A stretch of DNA of 64,000 nucleotides from Psammoneis japonica (lineage: Eukaryota), in assembly GCA_008632985.1 (NCBI GenBank), contig QPGO01000106.1, positions 186,001 through 250,000 on the forward strand, given 5' to 3'. The notes beneath the pieces are model-generated. The model did not search any database. It was not told the DNA's origin and saw only the letters and a program-made list of their open reading frames with translations. How positions within the stretch are numbered: position 1 is the stretch's first letter; each line of letters starts with the position of its first letter. A program made the position numbers and the translations under genes. Shown here piece after piece: positions 1-64,000 of this stretch.

Positions 1-852
1 TGCACAAATGCTGCTGCCCTCATCCGGAATGTCTTCAAGGACTTGGGCATAACTGTCCAACACCATCTTGAGACGAGCCATGGTGGGTGCAAAGTGGACC
101 ACCGTACCTCCAAAGGTATTGGTGACATCAAAGAGCTTAAAGGTCCACTCGACCACAACTCCAAAGTTGCCACCACCGCCACGAAGAGCGCGCATCAAAT
201 CCGAGTACTTGTTATCGTCTGTAGCAACGACAATCTCTCCAGAAGGAAGAACTACCTTGGCAGAAAGGACAGTATCACAACTAAAGCCTGCTTGACCGCC
301 CAGATATCCGGCACCACCGGCAAGGGTCAATCCGGAGACGCCCGTATCTTCGTTGGTGCCCGTCATGAAGGAGTATCCCGTCCCTTTGAGAGCTTCATGG
401 GCAGCTTTAATTTTGGCACCACCTTCCACCGTCATGGTCTTGGCGTCCTTGTCGACCGAAACTTGGTTGAGCTTTTCCAAGTCCATAACAATCGAATTGT
501 CCACCATACAGTAATGAGAATGACACCCTCCGGCAATACAAAGAACATACTTGTCGGCATTTAATTTTCCAACCATCTTGATAACTTCCGCTACATCGTT
601 GACACTCTCCACGACAATAATGGCTCCGGGGTAGTTGGCATCGTTGAAAAAGAAGGTACGTTCACGTTGCATATGGTATGCCTCCTGCTGCTCAGAATCA
701 TTACCATCTGGCAAGAGCACTTTGCCCTGAATCTTTTTACCCAGAGCCATCAAATCATCATGAATGGGTGCTACGTGTTGGCTTGCAGCCTCAACACGGG
801 AATCATCGCGGGGCTTGACAGCCGGCGGAGCTTTGGAGAAGATGCTTCCCAT
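1..852 (-). CDS. FAD-binding PCMH-type (BBE/6-HDNO-like) oxidoreductase, 5' part; runs off the window start
   Basis: Not in the ORF track. Manual translation from ATG at 852 is open to base 1: MGSIFSK...PGAIIVVESVNDV...IAGGCHS (flavinylation His motif)...TGVSGLTLAGGAGYL...DLMRALRGGGGNFGVVVEWTFKL. The MGxxxSK start resembles an N-myristoylation signal. Confidence 0.9.
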   Translation of the reverse strand, partial: MGSIFSKAPPAVKPRDDSRVEAASQHVAPIHDDLMALGKKIQGKVLLPDGNDSEQQEAYHMQRERTFFFNDANYPGAIIVVESVNDVAEVIKMVGKLNADKYVLCIAGGCHSHYCMVDNSIVMDLEKLNQVSVDKDAKTMTVEGGAKIKAAHEALKGTGYSFMTGTNEDTGVSGLTLAGGAGYLGGQAGFSCDTVLSAKVVLPSGEIVVATDDNKYSDLMRALRGGGGNFGVVVEWTFKLFDVTNTFGGTVVHFAPTMARLKMVLDSYAQVLEDIPDEGSSICA

Positions 853-1299
853 GGCGGTGTATTATCTCTGCGAAAATACTTCACAGCAAAAAATGAGCTT
901 CACGTTTCGTCGTCCGTGACGCTTTTTGGCATTTTCTGATTTTTTCGATTTTTCTCTTTTTTTCGAAGCAATCAGCGCGGCGACCTCGTGGTAGTCCCAT
1001 CTAGAGTAACTTAGCCACTTATGATTTCGTAAGGGCTACTTTTAGCCCGTTGGGGTGCTTGTGGCTACTCTCTAGCTATGCTATTCTTTGTAACCTTCAA
1101 TCACTCAGCTCATCTATCAGGCTCTCTCCCCATCATAGTGAGAAGAATTTTGTACAGCAAGCTGTGTGGTGTCTTTGTAAATGTCCGAGGTTAACCTTTG
1201 CAACCTCAAAGATTCTCGTCGAATGCATCTGACATCTATGTTTATGCGAATAGTTCTAGACAATTGACTTGGTCCCTCGCACACTCAATACATATTATC

Positions 1300-1990
1300 T
1301 CAACGTACTTTCTCCAGGGAGAACTCTAGTGTCCAGGCTTCCAACGTTTGTATTTCAAATTTCAATGGCAAGCATGCGTTATCAAATGTTGTGGACGGAT
1401 TCGATGAGCCGTGTGATAGACAATTCGATATCACCAAGCCCCGATTCAATCCCAAAATCAGGTCGCTATCGTTGTCTTGTAAATATTGCACGCAGTGATT
1501 CTGTCCCGTCCAGTGAAAGACTTGAACTCCATTGTATCGTTGACTCGCCACAGCAGTGCTTCTCCACTTCCAAAATACGACTTTCCATTGGGACGCCATG
1601 GTGAGCTAGTAAAGGAGCCGAATATTTCGCCCGAGGTTGTTTCAATCACAAGGAGCGTTTTGGGAGACGATTGGATGTTTGATACGAGTGACCCGAGTAG
1701 ACGAGCCCTGCGACAATAACATGAAAAAAGAGCATTAGCAAAAGACAGAATTACAACATGTAAAGATGCACAGCTCGCATCATTGTACTCACATCCCGTG
1801 CCGTTGTGTGTTTGAGAAAAAAATTGTCGGCTTGCACCGAAAAGGGAAGGTGCGGACGTATTGATTCCATGAGCTGTGGTGTCAAGACATCGTGATGTTG
1901 TTCAGTAGTGCTCAGCACCGCCAAGTCATTTTCAGCAGAATAAACATCTGGAGATAGAATGCTTTCGGACGCAATCATCGTCATGGCAAG
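1300..1990 (-). pseudogene. TLDc-domain (OXR1/NCOA7-like) gene, frameshifted
   Basis: TLDc motifs are spread over three frames: LTPQLMESIRPHLP...FFLKHTTARD; LLVIETTSGEIFGSFTSSPW...YFGSGEALLWR; VFHWTGQN...GSSNPSTTFDNACL. There is a probable GTGAGT..CAG intron at about 1708-1792, and at least two frameshifts. Confidence 0.7.
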
Positions 1991-2499
1991 AGTCTTTTTC
2001 AGTCGCAAAACAACGCTTTCTTAGTGTGCGGGTCATTGACAACCACAACAAATTTGTCTTGATCCTCATTCTGGTCGTTAACGGGACTCATGTTCGCGGA
2101 ACATACATGCGTACGGGACTCAAATTAGAATCAGCACATCCGCCTATTCCATATTACCGTTTGATCTTTTTCAACAAGCAGCACACAAAAAACACAATGG
2201 CGTCGTCACATCCGTTGAGTGCTGTACAGTGACTTTTGATAGTGACTCCTTGAAAGCAGGGTCCTGCTCTTCATCTGTTATGTTTGCACATGCCCCATCA
2301 CCACATGGCCTTGCTTTTTCCCCAATGTGTGGTTTGTGAGAGCACCGTCACATCTCACAAGCACAGCGCACCTTGCACCCGGAGTTTCACAGGCTGCCGG
2401 CACACGAGAGCTGGCTGGAGCACACAACTTCCAGTCATTCTGAAAAGCAACAACAATGAGAAGCATGAGCCTTGACATCCCCACTCATCCACCACCATC

Positions 2500-3076
2500 T
2501 GACGGTTCTGAAGTCAGAGAATTGCTTCTGAGGAACATCCCGAAATGAAGCAGAAGGCTTGCGACGGAAACGCATTGAGAGCTTTCGCCCTGCTGTCGAT
2601 TCGCTCTGTGCAGGATCAACTCTGGTGCCCAAGGAAGGAAACAATGGGCCCAGACAACCGCACTGGGCTGTTTGCAAGATTTTCTTCAGCAACGAAGAAA
2701 GCGCAAAGAAGAGAGTCACCTGCACCCTGCGCCAAGCGTTTGGTCAGTCAGGCAGAAGATTCGTGTTTGAGCTTCTGCTGTTGCCCAGGACAATTGCAGT
2801 GTCTCAAAGCAGGAGAACAATGTGCTTTGACTGGAACACTTGCCCAAACTGAAGCAAGAAAGGGAAACCACCAGACTGGATCTGAGGCTGTTGAACGCAG
2901 GGGTTCGCAAAATTTCTTTGGAGGAGAGCAACCTGTTTCCTCCAGCACTCAATTCTTTGCAGGCTGCAGTGCAGTTTCCACAGCTGTTGATGGACATTGC
3001 CATCAAACTCAAATTCACTGCGCAGACAAAAACCCAATGACCAAAGCACCCAAATGACAAAGTCCAGGTGTGGACA
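2500..3076 (+). repeat. Dispersed repeat family A, left part of a copy interrupted by the Copia element
   Basis: Aligns by eye with 26600-26985 and 31050-31600, e.g. gcattgagagcttt..gctgtcgatt..gcaggatcaa..ctgg and gagcttctgctgttgcccagga. Confidence 0.8.
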
Positions 3077-3352
3077 TGACAGGATTTGAACAGGATTCAG
3101 GTGCGCGCGAAGCATCGCGCGCTGTTTAGTTTACCGTGCACAGTTTTGTGTGCTTTAATTCCGCGCGTTCACGCGCGATGTAGTTTGCTTTCGAGCCACA
3201 AGGCTCACAAGAACAATGACAGCAGCCCGATCATGCCGACTTGCACGTCTTTCGGCTCCTGCAACGGTCTCTGAGCGGAGACTCATCTGCCATTTAGACA
3301 GCAGCAAGGAGTTGTTGTTTGAATTCTTGCCATTTGCCTTCATTTTCTATCA
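3077..3352 (+). repeat. 5' LTR of the Copia element
   Basis: tgacagga...ttctatca; 18 substitutions versus the 3' LTR, all transitions. Confidence 0.92.
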
Positions 3353-4308
3353 GATTAACAGTCTTGCTCATTGTCAACCCATTGAGCAACCGCCATCGTC
3401 GTCGTTGATTTACCAACGACGCTATTTCAATTCTACGTGGACCTCCGTATGTGTTCTACATACATCGGCAAGTCTACGCGCATCCAATGCCAGGGCATCG
3501 GCAGGAAGTTAACGTCACCGTCAAGTCTCCTTACCGCTGGATATCTGGTTTGATTATAACTGCCTTTGATCGCTGAAGACATACATTCAACGGTCACATC
3601 CAAGTCTATCCTTGATCCTCATCCCTTGATATACCCATTCATCGGTTAACGGTCAAGAACCCTGCATGTTCAAGGATCTTCGTCGCTGAAGACATGTGTG
3701 TGTATGCACATCTTCACGGCCAAGAACCTGTACCCACTCTTCGGACTGCGGTTTTGCCACCACTCTACAGGCACACCGAGTCCATTGTACCTGATCTACC
3801 CCGGACTGCTGGTGCTCTACAGTTCTGCTAAGTCCACGAGGACGACTGTGAGAGCAAGCAGCCGTGATTGCAGCCTGCGTTGGGGCGAGGGTGCTTTCCC
3901 ACGTTTGTTCGTTCGTCCACAGCGCCTGACGCCTGCGTCAACTGGCCAGCCTGATTGGGAAATCCAACCGACATAAAACAAGAACGGTTCGGGGGTCTTG
4001 TCCACCTCTAGTCAGCTCACCTGCAGGGGTTTACAACCCGCTGCTCCGCTTGCAAGCAACCCAAAGCGCCGCTGGCTGCGGGTTCGGACGTGCCGGCACA
4101 ACTCTGCGGACCGGATGGGAAGTTTAGCACTTGACAACGAACGGGATGGCACAACCCGGCGACTTCTGATTTTAAGATAGTCCAAGATTTCAAGTCAAGT
4201 CTAGCTCAAGTCAAGTCTTTTTCAAGCCAAGTTCCAAGTCAAAACTCCGAGTCAAGATCGCGCTCTAGATTGGATCTTGTCTTTTTTTTCTGCTGCACCG
4301 TCCTCCGT

Positions 4309-4801
4309 CATGGTTCTCACGCGACAGCAACAAACCGAAAGCTTCAAATGCATTCTAGGCACTGTGCTCAATCAAGACAATGACAGCCCTCTTCGTTCTG
4401 CCCTGTCCATCAACCGGATTGAATCGTGCGAGGAATTGTTCACGTTCTCACCCACCCAAATTGACGCCCTCACTTGCAGAGACGGCGCCAATGCAGTGCC
4501 TTTGCCACGGACCCACAGAAACCTCCTGGCAGCTTTGATCAGCTTCTACTTTGTCAAAGTTTGCAACGGTGATGATGTGACCAATGAACCCCAGTTGCTC
4601 ACACCCGAGGAATTTCACAACTGCCGCCTTGGTCCGGACCACTTGACTCCTCTAGCCACTGGCGCAGCACCCTCCGCACCTGTGCCGAGTCCCTTGCCAT
4701 CCAAACCAGGTGAACCCAGTGCCATTTTGACACCAGCCTTGCACTGTGCCACCACTCAGGTGTCCCCAGAAGTGGTGTCAGTCGCGCCCCGCATGTCTTG
4801 A
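4309..4801 (+). pseudogene. Copia gag-like N-terminal remnant
   Basis: MVLTRQQQTESFKCILGTVL..DSPLRSAL...IDALTC.. lies in the gag position after the 5' UTR and resembles diatom Copia gag starts (from memory). Tyr-poor. Confidence 0.55.
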
Positions 4802-5121
4802 CCAACCCGCCTGCAAGCAACCTCGGCCCAGTGCAGGATTGCAGCCCTTGCACAGACCCGCACTTCGAGACCAGTTGGGACACTCCACCCATGGCTTCCA
4901 AAGCTGCAGCCTTTGCACCCCGCAAACCACTTGCTGCCAACCTCCACGTGTCGACCGCTGTCACCCTTCACAGTCTTCGTTTGGGAAGTGATGGAGATGA
5001 CAACTTGCTTCTCGCATCTCCTGATGGGGAGCCTCCTTTTCCCGTCATTGAATCTGTTCACAACAGTTCAACCGGTTCATCAGATGGGGAGTTCAGGACA
5101 TCCAAGCAGCTTCGTTGTCTT

Positions 5122-6030
5122 CGGATCCTCCAAGCATCGCACCATGAGACCAGGCCTCCTGACCGGATGCTCCAAGTCTCGCACCTCGAGACCAGGCCTC
5201 CTGATTGGATGCCTCAAGTCTCGTGCCTCGAGACTGGGCCTCCTGATTGGATGCCTCAAGTCTCGTGCCTTGAGACCAGGCCTCCTGACCGGATGCTCCA
5301 AGTCTCGTACCTTGAGACCAGGCCTCCTGATTGGATGCCTCAAGTCTCGTACCTCGAGACTGGGCCTCCTGATTGGATGCCTCAAGTCTCGTGCCTTGAG
5401 ACCAGGCCTCCTGACTGGATGCTCCAAGTCTCGTACCTCGAGACCAGGCCTCCTGATTGGATGCCTCAAGTCTCGCACCTCGAGACCAGGCCTCCTGATT
5501 GGATGCCTCAAGTCTCGTGCCTCGAGACTGGGCCTCCTGGTTGGATCCCCCAAGTCTCGTACCTCGAGACCAAGCCTCCTGATTGGATGCCCCAAGTCTC
5601 GTACCTCGAGATCAGGTCTCCTGATTGGATGTCCCAAGTCTCGCACCTCGAGACTGGGCCTCCTGATTGGATGCCCCAAGTGTCGTACATCGAGACTGGG
5701 CCTCCTGATCGGATGCCCCAAGTCTCGTGCCTTGAGACCAGGCCTCCCAACTGGACTCTCCACGTCTCGTGCCTCAAGACCGGGCCTCCCAATTGGATCC
5801 TCCACATCTCATACCTCAAGACTCGGCCTCCGGATTGGATCCCTCAAGTCTTGCACCACGAGACTCGGCCTCCTGATTGGATCCCCCAAGTCTCGCACCT
5901 CAAGACTTGGCCTCCTGATTGGATCCCCGAAGACTCGTGTCACAAGACTGGCAAGTCCTTTTGGATCCCAGAAGTCTTGCAGCACGGGACTGGTTGCCCC
6001 AATCAGACATCTGCAGCCTTGCACCACAAG
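5122..6030 (+). repeat. 42-bp tandem array of about 20 units inside the Copia element
   Basis: Unit ctcgagac(ca/tg)ggcctcctgattggatgcctcaagtctcg(ta/ca/tg)c, translating as LETRPPDWMPQVS(Y/H/C). It degenerates toward the 3' end. Confidence 0.95.
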
Positions 6031-6629
6031 ATGTCTTGCTCCAATCCGATCCCCACCTTGAGACTCGTTTCTCCAATTGGATCAGTCTCTCAGGAGATGC
6101 AGCTGAGCTTGCAATCGGATTGGTGGAACACAAGACCACCGCTTGTGCCTTTGAACTCATGCTTGCTCTGTTCCCCGAGTCGTGCAAACACCATGCCACC
6201 CTGCACGAGCACTGCTCTGTTTTTCTAGCAGCAGCCCAGTGTGGCAACTGTCCCAAGAACCAACAGACGGACATCAGTCTTTATGACCTTCGCTCAGGAA
6301 GTGAAGGCGATGTCAACTTGTTTGCATTGTCCTGCAATGTTGCCCCGCCGTTCAACATTGTCAACCAGACCAAGCTTTGCTCCTTCCATTGCAAGTGCGG
6401 ATGTGGAATCCCACAAGATCCCAAGTGTGCCTTGAGCTTTGAAAAGCACAACGGCATCTGCAATTGGGGAGACGCAGCTCATCTCAAGATGACCCACTTG
6501 GAGAATGCAACGTTGCTCTTGGATCTTGATCCTTTCTTGTCTCCTCATGTTTTGGTGCTTTGACTCCAAAGTTCTTTAGTCAATCCGAAGTCGAATCTGT
6601 TTCTGTGACTCCTCAAGCAAACTGGGGAG

Positions 6630-6905
6630 TGACAGGATTTGAACAGGATTTGGGTGCGCGCGAAGTGTCGCGCGCTGTTTAGTTTGCCGTGCACAGTTTT
6701 GTGTGCTTCAATTCCGTGCGTTCACGCACGATGCAGTTTGCTTTCGAGCCACAAGGCTCACAAGAACAATGACAGTAGCCTGACCATGCCGACTCACACG
6801 TCTTTCGGCTCCTGTGACGGTCTCTGAGCGGAGACTCATCTGCCATTTAGACAGCAGCAAGGAGTCATTGTTTGAATTCTTGCCATTTGCCTTCATTTTC
6901 TATCA
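6630..6905 (+). repeat. 3' LTR of the Copia element
   Basis: Direct repeat of 3077-3352, followed by the TSD ggaca. Confidence 0.92.
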
Positions 6906-7345
6906 GGACACATGCTCGCGAGTGCTGGCGTGGTGTGCAATGTCCGCCACAGCTTTCAAACAAGTCTGTGCTCTTTCTTGAAAGCACTCATGAGGACCAA
7001 GCTTGAAACTTGATTCAGCAATCTGTTGGACACTGGCAGAGCATGCACCCTGTCATGAGCATGCCATGTCAGGAAACACCGAACATGGGCAAAAGTTTCT
7101 TGCTTGTGTTTGTCCATCTCCAAAAATGGCCAATGCTGTGGACAATGAGAAAACAGTTCTCAGTTGCAAGACAAGCTTGATCTTGTCGCAATGAAGAAAA
7201 CTTGGATGCAACAGTCGAGCCAGTGTTCCATCAATCAAAGAGATCTTGGCTCACTTGGTTTGAGCTCAAATGTTCCTCCCACCAACCCCATCGACTGATC
7301 CCGATGGGTCCAAGTCACTTTCAAAGAAGTTGACAATGCTCAGAA
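6906..7345 (+). repeat. Dispersed repeat family A, right part
   Basis: Continues the alignment with 31600-32050 (acagctttcaaa..ttgaaagcact..gaggaccaagc; gttctcag.tgcaagacaagcttgatct; aatgctcagaa). Confidence 0.8.
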
Positions 7346-7399
7346 CATCTGTCAGAAATCATTTTGTCCCCCACAGTCATGCAATGACAAACTCTGAGG

Positions 7400-7850
7400 A
7401 TGACAAGTTGACAAGGTGCCCGCGCACCGGCCATTTCATCTGCATGAACATGGCGTTGGTGGTGTGGTTTTCCAAGTGCCAAAGTTTGGTTGAAAGCTTG
7501 GTCTTTGAGGGCAAGTTCATGGCCATGAAACAAGGCATTGAGTTGTTGCATGGTCTGTGACATGAGTTGTGAATGATGGGTGTGCCGTCATCTGGTCCAC
7601 CCCACATCTGTGGGAACAATGTGCCATTCGTCCACAATGCGCAAAGTCCAGAGTCCACTTTGAAGAAGAAGTTGAACTCTGTTTGCCACCATGCCGTGAG
7701 GGAGTTTGTGGCAATGGGTGAGTCGCACACTGGGCATGTCTGCTTGGAATGCAATCTGGCAGATCTCACAAATGAGATCATGTGCAGTGGCATGAAGCGA
7801 GATGGACCAGTGCGGATGATCCTCCACAACATTTGTGAAGACTGGCAGTC
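7400..7850 (+). mobile_element. Degenerate Copia RNase H fragment from a second Copia element
   Basis: RTGHFICMNMALVVWFSKCQSLVES...MKQGIE..GL; MMGVP..GPPHICGNN..VHNAQSPESTLKKK.NSVCHHAVRE..AMGE..TGHV....NLADL matches the Ty1-type RNase HI consensus with Tyr changed to His/Cys. Confidence 0.85.
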
Positions 7851-8615
7851 TGTTGCACCCAGCTCTCTTTTCCCACAGGGGTTTGCTGCAGGTTGCCAGG
7901 GTTTCCTTGTCATGTTGAAGTGACCAAATGTGGCCGGAGAGCAAATTGGGTCAAGCCGGCTCGTTGCTCTTGTTTCATCGACTTTTGAGCGAGCTGAAGA
8001 GTTTGCAGTGTGTGCGATCGAACTTAATTTGTGTGCTTTGGCATTGGCGATGGAGCATCTGCAGTGGTCCCTCATGTTTGGTCTCACTTCTGGAAACAGC
8101 AGCACGATGATGCATCATTTCTTTTAGTCTTGTCCCCAGTGCAGTGCGCCATTGCCACATGCTGGCTTCTGCGCGATCAGCTGTCACTGCGGGCAGCACA
8201 CAGACGCAGGAAAGCCTCGCGCGCTGCCGGCATCTACGGTGCTGAGTCGCAGGGTTGCGTGCTGCAGTGGCCCAACGGGAGCCAGCCACAGCAGGCTCCT
8301 TGGTGATTGGGTCTGGAGCTCCCCAGCTCTGTAAAATAGACCTTTGCTATCAACCAAGTTTGAAGCTGCAGTTGGATGGTGCTGTTGAATGCGGCGGTGG
8401 CCGCGTTCAGGGTCCGTGACGGACCCTGAACGGTCCGTCACGCGTAACCATCAAGAATTTTTGGCTTTGTGGAGCCGGTTGTTACGCAATTTCTGCTGTT
8501 GCATGTCTGCTCAGAACACTGCTCCTTTGTAAATAATATTAACACAACATTATCATTACCAGGTCATCCACAAGGATGAGTTCTACAGAACAACAATGGC
8601 AACAACACCTTGGGG

Positions 8616-11063
8616 TTAGGGCGGGGGAGGTGGCGGAGGCGGTGGCGGAGGAGGCGGCGGAAAATTGCAATCAGCGAGGGTAAAGTTACTGAAAAGAATG
8701 TTCTGGCCACTGCAATTGGGACCGCAATCAGATGTGCACTGTTTGCTGAAGCAGCAAGTAACGCTGTTCTGGTTGTTTTCGGGACCGGGACACATGGGAT
8801 CAAAACCATTAACTGGCGTCGGCCCATTTCCATCTGAGAAATAGCATGAAATCTGCTGGTTGCTGTTGCCGGAGACAAGGGGATCACAATTTCCCGGGTC
8901 GACAGTCGTTCCTTGAAGAACAACAAAATTGTAGCAATCGCAGGCGTGTTGCCGGCATTCCGCATCAGTGGGCGGTGTGGGAGGCGGCGGTGGTGGCGGA
9001 GGAGGTGGTGGCGGCGGCGGAGGCGGTGGTGGCGGAGGAGGCGGCGGTGGAGGAGGAGGCGGTGGTGGNNNNNNNNNNNNNNNNNNNNNNNNNNNNNNNN
9101 NNNNNNNNNNNNNNNNNNNNNNNNNNNNNNNNNNNNNNNNNNNNNNNNNNNNNNNNNNNNNNNNNNNNNNNNNNNNNNNNNNNNNNNNNNNNNNNNNNNN
9201 NNNNNNNNNNNNNNNNNNNNNNNNNNNNNNNNNNNNNNNNNNNNNNNNNNNNNNNNNNNNNNNNNNNNNNNNNNNNNNNNNNNNNNNNNNNNNNNNNNNN
9301 NNNNNNNNNNNNNNNNNNNNNNNNNNNNNNNNNNNNNNNNNNNNNNNNNNNNNNNNNNNNNNNNNNNNNNNNNNNNNNNNNNNNNNNNNNNNNNNNNNNN
9401 NNNNNNNNNNNNNNNNNNNNNNNNNNNNNNNNNNNNNNNNNNNNNNNNNNNNNNNNNNNNNNNNNNNNNNNNNNNNNNNNNNNNNNNNNNNNNNNNNNNN
9501 NNNNNNNNNNNNNNNNNNNNNNNNNNNNNNNNNNNNNNNNNNNNNNNNNNNNNNNNNNNNNNNNNNNNNNNNNNNNNNNNNNNNNNNNNNNNNNNNNNNN
9601 NNNNNNNNNNNNNNNNNNNNNNNNNNNNNNNNNNNNNNNNNNNNNNNNNNNNNNNNNNNNNNNNNNNNNNNNNNNNNNNNNNNNNNNNNNNNNNNNNNNN
9701 NNNNNNNNNNNNNNGGAGGAGGAGGTGGCGGTGGTGGTGGTGGTGGTGGCGGCGGTGGCGGTGGCGGAGGAGGAGGCGGTGGCGGAGGAGGCGGCGGTGG
9801 TGGTGGCGGCGGTGGGGGCGGAGGAGGAGGAGAGGGAGGTGGCAGCGGACCGCAGCCTCGTCCATAGCCACCAAGTTTCATAGCGCCAAGACACTCGGGC
9901 TTGTCTTCATCACAGCCTAAATCAGGTATGGTTGGGTCTGCTTGCGTGTCCTTGCAGGGAGCGCAGAACCACCCGCCTTCCAGGTAGTGAGCGGCACAAA
10001 ACGGAGCCTCTGGGGTGCAACCCGAATCGTAAATGTCCATGTCCATGTCATCCTCTACAGCATCGTTCACGCAGATGGCGCACTTGAATCCATAGCCGTT
10101 CTTCGGGGCGACGCAGTGGGCATGGTTGGCGTCGGGACACCCAGGGTCTTCGTCATCTCCGGGGACATTTTGACACAAGAAGCATCCAGAGCCTTCTCCA
10201 TCAGAATCCTCATTGTTGCAAATGGGGAACAAGTAGCTGCATCCATCGTCAATACCCCGATTCTCTGCTGTGTGCTCTGCTGTGTTGCGGCAGATGCCAC
10301 AATAGTTTCCGTTTTCGTCTTCAATGCAGGCAAGTCGTGGTGGGCTGCAGCCTTCATCAGCAATGTCTCTGGGTCGGTCATTTATGCAAGCTTGGCACTT
10401 GGTGCCGTCACAAAATGGGCAATGTTCGTCGCAACCATGGTCCATTTTTCCACGAGGTTTAGTGTCCGAGCAGACGGTGGGAGCGATTGTTGGGGCGAGG
10501 GAAACGGTAGGAGCAGCCGTAGGCATCATCTCGCATTGTTCAGGAATGTGTTTGCCCTCGAGGCTGTAGCCAATGAGCTCGAGAGGACCTAACTTCATTC
10601 CAATGTCAAGAGCTGCGGAGCACGAAGTGTGCACCTCAGGGAAGATAGTATTGTCAATGTGGAAACAAGTGGTGGAACCAAACTTGTGTCCATCACGCTT
10701 AATGGTAAAGGTCTCGCCAACGTTTATTTCACACGTGGAAGTGGAAAAACACGGTTCGACGAATGTGGCACCGTCCAGGGTAATGGGGTACGAGTCGTCT
10801 TCAGTCATGGAAATGCTGCTTCCGCTGCACTCAAACTTGTCTTTGGATGGGTCCTTTAAAGAGGGTTGCACAGGAGAACGATCGCCAGAGGTGCAGTCGC
10901 CACCAATCAGCTTGAAGGTAAGGTGAGCCAGTGCATCCTTGCCGGCACAGCAGGCACTGTTGGGGTCCAGATATTCATCCGAGACGGAAGAGGAAGTTTT
11001 GGGGGAACGGGCCAACACGACCTTTGCGGCCGCAAGCGAGTAGAACGCAAAGGACAACCTCAT
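8616..11063 (-). CDS. Secreted Cys-rich / poly-proline (extensin-like) cell-surface protein with an HTSCS (DUF7467-like) domain; spans an assembly gap
   Basis: ATG at 11063 gives the signal-like MRLSFAFYSLAAAKVVLA. It contains EVHTSCS..L..G.KLGPLELIGY, repeated DxGC..xPxC modules and long poly-Pro runs on both sides of the N-gap. Confidence 0.8.
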   Translation of the reverse strand: MRLSFAFYSLAAAKVVLARSPKTSSSVSDEYLDPNSACCAGKDALAHLTFKLIGGDCTSGDRSPVQPSLKDPSKDKFECSGSSISMTEDDSYPITLDGATFVEPCFSTSTCEINVGETFTIKRDGHKFGSTTCFHIDNTIFPEVHTSCSAALDIGMKLGPLELIGYSLEGKHIPEQCEMMPTAAPTVSLAPTIAPTVCSDTKPRGKMDHGCDEHCPFCDGTKCQACINDRPRDIADEGCSPPRLACIEDENGNYCGICRNTAEHTAENRGIDDGCSYLFPICNNEDSDGEGSGCFLCQNVPGDDEDPGCPDANHAHCVAPKNGYGFKCAICVNDAVEDDMDMDIYDSGCTPEAPFCAAHYLEGGWFCAPCKDTQADPTIPDLGCDEDKPECLGAMKLGGYGRGCGPLPPPSPPPPPPPPPPPPPPPPPPPPPPPPPPPPPPPPPPPPPPXXXXXXXXXXXXXXXXXXXXXXXXXXXXXXXXXXXXXXXXXXXXXXXXXXXXXXXXXXXXXXXXXXXXXXXXXXXXXXXXXXXXXXXXXXXXXXXXXXXXXXXXXXXXXXXXXXXXXXXXXXXXXXXXXXXXXXXXXXXXXXXXXXXXXXXXXXXXXXXXXXXXXXXXXXXXXXXXXXXXXXXXXXXXXXXXXXXXXXXXXXXXXXXXXXXXXXXXPPPPPPPPPPPPPPPPPPPPPPPPPPPPPPTPPTDAECRQHACDCYNFVVLQGTTVDPGNCDPLVSGNSNQQISCYFSDGNGPTPVNGFDPMCPGPENNQNSVTCCFSKQCTSDCGPNCSGQNILFSNFTLADCNFPPPPPPPPPPPPPP
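9069..9714. other. Assembly gap (646 N) inside a (GGN)n poly-proline tract
   Basis: N-run flanked by GGA/GGC/GGT repeats. Confidence 1.
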
Positions 11064-11654
11064 TGTGGTGACAATGTGGATGCCAACGGCGACCTGATAG
11101 AGGAGCAACGGCAACTTGTGGCGCGACTGTTGTATGAACGGTTGGAGTAGACTACTGCTTGCAAGAGCGAAAACGTACAAGAGAAGAAAGAATGAGAGGC
11201 AGTGGAGGTAGAATCGACAAACAGCGACATGACTGTGATGTGTGCATTCAACGACAACAGAGGAGCACGATCATCATCGCTCACGTTGCTCATCAGATGA
11301 CCCTTCCATGGACTCACCTGCCGAAATTATGACAACAAAATTCAGGACCCGTGGTTCGTTCCACCCGCCTAACGTCATACTGTAGGCGTTGTGCGTTGGA
11401 GGCGACCGTTGAAGAAACGACGGACTTTCGGAATTTTTATGTATACAATGAAGTACCCACATCATAAGACACTGTGATGCCACAATACTATAGTGCATCC
11501 AATCACGCCACGTACTCGTGCGTTTTAGTCGTAAGCTGTATCTGTTTGTCGTGCAACGTGCAACCACAGGGCCGTTATTTAAAAATTTTGGAAATTTTGT
11601 CTGCAAGCGTTGTGCGTTAGGCGTTAGGTGACCTCCTTCCGGCTGCACAAATTG

Positions 11655-11990
11655 TGAGCATTCCATTGCATCAGAGAGTCAGTATGAACAATGACGGTAG
11701 AAGCACCAGCAAACGAAAGGATTATGCAAACGCATTCAAAAGAAGCAAACCACCAGGTTATACACGGCCGAGGGTGGTGGCCGCATAGGAGCACAAGAAT
11801 TCTTAGAAACGAAAAGAGCCATGGCAACACGTGTTTCCATTGCGTCACCCAACAACAAAGGACATTCATCGGACACAAAGAAAAAGATTTGGGATGTAAG
11901 GCTAGATATCTTTGCTAGACTTCTCGCAGAGGCCTCAGATAGTGAGGTTGCCGATCTCCTCCCCGATGCCGCAGAACATCGTCATGCTGT
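11655..11990 (+). repeat. Lightly mutated fragment of repeat family A
   Basis: Homologous to 30212-30537 (atgaacaatga..gaagcaccagcaa; ttcttagaaa.gaaaagag.catggcaacac; acacaaagaaaaagattt) but retains TpA and CpG. Confidence 0.85.
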
Positions 11991-12183
11991 TTTCAGGAAG
12001 TCGCCGCAAAAGCGTGGAAAGTCTGTCGCGGATACTTTCCACTTTATTTTAAAATAGTATTCATATATATGAAAATATATAAATATTCATATGTTATGAA
12101 TAACTTAGATTTCCCTTTTCATATTGCCCTTACAACCTAAGTAATTTTGGTTCGCAACCGTTGAGTGATTATGTTTTATATAT

Positions 12184-14300
12184 TAAGACTGACTAAATAA
12201 AAAGGAAACCATGGAAAACAGACAGACGTGATGGTTACTTTTGAGAAAAAAGCAAAAAACCATCACGCGCACCGCAAACCGCAGCAGCACCATGGAGACG
12301 CCGCTGTGTTCATAAAAAGCGACCGTCACTGGGACAATATCACACGGTTAAAAGCATTGACATAAGGTAATACGAATCTGTCGAGTATGCTGGTGGTGTT
12401 TGTTTTTTGGTGTCATCTAAAATTCTTGTTGCAACACTCTGTTTAGATGGACAGCATGTTTGTGGTTTCTCTGCGACTCGGCTATATTCATGAATCGACC
12501 CTCACTGGAACAACATCACATGATACAGAGCATGGACATAACTCAATATGAATGTGACGAGTATGATGGTTGTGTTTGTTTTTTGATGTCGTCTAAAATT
12601 CTTGTTGCTGCACTCTGTTTGGATGATTTTGTGTGGTTTCCACGCGACTCGGCTGTGCTCCGCATTAATGAAGCGACCATCACTGGGTCAATGTCACATG
12701 ATTAACATCATGGATATAAGGTAATATGAATGTATCGAGCATGATAGTTGTGTTTCTTTTTGGCATCGTCTAAAATTTTTGTTGTCGTGCACTCTGTTCA
12801 GATGGACAGTGCCGCCGACGTGATCGCTCCAACCAATCAACCGTGCCAGCAGGGACCACATGGACGCGCCAAAATTTCCTCAATGGTAGAATAGTTAAGA
12901 GTGGAGTGAAGGGTTTGCATGTGCTGTTGCACTTCAGCAGCTGCAGTTGGATGCAATGCCGCAATCGGAAGCATTTGTTGTTGTAGACCATGCGGGTTGA
13001 CGAAATTCGGGTTGACGAAATGCGGCGGCGGCGGGGCGGCAGCAGCAGCTGGTGCTGCAGGTTGCTGGGCTGTAAAATGTGGTTGAGTGGCAGGAACAGC
13101 TGGGGGTTGAGTGGATGCAGCAGCAGCAGCGGCAGTGGGAGATTGTCTTGATCTCGAATTGGAGACAGTCTTTTTGCTCCTTTTGGCCTTGTCTGCTTTT
13201 GACTTGTTGTGTCTGTCGATCATTGCTTGTGGTGGTGTGGGGCAAATCTCATCCTGATGCTCCACTGGAACATGCTTCCTCCATTTTTGTCCCAAGCTCT
13301 ATTTGTTTAATGTCGGGAATTCCAGGAAATGGAATGACCTGGGGTGCCGCCTGCAAGAGCTCCATTCTGTTGCTGTTGGTCCCAGGCTTTTTGAATTCTC
13401 TTGTGGCAGTCTCACCTTGATCCTCCTCCCGGCAAGACACCTGAATTTTCATGTCAGTTGGCGAGGCTTTTGTCACAGAAAAGATGTGGCTCTTGTGGAC
13501 GGTGCTGGGGGCGAAGCATCGATGCAATGAATCGAGTTTCTTGTCCCAGTCTTGGAAGTCTTCCTCGTCCACAGCGGTGGCGGCAGCATTCTCGTTTTCA
13601 TTCAACAATTCCATCATTTGCTTGAAGGCACAGACATTGGAGTCTCTGCATGGCTTTTTCAAGATGTCGCACATCCGGTCGCAAGGGTTCTTTGTGTGCC
13701 CGACTGCAAGAAACACAAACTGTGCGGTTTGACAGAATCCCCGCTCAACCAAGCAGAGGGCCAGCCGAAGAACCATCCTGTTCTTGTTCTGACCCAAGCA
13801 GTTGTCCACAACAACAGCAAGCTTTACTCGAATTTGCTTTGCTGTTCCATCATCATCAACCTCCAAATGCCCTTTGTCCTTTGAGATGCTTCACAATGAG
13901 TGATGCGACGTTGTTGCCTCCTTTTTTACCTTGGCCGTCGTCCATTACGATTGTGGACGAAAGACAGTTGCTGCTGCGGGAAAATGGTGTGCATTCTATT
14001 TTCTGAAAAAAATAAAAATGGCTGCCAAAAGTGTACCAGCGGCAACAACAGTAGCTTCTTACGTGGCTGACAAAGTGCGTGGTATGCAATTTACGCGCAT
14101 TTTGAAGAGTGCGCGCGTCCGGTATGCGATCCCATGGAAACCCCAAGATTGGTGCCATTTTTCAAGAAATCGGACCCACAAAATGACCGACACATCGTTT
14201 GAAAGCATTTTTGCTCTAGTTTTCACTAATGCCAAAAGCAAAAAACTCAATTTTTGGCCCAAAATTGGCAAATGGTGACCTTTCTATTTAGTCAGTCTTA
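12184..14300 (-). mobile_element. Deleted TIR DNA transposon with a Sola-like (DUF7869-type) transposase remnant
   Basis: TIRs taagactgactaaataaaaaggaaaccat (from 12184) and the reverse complement of atggtgacctttctatttagtcagtctta (to 14300) match 26/29; the outer TA may be the TSD. Transposase motifs at 13249-13950: GKKGGNNVASL; DNCLGQNKNRMVLR...FLAVGHTKNPCDR. Confidence 0.8.
12270..12810 (+). repeat. Three copies of a roughly 177-bp subterminal tandem repeat
   Basis: aata.gaat.t..cgag.atg..gg.tgtgttt.ttttt....c.tctaaaatt.ttgttg...cactctgtt recurs at about 12369, 12546 and 12723. Confidence 0.85.
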
Positions 14301-14863
14301 TGTGGTAATAAAGTGTTCATTGAAAGAGGGCATTATGACCGTTTTTGATCAATGACTTTCCACGATAGAATTGCAAGATCTAGACGACTTGATATCCCTG
14401 GTCCGCGCATCGTTGCGCTTTTGTGCAACAGTGTACTACGATTTTTGGGTCACAGTCATTTTCCGGTCATTCTCCACACCGTTGTAGGAAAGTGCAGCCA
14501 GGATTATATATACATGTATGTCATTAGCATGTCGAATGCCCCATTCGGCACGAATATCCATATTTAAATAATGGCGCTCAAAATATTATCCCTGTAGAAT
14601 TCTACGTCAATTCGAGTACAAACCGCGTTGTACTTTTCCGCAACGTGGCGATTTTCACGACCAAAAATGTGTCCTCTTGCTGGTTGTCTTATGAAAGCCA
14701 CCTCAGGTTGTTTAACACTGTCCAACCGCCAGACACAATCATTAAAGCCTGCTTTAACTTGTTGGGTCAGGTCAGGTGTCAAATGACCGGCTTGGTCGAT
14801 TGTCAAGGACAGCACAAAACCACGCTGCACTTTCGCGCAACGTGAATGCGAGGACCAGGGACA

Positions 14864-17800
14864 CAAGAAGAGACCCGATCATTCAGCGCAATCGCTGATC
14901 GGAACTGACTTCTAACGGCTTCTTGAACACCTGATGCGTCAGTCAATGCACATGTGTCAGAGAGAGCACACTCGGTCACAGAGCACATGTGCGCCCATCT
15001 CATGCTCACTCTTCCCCTCCATGGTGCAAGAATCACGCGCACCATTGGAACCACTTGACTCAAATTTAAACTCCAAATGTGCAAGGAGAAGGAAAACCAG
15101 ACGTTGGGAAGAAACCCTCAACTCTGATGCGGTGCCACGTGACGAATGTCAGTCCGCTCAATGACGTGTGGTGCTCGCAGCACCGAAGCTGTCGCGTTGG
15201 CGTGGACTTGTGCGCAATTCGAAATGGGCCATGAGCTCGAGCTTCCAGCTTCGCTGGATCCACGGACTTGACTGGCACATCTTGTCCCACTGGACAATCA
15301 CAAGAATGGCAATTTGCGTTCTGTCGTCGCAGGTTTTCGTTGACAAGCACTTGACGGTTGGCTTGAACAGCAGCAAGATCAGAGGGGACAGGCAGATCCA
15401 AAATCATGTCTCATTGGAGTGCCAATGCTCCACTTGAAACACCCATGGACCTTGAGTGAGAGCATCGCAATGCAAAGGAGGCTGTGGCAAGGGCATCATC
15501 CACTGTTTGCTCGGCCTGTTGAATGTTCAAAGATGGGTCAGCAGCAGCCACAGCTCGCAAAACATTGCCACCGTTTGGTGCATTCGTTCACAAATCAAAT
15601 TGGCTGCAGGACTCCATGAGGTCATCGGAGCATCTTCGATGCTGGCCTGGTTTGACAGCATTTGAAATTCCCAACCAATGAATTCACCGCCGTCATCATG
15701 GATGCATCGATTCGGTCTGGGACAACGAGCCAACCAAAGGTTGCGGAACTTGTTGGCAACGTGTTGAGAAGTTTTGTTGTCAATGCGCATGAGTTCAGTC
15801 AGGCCAGCAACAGTGTCAACACAAGTCAGGGTGCTGAATTCAATTTCTTGATCTTGATCATTGTTCTCCATGGCCCGATGAGGTCAACTGCCACTTCCGA
15901 CCACGGAGCCAATGGTGCTTGGCATTCAGGCAATTCTCCATGTCCCGGACCAAGTTGTTTGAAATGTTGACAGGTGTTGCATGCAAACTCATTACAACGC
16001 CAATGCAATGCAGGGTGATGCATGTGAGTGCGAATGCTTTTGTGCAAATGAACAACTCCACAATGACCCAATGCACGATGATGCCACGTGAGCATGTCAG
16101 GCAACAATGCAGTTGGAGTGCAAATTTTCCATGCTCCAGGTGGATCATTCAAGTGCAGACGATGACACACAAGAGGACGCTGGTTCACAATCTTGACCAC
16201 AAATTGCTGCGGGTTCTGTTGTCTCTGTTGACTCAGTTGCTGGTCCTCAAACTGGAGCTGTTGCATCCACAATGTCTCGGTGGGACTCGGCATCTTGTCC
16301 AGTGTCGGACAATTCAAAAAGCATTCAAACAATGCAGGTTCATCAAGCAGAGAAGAAAAGGCATGAGACTCATCAGAAGGATTGACAGGAGCACGGCAAC
16401 ACTTGAACCTGCAAGCGCCCAACTCTAAATCTTCTTCTTCCTTGGCCTTGCTCAATTCACTGCTGTCTGACTTTTCAAAATGAACAATTTTTCCTTTGCC
16501 TTTGCGTTTGCCACTTGGTCCAAGGCTCTTCCCCTCCAAAGGCGGATCCATGCATGGGAGTCAAGAAAAACAATCGGCGAGCACATTGTCCTTGCCTTTG
16601 ACACATTTAAACGCAGGCGCAAAATCTTCAAGGAATGGATGCCAACGCAGGACGCGCTGTGCATTCAAAGTGCAAAAGGTGAGATTCTTGTGGTCAGTGT
16701 GAACAGTGACATCAGCACCGAGCGACATTGTGCGAAATTCTTTGGAGCACATGATGACAGCCAGGAGTTCTTTTTCCATTGTTGAACAGTTGCGTTGAGC
16801 CGCTGAGAGCTTTTTAGACCAGTGTGCCACAGGTTTGTCATCTTGGATGACAGCTGCACCCATGTGGCAGTCGGGTGCATCGGCACACACATGGAACGGC
16901 AGGTTGTGGTTAGGATGGGCCATGAGAGCTTCCGCTGTGATCACTGCTTTCATTTCCTCAAATGCTTTCTGACATGCACCTGACCAATGGAACTGGCTTT
17001 TGCCTGTTGGTTCCGTCAAAGGTGCAAGCAAGTGAGAACGACAAGGCCACATGTTGCGACAACGGGTTGCTGCACCCAAAAAGGAGCAAAGTTGCGTGGT
17101 GTTCCATGGAGGTTGCATTCGCAGAATGGCTTCGACCTTTTTCTTCCACGGTTTGACGCCAGTTGGAGTGAGCCAATGTCCCAGGAAATCCGTTTCTTGG
17201 ACACACCACTCGCATTTCAATGGGTTGACTTTCAACCCATTCTCTTCCAGACGATGTGACACCTTGTCAAGACAAGAGAGATGGCAGTCAAAGTCAGCAT
17301 CAAAGGCGCCAATGTCATCAACACAAGTTTCAACATCCAAGCCATGCAAAATCTTTTCAATGATGGACTGAGCAATGTCTGGAGCTGGTTTCAATCCCAT
17401 GGCCATGCGGCAATGTTGGAACTTTCCGCAAGGGGTTGCAATCATCGCCAGCTCCTTGCTTTCGTCATCCAACTCCAAGTTGCAGTGGAGCATGGTGAGA
17501 TCAAGTTTGGTGAAGAACTTGTGTCCCGCTCTCCACTGCAGCACATCTTGGATTGCCGGCAAAGGATGGACTTTCCACTTGAGCACCTTGTTCAGTTCAC
17601 GGAAATCAGATGCCCATTGCACTCGGCCGTCCTGCTTGGAGCAATGAAAGCACCAGGTGCCCACTCCGCAGGTCCACATGGTCGCAAGACTCCCAGGTCC
17701 ACCAAATGCTTCAGCTCCTTTTCAAATGCTTCCTCATTGACACGAGCGACAGGAAAAGGTTTTGAGTGATGGGGCACAGCATTCTCATCCACCTCCAGGT

Positions 17801-20503
17801 GTGCCTTTTCATGAGGACAGTGACCCAAAGTGCCATCAAACAAGGTTGAGCATTTTTCCAACACCGCCAATGACTTCGTCTTTTGCTCTTCCGTCAGGTG
17901 ATCTGGGTTGCAAACCACTTCCGCAGGATCCATCTCTTCACACTTGGCATCCAACATGCAGCTGTCATGTCCATCATCACATCTGCAGCTCAATTCGTCC
18001 TCTCGCAATCTTCGCCGAATTCATCCATTCAGTCCAGGGCAACATGCCAGTTGCAGGACTTGGACCAATGACAAGGCTCCTTCATCGGAATGATGCGGTC
18101 CAACCAACACAAAGTTCCTGTGTCACAATTTAAATGGAGCCCAATTTTGTCCAGGAAATCTTGACCCAAAATGATGTCATGCGCACACGGAGCATCAAAC
18201 ACATGAGCCACACACCCATCAACCCTTCTGGTCTTGTTGAATTTGGGCAGTGCAATGTCACTCAGAGCCACCCAACAACCTGACTGGAAAGGACCTGCAA
18301 CGGTTTGAAAAGCTCGTGCTCCCTGCTCATCAATGGATGGCACAGCTCCATGAGGCAAAACTTGAGAAGAGATCATGGTGTGAGAGCCACCAGAATCAAA
18401 TGGCGCATGCATCGCACGATTCGACTCATGACACTGGATCAATTTGGCAACTGACAGAGTTGATGGGACCAATGCAGTGCGCGAGACTTGCAGACCCATT
18501 TTGGGGAGAGGAACATTGTGCTCAAATGCATCTTGATTGAACACGTCCCCCTCTTCATTCACGCAACATTCTGCAGCATCTTCAAATTCAACAGGCGACA
18601 ATTTGTCAGGATTTTCAAAACAATCAAAAGCAAAACTTTCAGGCAAATTTTCAGGCACAATGCAATCATCTTCAACAATTGCTTCACATGCAGGCAATTG
18701 GGAGCATTCAGCTCCGGAGCATTCAGCTCCTTCTTCTCAGAACTGCCAAGGAAACTGCCCATCTGGCTGAAACCTCACCACACCTCCGGAACGTGGAGGG
18801 CCTCGTCCAATCATGTCGAAATGGTGCGTGTCACCACGAGGAGCTTCTCAAGCCTGGTTGTCATTCACATTGTCTGCTTGAGCAGCACAGCCGTCGGCCT
18901 GACCTTGGCCACCACGATTGTTGTCATCATTGCAATGATGTTGGCCACCACCACCTTGGTTGCCACTGTTGTTTTGATCCCCATTGTTGTTGTTGTGTTG
19001 CAATTGTCACAATGGGCACCACGACCTCCTTGGTTTTGGTTGCCACGACCGCCAAAGCATCCACCGCCACCATGGCCAGGACCACGGCCTCCTTGGAAGC
19101 AACCTCCACCTTGACCTCCACCGCCACGACCTCCACCTCGACCGCCGTGGTTTTGAGGCCCACGACAGTTGGGGTTGTTTGGACTGTCTCAACACTGGCC
19201 CCATGCGTGTCTTCCATGATGCCACGGGACCGGACATGGATCACCAGCCTTGGGTTGACCCTCATTGTCCTTCTTGTCACGGTTGCCCTTTTTGTTGCTG
19301 GAGTTCCCTCCGTTGCCATTGTTGGACTTGCATTTCTTGTTGTCCTGACCATCGGCAAACACCTTCTCGTCACTCATGCAGGCTTGAACATCCACCATGG
19401 AATTTGCAACAAGATTCTTGCCCGCACGAACATGGGGCTGCTGCCATGTCAAAGGAAAGGTGCAGAAGACAACATTTTTCTGTTCCTGCTCTGTGAGTTC
19501 AGGGATGGTTCCAGGCAAACAGTTGGCACAGCGAAGTGGAGTTTCCATGCAATCAACATGCATTGCAGATTCCGCGGAGCAAGGTTTCTTGCAAGCAGGC
19601 AAGTGCATCTTCATTGTGTCAGGAGCTGTTGGTTTCACACAATGCAGACAGTGATCCGTGATGGCTTGATTGAACCAAGCTGCCGTCCTTTGATTCTGTG
19701 GAATGCCTGCCATGACACTCTGCCACTTTGCCTCCGCAGTGCCTTGCAAGCAATCCTCAAAGGCATCAAAGAGTTCCGTTCCGGTGTCACAATCCAATTG
19801 TCTTGCCACCTTCCAAAAACGATCCTCCACATGCAACGACGATTCAATTCCATGTTCTCCTGTAAAAATCGGACACATCTTTGACGGCTTGGTTCCATCG
19901 TCAAAAGTTTGAGCAAGTTTCACTTCAGGCAATTCCGAATCCAAGAATTTGGTTTTATGCTCAATGCATGCTTTCTCCAAGGCTTCTTGACACATGACGA
20001 TGAACAATTTCAGCGATCAAAGAATCAACAATCCACACAACAAACAAAACAATGTGCTCCCAATTGATCCACACAACAAGAACAATCAATGACCAAACAA
20101 CAAATTCAAGTGTGGCAACACGAGCTTCGAGTTCAAACAAACGCTGCTCCGAGTTGCCAATTTCATGAGCACAATTGTGCTGAGGCTCCGATTGATTTCT
20201 AATGAAATTTTCTGCATGAGCACGTAAACAAGCTTTCTCTCTTTTTGACAGCACTCTGCATGTTGTCATGAAATGGATGACACAATGAGCAAGCTGTGAC
20301 AATGACTGCAACTGCAGTGCAAGATCTGGCTTGAGACAGACTTGATAAAACAGGTTGTGAGAGAACCAAGAAGAGACCCGATCAGCACAATCACTGATCG
20401 GAACTGACTTCTGACGGCTTCTTGAATGTCCAATGCATCAGCTGACACACACACACACATCAGAGAGGGCACACTTGGCCATGGAGCACATGTGCCCATC
20501 TCA
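14864..20503 (-). mobile_element. Ty3/Gypsy LTR retrotransposon, near full length, hypermutated
   Basis: 5' LTR 20332-20503 (TGAGA...TCTCA). Truncated 3' LTR 14864-15002 with PPT (minus-strand ggaggggaagag) at about 15007-15020. Gene order is gag (about 19190-20250), protease (FDSGGSHTMI, DIILGQDFL, about 18100-18480), RT (DFRELNK, HPLP, CVDD), RNase H (DAPD, EKELLAV, TDHKNL), then integrase (H..LGHCG..C..CQ, VAVDLIGPW, CIHDDGGEF, GPF). Confidence 0.95.
16561..17760 (-). pseudogene. Gypsy RT-RNase H, inactivated
   Basis: The 372-aa ORF 16561-17679 has clear RT/RH motifs but no tyrosine at all; catalytic YxDD reads CVDD. Confidence 0.93.
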
Positions 20504-20524
20504 TTCAAGAATTGCATCATGGAG

Positions 20525-21035
20525 TGCTTTCCACGATGCTGTCATGGAAAGTGAAGACTTTCCACGATTGCAACGTGGAAAGTCACATGACTTTCCACGA
20601 TGACTTTCCACCTTTCGAGGCTCATGTAAATGCCTGTGCATAAAATGGGGTCACATGAAAAAATTTTGATCTCATTGCAATGCCTTGATGCCCACAAATC
20701 TTGCCATTTTCCAACATGATTTTGGAACAACTGGTTTAAGAGCCGGGCTCGGTCTCGTCAGGAGGCCTTGGTGCACACATCAAGAACTTCGCATGCCTTT
20801 CGAAGACGTTTCACCACGGCATCAAGAAGCAACGACGATGCTTCAAGGCTGTGTGCATGATTGCACAATGCCAGTTGGGTGGAATGTGGCTCACCCCTCT
20901 TTGACATTTAGAGTGTGTGATGTCACATCACAATGTTTCTGGTCATTGACATTTGACAAATGACTTTCCACGATGAGCAGTCACCAATGACTTTCCATGA
21001 CATTCAATGACTTTCCACGATGGACTTTCCATGAT
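20525..21035. repeat. Cluster of GACTTTCCA(C/T)GA(T) motifs in both orientations
   Basis: About ten copies at 20527-20611 and 20961-21034, plus one at about 14353 on the other side of the Gypsy element. Confidence 0.75.
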
Positions 21036-21320
21036 GCGACCACCTTCCATTGAATTGTGGCTGCATTGAACAATCGTTGTGTGCAGCGGCTGAATGTGTT
21101 TGAATTGATTGGGCAGCAAGCATTTTTTCAATGGAAAGTGAGAGGGCAATGTGTGGATTCAGATGTCCTGTTCACGTGACCCCATTGCAGATTCTATGCT
21201 GAGAAGTGCGAGCCTGCCCCAACAGCAATCTTTCGCGATGTAGAGTCACTGCGCAGAAATTGTGCAGGACAGCACCAAGACAAGTCTGTCTGTCTGTCCT
21301 CAGTGAATTTTAACTTTGCG

Positions 21321-21413
21321 AAAAATGGATTTGACTGTTTTCTGATCAGGTGCATTTTTCTTCAACACATTTGCAAAAATGCACCTGACCCGACAACAGT
21401 CAAGTCTGTTTTT
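21321..21413. repeat. Imperfect inverted repeat with 39-bp arms and a 15-nt loop
   Basis: aaaaatggatttgactgttttctgatcaggtgcattttt pairs with aaaaatgcacctgacccgacaacagtcaagtctgttttt. Confidence 0.8.
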
Positions 21414-24400
21414 GCACAAATTGTGTGGACATGACAGTTTCAGCACAAAACCGTGCAGATTCTACAGGCGTCCTCAATCATTTTGTGCTCTCTGCATCAC
21501 GGGTCATTTTCAAAAGATTCCTGTTGAGTGCGACACTCAACGCACTTTCCACACTTTTGCGGCGACTTCCCCGAACAGATTGTTTGGCAACTTTCAGAAG
21601 AAGCAACCCGAAAGTTCTCTGAAAGTTGAAGCAAATGTAACATCACGTGTCTGTGTGCACATGTGACCTTGAAACTCACCAGAATTTTTACATCATCAGA
21701 TTCACCACCACCCGCAAGACTTCTGCAATGCCATGCTGAAGTTCAAGACTAGAGACATGGCACGGAGGAGATGTCGTCTCACAAAAAAGCAGACGCAGCC
21801 ACACAGCTGTCGCAGAAGAGAGCCACCCGCAACAACAGAGCAGCCGTGCAGCATGCCCACTTTGACCCTTGAGGCACCAACCATGAAGGCGCACAGGGCC
21901 CTTCTGCCACAAGTGGAGACAAGCCTGCAATCAAAACATTTGATGTGTTTCAAGACAAAAACAAGACAAGCCATTTCAAGGATTGGAGGAAGGTCATGTG
22001 GATGGATGCCACCTCAGGACACTTGTGATGCACTTCAGCAAGTTCTTGTTGGGTGAGCCCATCCATCGGTGTGACAATCCCTCCAACGGGCTGGCAGGAA
22101 TTGACGGAAAGCAGCAAATTTTTGGAAAGGTCAAAGAAGTGCTAAAGATGAAGTTCCCCAAGCACCCTGACTGGGAAGACAAGGACAAGTGGTGCAAGCC
22201 TCTGTTCAAAGATGTGGCAAAGGCCACTGACAAAGCTGACCTCCTTGGAATGGAGCATTCTGACAAAAGGACTTTGCCCCTGGTTCCAAATGTGTCTTCA
22301 GAGTGTGTTCGAGCCAAGCAGCAAAACACTGTTCTTGCGTCAGATGGAAATTCAATGTTGAGACGTGAGAATGGTGCATTTGCAAATGACATCAAGACCT
22401 TGCTTCTTGCTCTTGTCCAATGATGAACAATGGCCCTCTTCAGCAGCGTTGCTGGATTTTGATGGGTGCTGTGGCTGCTGGACGTGGAGGGGAAGTGAGG
22501 TGTCAATGGCATGACGAATGGTTCTGGGACTCATTTTATGAGAATTTGGAAGCAACGTGGTGCAAGCCAAAGACTGTGGATTTGTGTGGACTCCTCTTCC
22601 CACCAAACAAGAAGTCTCACCCATTTGATCTCTGCCATGCTTTTGCGTGTTTCTGTTCTTGTGAGAAAGGTCTCTGTCATCCAGACAGCATGGAGAAAGA
22701 GCTCCACAAGTGCACTTTTCCAGACTTGTGGAGTGTGAGCAACAAGCATGTTGCCGCTAAGTTGACTGCCATTGTTTGAAACAAGGTCAACCTGGCTCTG
22801 CAGAATGGCTGTTCTTCCAAGAGTCTGTTTGAGTTGGCATGGCTGCATTCTTGAATTTGCATCAAGGAGTGTCAGTTGAAGAAGCGGACGCTCGAGTTAG
22901 ATGGGCACCTGGAGCTGCCAATGGCAAGACATGCAAACAAATTGCACCGCGGCTCAGCAGCAAATGCAACGATGGGCTGGGATGACACTGCCGGCAAAAA
23001 AATTGCACCAAACTTGGAGTGCCTTGGCAGCCATGCACAAGATGGCCAAAGCAAAACATGTGTCAAGTTGTTGTGTGTTGCAGTGCAAACAGAAGCTTGT
23101 GCTGCAGAGATGTCTGTTTCAAATTTGGTGCCATGCAACTGCTGTGCGTCCAATTGTTTTGGTTGAAGCAAGTGTGCTTTTCTCTCTGATGACTCCACAA
23201 TGTGCCAATCATCATGATGCAAGCAGACCAAGGTAAAATGCATGCGCAGCAAAAAAAAGTGTGTGTTTCAAATTTGATTTGGTGCAACGACCAGTCAATT
23301 TGGATGAGCAAGATGAAAGTGCTTTTCTCGCCAACAACTCTAGAACTTGTCTTCATCATGACACAAGCAGGCCAAAGTAAAATGCAGCTGGGCAAAGCAA
23401 AATGCACATCAAGTGATCAGGCACCACAGCATGTTCACAGAACCATCTGTTTCTGTCTCAAATTTCATTCAATGCAATGACTGCACCTCCAGCAGATTTG
23501 GACAAAGCAGGCACCTTTTTCACTGACAACTCTGATGCTTGCCAATCATCTTGATGCAACACTGTGTTTGAGCTGTCCAAAACAAACTTGCAGAGATTGT
23601 CAACATCTCCTGCATCCTTGAGACTCTTCCCAGGAAAAGCAAATTCAATCCAAGCCTTCAACAAGACACTGTCACGGAACTTTGGTGCTGAATCCAGTCT
23701 GGATCGGCAGAGATCTGATGCTGCACTTGCAAAGTCTTTCTCATCAGCTTGGTTTAGATTGCAAATGTCTCCATTCCACCCATGCTTTGGTCTTGACTTT
23801 GGCGCTGGCTTTCCAACAACATCAAATTCAGCCGAAGATCCGGTGCATGAAAGTGGGGGCATGTCCGAGACAGAGAATTTGGGCGATCAGATCTTTTGAG
23901 GATGCCCTTGTTTCTTCTTCCTTGATGGTTCACCTTTGCCAGCACTGCCAAATCTTGATGATGCTGGCAGGTTTGGAGCAATGGCCACACTCTCAAAGTC
24001 TTTTCCAGCTTTGTCTTCGCTTGCACTGTCTCTGCAGCTGTTGCGGCATTGGCAGTTCTTCCCTCAAAACTTTGCTTCTCAACCATTCTGCCATCCATTG
24101 CACTTTGGGCATTCAGGAAACTTCTCTGCAGCATCCTCCACAATGCAGTGGGAGAAAAGGCCTTCCGTGTGAGGACTCGCGTGCGATGGCAACATGTTTC
24201 CATTGCCCATTGCGCGAGCTTTCGTGCTTCGATTGATTTTTGATTTTTTTCAAATTTCAAGACAACTCAATGAGCAATTTGTTGATGCACGACTTAACGC
24301 ACTCTCACAATTCACAGCCAAGATTCAACAGATGAACTTTTTTCCTCTGCGCGCCCCCTCCGTTTCCCAACTTTCAGCCAAAAGTTGGAGCACTTCGCGC

Positions 24401-26169
24401 TCCAAAAGGGGGCAACTTTTCCCAAAAGTTTGCACTGCGCTTGAAAGCTCAATTTTTCTGGGCATTTTTCTACCTGGTGTGGGCAGCAGGTTTTGATTAA
24501 CTCAACTTGAGTGAAGCAAGAGAGTCAGCTTGCAAAAGCAACCCAGGCATTCAAGTGAGGAGAACTGACAACTGCACAAGCACCCACCACCAAAGGTGTC
24601 TCCTCTCAAGGACAAGGAACAACATTTGAAGCAAAGTGCAACATGCAGACAAGGAGCTTGTGCAGAAACAGAGTGTCTGGCCACAGCACCGGTGGCTGCA
24701 ACAAAAGGCAAAGCAAGAAGCCAGAGCAGGAGCAAGAGCCGGTGCAGAGAGGAGAGTGGTGTGTGCTGTGCACTGAAGAGCTGGGTGGAAGGGGTGAAAA
24801 AAATGCCAAAAAGGAAAAATTGTGAGACTGTTTTGGGCACCAAAAGCAAGCAGTTGAGAGATGCTCTGCAGTGTGTCATGTGACTTGGCAAGAGAGCTCA
24901 TTGGAGATGACGCAGCAGCTGAAAGTGTGTCAAAAGAGTTTTTATGAATGTGATGGGCCATTTTCGTGCCCCATGTTTGTGGCCAATTTGTGGCTCTCAA
25001 TGTTCAAATTTGGCACTGGCAAGTGCATTGTGCACGCAAAACAAGGTGTTGCAAGCATTGCAACAGCTTTGTTGTCATTGCAGCGACTGCTTTGCACAAT
25101 GGAATTGACATTGTCATCTCTTGTGTCATTTGCCAAAACAGCAAATCATTTTCTGTCTGCGGCACATTTTGCCTGCCTCAATTGAGGCAGTTTTTGCTGC
25201 CTCAATTGAGGAAAAAACCCAGCAGACTGGACACTGGCCAGCTGCTGGTGCAGTGGAATGGGGGGGGGTGAATGTTGGTTGTGATGCCAGCCAATCGCAC
25301 ACTGAAAATTGGCTCTTGCACTTGCCCGTGTGATGAAGGTGCTCCACAAAAAGTTGGCTCCATTTTGAAGTGCCAGATGCCATGAACAACACACACCTGT
25401 TGCACTCTTGCAAGACATTGGTTTGAAGAGCAGGACACCAACAATGCTCACATCTTGGGCACTTTGTGAGACTTCCAAAAAATTTGAGTCGAGCGGGTCA
25501 CACGGGATTCATGACTCATGACTCGGAGCATGCAGGGGACCCTTTCTCAACACCAAGACAGACAACAACATCACAACAGAGCATTTTTGTGGCAACACTT
25601 TGCTTTTTAATTTGTCTTTGACCATGTGACAACTGCATTTGACCTCTTTCATGCAACAAATTGGCAAAACAATCCATGAACACTCATTTGCAAGCCACAC
25701 TTTTCTGTTTTGAGATTTGACATTTGTGTCTTTGCGATGAATCTAGAGCAGATGCGAGCCAGGGAGGAGCTCTGTTCACTGCCATTTGTCATTGTGACAC
25801 AGAGCAACAGAGCAAGAATGACTTTGTCAACACTGTCAGACTGTGGATTGTCCACAGCCAGTCAAATGCCAGCCATCGGCCTTTCCTGGAAAGCCGCAGC
25901 TTGCCAACCTGAACAGTCTAATTTCAGTGAAAAATGGCAGTTTGTCAAATGCAACTGCCACACCAAATGCAACAACTGGCATTTGAAGGTTGACAAGTGC
26001 AGTTCATGCACAGGTCCAACAGCCCTGATGAGGGTTGGTCATGCTCACAAGTGTTTGGGGGTGCTCAGAGGCATTGAAAAGCAGCGCGAGTGAAGTGCAG
26101 ATAAATTGACAATCACAAGCCATTGAAAAAAACACTGCTGAATGATGATCCATCCTCAAGGCCTGGGTG

Positions 26170-26985
26170 GGTCTCACAGCCGTCAACAACAATGGTTTGA
26201 TGTTGTGTGTTGGGCAATCAGCCAGGACCTGGAAAAAGCAGATTGGGCGACAATTTTTTACCTCCTTCATGGAACAAAGGGCAACAACAAGAAATGTGTG
26301 CTTGGCACTGGGTTGCAACATTTTGTCACAAACAAGGCTCAGATCAACTGACAAGAATGGGTTCTTGAAAAAGAGGATCCTCGGTTGTCAATCATTCCTG
26401 TCCCAAGCATTGGGAAATGTGTTGGTTGGAAATTGGATTGAAGGACATTAAAAACACTGCTGTTTTCGATGCTGATGCTGAAGGAATTGATCTGAAAAAG
26501 GCCCTGTTTTCCCTGAAAGAGTGTGTTTTTGCAACAACGCAGGCACTCATCAACTGCAAGCCACCCCAGGTGCCCAAGAATGCACTTGAAGATAAAGAGA
26601 AGACTGTGAACAAAGCAGCAGGCTTGCAACGGAAATGCATTGAGAGCTTTGTGTGCTGCTGTCAATTCGCTTGGAGCAGGATCAATTCTGGCACCCAAGG
26701 AAGGAAACACTGGGCCTGGACAACTGTGTCAGGCTTTTTGCAAGATTTTCTTTAGCAGCAAAGAAAGCAAAGAGAATTGCCTGCATCAAGCTCTCAACCC
26801 CATGCTGCTCCTTGCCCATGCCGCTGTTGTTTGGTCAGGAGCCAGGCAGAAGATTTGTCTTTGAGCTTCTGCTGTTGCCCAGGATGGTTGCAGTGTCTCA
26901 AAGAAGGTGATCAAAGCACTTGAACTAGAATGCTTGTCAAAGCTGAAGCAAGAAAGGGAAACCACCAGACTGGATCTTCAATGCT
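26170..26985 (+). repeat. Dispersed repeat family A copy
   Basis: Aligns with 30570-31400 and 2540-2885. Relic coding text LKDIKN....A.GI.LKKAL..LKECVF and P.PMLLLA.AAVVWS.RQKICL is shared. Confidence 0.85.
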
Positions 26986-28027
26986 CAAAGATTTTGAAAA
27001 CACACCTGCCTGTCCTTTGCAGCTCTTGAGATGTTAAAGAATTGTGCAGAAGAAAAATTTAAAGTTGTTGGACAGAGGATCACCCAACAATTGAGCTGCA
27101 AAATGATGCAAAACATCACCAAATTCACACAGAAACACACAAGAGCAACATGCGGTGCAGTCCAAAAAACTGTTGATGTCACAGCTCAGCAGCGCACACC
27201 AGCGCGAGGTCCCACCCAGAGCTGGAACGCATCTTGGGCATCCTTCACATGACCCAAATGTGAGAAAAGAGCAACTGGGAGGATCAGCAAGAATTCCATG
27301 TTTTGGTCATCATGTCCATCAACTTGGGCTGTCATGGATGAATTCTGCAGCATGACAGAAAGCCAGCAAAATGGTGTGAGAAGTGCAGATGAAGAGCAAA
27401 TGTGAGATGAGCTCTTGCAAGAACCAGAGCCCATTCCAAAGCACTGCAAAACAAGACACAAAAAATTCTCTTTCCTGCTCCACTTGCTCTCTGGCTTGGG
27501 GGGACAATGCACTTGTTTGGGCCTGATGAACATCACAAAAAATTGCAACAAAACAATTGTGCGATTTGTGATGCCAAGTGCTGGCATCAACAAGGGAGAA
27601 ACAATGGCATGTGCAGGTGGGGTGCAGCACAAAATCATGATTGTGTTTCTCCAGGACCACACTGCTGTCTCTCTCTTGAGATTGTGAGCATGCGTGTTTT
27701 GATGAAGAAGATTAACTTCAGCTGTGGTGTGCTCCTGTGCAAGATGCAAAGAATTTTTTTGTGTCTCCTCTTTTGCACCACCACCAACACGAGGGACATG
27801 TTCTTTTTTGCCAAGACACCCAGAGTTTCATGATGAACCTCTCCACTGTCAGTGTGACTTGCCAGGTGCAGCTCACGAGTGTCAATGACTGTGATCCTGC
27901 TGCCACAGGCTGCGTTGGAGCAAGGTGTTTCAAGTTGAAAAAAGGCAAAAATTCAAGTGGGCCATCGTGATGAGTGCGCAGCATGCACTGATGGAGAAAC
28001 TGGAGATGAGCGGGCATCACTCGGCTT

Positions 28028-28850
28028 TTGCAAACAGCCACAACAGCATCTCCACCATCCACTGAGTCTTTTCACAATGATCTTTCCCAGCATTGTCACT
28101 TGGTTTGTAAAGATTGGGAGGAAACAATTGAAAAGAGTGGAGCTGTGCTTGACCAATTCATGCAGCAAGAGTGGCAAGGTTGCGCCCGTGCAATTTGGGA
28201 CGCTGGCTGCAGCGTCAGACCACAGACGATTGGCTTGGCAAAGAATGACAGTTGTGATGAGATTTGTGCTTCTGACCTGTCACCCATGGCAGCAGAACAT
28301 TGTTGCAAGGAAATCAAGTCTTGTGGATTGCTTGCAGACAACAACAACAACAACAAGAAAATGATGAACCTTTCCGTGTTTGTGGCGGATTTGCGGCACT
28401 GGCAGAATCATCATTTGCAGGCGGATCTTGTGTTGGCCTGGGACAATGTTTTGCCACACTTGATGGATGAAACCTGTCTTGAACAAGCACTCAAGGCATG
28501 CTTTGCTTGCACTTGTCCCGGCGGCAGTTGTCTTTTTTTGGTGCGCGACTGTGAAAAGGAAAAACTGCAAAAATGAAATGACCATGTCGATTGTGGGACA
28601 CAGAGCTGTGGGACTCCAGTTTGCCAAACACAACAATGGCGCAGTGACAATGATTGCCAATCTCTGGATTTTCATTTTGTTGACAAAGAAGAGGGCCACA
28701 TGCATGTTGTCAAAGGCAGGGAATGCCGTGCTTGTTGGGGGATTGCCTGCTTGCAAAGCTGAGAAATGCTGGGTGCAAAAACGTTCATCGTGCGGATGCA
28801 CCCTTTGCCCAGCCTGCATTGGTTGGTCACTGCCCACAAAAAAAAGCTGC
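28028..28850 (+). pseudogene. Class I SAM-dependent methyltransferase (glycine/sarcosine N-MTase-like), hypermutated relic
   Basis: ESFHNDLSQHCHLVCKDWEETI (from FY..L..YYHL.Y.DW); IWDAGCSV.PQTIGLA (motif I); ASDLSP; VADLR; DLVLAWDNVLPHL; PGGSCLFLVRDC; C-terminal AGCKNVHRAD.PF.QPALVG in another frame. Confidence 0.75.
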
Positions 28851-30089
28851 CATGCCATTGCTGTTTGTTGTGCCGTGTTTTTTGAAATGTGTGACAAAGG
28901 ATGCTGCCAAGATCAGCAAAGGAACAGCTGATGAAAAACATGCAGAAGAAATGGAGTGATGTGGGAGACTTGGGTTTTGCTTGCTGCTGCTCAAACTTGT
29001 TGCCAGATCCTCCACAGTCTAAAAGACAGAGCTGTTTGACCATTTCAACCAAGTTGGTGAGGTTCATCAACCCGCCGGCAGGCAACACAACAGAAGCCAA
29101 TGCATGACAGACCAACAACTTTGTTGAGGACAATCAAGAAGGTCTTCATCTTTTGGAGCCAATTCTCCACAGCATTGTCATGTTGGTTTTCAGTCTTGAA
29201 TTGTTTGTCCACTGTGCAGTTCATGGAGATGAGGGCAGCCATGCTTCCTCATTGCTTTCAATGGAACAGCAACTGCAGCATCGCAAGCACACTGTCCCAG
29301 GAATGCAACCCATGCTGCGTTCCACAGCATTTCTCCATTGAGTTCCTCACGTCATGCTGACCATTGCCCCCTCTTCAGCAACCACACCTTCCTTGTTCTT
29401 TTGGAGGAAGCACGGGAATTTTTCCCGCATCAAAACAACCAGGTTGTTGTGCGGTGCATCGTGTTTTTGATGGTTTCATGCAACAATGCAACAGGAGACC
29501 ATGCCATCTAAAAAGCATTGCAAGCCAACTTTGACAGAGCACTCATGTCATTTCTGGACAGGGTGACTTGTCAATGTGAGCAAGAGTTCACCAACCAGAG
29601 GCCATGCAAACAACCCCAAATGATGTGGCAGTGAATGGATCTAAAGGCATGTGGAATGCCCGAACCAGGCAACAACAGCTTGCCCACACAAGCAAGGTCA
29701 AATTGGTCTCCAAATGCTGCAAAAAGAAATGGGAAAACACGGCAAAAATGGACACAGATGTCAGTCACGCAAAGCAGGCCATTGCCATGATTGCTTTCTT
29801 TTTTGGTTGTCTTTGCCACTGCTGTGAGACCCAGGCCTCAAGTGACTTCAAACTGGCAAGGCAGGCATGCTCTGGATGAGCGTGCAGACCATCACCATGG
29901 TGACACCGCAGGGAAATTGATCAAATCTCTCACCGACGAGATGGTGACAATTGCACTGCTTCAGCGGGTGTCTAAAACCATCATTGCTTTCTGGACATTT
30001 GCAACAATCACTCTGTCAGACTCCATGTGTTGTGCCATTGTAAAAGTCCAGTTGGAGACAAGCATTTTGGCAAGATTTTTCAAAACATG

Positions 30090-32050
30090 CCATTTGGCTT
30101 GTCTGTGAGGGTGTCCACAATTCCGATGATTCTGCGCGCACCTCGCGCATCGCTGCTGCTCACTCTCAGCAGCTCCGCTGAACAAATTGCAAAAACGATC
30201 AACACCCCTGAGAGCACTCCACTGCAGCAGATGGTCAGCATCATGAACAATGATGATGGAAGCACCAGCAAGCAAAAGGACCAAGCAAATGTGTTCAAAA
30301 GAAACAAAGCACCAAATTGCATGGCCAAGGGTGGCAGCACAGGAGTGCAAGCATTCTTAGAAATGAAAAGAGTCATGGCAACACATGCTTCCATTGTGTC
30401 ATCCAACAGCAAAGAATGTTTGTCAGACACAAAGAAAAAGATTTGAGGTGCAGATGTCTTTTCTGGACCTCTCTCAGAGCAGGCCAAAGACAGCGAGGTT
30501 GCCTGTCTCCTCCCCAATGCCACAAAACATGTGCTGTTGAATGGCACAATGTTGTGCATTGAGTGATTGGCCAGGACCAAGAAGAACAAGCAGATTGGGC
30601 AACTCAATTTTTTGCCTCCTTCATGGAACAAAGGGCAACGACAAAACACGTGTGTTTGGCACTGGGCTGCAACATTTTGTTGCAAACAAGACTTGGATCA
30701 TTGGACAAGAAGAATCGGTTTTTGAAAAAGAGGGCTCTCAGGCATTGATCATTCCCATCCCAAGCATTGGGGAATGTGTCAATTTGAATGGCAGGAATTG
30801 TGTGGCTGTTCTGTTGGTTGGTGCTGACAAGAATGGGAAAAGTGCCAATCATGGGCCATTGGTGACATCAGATTGAAGGACATTAAAAACATTGCCAATC
30901 TTTGACACCACAATGCCAAAGGAATCAATCTGAAAAAGGCACTTCTTTTCCCTGAAAGAGTGTGTTTTTGCACTGAAGCAGGCATGCATCAACAACTGCA
31001 AGTGCCACTCCAGGTGCCTGGGAATGCAGCTGAGGACAAAGAGAAGACCATGAAGGAAGCAGCAGGCTTGCAACAGAAATGCATTGAGAGCTTTTGTGCT
31101 GCTGTCGATTTGCTTGGTGCAGGATCAATTCTGGCACCAAAGAAAGGAAAGACTGGGCCCACCTGTTTGCAAGATTTTCTTTGGCAACAAAGACAGCAAA
31201 GAGAGTTGCATGCATCCTGTTCCTGACACCATGCTGCTCCTTGCACGTGCTGCTGTTGTTTGGTCAGCCAGGCAGAAGATTTGTCTTCGAGCTTCTGCTG
31301 TTGCCCAGGACAATCACAGTGTCTCAAAGCAGGGTGACAATGCACTTCAACCAGAGCACTTGTCAAAGCCAAAGCAAGAAAAAGAAATCACCAGACTGGA
31401 TCTGACTGTTGAACACAAAGGTTTGCAAAATTTGACATCAAAACGTCCTCTGTTTCTTTGGAGAGCAGTTCATTTCCTCCAGTGCTGAATTTTTTGCAGG
31501 CTTCAATGTGGTTTCCACAGCTGTTGATTCACGTTGCTGTCAAACTCAGATGAAACCTGATGACCAAAGCACCCCAATGCCAAAGTCCAGGTGTGAACAC
31601 ATGCTCATCAACTGGAGCACTGGCATGGCATGCAATGTCCATCACAGCTTTCAAATGACTCCACGCTCTCTCTTGAAAGCACTTCTGAGGACCAAGCTCA
31701 AAACCAAATTCTGCAATCTGTCAAACTCCAGCAGAGCATGCACTGGCACCCTGTCATGAGCATGCCATGCTTGGACATGTTGAACATGGACAAAAAGCTT
31801 CCTGCTTGTGGTCACTCATCGCCAGAAATGGCCAAAGCTGAGGATGATGAGAAATTGGTTCTCAGATGCAAGACAAGCTTGATCTCATTGCAATGAAAAA
31901 AATTGGATGAAAAAGTCAAGCCAGTGTTTTGTTGATCAAAAAGATCTTGGCTTCCTTGGTTTGAGTTCAAGTGTCCCTCCCACAAACCTGTTGACTGATC
32001 CTGATGGGTCCAGCAAATCACTTTGAAAGAAATTAACAAAATGCTCAGAA
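30090..32050 (+). repeat. Longest copy of repeat family A, containing the empty site of the Copia insertion
   Basis: aagtccaggtgtgaacacatgctc at about 31583-31606 joins the two flanks seen at 3060-3076 and 6911-6918. Confidence 0.85.
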
Positions 32051-32352
32051 AATCTGCTGGAAATTGTTTTGCACCCCAGCCATGCAACAACTAACCTGCT
32101 CATCAAACATGCAGCAAAACAAATGGCTCCAAGGTGATGAGCAATGGCCCACTTGGTGTTCAAAATGTGCTTCTCTTCTTGCCTCCTTTTTCGTGCTTGT
32201 GGAAATTTGAACATTTGTTTGAGACCATTGGAAAAAGCTCCTGTGTTGCGGCTGCTGCTGTTTTGGCTGCTCTTTGACACAACAGCTCATCTGCACTGAA
32301 TTTTAAATGTCATGGCACCATTTGTGTGGGGGGTCAAACTGTTGTGTCTGGC

Positions 32353-32358
<6 letters not shown>

Positions 32359-32389
<31 letters not shown>
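32359..32389. repeat. (AG)15 microsatellite
   Basis: Directly visible. Confidence 0.95.
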
Positions 32390-32394
<5 letters not shown>

Positions 32395-33676
32395 CTTCAA
32401 TGAGGTTTGTGTGTGCTTGGCTTGCTCAAGTTGCAGCTGGAGGATGTTGGAGAGCGGTGGGCAGGTCCCAACAATGTCGGTGTTATGTTGTCACCCAAGC
32501 TCTCAAAAATGTCATCAAGTCCTTGAAACACAATGGCCAACAGATCTGGGCAGACTCCCCCATGATGCAAAAGTGTTGTGATGTGCAGTGTGTTGCTCCA
32601 GTGGCTGTTGTGTCTTGAGACTTGAAAAGAACTGGCTGGAACCTCCAACAAACACAACCCTCCAATCTGGACTCCAAAGCTCCCCCAGGAATTGACAGCA
32701 TGTGTTTGCAAAAGTCAAGCATGGCTCCTTGACCTTGCCCCATGTGACCCCATTGCAGCACAGAATCCCCAAAGAATCCATCTGTCCATCTGTGTCTCCC
32801 CCCTGCCCTGACCCCAAATGGACCAGAGACAGATGGGTGAGACAAAGTTGGGGTTTGGGGCTGACCACTTTCAAAATGACCAAATTCGCAAGCAGTTTTT
32901 GTGTGCAAAATAAAGTGCAATGACTTTTGCATGGTTTGGGGTTTCACAAAAATTGCTTTTTTTGCTGATGTGAAACATTCCAAATTTTGTGTTGCCTCAG
33001 TCATTTTTGGGTTGGGATGCCATTGACTCCTGGCCAATCGACTGGCCATTTTTTTGTTTGGAGGTCATTTGTGTTGAACATTTGAGTGCCAGTTGCTTTT
33101 GTCTTTTTTTCATGCCCTCAATCTGTGCATGGTGACATGGCCCTTTTTTCCGTTGAGATGATGGATGCAGTGATTTTGTGCTTTTTGCGTGCTCGCTCGC
33201 TTTCAAACCGGAGATTGTGGGTGCAAACAACTCACTCAACACCCTTGTTTCTGCACCTGACAAGGACAATCACATGATGCAAGCCTGGGTTGTTGACAAA
33301 TTGTCAATTAAAAGTCATTGTCTTGTGGCTGCAATCTTTAGTTGCAAATGCCTTGCACAGTCATTTGCAGCACCAGAGGAGCCTGACAGCCTTCTTGGAA
33401 CCCTCTCTTGTGCTCCTGAAGTGACCAAGGAACTCACTCAATGCCAATGGCATGCCCTTTGTTTTCCTGCCATCAAACTTCTTCCTGAGACAAAGCCCCC
33501 ATCGCTGTCATCACTCTGGACAGAACCACATGAACCCAGCTGTCTCTGCAGTCAAAGTTGTTGTTGGACAACAGCCAGGCTCTCCATTTTGTTCCTCCCC
33601 TCTGGAGCTTGTGCGCAGTTGCTGTGTTGTTGCACAAAATGAGAGCTGGGTCAATTGCTTCCTTCAACTGATTCTT

Positions 33677-34070
33677 GACGCGTTCCAGCCCTAGGTGGGA
33701 GCTCGTAGCACTGACGTGTGACACAAATAATTTTTGTCATCCGTCGTATGTTTCGCACGTACATTTCTACGTGTGGTATTTAAAAAAAATTGTCCAGACT
33801 CGCTGTTTTGCGAAGCCCCAGACGTTTTATATAACGAATTTATAGAAACAATAATGCGCCAGTTACATTCTTCAATGTCTGAAGAATGTAACTGGCTAAG
33901 TAAAAAATGATGTACTTCAATCATGGGCGAGTTTGTGCGTTCGCAAAATTGCCCTTTTTTTTTGGCGATCATTGACATTTTAATTACCGTATAATTTTAG
34001 TACAGAGCTCGCACGTAGAATTCTACGGGCCCAATGTCACACGGATTCCCACCTACGTCTGGAACGCGTC
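33677..34070. mobile_element. MITE, 394 bp, with 4-bp TSD
   Basis: TIRs gacgcgttccagccctaggtggg and cccacctacgtctggaacgcgtc match 21/23. TSD TCTT at 33673-33676 and 34071-34074. AT-rich non-coding interior. Confidence 0.88.
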
Positions 34071-35442
34071 TCTTAGGGTTCTCTTGTCAATGAAACCCAT
34101 CACAGGGACAGCAAAGTTGACAACACAGCATGTCTCTCTCCTCCTTGGAGCTGTGCACAAAACAGCCCCCCCCTCCCTTTTTCTCATGCCTCAAGACAAT
34201 CGACTCAACTTGTGGAACACAGGCTGACCTCACCCAATGACTGTCAATCCTCGTCAACTCCAAATCATCCAAACAAACACACTCCTTCAGCTCAACTCCC
34301 TCAAAAAAGCCAACAGTGTCATTGGCCTCCTTTTTCTCCACGTTCTCGTTGAGGTTCATCATCACAGGGTGGCCACACAAAGCTTTGGAAGTGGGCCCAC
34401 ATGCCTTGATTCATTCCCAGCTTGTTTGACATGAGCATCTGGGCAAACTGCAAACAAAATGTCCCTGGACAGCTCATCTTGAAAATCCACATGCTCGCAC
34501 CTGGTGCTCCATTTTTTCCACTTGAGGTTCTTGCTTGCTCAGAGGACAATGGTGTGGGTTGGAGGTGGCTGTGCAAGAGATTTTGAATGTGCTCCCTCTG
34601 GCACCTTCTTGAAAATGCCATTGTTGACTGCATTCCTGTCAAAATTGGTGGCAACAGCACAGGCTGCATTGCTTGGGATGTCACTTTCCATGAGGAAAAG
34701 ATTGCTGGCAGATCAAGGTTTTTTCCACTGGCAGATGTTTCCACGAGAGTGTCAGTTGCAAAAATGACAAAAATCCAGAGGAGAATGGCTGGCCTGTCAG
34801 GACTCATCTGATCACAATGAACAATGAAAACACCACCAAATCATGTCTTCAGCTTCACATTGCTTCATCAAGAATTGGGTGACAAAGCACAAAGTGACAA
34901 AACAAAAGTGCAAGACAGAACATGTTGCTGATGACGATGCATTGTGCAACATTGTGCACTCTCCGCTTGTTGCACCCAACCATTTGTGGGCCGCTGTCAA
35001 GTTGGCTGGAGAGGCGTGTGATGAAGATGACGCTGATGAAACATTTCACAAAACTTGCATGGATGTCATGAAGTCATGATTTGCTGGTGGCTGATGAGTG
35101 TCCAAATGAAGCAAAAGAGCACCACGGACATCCTTCTCTTTGACATTTTAACAATTGCAATGTCATTGTGTTGTTTGAAGCATCTGATGTTTTGTCTTCA
35201 AATGTTTGTAAACTAAAGACAATGAGACACAGCCGTTCAGCCGCGATACGTCCAATCATCTGTCGTCACCGCTAGAGTTATCAACAGTTTATCCGCCTAC
35301 TCACAAATACTGAAGTGCTTACGTCAGCATGTAGAATTGTACGTAGTTCACTACCATTCGAAATTTTCGTTCGTGTTGCCCTCAACGGTCCTAAAATTTC
35401 CGAAATTTGTTGTTGCAGACATTTTCATTTCTCAGCACGACC

Positions 35443-37878
35443 ATGGCGTCTTCTTCTTCTTTTTCCAATGACACGACTACTACATCCAGTAGTAGTAGTT
35501 TGCCTCAAATACTGACACCCACGGCCCTCCCACGTTGATTGGTCATTTAGATGCCGGCGATGTATTGGAATGTTATGCCGTCACCCGCATGGCTCCGTTG
35601 CATTTCTTGGGCAATTCCACAAGTTTACAAGTAGAAAAGTCCGTCATTGCCTTGCGGTATCCCGCTCCACTGGGTTCCTCCAAGGCTCCTTTGGAATTGA
35701 CTCTGGAGTATGGCCCACAACGCATGGGTTCTACATTAAATCAAGAAGCCATGCCGCTCTTGCAACAACAAGAAGAATACGTTACGTGGGAAAACGAGGG
35801 ACACGTGTATTACAGCACGTCATTTGAAACACGCGATTGGACCAAGGCCAATTATGTGGCCAGCTTGACGGGAGCCGTGTTTGAATTATTGTTGGAAAAA
35901 GCATTGGAATTTGCACAAGTTCATCGTCGATATCAACCGGTTCGAGTCATTTCAGCCGACAGCAATGATGTGTGGTTGCGATCGAGTGCGTCTCATGATT
36001 TTGTCTACGCTGTTTGGCAAGGACTTGCGACAGCAGGAGTGGAATTGCAACCCATTATGGTCCCGCCTGTACATTTGCTTCGATTACATGCCTCGTCCAT
36101 TGTCAAGGTGTCGGGTACCGATCCAGAGGGACGAGCGGTCAGTCGAGAAGCGTACGAGTTTTACAACAAGCTCTATCAATGTGCCACGGCAATTCAAACG
36201 GGAAATTATCAAGAGTGGGAACCCACCGGAGCACCGTCCCAATCACCCGTACCAACCATGACACCGAGTTTAACAACAAGAACAGCAACAGACGTTCCAA
36301 CCAACATGGAAACGAAAGCAACAACCGAGTCACCAACGACTACCAGTGTTGGAAAAAAGAAGAACTCTACAACAACAGATTCTCCTTCGCTGGCGCCATC
36401 AGTTGTAGCTGAGGATCGAGATGAGACTCAAACAGATTTCCCCACAGCAACTCCAACCAAGTTGAAAAAATGGAAAACGAAAATAAGGTTGCAAACAATG
36501 CCACAGAGCAAGGCAATGATACTATTGTTCATGAGGACGAGCCACCCGACAACAATGACGATACTAACACAAATGATGATGATGATGACTCTCCACGCCG
36601 ACAGTTGGATGGTACTATGGAAATAGTTCCCGACGAGAGTGATGCTTTGGATGAACACGATGCCAATCCCGTGATTGATGATGCAGCCGACTATACCGAC
36701 CATGAGAATGCAACATTGCTATCATCCGTGGCTCCCACCACATCACCCGAAGAACAAGAACAAGAAGAATCACTGGATGAGACTACCAAGGCCAAGGAGG
36801 CGGCACAGCATGCCAAGGAGGCTGCCGATAAGGCCAAGGAGGCGGCACAATCACCTCTTGAAAGCAAGGCGGCCGATGCGGCCGTGGAGGCGGCCAATGC
36901 CGCCCAAGCCGCCGCCGATGCTACATCCAATGCGGCCACCAAGGCTGCCATGGAGGCGTTTAAATCCGGTGACGGGACGCTCGTCACGACTGTATTACGT
37001 GAATGCTTTGAAGATCCCAAATATGGTATTGCCAAGTCGAGAACAAAAACAAACACGAGAAAGAATCAAGAAGAAACAGACAATGTGGGTGACATTGTGA
37101 ATAATGAGACTGTCGTGACGGAAACGTTTGCGTACTTGTATTTGGACGGTTCCAATTATTACAGAGTCAACTTGACATGGCCCTACATGGATGTTGCCAC
37201 GTGGGAACGTCCCTTGCCCCAACCACCCTTTGGTCGGGACAGTGGCAAGGTGGACGCGGTGGATTGGTTATTGGCCTTGTTGGTGATTTGTCTCGTGGCG
37301 GCCACCATTTCGGCCTTGTTGCAACAAATGGGATACAACATTGCCCTGCTCGAGTATCAAAAATGGTTCTTTTCACCAAGACATTATGACGAAGAAAAGA
37401 GCAGAGATCCGGCGCTTGATGTAAGTCATAACAATGGACAAGGATTCTCTCATGGATTTGGGGAGGATGTCATTCCGCTAAGCATGGGTGGTCGACGACC
37501 CTTTGTCGATCAGCCTCATGATGATAGTGACGAAAGTGGGGACGTGACTGCTCCGGGGGAATGATTAATGGAAGCAAGGATCATTTGGATAGTGGCGAAT
37601 TGGGCGATTTGGAAATGGTGCCGCCCCAACCGCCGACCAATACACTTGGAAGCCCTTCTTCTTCTTCCAGGACAAATCGTGCTACGAGTCGAAGCAGTGG
37701 CGGTAGTATTGGCATGGATTTTATGGACGAAACCAGTGGTGAACGAACGGCCGTGCCAAGACGATTTTCTCGAGATCCAGATCTCGTTGACTTGCCAGAT
37801 TTAACGTCATCGTCAAAGGTGGCGATACCCGTCTCTCGTAGCAGTAGCGCTGGCGGATACACTGATTCAATTCAATAG
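35443..37878 (+). CDS. Hypothetical single-pass membrane protein with Thr/acidic low-complexity middle; three apparent frameshifts
   Basis: Consecutive ORFs 35535-36626, 36470-37564 and 37561-37878 have normal composition and join at about 35510, 36470 and 37560. TM segment DWLLALLVICLVAATISALL. Confidence 0.7.
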
Positions 37879-39156
37879 AAAAGAGTCATCAATCTTGCTG
37901 CTGCTGGTTCATGCGTCTTTTCCACTCAATCCAATATAGGATCATTGTGCCTTTTCATGAGAAGATGCTCTTGTGTTTCGAGGACTACTAGACGATATCT
38001 TTGAGAGCTGGGATGAAGATACCTCGGCATTTACCCCGCTATTCCGACATCCAGGCACCAATCTATACACATCTACAACGATTTTATCCTCATGACACGT
38101 GGCTTGAACAACCCCGTTCTCAAGGAATGGCAGAAACGCGGGCTCTACAATGGTAGAATTCTTGGTGCATCCAGCGCTCTATCGCGTCAATCGCCAGGTG
38201 GATGATCCATCGGTAGGGCTCCTGGGCGGAGTGGCCGTGCCGTACGCCGCGAATCTATGGATATTGACGGCACGAAGAATCGATACAAGATCATGTACTG
38301 AGACTTTTTTTTCGCTACATGGGGTCAGCATTTCATTCGTTTCCTCACTACATCTCGGAAATCCAGCGTGAGGGAAATGTAGGCGACGTGATTGGCAACA
38401 TGGATGATGTAGAGATATTTGCTGATTGGAGTACATTGTCACTCCTTCGAAAGGGATGTTCCCTTATCCCATGGCTAGCTGAAAAACTGCGAGCAAAGTT
38501 TTATATACTGAAATTCTCCTTGCTCGAGATTGGGTGCGTCCCTGTGGTGGACAGCACTCCCCTTCGACATTTTCCCCGAGTCTCTCACGCCCTAACGAAT
38601 ACAACTGAGCTTCCCATGAAGCAGGCAACTTTTGGAAGACGTTCAACTCTAAAAGCGCATTGTCCGCATTAGCGGTACCATTGGGCGTGACAGGAAGCAT
38701 CCCAAGACAAACGATACATTCATTGTGGGTCGTCAAGCTCTCTAATGCGTAATACAGTAATGTGGAAAATGCTTTTGCTCGGCAAGCAAACCACGGAATC
38801 CACGACTGTTTGTTGCTTGCCATGCAGTGGCACAAACGACGATGCGAAGATACTCTTCAATGAGGGGATTATTAGTAGAGTGCAGTGCCTACATCTTGTT
38901 ATATATGGATAGTATCAATCCTCCATCATATAGAGTAGATACTGTTACGGTGACGGAACGGATGTCAGAAAGATACAACACTATTTTTATAGAGAGGCAG
39001 CTCCTCGTCATTCGTGCCTCGGAAGATATCTAAACAAAGAATGACATAAAGGTACTGGCTCGTCTGTGACATGCAACGTGCATGGCTCCTGTCTCGTCAT
39101 ACTTAAAAGGAATCGGTGTACAGTGGAAGGACATTTCCTACTAGCACACGCAATCC

Positions 39157-39843
39157 TTACAAATCAGGGAATTCATCCTTGATGTACGAGCGCACTAGCT
39201 TGTCCACAATGGCTTCGTAAGTGCTGCGTAAGAAGGATGACTCCTCCGGCGTGTTCTCCTTGACCACGATGCGAAAGCGGTCAGACTTGATCAACTGTTC
39301 CGCCGTGAAAGTGGCTACACTCTCATCAGCCGGAATGTCCAACTTGGCCATCATGTTGAGCACGAAGGAGGCACAGTTGTTGGTCCATAAGTCATAGTCC
39401 TTCTTCGTTCCCTCCCCAGAACGGGCGGGTTTGGCCTCATTTAGGGCAGAGGCAATTATGGAGAGCTCCCTAGTAGCCATAACGAGACGGGGCTGCACTC
39501 CAGCCAGGTCGTTCATGACGTGAACCTTCTTCTCCCCCGCATCGTCGTGGAATTCAAAGTCAAAGCTGAAAACAGGGCAGTCCTTCTCCTCATCCTTCTT
39601 CATTGGCTCTGCCATGAGGAAGATGTGACTGTTGACAAACAAGGAGATCTCATAGAGGTCGGACGCACACTCACCATCCATCATCAAAGCCGTTGATTCT
39701 TCAAGAGAAAGAAGACGGCGACGACATGAAGCATCGTCATCGTGGCAAGTGGAAGTGAAAACCAGACCTCCCTCAACGGAAGAAGGGAGGATGGCAAGGC
39801 TGACAAGCCCAGCTAGAATGGTAAATGCAGAATCAAACTTCAT
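39157..39843 (-). CDS. Secreted protein, possibly PPPDE/permuted papain-like
   Basis: Signal-like MKFDSAFTILAGLVSLAILPSSVEG; upstream His in NSHIFL and YDLWTNNCASFV motif. Confidence 0.7.
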   Translation of the reverse strand: MKFDSAFTILAGLVSLAILPSSVEGGLVFTSTCHDDDASCRRRLLSLEESTALMMDGECASDLYEISLFVNSHIFLMAEPMKKDEEKDCPVFSFDFEFHDDAGEKKVHVMNDLAGVQPRLVMATRELSIIASALNEAKPARSGEGTKKDYDLWTNNCASFVLNMMAKLDIPADESVATFTAEQLIKSDRFRIVVKENTPEESSFLRSTYEAIVDKLVRSYIKDEFPDL

Positions 39844-40619
39844 GACTGCGTGTTGTGCGGCAGAGGAGAGAGCTTTTCGCAAACGCAAGACCTCTTGATT
39901 TATGTGCCAAATCCAACAAGAGGACGGACCTTTACGCGGGACTTGAAACAACGCTGCAAGCAGGATTTATTGTGGTCGCGGGTTCTACATCAACAACACG
40001 CGCGCACGCAAGCAGGATTTTGTGATGTGGTCGCGGGTTTTGTCGGGATTGGATTGGGGGAGATTACACTGGCAACATTCATCATACACGATAAAACGCA
40101 TTAGATCAAACTCGTGACTGGGTCATTCTCTCATGTGACATGAGGGGAGAAGAGCTGCAATGTTAATCTCATTGTTAAGGTGTGCATGATGATGCTGCAC
40201 CGATGCGACACCTGTGGCACAACTCTCATCATGATGCCAAAATTATAGCGGTGCCGACTACATCATTAAGCGTGAGAGGAAGCGTCTCAAGGCAAATAAT
40301 ACAGTCAATGTTGGTCAACGACCTCCTACATTCTGTTCACATCGAAAAATCTAGCTCCAAATCGAAAAGTACTAATGTTATTTGACTGTTGGTTTCTCCT
40401 TGATGCCGTACGGTACTCACCAAAACGTTCCGAAAGTAGACAGATCGTGCCCTTGGAGACGGTCGACATCATTCACAAATCCAACTCAAATACCGGGGAT
40501 GATTGGGCAGAACGAGGATGCTGTTGTACTTTCAGAAGTGCAATCGCTATCCAAATGGCTCCCTCATGTAACAAATGCAACGTTAGTCCTGTTTCAAAAA
40601 CAGCCAGTCGTCCCATCAA

Positions 40620-41469
40620 TCAATTAAAGCGTTCCATGAGTGGCTCTAATGAAAAATAAATCAATGCTGAAACAACGACACCATCTGAATTGAATGGTGC
40701 AGTTGCTTCCCCAACTGTTGAAATCACAGCTAACGCCAAGACAAGCCGCATGTCTAAAAGACCAAAACCCAAAAATGGTGGATACAGACACAGTCCAATC
40801 ATTGTTCCAACAAGACACCCATGCTACCTTCCAAGGACTTTTGAGAACAAAGCGGCGTTACTCTGTACTTGTGCTTTGCCGTCACGAGCGGTGCAATGCC
40901 GTCACCAAATCCACCGCCAAAACCTAGTGCCGCCATGATTACGGCAGCCTTGACAGACTTGAATTCGAACAAACCCAACCAAGTTAGTATGAGCACAAAC
41001 TGAAATGGACCTCCAAGTAATTCCATTGGATCGCCACTCTGGGTCATGTTTTGTATATCTTCGTGCTTGGGGTCTCGTACATACAGGGCCTTGAACAAAA
41101 GATATATACCTCATGTGTGAGAATAGCTACAATTCGCACAGAAAGCATGTGAACATCAGATTTTGAACTCCCTCTCTCTCTACTTACTAGATACAACAGT
41201 TTGATAGCATAGACAAGTGGGACCGTAATATTCAAAGTCCACGACCAATGATTCGTATCAAAGAACGGCCAAAACAGTAGCAACGACGAAGCGCCAATGT
41301 GAATGATTCGTAGTCCCAACACGGGCTTGTTCCAACGGTCTCGAACAAGCGTGCAAATTTCCATGAGCACCAATACATAAACAAAAGTCAACAAGGCAAC
41401 AATAGCATTGTTGCTCAGCGCATCTTGAGGTAGTAGAGATGCCGATAATGAAGAGGAAAGTGGTGCCAT
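40620..41469 (-). pseudogene. Phytol/farnesol-kinase-like (cytidylyltransferase family) tandem copy A with a frameshift
   Basis: Exon 41469-41188, GT-AG intron, exon from 41089. A 1-nt deletion near 40812 relative to copy B and a GFGG duplication. Motifs RIIHI, GDGIAPL, KSLEGS. Confidence 0.75.
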
Positions 41470-41946
41470 TTCAGTTGAATCTCATCGTCACAGAGTGATG
41501 CGTTTCCCGCCATTTTTTTCCTTTCCTCTATTTTTCTTAGTCATTCGTGCTATTGCTAGCTAGCACTTTTTCGATCGCCATCAGCCGTTCATCAACCTTT
41601 TCAACAGGATCCTGGTAGGACCACTTGAAATAGGGAAGATGCTGACGTACTCTGAAAGTCACTGACTCTATCCACCTTTTACCGGGAAGGATCGATTTAG
41701 ATATAACTAATTTCTCGCCTAATACTCAAATTTATACTGTGTGGAACGAGCATTTTGTTGTGCTATTACGACCATCAAAGGGTCAATCGACATTGCTGTT
41801 ATCTCATATTCAGGAAAAAATGTTCTACTCTGTTTCAAACTGCGCAAAGATTGTGTATTTGGCTTTCACTCCTCTCACAGATCGAACCGTTGTGGTTCTG
41901 ACCAGTTATGTGTGACACATGTGACACAAGGTGTTGATCGCAACCA

Positions 41947-42766
41947 TCAATTAAACCGTTCCATCAGTGGCTCCATCGAAAAGTAAATCAATGCTGGTAC
42001 CACGATATTGTCAGAGTTAAATGGCGCTGTTCCTTCCCCAACGGTAGCAATTGCGCCCAAGGCCACGACCAGTCTTACATCTAAAAACCCCAACCCCAAA
42101 AGGGGTGGATACAGACTCAGTCCAATCATGGTACCCACAAAGACACCCATGCTTCCTTCCAATGACTTTTGTGATGAAAACGGCACTTTGTACTTATGCT
42201 TGCCCGCCACGAGCGGTGCAATGCCGTCACCAAATCCCAGCGCCGCCATGATTACGGCAGCTTTGAGAGTCATGAATTCGAGCAATCCCAACCACATCAT
42301 CACGACAACAAATTGAAAGGGTCCCACCAACAATTCCATTGGGTCGCCAGTGCGTGTCATGTTTTGAATATCTTCGTGCTTTGGATCTCGTAATATGAGT
42401 GCCTAAATAAGTAATACCCGGAGTACGTCGAGAAGCCACATTAGTGAGACAACAAAACACCTTGTTGTGCGCCTCTTCTTCACATTTTTTTCTCGTGTTG
42501 CTACTTACCAGATACAATAATTTGATGAAATAGACAAACGGTATTGCAATATTTAACGTCCATGACCAATGAGACGTGTCAAAGAGAGGCCAAAACAACA
42601 ACCATGAAGCTGCACCAATGTGAATGATTTTGCGTCCGAGTTCCGGCTTTTTGCAATAGTCTCGCACGAAACTGCAGATTTCCATCAATACCAGCACATA
42701 GACGAGTGTAAGAAAGGCAATAAAAACGTTGTTTGTCAGCGCGTCTTGCAGCAAAGGCGACGCCAT
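41947..42766 (-). CDS. Phytol/farnesol-kinase-like membrane protein, tandem copy B, intact (exons 42766-42509 and 42402-41947)
   Basis: GRKIIHIG, ELLVGP, GFGDGIAPLVAG, KSLEGS and DNIVVP motifs. Phase-0 GTAAG..TAG intron gives 237 aa. Confidence 0.88.
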
Positions 42767-43379
42767 GGTTGGTTAGGCGCGACACCACAAAGCTGCATGC
42801 AGGATTGTGCGTCGGCGTGAGAATATAAACGCCCAACACCCAACACGCACTTGAACACAGCACTGGTAGCCCTACAGATCCGTGCGCGCACGCAACAATG
42901 CTGCACTGTAGCGACACTCTCTCACCATTGCCGGCATTTGGAACAACGATAAGAGACAGGCAGAAGTGATTTGGAAAGCTGAGTCATTGCATTTTTTTGG
43001 CGGATGCATTGAGATAAAAGTGACAAATCACTCCAAAACAACTCCAGCCAATTTCAGCAAACAAGCAAAACATGAGATGAGAACACCCACAAGAGGAGGG
43101 CAGCAGCAAGAAAAGCGATGCAGTTGCTTGAGCAAAGAAGCACTTCGCAGGCTGTGGCATGGCATGGCTGAGAGACAGGCACAGCTGCAAGGAAGTTGGC
43201 TCTCCATCACCGTTTGATCCACTGAAACAAATGAAGGTGATCCTGATGAGAGAGATGGTGTGAGATGACTGTGTTGGCAGATTTTGAACAACAGCGCGTC
43301 ACTGCTTCTCTTGTGCTGTGCCCCTGAGTTCTTTTGGCTGAACATGCCACGACGCTGTAGAAAAAAGTCATTTTGACAC

Positions 43380-44400
43380 ACACTGGTTGCACAAGGACAT
43401 GATGTGGCACTGTGAAAACTCGAATTTTTTGCACCAAAAACTGAAAAAAAAGGTGCCAACTTTTGGCCACCAGTGCTGGGTGTGTTTCTCCAATGGCTGT
43501 TGGCCACATGGACAACCTTTCACGAAGCATGCACAGAATAAAGTTTGGATCTGCAGGGCTTTTACAGAGTTTCAGTGCTGCAACACAACCACAATCTTGG
43601 CCCCCTCCAATGTCAAAAAGTGTTCATGTGCACCCTTGCACAGCTGCAATGTTCTTTCTGCAAAAGGCAGTGCAGCACACACACCTCTCTTTTGCCAACT
43701 TTTGTGCTCCCAGATGCTGTTGACACAACACAGGTACACCAACACAAGCTGTGCTTGTTTCCTTGAATTTTGTTTGTGAGTGAGAAATGTGCAAACTTGT
43801 GCCCTTTTTGTGGCTTCTTTTGGCAGAACTTGTTGTGGCTCACAGGTTTTGGAGCTGCCAGCACTGCCATCATGGTGCACCTCCTCTCTCCATGCTCATG
43901 TTGAGTTGCAATGAATCTTTTCTTTGGACAGAAAAAAGTTGGTGCACACAGGTGCAAATTTTGTAGAGGAGCAGGCAGAGGCAGCACATCATTGTGGAAA
44001 AGGAGGCTCTTTGGGTTGATGGCACCAAGCTGTTTTTTGCAGGCAGAAGGCCAAAGCTGCTGGCATGTCTGCCCTCTTCTTTCAAGGTTAGTTTCAGTGC
44101 ACAAGTGATGCCATGCATTGCACACATTGACATCACAGCATTTGCTTGAGCATCGGCAGAAGCTGCCTGAGAGAAGACTCAGAAGTCAGGAGTCTCCAAC
44201 AATCAGCACAGAGATGTGTTTGAACTTGGGAATGAGCAAAGGAGAAGCTGGGAACTTCCTTGGCATCAAGATTGAGAATCTGTCCAATGGCTGATTTCTT
44301 CTCACCCAACCTGGTCTGATCAACGAGGTCCCACACATTTCCCAGACAGAGGGCCACAACTGGGTCTCTCTGCTCCAGCTCCACCCAAGCCCATTGACTG
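43380..44400. repeat. Dispersed repeat family B copy
   Basis: 44060-44400 aligns with 45770-46125; 43545-43620 and 44060-44100 align with 49735-49805 and 50023-50063. Confidence 0.8.
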
Positions 44401-44795
44401 AACAGAAATGACGATGCTGTTGAGCGAGTTGTCGTTCAACGCCGAGTCCGATTCGAATGAACCCGCGCGCGTTAATTTTGTCGAAGGGAAAACCAACGCA
44501 GAAAGATGGATTTATTGTCCGGTCCCGAAACGCCCGTGGATCCCGCCGAGTGCAGAAAGGTTTTGTTTCAGAGCGATGGCGACATGGCTCCTTTGGCGGA
44601 AGAAGAAGAAGGAGAAGATTAGGCTTAATATGTATTGCATTGGTACTTGGAGTGCTTGTCTTTTGTATAGTAGCAATTTGAAATTTTATGGTGAGATCTA
44701 TTGCAGTATAGCAAGTCGAATTCAGCTTGAACCGACGATACATGTTGGAAGCCTACTCAACGAAGTTAGTAGTAGGCAAAGCCTATGGCATATGT

Positions 44796-45422
44796 TCATC
44801 CCGCAATATCAACAACAGATTGTGATGGTAGCGTCGCCCCCTCGATGTTCGAGGTCGGCAAATGCTCTTGTCCCTGTTGAGCATTACGAAGTCGCTGAAA
44901 GTTACTGTCATGAAATTGATGCGAAGCGTATCCGTGTTCAATGGTCTGAAAGCGCCTGTGCAGGAAGTCCAACAATTCTTCGTAGAATCCTTCTTTCTGG
45001 TCCATCTTGTCGATAATAGTCCCGTCGTGTAACAAAATATGAATTTTGCACATTGGCATTTGTCGTTCCGCGCCCTTGTGACGGTAGTGTATAACATAGT
45101 GTTCACAAAATATAGCTTGGACCTGATCCGTTGGTATGACGAGCTCGTCTTTCATACAGGTATCGTAATCACGATACCGAATGCAATGATAATCGGCTTG
45201 AACCCGGAACATGATGACGTGGAGTGTCAAGTGGACAAAGAAGAGCGTGATGGGTATTCCAATGAGAAACCATGCGTAATGCTGTGTGGTTCCCAGAAAC
45301 CAAATGCAACAGACAAGAAAAGGAAAAAGAAGCCAAAACACGAGCCAAAGGCGACTCCGGCGAATGACAACAGGTTGCTGAAACGCCGTCCCGGTTTCGT
45401 ACTGAAAACGACTGTAATTCAT
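44796..45422 (-). CDS. Hypothetical two-TM membrane protein
   Basis: 208-aa ATG-started ORF with two hydrophobic helices, in an unmutated island between family B copies. Confidence 0.5.
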   Translation of the reverse strand: MNYSRFQYETGTAFQQPVVIRRSRLWLVFWLLFPFLVCCIWFLGTTQHYAWFLIGIPITLFFVHLTLHVIMFRVQADYHCIRYRDYDTCMKDELVIPTDQVQAIFCEHYVIHYRHKGAERQMPMCKIHILLHDGTIIDKMDQKEGFYEELLDFLHRRFQTIEHGYASHQFHDSNFQRLRNAQQGQEHLPTSNIEGATLPSQSVVDIAG

Positions 45423-45769
45423 TCTTCTTCTCCATCACACGCAACACAAGACATAAGACACCAGACACTGGTCGATTTTCAGGTATGGACACCGATCGAA
45501 AGCTCTCGTCGAGCGCTTTTCAGCCATGCACTGTACTGGGTGCAGTGTGTTGTTTATCAATTCCTTTTTCCTAAATTGAATGAAGGCGGCCGGTAAAACA
45601 TTTCAACGGTCAAAATAACTTGTGACTTGTGACAAATTGTATCCATGTAGAAGTGATGTGTGCACAAAAAAATAGCAATGCTGTTTTTTAGCGCACGATT
45701 GCATTCTGCGCGCTTTTTCTCAACAAATGTTTTGGGAGCTCGAGAGCGCCCGTTGGCACCTTTTTGTGT

Positions 45770-46125
45770 GGCATGTCTGTCCTCTTTTTTCGAGGTGGGT
45801 TTCAGGAGTGCACAAGCAGTGATGCCATGCATTGCGCACATTGATGGCACAGCGTTTGCTTGAGCATCAGCAGAAGCTGCCAAAGAAGAGACTCAGAAGT
45901 CAGGTGTCTCCAACGACCAGCAGCACGCAGAGACACACCTGTGAACTTGGGAACGAGCAAAGGAGAAGCTGGGAACTTCCTTGGCATCAACACCGAGAAA
46001 CCATCCAATTGTTTTTGACTTCTGCTCACCCAACCTGGTCTGATCAACAAGGTCCCATGCATTTCCCAGACAGACAGCCACAGCTGGGTCTCTCTGCTGC
46101 TCCAGCTCCGCCCAAGCCCGCTGAT
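45770..46125. repeat. Dispersed repeat family B copy
   Basis: gtgatgccatgcattgc.cacattga...gactcagaagtcagg...gggaacttccttggcatcaa is shared with 44100-44400. Confidence 0.85.
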
Positions 46126-48594
46126 GGCCTGTCTCAGCGCAGATGACCTGCCCTTTGATGAACCCCGTGATTGCTGCTCCTCTGTTGCTGGAGCATTTGT
46201 GTGCCTGGCAGCAAACAGCTGGCCACACATTGCATGTGCCACCCATGAAGTGGCACAGCTCTCATTTGCTCTGCACAGTGCTGATTCTGCCAGCAAAGGG
46301 GGCTCATTTCTGAAGCCTGCCAGCTGTCTTTGGGAGTGATTGTTGTGTGTTGGCTCTGGCGCTGTGGTCCTGTTTGGTGTCTCAAAGATGACAAAGACCT
46401 GGCTTCTGTCAAAAGTCCAGGAGGAACCTTGTCTGCCATGCCAGGGCTGTCCAATCATCTGGGTGCCCAAGCTGTGGACTCTGGCAGCACTGCTGTCCAC
46501 TGTGGCTGGAGGTGGAGTGTGCTGTGCTGTTGCAGGCTGTGCATGACCTCATCCCTGTTCTCATGGAGTCATTCAAGAAGCTCAGCCACCACATTTTATT
46601 TAGAAAGTCTGGCTGGTGCACTCCAAGGCCTTGTCCAAGCTTGCCAGCCAGGGCACGCACTGATGACTTGCCCATCCAGCAGAGACTGTGTCCTGCCAGC
46701 AACTGCAGTGTGCAAATGTGGCTCTGTGCATCTCAAGTTTTCACGCATGCCCAAGTTGTTCCCACAAACAAAGCACATCAGTGCAACCTGTCAGCACAAC
46801 CCAGCAACTGTCAGATCAGCTCATGAAGGGACTGCCTGTTGACATGTTTCACATGGCCAGAGGAAGGCTCATGTGGGCTGGTGATCACTCTCTTTTAGTT
46901 GAGAGGGGTGGAGTCGCAACTCAAATGCCCCCCTGTTGCTCAACTCCTTGCCGGCAGCAGACAGGAAGGGTTTGGTGACAGAAGCAAACTCTTCAGCATT
47001 GCCACGCACCCAAGGCTCAGCAAAGGGATGGCTTTGTTGTTGAGGCCAATGACATCAAGGGAATTTAAGAGCACTGCTTGGCTTTTGGCTTGGGGTGAGT
47101 GCTTGACTTCTCGGGAAGTCAATCTGGTGGCAACCAACAAAAAAGCGGTTCTGGTCTGTGCCAAGGTCTGGGGTGGGAAGGAAACAGATGAGCGGCTCTT
47201 GCTGGCTGGATGTTGCAAGTGACTTGTTTCCATGAAAGAAACTTCAGGAACTGACTGGCATCCAGTGCTGTTTTAGAGAGCAAAAATTTCAAAAGACATT
47301 TTGCATTTGCTGATTTGATGTGCACATCAGAGCCACTGCCCTCAGCAGAGTTTGGGCAAATGCTTTGCTGAGTTGGGTTGAAGACTGCCACATGTTTCAC
47401 AACAAATTCTTTTGTGTGGCTCTGGGAGTCACTCCGCACAACATGCAGCATTTGAGTGAGAAGTGCATGAAGACACTTTTTGCCGATTGGAACCATGCCA
47501 CACTCATCACAGACTGTGTGCCCTCTCCAGTGGATGGGAGGCAGTGCATTCGTGTGCCAAGAAATTTTGACAACCGAAGGCAATCCAACCTGTTGTGGAT
47601 CAGTTCATGCCAAATGACAGCAGTGCTGCAACTCATTGGCTTGTCCTGCACTTTTTCTGTGGCCCCCTTGGCATTGTGGCATGTCAAGAAAAAGCCAGAT
47701 CTGCAAGCCTGAGTCCTTCAATCAAGGTTGGAATGAGGTGGCATGATCAGATGACCACAAGGCACCACATTGAGACTTGAGAAAGCCAGATGGCAAGCAA
47801 TGGAACGTCCATTTTGTGCAGAGATTTGGCCTTCTCTCTTCAACTTTTGCTCAGTTTTCTCACAGCCATTTCATTGCCTCAACTGCATCATTGTGAGAGC
47901 CCCTCATTTCTGCGCTGTCTCATTTTAGCCATTGTCTCTGCTTGTTTCTTTTCACTCTACTTCTTGTCCTTCTTCATTTCATGCTCCTCATTCTTGTTCT
48001 TCTGCTTCTTTGTTGGTTCTGTCCAATTGCCATGTGGTGGCTTCTCCTTTGGCTCTTTTTTTGTTGCATGATGGTCCCTGTGGCACAAGCTGGACCCAGA
48101 AAAGTGCTGGCCAGGGCCAGCAATGAGTGTGTCTCTGCAATGCAAACATTGAAAACACACAGGTCGATCCGGTCTCAGCATCATGTCCATCATCACGAGG
48201 CCTCCGTCCCCCTCTTGGATGCACTCACCCTCTGAAGAAATGTCCAAGTTCTTCTTGCATCTCGTGCATGTGCTTCCCAGAGGAAAGCAGGCGCCTTTTG
48301 TGCTTGTTTCAGTCTTCTTTTTGATGGTCTTCACTGCAGCAGCCTGCTCGTTTGCAGCAAGAGCACTTCTTGGTGGCGGGCTTCTCATGTGGGCTGGTGG
48401 CACAGGTCCTCATCTCCTGCTGATTTTCCCGGTGGCCGGTGGTGAGTGCTCATGCCATGAGGCAAAGCAATGACACGACAGTGCCAAGATGTGTGCCATT
48501 TCTCATTGTGCATGTGTGCACATGTGTGCACATGTGTGCAAACCAAAGGTTTCAAAGAGTTCGCCAACCCATGTCTAAAAAGAAAGACCAATCC

Positions 48595-48735
48595 ATGCCA
48601 TCTCAAACATCTAAAAAAATTGCCAATCCATCTAAAATGTCTCAAAGTTGTCAAAAACATCTCAAATGTCTTAAACATCTTCAAAAAATTGCCAGTCCAT
48701 CTCAAACATCTGCCACAAAAAAGCCAATCCATCAT
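48595..48735 (+). repeat. Short degenerate repeats of catctcaaa / aaaaaattgcca.tccatc
   Basis: Directly visible; may be subterminal repeats of an unidentified element. Confidence 0.6.
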
Positions 48736-49539
48736 TGTGCAGTTGTCCATGACATGGTCTTCCTCATTGCCTGCATCATCAATTCCTTCCTCTGCTCACT
48801 TTCCATGGTTGGCTGCTGTTGTCAAGTGCAAATCTTCCCATTGGCTGAGTCACCTGCCACAACCAGCTCCTCAAAGAACTTGCTGGCTCTCGGCGACATT
48901 CACGTCATTCTTTCCTGCTGCCTGTGCCTTCCTCCTCTGCTGCACTCAAGTTGCTTGCTGTGAAGTGCTTGAGTTGTCTTGCCCACTTTCTCTTCTTTTC
49001 AACAACTTCCTTTTCTGTGAGCCCCTTGTTGGCGATGCTTTCAAAAAGCTTGTTTTTGTGCAGCAGCTGCGGACAGAGGGGAAAGTTGGGGGGAAACATT
49101 GTGAAAATGCTGCGGCGCTCTCAACATTGTTGTTTGGGAAACAATGAGAGGCAGGCCAGAGTGAGCTTGGAAAGCTGAAACAGACAGGTGAAATGTGAGA
49201 GAGAACCCACAAACCACTGACATGTGTCATCATCACTTGAGCAGCCAGGAGCGGCACGGCACATGACACACCCTCTGAAAAAGAAGCAGACAGAGGAACA
49301 GCTGTGAGGAAGCATGCTGTCTTTGCTTTGCCATTTGACCATTGAAGCAAGCAAAGTTGATGATGCTGAGAGACAGTGTGAGGTGACTGTGTTGGAAGAT
49401 TGTGACAGTTGTGTGCTCCATGCCATGACTTTGCTTGCTCTGCTGCCCGCTGCCCACAGAAGCGCTCCTGCTCTTGGCTGAGTGCTGCTTGCTCTGATGA
49501 TGCCACACAGCAAAAAAATTTTGATCCTGGCATGCAATG

Positions 49540-50065
49540 ATTGTGCAAGGATGCAGCAGTGTGTCACAATGTGAGCTCTGTTTTTTTTTTTTTCACCAAA
49601 AGCTGAAAAAAGGCGTGAACAACTCTTGGTCAAACCAAACCAATCTCCAACGGTGGTGGCCCCGTGGCTCCTGACCTGACCTTTTTCAACATTTCAGCAC
49701 AAAGCATGTGCGGTGCTCCTGGAAAGATCATGAAGATCTGCAGGGCTTTTGCAGAGTTTCAACATCAAACACAACTGCAATCTTGACCCTTGCACCTCCA
49801 CAAAGTTCTTTTGGCAAGAGACAGCTTGCCGCTCTGGTGCCCACCCACCCCTCACCAGCCAGCTGCGGCACTGTTGGATGCATTCCAAGTGAATCTTTTC
49901 TTTGTTTGGACAGAAAAGACTTCATGCACCCTGATGTAAATTTTGCAGAGGCAGATGCACATTGGTCGATGGCTGGTTGTGTTTTTTTTTTTTTTCTCGC
50001 GGCGGCAGCTGTCCAATGCCGTTGGTGTGTCTGCCCTCTTTTTTCGAGGTGGGTTTCAGTGCACG
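49540..50065. repeat. Dispersed repeat family B copy
   Basis: gatctgcagggctttt.cagagtttca and gtctgccctctt.tttc.aggt..gtttcagtgcac are shared with 43380-44100. Confidence 0.75.
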
Positions 50066-50687
50066 AATGACGTTGAAGCCAAGGATTTTTTTCTGTGCGT
50101 CAGTGGCCAAGGCTTTCAGGATGTCTTTTCTACGTGTTGTCATAGTATTTTATGGTAGATCTTCAATGTCAATCCCGTATTGCCGTTGACACCAAACGTC
50201 ATCAGTGAGCATCATTAAAAACATATAAATCTGCATACGTTTTTATACCATCTGCAAAAAATCCCTATTGCCTTTTATGAACCTGCACCCTCACATGACG
50301 TACTTACTTATGTTCCCGAACCCCAACGTAAGACTGATGTCGTTTGTTGGGGCCATCCATCAGCAAGTGCGACGGGGCATCCGTGCATTTCCACGGCATG
50401 CTGGTATGTATCAACCTACCGAGCCCTACATACGGCTCTTTCTACCGGCATTTCTGCACAAAATACGACCACAGTCGCTCGACGCCCCTCATCCCTCATT
50501 ACAACAGTTGACAACTCATTGACACCTTTTAGAGCCCTTTTACTTGTTCATTATTGCATGTATAGCTGACAATAGACTGATTGAGAGCAAAAGAAAGAGT
50601 CCGCAGCCAAAAAGAGCTTGATTCGGTGGGGTTCGGATCAATCGTATCAAGTGACGTGACGCGGTTCTCATAATTCGAGATTCGAGA

Positions 50688-52232
50688 ATGCAGAGTGCCA
50701 ATCACCGCTCAGCCTCTGCAGCACCAGTCATGTCCAGTAGTAGACCAACATTAGATAATAACGTGATTGATAAGCTCTCCACAGAAGAAGCCGACGCAGC
50801 CATGCAGCACTGGCACGATAAGTGGATTTACGATCGAACTGCTGGAGCAAAGAACCCATCTCCAACAGAGGCACCCAGGAATGCTACTACTACTCAGAAA
50901 CGCACATTGCGCTACTCTCGATCGAGCGGTATGACACCGTCCCCAACAACACCTGAAATAGAATACGAAGATGACGACTATGATTCAGACGATGATGATG
51001 TCTTTTTCAGGAGGCCACCACGAAACATCGCAACCGCTACTCCTCTGCTCAGGCCGATTGCGGTGCGGATTGCGCGACCCCCCTCGCCCATTTGCTTGGA
51101 CGAACCAAAACCATCGATTGACTTGCAAACGGGTCGACAAGAGCCGTCACCCTTGGAAGAATTGTCACCACTGAACGATGATTTGGTCCGACCCTATAAC
51201 GGGCCACAGCCTGCTGCAAACGAAAACAACGAGGATGCCTTTCCCACTCGAATCATTCGTCCACCATCGGATCACGTTCCTCCGTTGGAAGCTGCCAAGG
51301 CTGCCGTGTTGCACGCCTTGGCGTCTTCGGGTGGAGACGAAAAGTCACCCCTCTTGGATGCCGCACTCAAACCCCTCTTGACGCACTATTCGGATACACA
51401 CATGGACGCTCGATTGTGGGGACTCGAGGGCATGTGGCTGACACTGACGAAACCCACCTATGCGGGCAATTTGGGAATGAACCATGGTGGGGATCCCATG
51501 TACACACTGGGACGAATGAGTTTTGACATGTTTCAGCCATGCCAGCTAGTGTGCAGTTTGCAAGGAACCTTCAATACGATTGAACCCGTGCTGACTTTGG
51601 AAGAGTGTGTCGCACCAAAGTCGTTGAAAGAAGAGATACAAGAAGACGGAACTGTGCTTCGAACTTATGAGTGAGTTGTACTCTAGCGCGATTGTGTTGT
51701 TCTGTTGCAAGTTTGGTCACGTTACTCACTCCTTTTTCAATACGATCGCTTCTCCATACACAGTATCGTTACTGCCTTTACGGTTGAACCGTACCATCCC
51801 GACTTTAACAACTCCCCCAATCACGAGGTCCACCGCCCGATTCGAGGCATCATGACAACGCACGGTTATGCCTTGCCCGATCCTCAAGTGCCCAATCGAT
51901 TAACCATTTGGTTCACGGGCGGTGTACTTCAACCCAACAACGACGCACAAGACGAAGAAGAATGGAAGAAACTCTTTTGCAACCATCCTCTTCCCAATAG
52001 AACCTTTTCGGAAAAGGCCATGGTGTTTGCTGCCAAAATGTTAATGGGCGCGACACTGGGAGATATGCAAGAGGATGGAACCATGACGTATGACTTTACA
52101 AGACCGCTCGGAGGACACGGAATGGCGTACGTTGACGTTTTGTATCTGGACTCTGGATTACGAATTGTACGAGGACACAAGGGGACGCTCTTTGTGTTTG
52201 TCAAGGTTCCAGATCATGTCCACGAAGAATAA
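50688..52232 (+). CDS. PAP/fibrillin-like domain protein (exons 50688-51670 and 51764-52232)
   Basis: GTGAG..CAG intron joins the two ORFs in frame. LEGMWLTLTKP, YTLGRMSF and C-terminal YVDVLYLDSGLRIVRGHKGTLFVF. Confidence 0.8.
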
Positions 52233-52972
52233 GAACAATTGAACAAATGGATGTAAATAGGAATGCATTTCCAAGCTACGAAACATGTAAATAACAGGAG
52301 AGGACCCATGTCGAAGGGAGCCGATTTGCTGAGCGCGCTCGAAGCGTGTGACAACCACATGCAAGAGTTCTTACAAGAACGCGCAAGGCAAATCAAGTGA
52401 CGTGGTCCAAGAGAGATGATTATCATTGTACAAAATGAAAATATACACACACGAACCTAGAGAGGCGAGTCTTACTTGCTTGCACTGTACATAGTAATTA
52501 AGTTTAGGCAAGTATTGCTCGAGCTATTGTAGTAGCAAACTCCATAGCACGAGCGGCAGTAACATCCTCTCAGAGGGCAAGACGTCTACAGGAACCCACA
52601 TATTATCAAGACCATTCCGTTGTAAGCGTCCAACGATCGTCAGTTAGTCTCCCTCCAGAGAGTAGAGAGGCCTATCTCTATCTACTCTCTACTAAGCTAA
52701 CGTAGATTTCCCCCAAGTTGCTTGCAAGCTTGCTTGCGCTTGCGTGCTGAAGTTGTGCACGCGTCTGTCTCTCAGCCGGCAGGGTTTATGTCTTGATCCG
52801 CGACCTTATTTTCAATTTGGTTCGTGCCGCGACTTGCCGCGAGTTGTGTCGCCTCGCTCGATGAAGTGCCGAAAATGTGAGATTGCGCACAAAATCATGT
52901 GTTGAGATCATAGCCACTAAAGAAGAGAGAAAGAGCTGACCAGAAAAAGTTCTGTAGCACTAACGCCCCACT

Positions 52973-54463
52973 ATGAACGAAGACTCGGAAAGCCAACCCA
53001 GCATCGAAAGTGTAGATAACGTTGTGGTGGAGGATCGGGATGATAAGAACGCTTCTTCTCCGCCCAACATCCCTCAAGATAGGAAGCACAAATCGCCCCA
53101 TTATGGCGGAGACTGCATGCATCGGCTCCAGATTCTGTGGCGCCTCTTTGGTCAAGAGGCTGTAGCAGTTTCGATTGGACTTTTGGAGCTTGTATTCATT
53201 GCATTAAGTCTCCGTCAAGCAATCATCACTGTGAACGAATATGATGAGAAAAGCATTGTGGATCGTGTCTTTCAGTCGCGCTGCAAAGACTTTTGTCTGG
53301 ACACTTCCGAATGTGACAAGAGTTATGGCGGATACTATGATGATGATTGCTGGATCTACCTGCGCGAATCTTCGTCACGCCCCTTCTGTGACAGTTCGTG
53401 GAGCCAATCTGATTGCGAGAGTGAGGTGAGCTCTTTATTGTCAACTGGAGTCAATGCAACAATTTTTGTGGCTCTGTATAGCCTCAGGCTCTTTGCAGAA
53501 TTTGCTGCCTTGGCTCAAGCATTTGTTTTACAAAAAATGAGGAACATTGGTGCAACACCGCTCTCTCTCGAATGGCAGCCGGGAAGGTTGTTTGATTCTT
53601 TTTCGCTTTCCATGCTCATGTTCACCGTGGGACTTGCAAGCATCCTCAGCTCCCTTATTATTGCAGACGATCCCATTCAAAATGTATACTATTTTGACTT
53701 ACAGACAATGGAGGTCTTTACCGTCGCGTTGGGTGCTATGCTGGTTCTCATTGCTACCGCATTTGGCATTTGGGTTTTCGTAAAGCGACATGACCTGCAA
53801 AAGGGTGGTCCGAGTTCAGTACCATTCCTAGGTGCCGCCCGTACCTTCGCATTGACTTGGGAGCTATGGAGTGCCATTATTGACATATCGTGCATTCCAT
53901 TTGTCGCACACAAGTCAGATTCATCGTCAGCGGTGAATATTATCTTGCTTCTATTGGAGTTACTGCGAAGCATTTGGGAGGTCACTATGGAAGCCCGTGG
54001 GTTGAAACTCTGCTATGCGTTCAAGCGTTTGTACATTCCTGTTTCCGCACAGGACAAATTACTCGCCCTCAATACTACGAGGCGTAAAGCAGTCAACGCA
54101 CACTTGACCTTGAATGGAGTTACTGTGGTCACCCCTCGTCTCTGCTCATCCCGAAAACTGACTCAAAGCGTGATGGATATTAGCAAAGCTTTAGCAACAG
54201 GACCCATATCGGGAGGTCAGTGGTACCTCGCATTTGGGAATGACGAACGCCCGTGTCGTTGGAAAGCGTGGCTTGCCATTCAACCCGTAGCGGATTCCGA
54301 GAAGGCTTGGTTTGATGGGGAACGCATTACGTTAAACTTTCAGCAGCTTTGCGGTGTCACGCTCTCTGCACCACTTGATGCAACCGAGTGCGCACAAGTG
54401 GAAGACTTTACCCGTGTTTCTGATACTGCTGGAAGGATTGTACAAACTGTCGTGTGGCATTAA
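52973..54463 (+). CDS. Hypothetical multi-pass membrane protein (496 aa)
   Basis: Long ATG-started ORF with about six hydrophobic segments and a Cys-rich loop. Confidence 0.75.
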   Translation: MNEDSESQPSIESVDNVVVEDRDDKNASSPPNIPQDRKHKSPHYGGDCMHRLQILWRLFGQEAVAVSIGLLELVFIALSLRQAIITVNEYDEKSIVDRVFQSRCKDFCLDTSECDKSYGGYYDDDCWIYLRESSSRPFCDSSWSQSDCESEVSSLLSTGVNATIFVALYSLRLFAEFAALAQAFVLQKMRNIGATPLSLEWQPGRLFDSFSLSMLMFTVGLASILSSLIIADDPIQNVYYFDLQTMEVFTVALGAMLVLIATAFGIWVFVKRHDLQKGGPSSVPFLGAARTFALTWELWSAIIDISCIPFVAHKSDSSSAVNIILLLLELLRSIWEVTMEARGLKLCYAFKRLYIPVSAQDKLLALNTTRRKAVNAHLTLNGVTVVTPRLCSSRKLTQSVMDISKALATGPISGGQWYLAFGNDERPCRWKAWLAIQPVADSEKAWFDGERITLNFQQLCGVTLSAPLDATECAQVEDFTRVSDTAGRIVQTVVWH

Positions 54464-55117
54464 GGATTGGAAGTTATGAAGGGTCAGTTCCTCTTACGTG
54501 GGATAAATTCTTGAAAACGGTTGACCCCAAAGTCTCTGTTGAAAAACCGCGTGATAAGTATGCATGTTATATACCATCAGATACAAAGTCCGGTGTCTTC
54601 GTGGTTGACTTACATAGCAGCAGAGTAATACATCAGGATGGCGGTAGCAAACTGAACGGGCGAAATGGCGTTTCGCCGCGGTTCGGATGTACAAACCCCA
54701 GTCACTTAGAGACGACCGCCCTGGTTTTAGAGCTGAGAAGTTCTCTCCATAGCTTTTAGGTGACCACCCACTGTTGTTATTTTTGACTGGACCACCTCGA
54801 ATAAAAAGCCAGTTTCAAACAGATGCTGATCTGCAAAACGCTTGGAGCCGTCAGCTCCCTCCTTTAGCTGATATCAATCGAGTTATCCTCTCCCATTCTA
54901 TTCCCAATAAGCTAGGAAGACATCATAGTCATCAAACTGAGCATAAGTGGGACAGTAGATGAAAATTGAGAGACATTCATTATCAGGTCGAAACGACGGA
55001 ATCCAAGAAACAAACCCGGCGAGGTTTTTGTATGAAAATCAACGTCTCCAGAAAAGAGGAGAAAGGCGCCATTGTTACAGCTGATGCATATACTATCACC
55101 GCCAATGCTCAGTGGAA

Positions 55118-56400
55118 TCAGTTCGAAGTAAGGAGGTGTTCTAGCCTTGGAAATGCCGTTTGGAGTTTCAGCAAGCCGTCTGGGGAGATGTCATTCTGTG
55201 ATATGAAGAGGTGTGAGCAGAATGAATCGGTTTCATCACTGGCGCTCTCTCCAATGATCTTGCAGCCAGCATCTGTCAAACCAACATTAGAAAGCGAAAC
55301 AATTTGCACCTTGTGGAGTAGTGGAACCAATGCAGCAACACCGTCATCACCGAGATGGTTGTCGCTCATATCCAAGTTGGAAAGACTAAATTCTTGTTCC
55401 AGGTTCAACGAGCTAACTAGAAGCCCGCAACCATTCGAAAGTCAGCCCAACCTTGGCCAATTCCAATTCAGAAACACGAGGAATAATGCTAGTCAAAGCA
55501 ATTACACCTTTGTCTTGCAGATTGCTAAAATCCAAATACGTACAACGCTGAAGGGGGCGACTCGTGTTGGAACGCTTCAGCCAACACACGGCATCCAGAG
55601 ACAGTGATGGCAGTGCTGCTCAAGATTTTTGTAGAAACCTTGTGAGCAACCGAGGCAATCGTATCTCCGATTGGACTCCCAGATAGATTTAGCAAGCCCG
55701 AAGTCGAAGTCATGCTCTGCAGAAAGGGCACTAGCTAGGTCTCTGCAGAATCTTTCCGTTCGTTTGTCGCCAGAAAGGTGAAGTTGACTCACACGCGGCG
55801 CATGTCCGTTACAAAGAATGTCAATGAGATGTTGCGCATCGCTGTCTGTCCATGCCATATCGCTATTGCAATTCCTCGACTGTTTGAAATAAGAACTCAA
55901 ACGATTGTTTGTACGGACGCTTTACGAGTGGCAGATCATCTCTCTTGTTGGTGAGTTGAATTCATCCGGAAGCAGGAGCACAGTGCGAGTACTAGTAGCA
56001 CATTCTCGATCCATGTCATCTTGGTATATTGTTTCGTTTGATAGTTTGCATATATCATACGGAGGCGCGTGAAAGTCCTTTATCAGCGAAGCCCAGCTAA
56101 ACTCCACGAAGGGCCATCCTCTTTGTTTGTACGGAGTAGCGTTCATGATTCCATTTGTATCAGTAGGTAGCTGAGTAATCTGGAAGACAATAGTGTCTGG
56201 CTGCATTTAGAGTAAGCTCATACCCTCTAATCCTTCTTTGAACACGTTGTTCTGTTTCTCGAAATGAGCCGCCTGAAATAGAGATCCATAGTCCCAAGAG
56301 AGACCGCACTTTTCTTCGTCATCCTTTGTACAAATAGTTAAAACCCTTTTTTGACAAGTTTTAAAGTGGAACGAGTTGGGTCAGGTCGCCCAAGCTAAAC
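55118..56400 (-). pseudogene. Degraded gene with a WDYGSLFQ...PY..RGW..E domain and C-terminal RNI-like leucine-rich repeats
   Basis: Manual translation WDYGSLFQ..FKEGLEGMSLL*MQPDTIV..TPYKQRGWPFVE, then LRR pieces (LNLSGSPIGD, LDMSDNHLGDDGVAAL, LSNVGLTDAGC) in several frames. Confidence 0.7.
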
Positions 56401-56564
56401 CACATGTAACTCAAAACGATGACACACGACCAGTCGTTGTCGAGAAAATTCTCAAATAATGATGACACAAATGCTTCCGCCGGTAGAGATTTTCTGCGTT
56501 CCAGCTTTTCACACTTGTTCACTATCCATTCAAAGTCAAGAAGAACAATGGATTCACACGATAA

Positions 56565-57701
<1,137 letters not shown>

Positions 57702-58130
57702 ATCTCAGTGAAATCAAATTTGTAGGTTGGCATCAATAAACTGTATTGTAACAGGGTAATTAGTTTCATTTATAGTGAAAATTTCATGCCGCGGATGAAA
57801 CTCTGCCTCTATAGTCTACTCCTGCTAAGTATCCTGTAGTTGCAGGTGTCTACGACTGTTTCTCGAGAGTATGTTATCGACGACTCGGTAGACGACTCTA
57901 TTATCGCACCGAAAGACCGAAAGAGGTCACCCGCGAGATAGCAGCTCGCGCGTTGATTGATGATGGTTCTGTCGACCGCGTCGACCACAACAGCGCCTCT
58001 TCGCAATGGTCAATTGTTTCAAGTTCCGTCGAGATTTGCACTGCTGTTACAGTTAGTGGGCATTCCTGACGCGTCAAGGCACCTCTGTTCATACCTGCAT
58101 AATTTAGAAGAACAAAAAGAGGGCAACAAA

Positions 58131-58947
58131 ATGGTTGAAGAAACACGCTCCGGAATAATATCCGCTGCCCGGCCAAGCAGACCGAAAAGGAGCTTTATAT
58201 CTTCGAACAATCAAGGCGATCCCAAGATAAAGCTGGTTCCTCTTTCCAAGAATGACGTGATGAATGAGATCTACTCTTACACAAAGATTTACGTCGTCTT
58301 TTCTTGTGTATTTTGATTTGGTATGGAACTCTGGTTCATCAAGTCTTTCCAGACTTTTCGGCAGAGCAATCCGCCATTCACTGCGGGAGCGTCATGACGG
58401 TTGTGATGCTTGCTATTTTTCTCTTCCCCTGTGGTACACTACAAGCCCAAGAGACGACAAGGAACGAAAGTTTTCTTTTATTCTCGTTTGGATCTCCGGT
58501 TCCCTCTTGTTCAATGTAATTTGGCAAGTGCCGCTGTGGGCGATTGATTCCCTTCACCAAGTTCCAGATACGTGGGACAATTTGTGGTGGAGAATTTACT
58601 GGGCAAGCTACTCCACTTCGGATGCCTTGTATGCAAATGTGACAAAACAAATGAAGGTTTATGAATGGCTCTACCTGTATGGGAATCTTTTCGGGGTCCT
58701 TGGCTTTTGCTACATGCTCTCTCGCAGCGACAATACCAAAAAGGCACTAACGTGCTTTTGCGTTTGTGGTGTCTTGCAAAACTACAATGCCTCCTTGTAC
58801 TTGGTCGTTTGCTACTATATTGATGAGCTCCAACCAATTACCGATAATTATCTATCCTGGTTGGTATACTTTGGGTTGAACGGAGGATGGGCGGCACTCT
58901 CCATGATTGCTGCAAAGTTCAGCTTTGACCTTCTTCATGCATCGTGA
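58131..58947 (+). pseudogene. EXPERA/emopamil-binding-like membrane protein with a disrupted or unresolved 5' part
   Basis: YWASYSTSDALY...YEW...QNYNASLY...YFGLNGGW pattern. The upstream frame has stops at about 58316 and 58397 and a frame change near 58430. Confidence 0.5.
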
Positions 58948-59119
58948 ATGTATCTTTGTACCTCTATTGACGTGAAAAGTGCGTTTGTTTCTTCTGATAA
59001 TGTGGATGCGGGCCTACTTGGTGCTTTTTGTGTTTGCAATCGGAAGACACATTATACCGGGACCGGAAGTACATCATTTGCGAACGATGGTGATTCAAGC
59101 GAGTCGGATCTCTTATCCC

Positions 59120-59870
59120 ACGTTTGGACTTGGCGCAGCCGTTCCACGAGAGGCAACGAGCGAGAGACAATGAATGCAAAGGAGGACCTGCGGCTACTAG
59201 AGTTAGAGAGAGCTGCCTCGGAAGACAGCGTACAAAAGCACCGTCCAGGAGAGTTGCTGAGGTGCACGTTTCTTAAAGGCGTGCCCGTCGCGACTGATTT
59301 CAAACTGGGACCAACCCTCATCTGAAGCCTTTGAAACTCCACTGGTGAATCTCCTTGCTTGATGGAGACAACTCCACTGGTGAATCTCCTTGCTTGGTGG
59401 AGACAGCTTGGAGCAGGTAGAAAGATCGGACTGCACTGTGGTCTCTTTCCGTTTGTACTTCCCGTCAAAAAGCTATGATCAGATGCACCATAGCTCATTG
59501 TGGCTCCTAACAACACATGTGAAGGCACGTTTGTACTTGGCGCGGCCGTTCCATAAGAGGCAAGGAGCAAGAGACAGCGAATGCTATCTAGAGGACCTGC
59601 GGCTAGAGTTAGACAGAGCTGCTTCAGGAGGCACGGTATAACAGTACTGTTGAGGAGAGTTTAACGCGCCAGTTTGTTAAAGAAGTGGCCGCCATGACCC
59701 ATTTGAAAGTGGGGCCAACGTCCGTCTGAAGCCTTTGAAACTGCACAGGTGAATCTCCTTGCTTGACGCAGACAGCTTGGAGCTGGTAGAAGATCGGATT
59801 ACAATGCGGCCTGTTCCGTTTGTATTGCCAGTCAAAACGCTGTGATCAGATGCGCCATACCATTGTGGTC
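59120..59870 (+). repeat. Diverged tandem duplication (period about 406 bp) with a nested 35-bp duplication
   Basis: cacgtttg.acttggcgc.gccgttcca at 59120 and 59526; aactccactggtgaatctccttgcttg.tggagac twice at 59335-59404. Confidence 0.9.
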
Positions 59871-60838
59871 CGAAAAATACAGAGGGAACAATGCATGCAG
59901 AGCAGGATTACTGCTCGTTGAGGATTTCTGCTTTGCCGCAAGATATTGTGGCGCGTCGGACAGACGGCGGGAAAATAACGCCGCGAATCATCGAATCACA
60001 CGCAGATCACGAATCATTACTCCCATCGCATCTCTATTATCAACGATGATCGCGACGATACAAGGTTCGCATTCAAATGCAACACGTTGAATTATCGCCT
60101 ACCTTTTTTAAAGATGTCCTCTCGTACAGGCGCCCTTCGTTCTCGTGCTGCAAATCTGCCGCTTCGTCAGTGAAGAAAAGCCGCGTCGTGATCAAGAGCA
60201 CGACGACCAAGACAAACAACATTCTCGTTGAGCTTCCCTCCAGTCGTGCCGAGAATGTTCTCTCATTGGACGAGATGGAGCATCACTTGAGAGAGATTGG
60301 AACAGACATGGGCATGTACATTTCCCATGTTACTGTGCTGGGCCGCAAACGGTACCCTTGAAATCGACATTGGCATTTCAAACGAAGTCACGACGAACCC
60401 GGCTGTCTCGATGTCACGTACTGGCCGCAAGGATACCTCCTCTGGATCTCTGTTCGTAAATATGAGCCCTCTTGGGTACACAGTGCTGGAAAAGAACTTT
60501 GTACTCGCATGGAAGAGGAACTGGCAAGCATGTAGAGGACGCTCGCTTCAATCGGGTGCAAGACAAGCTATGGTGGCATGCTAAGTGGAAATACTGGACG
60601 ATCTTAGAGATGTACATACTTGCATTCAAAGCGGAAAGTAAAGCTAAGTGATGGCTGGTCCTAGCTAGAGATAAAGATAACAATTGGCTGCAGCACGCTG
60701 CGACATCTCGCAGTGCACGGAAGGTGACGAGCGGTGGCATTCGTATTATACTGGTCCGCAGCGACATGCGCGCCCCGTTCTATTTGGACGAGCCTTTAGT
60801 AGATGCAAGAGTTCCCTGCTGGTATGTTCGTCTTAGAT

Positions 60839-61846
60839 TTAGTGCTTCTCTCGTTCGCGCTCGAGTCGACGTCTCTCTGAATTGCTCCAAAGAGCACCAA
60901 TGGCGACACCGACCGGAAAGGCATACGTCATGAGAGCAGCCAAAAGAATGAATATCAAAAATCGCTGACTCAGTCTCTTTCTCACAAAATAGTCCACACC
61001 TATGCCAAAGCATGTTCCGCCTATCAAGAGCCCTTCAAGTCGAACTGCCAACCGGAGATAGCCCATTCCAATCGTGATTAATACATAGAATATCAGAGGA
61101 ATGAAAAAGACACCGAGCAGCCATCCAGCATACACAATGATTCGGCGACCGGAATGGCATGTCACCCTCCACAGCAAATCTCGATAAAAACCTTCGTTTT
61201 CGATATCACGGTTTTCCCTGTGACTGAGATCTCGCCAGTAGTGAAGCAGAAACGAAACTATCAACAGTCCTTCCACTATCCTGGGGACTGCTCGGCATAA
61301 AACACCATTGTCAATGACATTGCATTCTCCGTCACCACCAATCATCATTGCACTGGAACCACAACATCTCTCTGTCATCAAACCGAGTGACCAGAGGCAA
61401 ACCGCTTGAGTCGCAAGCAGAAAAGACCTGGCAAAGTAGGCAAACTTGCCAGGTATAGGCAGTTCATGACTCAACAATAAGTCAATCAATAAAATAAAAG
61501 AAGAACTTGCCAGCCGCGATAGGGTCCAAACAATCTTATTTGCTCTTGAGACAAGAATTGTTAACACAATGGCCAAAAACAAATAGCTGAACCCTAGCAA
61601 CGCTAGAGCAGACCGAGTACGTCGCACATCTTTTCTAAGTTTCCAAGCCACACAATATGCAACAAAGGTGAAGTACAACAGGAGAGATATGGCGGGAAAG
61701 AGAGCCACTGGGAAGACTCCAGCATAGGCTCCCATTGTTGACATGGGAATATCACGAACATTTCGACCAATGACACGACCGTAGCCTGCTGCGAGACTCA
61801 GCCTGTCGTTTCTCTGTCTATCAGTCTTGGCTCTATGAGGTATCAT
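60839..61846 (-). CDS. Hypothetical multi-pass membrane protein; start may be at about 61744
   Basis: 335-aa ORF with 7-8 hydrophobic segments and normal Tyr content. Confidence 0.7.
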   Translation of the reverse strand: MIPHRAKTDRQRNDRLSLAAGYGRVIGRNVRDIPMSTMGAYAGVFPVALFPAISLLLYFTFVAYCVAWKLRKDVRRTRSALALLGFSYLFLAIVLTILVSRANKIVWTLSRLASSSFILLIDLLLSHELPIPGKFAYFARSFLLATQAVCLWSLGLMTERCCGSSAMMIGGDGECNVIDNGVLCRAVPRIVEGLLIVSFLLHYWRDLSHRENRDIENEGFYRDLLWRVTCHSGRRIIVYAGWLLGVFFIPLIFYVLITIGMGYLRLAVRLEGLLIGGTCFGIGVDYFVRKRLSQRFLIFILLAALMTYAFPVGVAIGALWSNSERRRLEREREKH

Positions 61847-62265
61847 TGCCTGTTTGTTAGTGACGTTTGGGAGTCCTTGTCATCCATAGCTTACTTCGGA
61901 TTTTTACTCCTAATGTGTATCACATTCTCATGAGCGTTATTGTTGATCGTGCAATCATGCATCAGGCGGGATCAGCCATCATCGCGCAGCGTTCGCTTCG
62001 CCAGGCTCGCGGGAAACAGATCACTACACAAACCGTTATTCTGCCAGCAAGAGAATCTTTCCCGCAAAAATTTTGATCACGGCTGGCGGGCGTCAAAAAA
62101 GAGTGACCGCTCTATGTCATTGCAGCGCATCTTCTTTGCATCTCGCAATCACAACGTTGCGACCGCAACGTTTGCAACAACGATGTTTCCAGTTGCTGTC
62201 GCGGTGATGCAGATGAGGATGATCTGATTGGCGATGTTGACAGCTTCGCATTTTCGGCTCATGAG

Positions 62266-63410
62266 TTGTGGTCGTGCATTTGTGTGCATTTTTGCATTTG
62301 TTCTTTGCATGTTTGTAACAGATGGACTTGCAAGGTTGTTGACATCTTTGTTCCCAAATTTGTCGAGTCTGAGCCCATCACCAAAAACCACTTGGAACAG
62401 CCTGAAGGCATGGAAAACCAACCTCTTGCTGCAACTTGCATCGGATTGACCAAGTTTGAAAATTTGCAGAGCACAAGATCCCCCTCCTTTGGGAAATTTG
62501 TTCCCAGTGGCTGGGCGGCACTCATCATGCTGCACAATCCAGTTTCATTTCCATTGAGAGATGCGCTCTTGGACATCAGCAACAAGGAGTTGCCGGAACT
62601 CTTGAAGCAGACACAACTTGACAAGGCCTCACTCGCAAAACCCAACGCGGCATTTGAGAACCCCCAGCTGGACAAAGCCGTGACTCACCAAGCCTTTTGC
62701 GGACAGGGTGCACATCAACTTGAGGCTGTCCCAGAAAACAAGGAGAGTGCTTCAACGGGAGCCGCATTTGAAGCAGATGCCCTTTTCATGAAGGCTCTGG
62801 AGGTGCCAAAAGGCTTTGGCAAGTGCAGAGGAGGGGGGCCAAGTGGCAAAATTGAGGAACAAGAGGAGGCAGAGGAAGAGACGGATGATGTCCAAGAGTC
62901 TTGGTTGCCCACCTGACCCAGCAACTCAAAAGGGGCTTCCAGTTTGAGTTTTTCCACAGTTGGTGGCAGTGATGCAATGCAAACAGTTTCCTTTGATCCA
63001 GCACAACGGCTCTTGACAATGTCAAATTTCTGGTCAACTGGTGCAAGATCACATGAGGCTTGGCTGTGCAAACAATGCTCATGCACCAATGGTGAGAGTG
63101 ATGAGACTTGTGCCATGTGTGGGCGGGCGAGTGATCCGGAACCCGAGCAGCGATTAAGACTCTCAGAACAGCGAGCAGCAGGAGTGCATTGGTTGCCGCT
63201 GTGGCTCTGAGTCCCAGCATGTCAGAAGGTGAACGGTGGTTGTGTCTCACGTGCACCTGCATGAACCAAAATGTGCTTCATTTGTCTTTTGAAATTTGTG
63301 GCCAACCCCGGTCCAGATTGGATGCGAGTGCATTGCAAATGCTTGAAGATGCTGGACCACAAGGGGGGCATTGTCAGCAAGATGAGCAATTGGCAGGGGA
63401 ATTGTGAGAA
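62266..63410 (+). pseudogene. Hypermutated relic with two RanBP2-type zinc fingers
   Basis: WLCKQCSCTN.....CAMCG and WLCLTCTCMN......FEICGQPR fit W-x-C-x2-C-x3-N-x6-C-x2-C, with the usual Tyr/Phe position read as Cys. Confidence 0.6.
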
Positions 63411-63918
63411 AGGGCAGAGGAAAAGGAGCTTGTTTTACATTTGTTGACATCATGGCAGCAGAACAAAAAAGTGACATTTTTGTTGTGCACACACCACGAC
63501 CTGAAATGCAGCGGCAACATTCTGAACAACTTTGGAGGAAGCAGTTTCACAACCCCACAATGAAATGCAGCAATGGGAACAATGGCAACTCTCACAAGAG
63601 TTGCCTCATCTTTTGATGCGGCAGACAGGAAGCAAGAAAGTGTGAGATGGACTGCGCCCGATCTTGTGAGGCGGTCACGGGTCCTGTGATCGAGCGCGGT
63701 CGTCGCGCCACAAGACCAAAATGATGCTTTGTCATGCAACATGCACTGCCATTCTCTCGGCAAGACCAGCATGTTGTACCTGCAACAAACTTAATTCAAT
63801 CACTGCAGGCCCTGGCCAGCAACCCCTTCCCCATTTGTTGCACAGCGCTGGAGTCTTGCACTTGCGGCGCTGGTTGAGGAGTCATTTCATGGCTTGCCCA
63901 CACCGACCACAGAACACT

Positions 63919-64000
63919 TCAACAAAACAAAGGAAGAACTTGCCAGCTGCAACAGGGTCCAAACAATCTCATTTGCTCTTGAGACAAGAGTTGTGAGCAC
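63919..64000 (-). pseudogene. Hypermutated partial copy of the gene at 60839-61846; continues beyond the window
   Basis: Ungapped 82-nt alignment to 61486-61567 with 10 differences. Confidence 0.9.

Follow-up and report, generated by a model that had tools for sequence, protein, structure and literature searches.

In Neurospora and other ascomycetes, repeat-induced point mutation (RIP) turns the C:G pair of CpA into T:A, so that TpA arises and the GC content falls. Silenced transposons, such as the vertebrate Alu and various plant elements, undergo methyl-CpG decay, and enzymes of the APOBEC3/ADAR type, whose substrates are single-stranded cDNA or RNA, produce changes of a single polarity. 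A further system comes from the rhizarian alga Bigelowiella natans, in which integrated DNA of giant viruses and virophages undergoes TpA-restricted hypermutation (Mettrop et al., bioRxiv 10.64898/2026.01.13.699255). The changes reported there, nearly all of them A to G or T to C, invariably turn TpA into TpG or CpA on either strand, locally and in foreign DNA only, and their long-term trace is a depletion of TpA with an enrichment of CpA/TpG, clustered in 1-kb windows rich in reverse-transcriptase domains; new mutations arise in culture lines at a rate elevated ~1000-fold, and the depletion is mild (Rho TpA 0.45) (10.64898/2026.01.13.699255). A whole-text term search of the preprint gave no occurrence of "diatoms" or of LTRs (10.64898/2026.01.13.699255), and full-text literature searches for such a process in diatoms found no description of it, returning only fungal RIP papers and this preprint.

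Does a comparable process act on the transposons of a diatom? The window analysed here, a 64,000-nucleotide stretch of the genome of Psammoneis japonica, is bimodal when read per 1 kb, with TA observed/expected ratios (o/e) of 0.00-0.12 in repeats and 0.4-0.8 in genic parts. Over 30.5 kb of repeat domains there are 104 TA (o/e 0.05), with CG at 0.36, CA at 1.68 and TG at 1.72, against 1158 TA (o/e 0.60), CG at 0.94 and CA and TG both at 1.25 over 27.5 kb of genic parts; scaled by length, our own arithmetic gives ~2,100 TA and CG missing from the repeat domains and ~1,730 CA and TG gained. The largest TA-stripped repeat domain is found at 15001..33000 (TA o/e 0.00-0.10 per kb). A dinoflagellate with hydroxymethyluracil was considered as the source and dropped: a search for the spliced-leader motif gave one match, with 2 mismatches, where 0.33 were expected. 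The Atlas cluster closest to the Ub-NiSOD gene is most frequent in Bacillariophyta (score 0.94), which serves as a lead only. As described in B. natans, TpA sites undergo A-to-G or T-to-C change on both strands, in foreign or repeat DNA only, and neighbouring genes are spared. Unlike the rhizarian case, which concerns single-copy viral insertions, the changes here affect LTR elements and other repeats in a diatom genome, reach a far lower TA content (o/e 0.05 versus the Rho of 0.45 given there), prefer T-A-Y and are not exclusive to TpA, since CpG decay proceeds alongside. The likeness to RIP lies in a repeat-directed, transition-only, dinucleotide-bound change that kills transposons and inflates LTR ages, yet the outcome is opposite, as TpA is destroyed and CpA/TpG accumulate where RIP would have produced a gain of TpA.

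The direction of mutation is from TA to CA or TG, both at the level of the domains and within the family of the element discussed below. The relic of a gypsy-type reverse transcriptase/RNase H (16564..17679, minus strand) has no tyrosine in 372 aa, and its YLDD box reads CVDD; the 16 tyrosines of Ty3, aligned to this relic, fall opposite His (5), Cys (4) and Arg (1), and never opposite Tyr. A 150-bp repeat pair around the relic (14857-15003/20360-20504) was considered as a second LTR pair and rejected as too short and too diverged. In a pair of paralogs, one unmutated and one mutated, TA to TG/CA changes stand at 6:0 and CG to TG/CA changes at 10:1, the latter being of the methyl-CpG decay type and accompanied by the depletion of CpG in repeats. 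Loss of TA, replacement of tyrosine by His or Cys, and sites that are trimorphic for TA, CA and TG without CG are left unexplained by methyl-CpG decay, although CG to TG/CA changes, CA/TG pairs between copies and a CpG depletion confined to repeats are features shared with it.

Within this landscape, an LTR retroelement at 3077..6905 offers a small dated snapshot of the mutation by which repeat DNA loses its TA (and CG). Its insertion is intact, as indicated by a 5-bp target-site duplication, GGACA (3072..3076 and 6906..6910, plus strand), together with a paralogous uninterrupted, or empty, site that aligns to the insertion flanks (31465..31710, plus strand) and has, at 31591, a single GAACA (31595-31599). 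Both flanks belong to the same older repeat, which on the left (2280..3071, no TA) is paralogous to 26436-26977 and 30871-31548, and on the right (6911..8024, no TA) to 31620-32087. Counted from the ends of the element, TA is absent from the 797 bp on the left and from the 1,119 bp on the right, versus 56 occurrences inside: the element arrived late, in 1.9 kb of repeat DNA that was already TA-free.

Directly after the 5' LTR stands GATTAACAGTCTTGC, which lacks a TGG start, and no tRNA primer-binding site beginning with TGG is recognisable there. A leader-like part (3353..4209, plus strand) retains 32 TA (o/e 0.66), and the family variants in it are mostly TA in other copies where this copy has TG or CA. 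It is followed by ORF1 (4277..4801, plus strand, 174 aa), for which a protein search found no homologue (124 candidates, none significant), and by ORF2 (4798..6228, plus strand, 476 aa), which contains a 42-bp (14-codon) tandem array of 20 units (5123..5962, plus strand); neither contains a Pfam family. A polypurine-tract-like AAACTGGGGAG, as read from the sequence (6619..6629, plus strand), adjoins the 3' LTR. As the three internal ORFs together hold no Pfam family, and thus no gag-pol coding capacity, the element is a non-autonomous, LARD-like LTR retroelement, belonging to a very high-copy family, whose summed depth over the LTR exceeds that over the flanks by a factor of 2,600-4,900. A blastn of the element against the 64-kb window matched only itself, so that no second copy is present there. 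Exact-pattern scans for the family had no match in metagenome, prokaryote genome or viral contigs, an exact look-up of the plus-strand LTR and internal ORFs in a sequence collection found none of four, and a protein search with the LTR-frame peptide gave no candidate.

The two LTRs (3077..3352 and 6630..6905, both plus strand) are 276 bp long, the 5' copy running from TGACAG to CTATCA with 6 TA and 20 CG, and the 3' copy having 4 TA and 17 CG. Realignment reproduced exactly the counts of the preliminary description: there is no indel, 18 nucleotides at 13 sites differ, and all 18 differences are transitions, with no transversion (93.5% identity by direct alignment, 94% by separate repeat detection). 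Five sites are CA in one LTR and TG in the other (LTR positions 22-23, 37-38, 166-167, 186-187 and 237-238), four are TA versus CA or TG (57, 80, 105 and 147), three are CG versus TG or CA (88, 99 and 152), and one, at 155, is of another class (T/C before C). When 18 transitions were placed randomly on the LTR in 100,000 trials, the mean number of CA/TG doubles was 0.16 and no trial had more than 3, so that five were never reached; at least 12 of 13 sites fell in a pyrimidine-purine step in only 4 trials, the mean share being 0.50. Outside pyrimidine-purine steps there is one difference in 132 positions. LTR dating is therefore inflated, as had been proposed, the raw 18/276 (6.5%) standing against at most 0.8% outside these steps and no transversions, which amounts to a factor of about nine or more. 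The 3' end of other family copies, seen in loose ends of contigs, reads CTGTCA; TGACAG/CTGTCA already forms a perfect inverted repeat, so that either polarity is possible for the LTR termini, for which an ancestral TGATAG...CTATCA had been suggested.

The changes occurred in chromosomal DNA after integration, as first described: the insertion is intact, the same signature is found in non-LTR repeats, and neither LTR shows a fixed strand polarity of its derived alleles. Non-LTR repeats contain 45 CA/TG doubles, while no other type of double exceeds 6. An origin on cDNA before integration, through editing or reverse-transcriptase error, has a precedent in the APOBEC3 deaminases, which edit retroelement cDNA, and the clustering of transitions in mobile elements is a likeness to the enzyme-driven editing by APOBEC3/ADAR; but such editing predicts a single polarity per LTR, whereas the alleles are mixed (CA at 4 and TG at 2 in the 5' LTR, TG at 4 and CA at 4 in the 3' LTR), and here both strands were hit after integration, in flanking and other non-LTR DNA as well, so that this origin fits poorly and is extremely improbable. 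Provided that TA, CG and the family T are ancestral, seven of the eight sites with a single difference have the derived allele on the 3' LTR; for the TA versus CA/TG differences, polarity within the pair is known at site 80 alone, from the loose end of a contig.

How did the five doubles arise? The best reading, in agreement with the preliminary description, is that one palindromic dinucleotide was hit on opposite strands, once in each LTR. Could one LTR alone have flipped from CA to TG, or the reverse, by two successive changes with TA or CG as a short-lived intermediate? Such flips would account for four doubles in the paralog pair, with CA in the unmutated and TG in the mutated copy, and for two histidines of Ty3 that align with Cys of the relic. 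Intermediates should nevertheless exceed finished flips as long as the TA and CG of the LTRs are far from exhausted, and one TA and no CG intermediate are counted against five flips; moreover, TA amounts to ~1.6% of CA and TG in saturated domains (104 vs 6,465), which indicates that entry into TA is slow. Two-step flips thus also fit poorly, and are very improbable.

If opposite-strand hits made the doubles, the ancestral dinucleotide may have been TA or CG. That the two LTRs were hit independently is acceptable under TA ancestry (table 3, 3, 1, 10; p=0.099), and is rejected under CG ancestry (table 17, 3, 0, 10; p=9.5e-6; p=1.2e-4 with isolated CpGs only). The latter failure stems from the 17 CpGs intact in both LTRs and the three lost in one, none of them in the 5' LTR alone, beside which ten CpGs hit in both copies break independence. 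That the doubles are mostly or entirely former CpGs, heavily methylated and decayed to TG in one LTR and to CA in the other, the TpA process having made only the four TA sites, would be in keeping with the low CpG of the repeat domains relative to genic parts, with the three LTR sites that are CG versus TG or CA, and with columns 23-24 of the tandem array (CG 11, TG 5, CA 4, TA 0), where a CA/TG dimorphism derived from CG within the element itself counts against a pure TA ancestry. It would also avoid the TA-rich ancestral LTR that an all-TA origin demands, with ~17-20 TA in its 276 bp and an o/e (1.0-1.2) higher than the genic 0.6. This alternative is unlikely, as an ancestral CpG o/e of ~1.7 would follow from it, and as the candidate contexts (TCGG, GCGT, TCGC, GCGA and TCGT) survive ordinarily, at 0.28-0.50. 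By tetranucleotide, survival is 0.26-0.63 for CpG and 0.00-0.39 for TA, and the narrow CpG range means that there are no "hot" CpG contexts. Elsewhere in the array, columns 18-19, a Tyr/His/Cys codon, read TA in 7 units, CA in 6, TG in 7 and CG in none; columns 29-30 form a CA/TG column containing one CG, a further point against a pure TA ancestry.

The independence tests favour TA over CG for the doubles, a mixture of both being likely: most of the five were probably TA, and some may have been CG. Even under TA ancestry, three intact sites with one and three single losses predict about one site hit in both LTRs, and the excess of doubles requires that sites be assumed heterogeneous. The contexts, too, are asymmetric at three of the five (TTAC, GTAA and TTAT), so that one LTR must have gone in the disfavoured direction there. 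The informative single TA losses of the pair all follow the T-A-Y direction (3 of 3), and the resistant context TTAG makes up two of the three TA retained by both LTRs.

Variation within the family bears on the same question, with 160 transitions versus 19 transversions. Among the variants listed (40 of 181, the 13 LTR-difference sites not being among those 40), at least 18 single variants are TG or CA in this copy and TA in 14-71% of family depth, and at family positions 3901 and 4051 CpG is retained in 95-99% of depth, which again speaks against former CpGs as the source of the doubles. At 3217-18, inside the LTR, the family reads C in 31% and A in 37%, hence TA in at least 6%, and the site is trimorphic at the family level. 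CA/TG dimorphisms near 50:50 are found at 3758-59, where G is slightly more frequent than T, a hint of residual CG, and at 4073-74. Ectopic gene conversion from polymorphic family copies, which would make double hits in situ unnecessary, draws on this variation, its even dimorphisms and the abundance of the family. The differences are nevertheless scattered over LTR positions 22-238 without a single tract, and both LTRs share at position 82 a private A, where 60 of 60 contigs of run X1 have G, only 2 and 6 nt from the differences at 80 and 88. Gene conversion thus fits poorly, and is improbable.

A single assembly of a very high-copy repeat underlies the LTR alleles, and short reads from thousands of copies could have imposed family alleles on them during assembly or polishing. 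The differences are indeed confined to the kinds of site that are polymorphic in the family, and a 646-N gap in the window means that the assembly is unfinished. Against such an artefact, polishing can yield neither the domain-wide pattern nor a reverse-transcriptase relic devoid of tyrosine, and the private A at position 82 was kept in both LTRs. A contig at 2849-3103, with single-copy depth and no other letters, also runs from the unique left flank into the CA of site 22-23; this 5' allele is the sole LTR allele tied to unique flank, and the run is possibly the assembly's own data. An artefact is accordingly about as improbable as gene conversion.

Taken together, TA to TG/CA mutation with CpG decay in both LTRs after integration, the doubles being opposite-strand hits on sites that were for the most part TA, is the preferred and fairly probable explanation. 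A non-autonomous element of an abundant family would have inserted into a repeat already without any TA, and both LTRs would then have been struck by two context-bound transition processes acting on repeat domains: a strand-symmetric change of TpA to TpG or CpA (A:T to G:C), preferring T-A-Y, and a slower decay of CpG to TpG or CpA. A CA/TG double would result when the same palindromic dinucleotide was struck in both LTRs on opposite strands. What the data show is the pattern itself, its origin after integration, its direction at the level of the domains and its confinement to repeat domains. Chemically, the TpA change may reflect adenine deamination in DNA (or an equivalent lesion affecting the T of TpA), and the CpG decay methyl-cytosine deamination, both presumably directed at silenced repeat chromatin through a putative enzyme and targeting signal. 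More tentatively, and with odds somewhat below even, diatoms may possess a chromatin-directed DNA editing of A in T-A-Y, on both strands of silenced transposons, caught here after insertion on a young LTR pair; it would be of the same kind as the rhizarian TpA hypermutation described in the preprint, a likeness which suggests that such a "reverse RIP" is possibly old and shared among SAR lineages.

Several consequences follow for the study of these repeats. Tyr and two of the three stop codons disappear from transposon ORFs, which misleads gene callers as well as the reading of six-frame ORFs, and CA, TG and TA are to be handled as one state when repeat consensus sequences are built. The LTR pair proves what the domain statistics cannot: the process was active later than a datable event, hit either strand and worked on DNA that was initially identical. 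If the process is real and enzymatic, a targeted A:T to G:C mutator that acts on invading DNA would be present in a second eukaryotic lineage, opposite in direction to fungal RIP and described so far only in one 2026 preprint, in an unrelated alga.

The LTR element at 3077–6905 carries two LTRs of 276 bp (3077–3352 and 6630–6905) that align without indels and differ at 13 sites, or 18 nt, all 18 of them transitions. Five of these sites (LTR positions 22–23, 37–38, 166–167, 186–187 and 237–238) are adjacent double differences that set CA against TG; four (57, 80, 105 and 147) oppose TA to CA or TG, three (88, 99 and 152) oppose CG to TG or CA, and the remaining one (155) is a T/C difference preceding C. 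When 18 transitions were placed at random on the LTR in 100,000 rounds, CA/TG doubles had a mean of 0.16 and a maximum of 3, versus 5 observed, and a pyrimidine-purine-step share of 12/13 sites arose in 4 of the 100,000 placements. The count of LTR differences in the preliminary description is exact and far beyond chance, on alleles taken from one assembly of a high-copy repeat, just one of them linked by a contig to unique flank, in a run that could itself be the data behind the assembly.

The element is filed as a non-autonomous LTR retroelement. A 5-bp target-site duplication, GGACA, stands at both ends, and because the paralog of the flanking repeat is uninterrupted, with a single GAACA at 31595–31599, the element represents a single, clean insertion event. 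A purine tract adjoins the 3′ LTR, no TGG-type primer-binding site is evident in the element, and the 3.3-kb interior carries a 42-bp tandem array and three ORFs without any Pfam family, a protein search detecting no homologue of ORF1. The family is clearly very abundant: the contigs of four coded runs from one sample, aligned onto the element, give a summed depth (not equivalent to copy number) of 74–115 in the flanks, 196,000–364,000 in the LTRs, 48,000–127,000 in the leader and 4,500–15,000 in the ORF part. Structural subvariants occur, other copies having a 10-nt insertion after 6053 or a 133-nt deletion (6197 to 6331). At LTR position 82 (3158 and 6711), both LTRs have A, G being found in 60/60 aligned contigs of run X1; this A, absent from the aligned contigs, is a marker specific to this copy or to the one it derives from.

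The window is bimodal in dinucleotide content. Stripped, TA-poor repeat domains (61 bins of 500 bp, 30.5 kb) have o/e values of 0.05 for TA (104 TA), 0.36 for CG, 1.68 for CA and 1.72 for TG, versus 0.60 for TA, 0.94 for CG and 1.25 for both CA and TG in normal domains of genic-like TA level (55 bins of 500 bp, 27.5 kb), 12 intermediate or N-containing bins being omitted from this contrast. Scaled by length, the stripped domains show a TA+CG deficit of ~2,100 and a CA+TG surplus of ~1,730, a rough mass balance for the conversion of TA and CG into CA and TG, and the process is strand-symmetric, since CA and TG are equal. All in-window repeat pairs together hold 45 CA/TG doubles, and no other double type exceeds 6; in a pair within a normal domain (40619/41946), transversions predominate (52) and CA/TG doubles number just 2. 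The flanks of the element (2280–3076 and 6906–8024) have zero TA and the element itself 56, of which 38 lie in its first 1.13 kb. Its insertion therefore postdates the stripping of the host repeat. Some repeats of the window are unstripped, as a 176-bp tandem repeat (12317–12809; 2.8 copies, 76% matches) lies in a normal-TA domain. Two ~780-bp copies of the same family as the host repeat (26200–26977 and 30549–31403) lie 4.4 kb apart at 80–82% identity and are candidate LTRs of an element that is older and fully stripped. An assembly gap of 646 N (within 9001–10000) falls in a GGN-rich (Gly-coding) repeat region and lies beside an 854-aa ORF that has a DUF7467 domain (8616–11180, minus strand). 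A normal-TA domain also contains a ubiquitin-NiSOD fusion gene (57090–57698, plus strand, inside the ORF 56634–57701) with no apparent introns, whose closest Atlas cluster is most frequent in Bacillariophyta.

Three independent in-window checks agree on the direction of change, TA to CA/TG and CG to TG/CA. A gypsy-type RT/RNase H relic (16564–17679, minus strand) contains 0 tyrosine in 372 aa, with elevated counts of Cys (22), His (19) and Trp (13); CVDD stands in place of the YLDD box, and the 16 Ty3 tyrosines aligned to it are met by His five times, Cys four times, Arg once and Tyr never. Cys also stands opposite two Ty3 histidines, and these two mismatches could be CA-to-TG flips or family differences. 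The polarised paralog pair, with one member in a normal domain (11653–11979) and the other in a stripped domain (30209–30530), gives 6:0 for TA to TG/CA and 10:1 for CG to TG/CA. Among the 40 family variants listed, TG or CA in this copy faces TA in 14–71% of the family depth at no fewer than 18 single sites, versus at least 3 in the opposite direction, and family variants overall comprise 160 transitions versus 19 transversions. A former (TA)n microsatellite has been rewritten to (TG)n at 3696–3709, each step of the run being TA in 22–59% of the family depth; a similar TGTG versus CACA run was seen in the repeat pair 14857–15003/20360–20504.

How did the five doubles arise? A two-step flip within one LTR is a poor fit, with 1 TA and 0 CG intermediates for five flips, whereas intermediates should outnumber finished flips because TA and CG are far from exhausted in the LTRs. 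Gene conversion from other copies also fits poorly, the private A of both LTRs sitting between differences 80 and 88, and editing of a cDNA intermediate predicts a single polarity per LTR, the observed counts being CA 4/TG 2 in the 5′ LTR and TG 4/CA 4 in the 3′ LTR. The reading left is the one proposed from the sequence at the outset, opposite-strand changes at one palindromic dinucleotide per LTR. If hidden same-strand double hits are assumed to equal the visible doubles in number, the TA counts (intact 3, lost in the 3′ LTR only 3, in the 5′ LTR only 1, in both 10; p=0.099) are compatible with independent hits in the two LTRs, and for the CG counts (17, 3, 0 and 10) independence is rejected (p=9.5e-6; isolated CpGs only, p=1.2e-4); CpG survival by context in the window revealed no hot context that could rescue a CG reading. 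Direct examples of the hidden class are 3217–18, TG in both LTRs (family C 31% and A 37%, hence TA in at least 6%), and 3232, CA in both LTRs and TA in 71% of the family depth. The doubles are likely mostly former TA, some being CG. Several points weigh against all five having been TA: the ancestral LTR would need ~17–20 TA, the doubles outnumber the prediction from singles, three lie in asymmetric contexts, and the element's own array (20 units) is mixed, with TA-derived (TA 7, CA 6, TG 7, CG 0) and CG-derived (CG 11, TG 5, CA 4) columns and a CA/TG column with a single CG. The array, a 14-codon tandem repeat (5123–5962) in ORF2 (4798–6228), displays a Tyr/His/Cys trimorphism (VSYLE/VSHLE/VSCLE), which comes from that one TA-derived column and makes the TA process visible in the protein.

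TA survival in stripped relative to normal domains depends strongly on neighbours: 0.00 for ATAT (0 of 87 left in stripped bins) and ATAC/GTAT (0 of 180), 0.02 for GTAC, 0.25 for CTAA/TTAG and 0.39 for TTAA, CpG survival keeping a narrow range of 0.26 to 0.63. The surviving TA of stripped bins are mostly TTAA, CTAA/TTAG and GTAA/TTAC. This implies a preferred target, per strand, of A followed by a pyrimidine (T-A-Y), which 16/18 polarised family singles among the 40 listed variants fit, versus a 58% baseline, five of the fitting ones being non-independent as they come from one former (TA)n run. In the LTR pair, the informative single TA losses follow the T-A-Y direction (3/3), and of the three TA retained in both LTRs, two stand in the resistant context TTAG.

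The inflated LTR dating foreseen in the preliminary description is real: raw divergence is 6.5%, versus 1 difference in 132 positions and 0 transversions outside pyrimidine-purine steps, and the "other" site at LTR 155 lies immediately 5′ of the former TA at 3232. The 3′ LTR holds 7/8 single changes, if the ancestral states are taken to be TA, CG and the T of the family, and TA o/e falls from 0.66 in the 5′ third of the element to 0.08–0.12 in the remainder, which suggests that exposure was uneven along the element, or that the source copy was already mutated. Loose contig ends place the 3′ LTR end of other copies at CTGTCA(G) (run X2 at 3346; X1 consensus behind 6873), CTGTCA matching TGACAG as an exact inverted repeat. 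Since the process turns TA into CA/TG, CTATCA could be the older form and CTGTCA its product, in which case the 5′ end may once have read TGATAG.

RIP acts in the opposite direction, and full-text literature searches found no diatom report of a TA-stripping process. The closest description is that of Bigelowiella natans mutation-accumulation lines, in which two integrated viral regions received 231/302 new mutations, nearly all changes are reported as T/A to C/G and every one as lying on TpA, the long-term trace is TpA depletion with CpA+TpG enrichment, and an adenosine deaminase is proposed (Mettrop et al., bioRxiv 10.64898/2026.01.13.699255). For the process described here, we infer the enzyme, the targeting signal and the current activity. 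The T-A-Y preference has no mention in the abstract or Results of the preprint. The signature is the same, but the lineage is another one, the host here being probably a diatom, in line with the cluster nearest to the ubiquitin-NiSOD gene; the T-A-Y preference sets this case apart too, the targets are LTR elements and other repeats, and the erasure of TA is near-complete, with CpG decay alongside.

Follow-up and report, generated by a model that had tools for sequence, protein, structure and literature searches.

The window analysed here, a stretch of 64,000 nucleotides from contig QPGO01000106.1 of the diatom Psammoneis japonica, carries on its minus strand an open reading frame (ORF) which, judged from its sequence, is the reverse transcriptase (RT)/RNase H (RH) part of an LTR retrotransposon of the Ty3/Gypsy type, now dead, that has relatives in diatoms (Table 1). 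A Pfam search of this frame returned RVT_1 (residues 37–183, E = 2.5e-14), RT_RNaseH_2 (246–340, 1.6e-22) and RT_RNaseH (272–367, 6.9e-21), all over the Pfam cut-offs. The length of 372 amino acids given in an earlier note on this DNA applies if counting starts at the ATG at 17679; the full stop-to-stop frame is longer. The first ~24 codons of the open frame, upstream of ~17650, do not encode RT: they are out-of-frame read-through following a frameshift. The tblastn matches 17631–17978 and 15865–17691 lie in different frames, comparison with relatives places the change of frame class between 17652 and 17649, and the true upstream frame of this part is that of ORF 17592–18020. At the other end, the ORF closes where tblastn aligns S*LP of the window with SRLP of the relatives. 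No other copy of this RT family was found within the window by tblastn, and none of the data sets listed as containing the ORF is from RNA.

The element spans approximately positions 14864–20503 in the order gag, protease (PR), RT, RH and integrase (IN). The order from PR to IN was read from tblastn searches with two single-ORF relatives, P0126 and P0127, whose matches run collinearly from 18622 to 15130. In the protease region the Asp_protease_2 match (E = 7.8e-5, 23.7 bits) falls slightly below the Pfam cut-off of 24.3, and the coding sequence is interrupted by a TGA at 18029–18031 and changes frame somewhere between 18038 and 17978. The integrase region was matched by the same two relatives in four segments (15865–16560, 15569–15856, 15216–15569 and 15130–15210) and contains an in-frame TGA at 15411–15413, an Arg-to-stop change. 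Neither integrase-region ORF (15826–16560 and 15527–15883) has a Pfam match of its own; the assignment rests on the relatives, both of which carry PF00665 and one of which (P0127) also carries PF17921. The gag-like ORF likewise returned no Pfam hit. Altogether the polyprotein has suffered at least four frameshifts and three TGA stops, two of them of the CGA > TGA type. The proposal that the loss of tyrosine had left the frame unbroken is thus correct for the RT/RNase H ORF only.

The two LTRs are ~137–139 bp long, 80% identical over 134 aligned positions and both TG-initial, and a putative polypurine tract was assigned by where it lies and by its richness in purines. At the element ends we found no primer binding site, CA end or target-site duplication that was convincing. 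The named relatives among the database hits are diatom sequences (Cylindrotheca, Ditylum, Pseudictyota and Cyclotella), and the PR-RT-RH-IN order is that of GyDi, the diatom Ty3/Gypsy elements (Maumus et al. 2009, PMC2806351, as far as the accessible text goes). The likeness to GyDi is drawn from domain order and the named diatom relatives; the window copy differs in being dead and free of tyrosine.

Table 1. Coordinates of the retrotransposon and the surrounding TA-depleted DNA in the window.
Feature	Position	Strand	Remarks
RT/RNase H ORF	16561–17721	-	stop-to-stop, 386 codons
RT and RNase H coding part in the relatives' frame	16564–17649	-	Tyr 0; YxDD box reads CVDD
Out-of-frame 5′ end of the open frame	17650–17721	-	frameshift near 17650
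TGA closing the RT/RNase H ORF	16561–16563	-	consensus Arg codon, CGA > TGA type
3′ LTR, minimal shared part	14864–15002	-	TG start at 15002
Putative polypurine tract	15005–15020	-	directly upstream of 3′ LTR
Integrase region, three reading frames	15130–16560	-	tblastn with P0126, P0127
Aspartic protease region	18002–18622	-	Pfam Asp_protease_2 and tblastn
Gag-like ORF, 275 aa, 0 Tyr	19189–20016	-	assigned by position only
5′ LTR, minimal shared part	20367–20503	-	TG start at 20503
Flank outside 3′ LTR	14756–14863	.	TA 0 in 14756–14856
Continuous TA-depleted domain containing the element	14756–33690	.	left edge sharp, TA normal to 14755

The RT/RNase H ORF indeed contains no tyrosine, as had been noticed: there are 0 Tyr in 386 codons, the median for 120 relatives being 4.1%, at which frequency a complete absence has a probability of ~1e-7. 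Cys (5.7%) and His (4.9%) are raised over the medians of these relatives (1.8% and 2.9%, respectively), and the ORF holds 3 TA dinucleotides where 72 are expected, all three spanning codon boundaries. We then compared the protein column by column with 116 relatives, that is, the 120 hits minus four that are themselves Tyr-poor. At the 18 columns in which at least 50% of these relatives have Tyr, the window copy has His (7), Cys (7), Phe (2), Arg (1) or Trp (1). Eight motifs had been listed as former Tyr positions, and seven of them hold (HPLP, CVDD, AHP, both Cys of VCADAPDC, AHWS, NCST and HTDH). The eighth, LGYW > LGHW, has to be withdrawn: in this column 50% of the relatives have Tyr and 47% have His, and LGHW is also what the closest two, at 68% identity, read. 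Relatives sharing the Cys and His residues would have spoken against the claim; at strongly Tyr columns only 0–2% of the 116 have them.

The direction of the changes was followed across pol using consensus codons from 40 full-length relatives, the ancestral states being deduced via the protein consensus; the closest relative is only 68% identical to the window copy. None of the 23 consensus Tyr codons survives: 11 now encode Cys, 10 encode His, and Phe and Arg have taken one each. In total 118 of 547 consensus codons differ, through 23 TA > TG, 19 TA > CA, 13 CG > CA and 11 CG > TG changes, the remainder being 18 transversions, 23 multi-step differences and 11 transitions outside TA and CG. 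The view that Tyr was lost by TAY > CAY as well as TAY > TGY changes, and hence on both strands, is borne out by these counts, and the side effects it predicted in other TA-containing codons are seen in pol as well: Ile > Met (2), Ile > Thr (1), Val > Ala (4), Leu > Ser (5) and Leu > Pro (3). Trp, Met and His codons are kept in 100% of cases and CGN Arg codons in an inferred 19 of 34, compared to 0 of 23 for Tyr, indicating that the loss of TA outpaces that of CpG; of the 118 changes, 24 are attributable to CpG decay, as are two of the TGA stops. As all Tyr codons contain TA, its conversion to TG or CA turns Tyr into Cys or His; as it deletes TAA and TAG and never makes a stop codon, it does not close the frame, and TGA is the one kind of stop present. 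The sequence in which TA > TG and TA > CA changes alternate along pol (19 runs versus ~22 expected) gave no indication of strand-processive tracts in this copy.

The depletion is not a property of the ORF, as the earlier note had it, but affects ~33 kb of the window, including the non-coding LTRs and blocks that have no retroelement signature. Within the element (14864–20503) there are 13 TA versus 362 expected (observed/expected 0.04) and 185 CG versus 343 expected. Comparing 33.2 kb of depleted repeat blocks with 30.2 kb of normal window DNA, observed/expected ratios are 0.05 versus 0.59 for TA, 0.39 versus 0.93 for CG, 1.67 versus 1.25 for CA and 1.70 versus 1.23 for TG. For none of the remaining 12 dinucleotides does the difference exceed 0.15, so that only TA and CG go down and only CA and TG go up. 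GC content is scarcely altered, and the density of TAA plus TAG drops from 34.8 to 5.1 per kb.

The borders of the depleted DNA are sharp (14755/14756, 33690/33692, 34074/34075 and 35148/35149), and neighbouring genes, such as those for a ubiquitin-NiSOD and a FAD-binding protein, are untouched; the 499-aa ORF at 52964–54463 has no homologue that we could find. On the left the depletion begins outside the 3′ LTR: the 101 bp from 14756 to 14856 contain no TA where ~4 would be expected from normal DNA (1220 TA in 30174 bp; P ~0.02), and CpG in the flank at 14756–14863 is not visibly depleted. The process may therefore have spread into the flank. On the right, the block at 20.5–33.7 kb showed no transposon signature, and Pfam searches of 79 further ORFs (75–129 aa, 20.5–35.2 kb) gave nothing usable. 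A 394-bp inverted-repeat element (33677–34070) within the depleted domain has normal TA. So has the left flank at 14300–14727, yet its summed contig depth in sequencing run X1 is ~8 times that of the exact-match pieces. A TA-normal inverted repeat and a TA-normal multi-copy flank leave targeting by repetition unsupported.

Could low TA, together with Cys and His at these positions, be native to the element's lineage, brought about by codon bias, by selection or by GC-biased gene conversion, in a protein that may be functional? The LGHW motif is native and the 386-codon frame is open, as such an explanation would have it. However, it fails to account for the near absence of these residues from strongly Tyr columns of the relatives, for non-coding LTRs and neighbouring blocks depleted to the same degree, or for a polyprotein broken by frameshifts and stops. 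Gene conversion bias, moreover, is not restricted to TpA, whereas the other A/T-containing dinucleotides are unchanged here. Further controls came from a metagenome scan that used as its query a Tyr-poor relative (P0225), whose own contig was not recovered. All 31 related Gypsy loci obtained have TA observed/expected ratios of 0.48–0.98, and none is TA-depleted. We regard a native origin as practically untenable. Among the same loci, those with CG ratios of 0.02–0.2 still have TA at 0.62–0.79, which means that CpG decay alone does not cause the loss of TA.

The timing of the changes can be read from the LTR pair. A local alignment of 14864–15002 with 20367–20504 in purine/pyrimidine coding has 144 columns, of which 107 are identical, 27 are transitions, none is a transversion and 10 contain gaps. 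Pyrimidine-purine steps in both copies hold 22 of the 27 transitions, such steps covering 54% of the aligned positions, and 16 of the 27 pair into 8 dinucleotides at which one LTR has TG and its partner CA. Differences consisting of transitions only, with opposite TG and CA outcomes, mean that the changes arose in DNA, after integration and on both strands. This bears directly on hyper-editing of the retrotransposon RNA by an ADAR-like A-to-I activity before reverse transcription. In favour of such editing, ADARs prefer an A that is preceded by U, and double-stranded RNA from repeats is among their substrates (10.64898/2026.01.13.699255, accessible text). Editing of the sense RNA would give sense A > G only, but 19 of the 42 TA-type changes are sense T > C; the LTRs, identical at integration, are now 27 transitions apart; and blocks with no retroelement signature are depleted to the same degree. 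The LTRs and the strand counts already contradict RNA editing, and we give it next to no weight.

A further concern is that the loss of TA is an artefact of sequencing or base calling, modified TpA in repeats being misread with A as G, for some long-read platforms make systematic miscalls that depend on base modification. Contigs of run X1 are identical to the window over 15153–15358, 17841–18068 and 20397–20602, at a word depth of 67–74; this supports the base calls weakly, as X1 may be the window's own sample and its platform is unrecorded. The same Tyr > Cys/His pattern is seen in 8 of 244 database relatives from other public assemblies, and Tyr-poor relatives showing it come from separate assemblies of four sources. 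The element also has LTR indels, CGA > TGA stops and frameshifts, as genuine decay is expected to leave, and the de novo TpA mutations of Bigelowiella natans, discussed below, came from Illumina data (10.64898/2026.01.13.699255, accessible text). An artefact is therefore very unlikely.

Run X1 also shows that the family is multi-copy, with 2463 contig pieces and a summed depth 15–50 times that of the exact pieces. Places at which other X1 copies vary from the window comprise 733 transitions and 85 transversions; among the 40 best-supported ones, 17 of 31 transitions fall in pyrimidine-purine steps, which is no excess over the background of 49% and counts against the explanation favoured below. 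X1 contigs also contain joints, e.g. from 14366 to 20508, both flanks of which have a common short repeat.

We consider it probable that this dead Gypsy copy was rewritten after integration by erasure of TpA to TpG or CpA on both strands, with deamination of adenine as the likely chemistry. What the sequence itself shows is the pattern of the changes and its specificity, their post-integration timing, the involvement of both strands and that nearby genes were spared. In this account a region-targeted, context-specific transition process struck the DNA of the integrated element on both strands, converting the palindromic TpA nearly completely (A:T > G:C), with a slower decay of the methyl-CpG type (CpG > TpG/CpA) running in parallel. 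Codons ATA, GTA, TTA and CTA, as well as T|A junctions between codons, were altered in the same way as Tyr codons. Chemically, we infer an enzymatic deamination of adenine in TpA to inosine, which would be read as G; directed at silenced or foreign DNA, it would amount to a genome defence of the kind proposed for B. natans.

The same TpA process could instead operate through base modification rather than an adenine deaminase: a mark such as 5-hydroxymethyluracil, 5-formyluracil or N6-methyladenine, placed in silenced chromatin, would mispair or decay to give T > C or A > G, the loss of TA being a by-product, as CpG loss is of 5-methylcytosine. Modified thymines are able to mispair with G. TA and CpG are lost in the same blocks, as if both tracked chromatin marks, and TA is palindromic like CpG, which would suit a symmetric, maintained mark. 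Against this, the metagenome relatives with extreme CpG decay retain TA, indicating that such a mark is not general, and the B. natans study prefers adenine deamination, albeit on indirect grounds (10.64898/2026.01.13.699255, accessible text). Base modification appears improbable to us, and adenine deamination remains our preferred chemistry.

The closest known system is that of B. natans, where integrated viral DNA, of NCLDV and virophage origin, undergoes TpA > TpG/CpA hypermutation that has been measured de novo in mutation-accumulation lines (Mettrop et al., bioRxiv 2026 preprint, 10.64898/2026.01.13.699255; the statements made here refer to its accessible text). Shared with the window are the TpA > TpG/CpA changes on both strands, their confinement to foreign or silent regions, the rest of the genome being normal there, and long-term low TpA with high CpA and TpG; in the window the 42 TA-type changes (23 TG, 19 CA) have CpG decay superimposed. 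Low-TpA coding sequences of B. natans are, in addition, enriched in RT and DDE domains. The cases also differ. In B. natans, for which there is a direct measurement of the rate, depletion is partial (Rho TpA 0.45 for NCLDV), whereas the depleted blocks of the window reach 0.04–0.05 and offer a sequence pattern only; and, unlike the viral targets, the window case is an LTR retrotransposon with both LTRs and coincident CpG decay. B. natans is a chlorarachniophyte (Rhizaria) and the window is from a diatom, a group without mention in the accessible text of the preprint. Our full-text literature search, which did not extend to the preprint's supplementary tables, returned the Bigelowiella preprint and no description in diatoms.

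Repeat-induced point mutation (RIP), known from Neurospora and other fungi, resembles the process in the window in being a region-confined, dinucleotide-specific transition process at the DNA level by which transposons are killed and adjacent genes spared. RIP converts CpA to TpA, enriches TA and makes TAA and TAG stops. The depleted blocks of the window show the opposite, with TA erased to 0.05, CA and TG enriched and no stops that could be created. RIP is also triggered by duplication; here the family is multi-copy in X1 but the inverted repeat and the multi-copy flank are TA-normal. In animals, APOBEC and ADAR leave deaminase-type hypermutation fixed in retrotransposon copies, acting on a pre-integration intermediate and on one strand (G > A or A > G), in contrast to the post-integration, both-strand and TpA-restricted changes of the window. 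Methyl-CpG decay of silenced transposons shares with these changes a palindromic target, TG and CA products and the same blocks, but accounts for none of the TA loss. The analogy with RIP is also made in the B. natans preprint (10.64898/2026.01.13.699255, accessible text).

By analogy with B. natans, diatoms might possess a TpA-targeting DNA adenine deaminase belonging to a defence as old as the SAR group and homologous to the Bigelowiella process, a suggestion that we make only tentatively. Such a pathway would be guided by chromatin or foreignness, would disfavour TpA if A follows, and would rewrite transposons and invading DNA fully; it would be chemically opposite to fungal RIP and inactivate genes without stop codons.

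The finding has practical consequences. A 2025 diatom preprint, according to its accessible text, dates LTR insertions by LTR divergence, an approach that is invalid where this process acts: here 27 of 134 sites (20%) differ, with no transversion among them. TA-free DNA lacks TAA and TAG, so that dead repeats appear ORF-rich in all six frames and can inflate gene predictions and protein databases, in which Tyr-poor RTs are already present. A reverse transcriptase with no tyrosine makes an easy screen for the process in other genomes, and a natural TpA-specific A-to-G activity on DNA would be of interest for base-editing research. If the pattern is genome-wide, diatoms would be a second, distant lineage (stramenopile versus rhizarian) with a targeted A:T > G:C DNA mutator and, as diatoms are genetically tractable, one in which the responsible enzyme should be findable.

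The ORF runs from stop to stop at 16561–17721 on the minus strand (386 codons), with an ATG at 17679 as the start of its 372-aa version, and matches RVT_1, RT_RNaseH_2 and RT_RNaseH above the Pfam cut-offs. As the earlier note had claimed, it contains no tyrosine, where approximately 16 would be expected from the 4.1% median of the 120 relatives listed (P ~1e-7); Cys (5.7% versus 1.8%) and His (4.9% versus 2.9%) are more frequent than in the same relatives. The CVDD box retains its catalytic Asp residues. The enclosing element has a gag-like ORF, protease, RT, RNase H and integrase, as well as short LTRs that start with TG and a purine tract preceding the 3′ LTR. The relatives that carry names (Cylindrotheca, Ditylum, Pseudictyota and Cyclotella) are all diatom sequences.

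To identify the former tyrosines, we aligned the ORF with 116 relatives (the 120 matches minus four Tyr-poor ones). At the 18 columns with at least 50% Tyr the ORF has His (7), Cys (7), Phe (2), Arg (1) and Trp (1), and at strongly Tyr columns just 0–2% of the 116 share its residue, contrary to what ancestral Cys and His would predict. Seven of the eight Tyr motifs proposed to have been altered stand; the exception is LGHW, which is native: Tyr (50%) and His (47%) are about equally common in its column, and the two closest relatives have LGHW as well.

The closer full-length relatives are at most 68% identical, with single ORFs of 1142–1197 aa, and the comparison was widened to the entire pol, using 547 consensus codons (at least 70% agreement among at least 15 of the 40 closest relatives). 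Tyr is kept at none of 23 codons, which now encode His (10), Cys (11), Phe (1) and Arg (1). Of 26 Ile codons 12 are retained, the others having become Val (8), Met (2), Thr (1) or another residue (3); of 37 Arg codons 21 are retained, the others having become Cys (6), His (4), Gln (2), a stop (2), Trp (1) or Lys (1). All consensus Trp, Met and His are kept. The predicted side changes also occur (Ile>Met 2, Ile>Thr 1, Val>Ala 4, Leu>Ser 5, Leu>Pro 3), as does Thr>Ala (4). As nucleotide changes, the 118 pol differences comprise 23 TA>TG, 19 TA>CA, 13 CG>CA, 11 CG>TG, 11 other transitions, 18 transversions and 23 multi-step changes. At 68% identity, divergence between lineages is expected to yield the last three classes, and ancestral states are therefore inferred rather than observed.

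The cause of the Tyr loss is in the DNA, not in the protein. There are 3 TA in the ORF versus 72 expected, and 13 in the element versus 362 (CG, 185 versus 343). Per-kb profiles and TA positions reveal blocks with almost no TA over ~33 kb of the window, with sharp edges (e.g. 14755/14756 and 35148/35149). Observed/expected TA is 0.05 in these blocks versus 0.59 in the remaining 30 kb, and CG 0.39 versus 0.93, while CA (1.67 versus 1.25) and TG (1.70 versus 1.23) are raised; none of the other twelve dinucleotides differs by more than 0.15. Depletion is equal in the non-coding LTRs and in blocks lacking a retroelement signature. Ordinary methyl-CpG decay would be superimposed on the TA loss. Such decay does not entail TA loss, because several of 31 related Gypsy loci from metagenomes, used as controls, have CG of only 0.02–0.2 yet normal TA, and none of the 31 falls below 0.48 for TA. 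TA is also lost more quickly or more efficiently than CpG decays, since none of the 23 Tyr codons survives, versus 19 of the 34 Arg codons inferred to have been CGN.

In the depleted blocks 119 TA remain, and their contexts are non-random when compared with 6063 TA in the 31 unmutated relatives (chi-square 81, P ~1e-13). TTAA (2.6-fold) and CTAA/TTAG (2.5-fold) are enriched, ATAT (0/119) and ATAC/GTAT (1/119) are nearly absent, and all 13 TA left in the element have A next on one strand. Because of these contexts, TA followed by A seems to be a poor target, which is a hint rather than a fixed motif.

Both LTRs of a retrotransposon are identical upon integration. Those of the element now differ by 27 transitions, no transversions and 10 gap columns over 144 columns. 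Twenty-two of the transitions fall within a pyrimidine-purine step in each of the two LTRs, steps that hold only 54% of aligned positions; 16 transitions form eight dinucleotides that are TG in one LTR versus CA in the other, five further differences are CG versus CA or TG, and one is a leftover TA versus TG. Conversion thus took place after integration, in DNA and independently in each LTR. That both strands are hit, as previously proposed, is borne out by sense-strand TA>TG (23) and TA>CA (19) changes interleaved along pol (19 runs versus ~22 by chance). The LTR differences and the mixed TG/CA in pol rule out pre-integration editing of the sense RNA. The LTR pair also has three indels, and conversion of TA to TG/CA may create slippage-prone microsatellites. 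When 20440–20460 is compared with 14940–14965, one LTR has a TG/CA dinucleotide run and the other mixed sequence.

A TA>TG/CA step can never make a stop codon, and it removes TAA and TAG. Over both strands and all frames, TAA plus TAG number 5.1 per kb in depleted blocks versus 34.8 in normal DNA, leaving TGA as the sole common stop; this loss accounts for long spurious ORFs in all six frames. The proposal that Tyr loss would inactivate the enzyme with the frame unbroken accordingly applies to the ORF alone, as the polyprotein has three TGA stops and at least four frame switches, near 18038/17978, 17652/17649, 15868/15838 and 15569/15566.

Features of the window
Feature	Position	Strand	Details
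Tandem array	5123–5990		~42/84-bp register; self-matches at 42, 84, 126 bp etc., 77–85% identity
Assembly gap, 646 N	9069–9714		short repeats both sides, 8971–9068 versus 9715–9848
DUF7869 ORF	13252–13890	minus	E 2.9e-16; inside TA-depleted block
Ty3/Gypsy-type element	~14864–20503	minus	encloses the ORF
In-frame TGA	15411–15413	minus	consensus Arg codon, CGA>TGA type
In-frame TGA	16561–16563	minus	consensus Arg codon, CGA>TGA type
In-frame TGA	18029–18031	minus	third stop in polyprotein
13-kb block	20504–33690		TA loss like that of the Gypsy element; CpG lower still (0.1–0.5 per kb)
RusA-like resolvase ORF	23461–23886	minus	Pfam E 6.4e-7
Class-I methyltransferase-like ORF	28010–28573	plus	Pfam E 5.5e-6
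394-bp element	33677–34070		24-nt terminal inverted repeats, 92% complementary; ~35 TA, normal density
Ubiquitin-nickel superoxide dismutase fusion, host gene	57087–57698	plus	Pfam ubiquitin 1.5e-31, Sod_Ni 9.8e-29

Public sequencing run X1 contains 80% of the ORF's sampled words, and three pieces of the window are matched exactly by its contigs, at a word depth of 67–74; it is perhaps the source sample itself, so this agreement is weak support that the sequence is real. The element family is multi-copy there (2463 contig pieces), with copies differing at 733 transition versus 85 transversion places, and among the 40 best-supported of these places transitions show no pyrimidine-purine enrichment (17/31). 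Across ENA, NCBI, JGI and Logan assemblies, 8 of 244 relatives are Gypsy RTs that are poor in Tyr and have Cys or His in place of it at the Tyr columns (database handles P0014, P0088, P0099, P0105, P0122–P0124 and P0225). Conversion is incomplete in some (4 of 15 Tyr kept) and strand-skewed in some (e.g. 8 Cys to 1 His).

Elsewhere in the window, Pfam finds no transposon domain in the 13-kb block, its sole matches there being the RusA-like and methyltransferase-like ORFs, and the block may derive from an old integration of foreign DNA, viral or other. The DUF7869 ORF may be a piece of another mobile element. The tandem array lies in a GC-richer TA-depleted block, and the protein-atlas cluster nearest to the superoxide dismutase fusion is mainly Bacillariophyta. 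Together with the named relatives of the ORF, this cluster makes a diatom genome probable. Within the depleted domain, the TA-normal 394-bp element either was inserted after hypermutation or is spared by it, too short a length being one possible reason. The element's left flank (13825–14755) also has normal TA density, and run X1 contigs over 14300–14727 have a summed depth ~8x that of exact single-copy pieces; this flank is repeated yet free of hypermutation. Given these two TA-normal sequences, it is doubtful that targeting needs repetition.

Most likely, integrated mobile DNA has undergone region-targeted, TpA-specific A:T>G:C hypermutation. The earlier interpretation was largely right, although the Tyr loss is one local outcome of a process that acts across the domain. 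We infer adenine deaminase chemistry and a role in defence; the main rival holds that TA loss is a by-product of a modified base. In mutation-accumulation lines of Bigelowiella natans, a 2026 preprint (10.64898/2026.01.13.699255) reports 230 new A>G or T>C changes, each of them at TpA, within two integrated viral regions and at ~1000x the background rate. RT and DDE domains are enriched in low-TpA coding sequences of B. natans, and an ADAT2-like adenine deaminase is proposed; diatoms go unmentioned in the preprint (10.64898/2026.01.13.699255). In the available text of a 2025 diatom transposon preprint, LTR insertions are dated via divergence, and 'dinucleotide', 'TpA' and 'deaminase' are absent. 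Our full-text literature search found no report of TpA hypermutation in diatoms, the B. natans preprint being the sole description found. The element extends to another lineage a type of system with a single earlier report, in B. natans.

Follow-up and report, generated by a model that had tools for sequence, protein, structure and literature searches.

Near the end of the window, by which we mean the whole 64,000-nucleotide stretch of DNA analysed here, a piece of an intact gene is found again in altered form, and the question raised by this locus is which of the two has changed, by what kind of process, and why its partner has been left alone. A self-search of the window pairs 61486-61567 with 63919-64000 (+; offset 2433) in an ungapped 82-nt match with 87.8% identity (E 1.9e-22); a chance match is rejected. 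The alignment contains exactly the ten differences that an earlier sequence-only reading had described, and site by site they fall as reported there. All five TpA of the gene are gone from the copy, four by TA>CA (61490, 61495, 61520 and 61537) and one by TA>GA, a T>G change at 61562, 6 nt before the match end; both CpG are also gone, by CG>TG at 61515 and by CG>CA at 61518. The other three differences (61499, 61557 and 61564) are A>G changes at ApA. Over these 82 nt the copy is free of both TA and CG, and thus has none that is absent from the gene. A count of substitutions by context, which the sequence-only reading had proposed, was run on the 82 nt and shows the expected excess at TA: the TA sites are changed in 5 of 5 cases against 3 of the 41 remaining A/T bases (Fisher p 4e-5 by site, 0.004 by base), and the CG in 2 of 2 cases against none of the 25 remaining C/G bases (p 0.003 by site, 0.015 by base). 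The same reading had pooled the seven TA and CG changes; the counts are right, but they do not belong to a single process, as the LTR pair discussed below shows two of very different speed.

The open reading frame on the gene side is real by homology, as had been supposed. It lies at 60839-61879 (-), has 346 aa from stop to stop with the first ATG at 61846, and encodes a hydrophobic protein. The full-length relative P0001 (351 aa) is 64% identical to it over 95%, and two further relatives are 32-33% identical. Pfam gives no family for this protein, and the ESM Atlas gives no usable match for it or for the ORFs of 62038-64000. Together with the window's gene (60839-61879), P0001-P0003 form a small family of unannotated membrane proteins that share a conserved Cys-Cys-Gly...Cys...Cys loop. 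The source segment of the duplication, 61486-62080 (+), consists of the 5' part of the ORF and upstream DNA, and it was spared, as claimed: it keeps 47.1 TA/kb and 45.4 CG/kb, compared with 34.0 TA/kb in the rest of the ORF and 42.2 TA/kb in the neighbouring gene-rich DNA. Compared with the window, a contig of run X1 that carries the gene has 4 differences in 1264 bases; at 61659 it reads TA where the window reads TG (Ala/Val).

The focal match stops at 82 nt because the window ends there, and about 530 nt more of the copy lie past the end. Three sequencing runs match, all from one sample and none listed as RNA; the best match may be the window's own source and is no independent support. In run X1, a contig of 1732 nt matches 62801-64000 without a difference and goes on as a collinear copy of 61568 to about 62080. 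After 64000 it has 93 unplaced letters, then 61659-61770 (with 12 other letters) and, after skipping 74, 61845-61911; another 112 are skipped before 57 letters from 62024. The pieces sum to 1715 of the 1732 letters. Since they add up collinearly, the copy is a local duplication at the DNA level of about 600 nt, comprising the gene's 5' part and non-coding upstream DNA. The extension beyond the window proposed by the earlier reading therefore yields a collinear layout, and past 64000 the copy is known by this layout, not by its letters. The three unplaced stretches have 10.7-11.0 TA plus CG per 100 nt, the highest of seven stretches (the others have 6.2-9.0), a small number of cases that is in line with the reading preferred here. 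An assembly echo of the gene is rejected by the ten patterned differences and by the contig, which joins the copy to 62801-63918.

The copy is part of a much wider pattern in the window. TA-free blocks were defined by a two-state HMM on TA over 61578 scored bases, with a polyproline gene and a 42-nt tandem array omitted. On the whole, eight such blocks cover 32889 of the 61578 bases. TA has an observed/expected ratio (o/e) of 0.05 in the blocks against 0.60 outside, a figure that is selected for by the method, while the CG and CA/TG figures are not: CG has 0.38 against 0.95, the CG>TG/CA pattern of CpG decay found in repeat blocks, and CA/TG rises to 1.70 in the blocks. AA/TT is not depleted there (o/e 1.28). 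The largest block (14756-33691) has 63 TA in 18936 nt (o/e 0.048), one block (62038-64000) holds the copy, and the remaining six are 2280-3126, 4267-8331, 12897-13926, 34075-35148, 43016-44619 and 45690-50130. Gypsy and other repeats are inside the blocks and ordinary genes outside, and duplicates of host genes that lie inside blocks are also hit. Three other duplicated pairs, located outside blocks, have kept TA in both copies. Among the sequences outside, the tandem duplicates at 40611-42748 and 59119-59881 (72% identical) keep both TA and CG in both copies, and the 40611-42748 pair has weak CTP_transf_1 matches below the cut-off. An apparent mobile element at 11650-14755 is TA-depleted only in its DUF7869 coding part (12897-13926); its AT-rich flanks keep TA and carry 177-nt tandem repeats, showing that block edges can fall inside an element. 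As for the other contents of the window, 56565-57701 encodes ubiquitin fused to nickel superoxide dismutase according to Pfam, a fusion that is presumably linked to diatoms and that, with the named relatives of the gypsy element described below, marks the window as eukaryotic and diatom-like; 8616-11270 (-) encodes a secreted-looking Cys-rich protein with long polyproline tracts and spans a 646-base assembly gap; and no tRNA genes were found in the window.

The claim that host-gene DNA is hit once it lies inside a targeted block holds, mostly by evidence outside the 82 nt. The TA-free block in which the copy sits (62038-64000) has 6 TA in 1963 nt (TA o/e 0.049, CG o/e 0.50). Its first 238 nt, 62038-62275, have 1 TA but 18 CG, and the TA loss thus reaches about 240 nt further toward the gene than the CG loss. 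Within the block, 62316-62717 (+) belongs to a repeated family and is mutated; its relatives, found in the same runs, keep TA and CG. Its comparison with them gives 36 scored differences (36 of the 40 displayed, with 90 more existing), including 8 TA losses and 11 CG losses in the window, and no TA of the window is lost in a relative. A second diverged copy, either allele or paralogue, has the window's letter at 7 of 7 TA sites and at 7 of 11 CG sites, small numbers taken from depth sums, which suggests that in the focal block TA went first and CG later. The part at 63050-63300 shows two Trp-x-Cys-x2-Cys...Cys-x2-Cys motifs in different frames, belonging to a broken gene inside the block. We take the motifs to resemble RanBP2-type zinc fingers; Pfam detects no zinc finger at 63050-63300 and no family for the ORFs of 62038-64000.

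The direction of change was the main point of the sequence-only reading, which derived it from the gene and its copy. The conclusion stands, that is, TA is destroyed in the blocks, as judged from the sequence; the pair itself, however, polarises the changes weakly, and the evidence comes mainly from elsewhere in the window. The clearest case is a dead gypsy reverse transcriptase-RNase H at 16561-17721 (-), from an element whose named relatives are found in Cylindrotheca, Nitzschia and Ditylum. It has no Tyr in 385 residues, and its catalytic YxDD reads CVDD. When scoring is limited to columns with at least 80% conservation among 115 relatives, all nine conserved Tyr, including the catalytic one, read His (5) or Cys (4), while the other conserved columns are kept in 120 of 135 cases, with Trp 6/6, His 4/4, Met 4/4, Lys 9/9 and Asn 4/4. 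A second mutated host-gene fragment, 32190-32370 (-), is related to the tandem genes 40611-41427 and 41938-42748; the TA common to both intact paralogues are lost in 5 of 5 cases and the CG in 2 of 2, against 26 of 111 other shared columns. Similarly, in 30209-30530 (+), a mutated copy of 11653-11979, 9 of 12 TA have become CA or TG, 2 are deleted and 1 is kept, and all 14 CG are changed.

The timing and speed of the loss can be estimated from a young element with two LTRs, 3077-3352 (+; 276 nt, TG...CA) and 6630-6905 (+), flanked by a 5-bp target duplication. The two LTRs differ at 18 places, and 17 of them lie on TA, CG, CA or TG steps. Since LTRs are identical at insertion, the TA loss must have acted after insertion. 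Five of the differences are CA/TG doublets, of which CG decay would give 0.07, and they are best read as one TA resolved oppositely in the two LTRs. The survival of TA is 0.32 per copy (hazard 1.1, interval 0.63-1.8), the CG hazard is 0.085, and other bases show 1 change in 264 base-copies, about 0.004. From this one LTR pair with its small counts, TA loss is about 13 times as fast as CpG decay and about 300 times the background, on both strands and after insertion. Among ApA-context adenines, none of 41 differs between the LTRs, while about two thirds of the TA are gone. A two-strand model fitted to the surviving TA gives hazards of 2.7, 2.0, 0.9 and 0.4 for T, C, G and A as the base 3' of the A. 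YTAR makes up 61 of the 107 surviving TA in blocks, compared with 195 of 1198 TA outside. At 42 polarised sites, RTAR goes to CA in 9 of 10 cases and YTAY to TG in 10 of 17, a modest majority (p 0.018); three of the four TA>CA changes of the focal pair are RTAR, as the rule predicts. The element (3077-6905) was inserted into an older repeat that is entirely free of TA. TA is normal in the element's left LTR and first 900 nt and depleted in its interior; the element also carries a 42-nt tandem array, with a 14-residue repeat ORF at 4714-6228 in which some Tyr remain.

We prefer the following reading. A local duplication put a segment of about 600 nt, made up of the gene's 5' part and the DNA upstream of it, into a repeat-rich block 2.4 kb away. 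The process active in such blocks changes A:T to G:C, nearly always at TpA (TA to TG or CA); it works on chromosomal DNA, after insertion, on both strands, whichever partner of a duplication is the older, and fastest at 5'-TAY-3'. It follows location rather than the origin of a sequence or the pairing of repeats, so that the TAs are gone from the copy and still present in the source. A second process, roughly 13-fold slower, removes CpG in the same blocks. The blocks themselves would be silent, CpG-methylated chromatin of the kind that DNMT5 makes on diatom transposons; the CG loss would be 5mC deamination, and the TA change would be enzymatic, due to a chromatin-guided deaminase that converts A to inosine, read as G. 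For this whole chain, from the local duplicate to the guided adenine deaminase and the slower CpG decay, we estimate a probability of roughly 0.5. Its parts are not equally firm: a location-dependent TpA mutator very probably acts in the window's blocks, and if it does, adenine deamination has slightly better than even odds of being its chemistry, the signature being equally compatible with attack on the A or on the paired T. In addition, the TA loss some 240 nt beyond the CG loss is not predicted by a strict methylation-guided model and counts against it.

Several other explanations have to be weighed, two of which concern the chemistry. The same location-dependent mutator could attack T, by a thymine modification at 5'-RTA-3' (for example TET/JBP-type oxidation) that mispairs with G and leads from T to C. 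It would give an identical signature and context, as TAY is RTA on the other strand, and oxidised thymines occur in other protists; yet the window contains no positive evidence for it, and mutation at about 300 times the background would be easier to reconcile with the product of a deaminase than with a stable epigenetic base. We consider it rather unlikely. Patch repair is improbable: here, a polymerase-eta-like enzyme, called in by mismatches from 5mC deamination, would make errors at WA (TA and AA) in methylated blocks. The TA and CG losses do share the blocks, and all three focal differences outside TA and CG are A>G at ApA; however, two of these three are synonymous in the gene and the third (61557) matches an outgroup. 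The TA loss also runs about 13-fold ahead of the CG loss and enters the CG-rich 62038-62275, and A>G at both TA and AA is absent, as the unchanged ApA of the LTRs (0/41), the retained Lys (9/9) and Asn (4/4) of the reverse transcriptase and the AA/TT ratio of 1.28 all show. Repair of this type is largely rejected by the ApA count of the LTRs.

The remaining explanations concern the direction and the target rather than the chemistry. For the focal pair only, the copy might keep the older sequence, the gene having gained TA and other A/T by ordinary GC-to-AT mutation. Protein outgroups bear on this, although only three relatives are available from a representative library. Read in the frame of the gene, five of the ten differences are synonymous; they include three TA sites out of five, among these the T>G close to the match end. 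The TA site 61495 is uninformative against the outgroups. The nearest relative, P0001, has the copy's residue at 61537 (a TA site, Lys/Glu; Glu in P0001) and at 61557 (a non-TA site, Ile/Thr; Thr in P0001), and agrees with the gene at 61515 (Arg), where one distant relative has the copy's Gln. On the other hand, the two distant relatives give no backing to the copy at the 61537 and 61557 codons, though they are noisy, given the Gln at 61515; codon 17, next after 61515, is Pro in all three relatives, and Pro can be reached from the codon of the gene in one step, from that of the copy in two; and in a simulation with all changes placed on the copy lineage, at least two matches to P0001 arise in 7.4% of 20000 runs and one in 48%. 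An older copy should also have kept some ancestral TA, but none is left in its 82 nt (chance 0.03 at normal TA density), and it lies in a block where the direction is established independently. One or two of the focal differences may thus have arisen in the gene lineage, and an older copy as a whole is distinctly improbable. Very improbable is a RIP-like process set off by the pairing of duplicated DNA: the hit sequences are repeats or duplicates and the focal duplicate is about 600 nt long, but in the focal pair and two others only one partner was hit, TA persists in both members of duplicates that lie outside blocks, and parts of single elements are hit with the adjoining parts spared (12897-13926 versus its flanks); the published Bigelowiella natans case, as far as its main text describes it, likewise acts on a single-copy region. 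RIP proper is rejected, because TpA is destroyed here (o/e 0.05), not created, and the source keeps its TA and CG. Barely credible is RNA or cDNA editing of retroelements before integration (ADAR- or APOBEC-like), or selection against TA. Retroelements are indeed among the targets; nevertheless, LTRs that were alike at insertion differ, both TA>CA and TA>TG occur, and a DNA-level duplicate with non-coding upstream DNA is hit, while the loss of a catalytic Tyr cannot be selected for. Editing of this kind is rejected as contradicted by the LTR pair, in which both strands are changed.

The signature of our preferred reading, a location-dependent TpA mutator, is not unprecedented. In the chlorarachniophyte Bigelowiella natans, TpA-only A:T>G:C hypermutation was described in integrated viral DNA (Mettrop et al., bioRxiv 10.64898/2026.01.13.699255), with a rate of about 6e-7 per site and generation; according to the main text of this preprint, it arises de novo in lines and also in a single-copy region, transposon-like coding sequences are TpA-poor, and an ADAT2-like enzyme is proposed. 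Two features of this case are found in the window, namely A:T>G:C confined to TpA on both strands, and mobile or foreign regions hit with ordinary genes spared. Judged by that text, the window's process works like the one in Bigelowiella: both consist of TpA-only transitions to TpG and CpA, are regional, require no second copy and leave TpA-poor transposon-like coding sequences. The differences are as follows. The window's host is diatom-like, and the main text of the preprint does not contain the word diatom; about half of the window is hit, near completion (o/e 0.05), compared with 0.45 in the viral region, although a near-TpA-free subset of coding sequences is also described there; in the window, duplicates of host genes are hit and their source is spared; the 3' preference TAT > TAC > TAG > TAA and the rate relative to CpG decay are measured here and absent from their main text, and its supplements may show the preference; and mutations were seen arising in lines there, while here they are read from the sequence.

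The comparison can be extended to three other systems. RIP of ascomycete fungi is context-specific, premeiotic and RID-dependent, makes TpA from CpA and hits both copies. The window's process resembles it as a context-specific hypermutation that wrecks transposons and gene duplicates, but has the opposite chemistry, and only the block-resident copy is hit. The same preprint describes RIP as C>T on homologous repeats (10.64898/2026.01.13.699255). In diatoms, DNMT5-dependent CG methylation silences transposons (Hoguin et al., PMC9998398). Such methylation would readily explain the CG loss in the blocks and might be the mark that guides the process; it leaves TA untouched. Amphioxus ADAT2 (PMC10354150), a natural tRNA deaminase that acts on A and C of DNA as well, demonstrates that A-to-I deamination of DNA can occur in nature. 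In E. coli, its reported context is GAA for adenine and TCG for cytosine, not TAY, and its activity is weak and not targeted to blocks (PMC10354150); it is the one natural ADAT2 shown to edit DNA, and its GAA preference, as reported, counts against the deaminase reading. In the literature covered, with most subscription papers outside its scope, we found no report of a TpA process in diatoms or on transposons, and nothing on the context preference of TadA.

The breadth of the process among relatives was examined at the protein level, using gypsy reverse transcriptases from ENA, JGI, NCBI and Logan, some of which may belong to the same species as the window. Tyr-poor enzymes make up 5 of 120 relatives in an unbiased search, and 11 of 213, near-copies included, after a second search built on the Tyr-poor ones; they include P0101, P0132, P0087, P0095, P0015, P0112, P0138 and P0150, known at the protein level only. 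In a quick tree of 65 of the 214 rows, with Tyr, Cys and His masked, they fall together with the window's protein on six branches as drawn, and the well-supported branches force at least two changes. For example, 47 of 314 residues differ between P0150 and P0130, its intact neighbour, and 15 of these are Tyr to Cys or His, out of 18 Tyr. Among metagenome loci with related reverse transcriptases, none of 78 is TA-free and the whole-locus TA o/e is 0.45-1.0; these come from the best 80 of 404, and intact elements are the ones that assemblies tend to recover. This result counts against a wide spread. In the viral collection, nothing was found for related reverse transcriptases. Tyr loss may serve as a quick protein-level screen for hosts of the TpA process. 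As a tentative idea, a natural DNA adenine deaminase, guided by chromatin and rewriting each TA of silenced domains, may be common to diatoms and chlorarachniophytes. No repeat pairing would be needed, so that transposons and host-gene duplicates in such domains would be destroyed and the source left intact, and several hosts would be involved because the Tyr-poor enzymes fall on several branches of the gypsy tree.

For targeted A-to-G mutation of chromosomal DNA we found one published report, the preprint on a rhizarian alga, and the window would extend the TpA process to another major lineage. The 82-nt pair is a small example of the process, not its best proof. The pattern of the process in the window, with TAT > TAC > TAG > TAA, ApA spared and about 13 times the speed of CpG decay, gives a fingerprint for testing enzymes. 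If the shared deaminase is real, it would be a natural adenine base editor serving as a heritable genome defence. Since a hit copy lies beside a spared source, location, and not sequence or pairing, would select the target, and such targeting bears on the fate of gene duplicates as well as on the dating and annotation of repeats in genomes of this kind.
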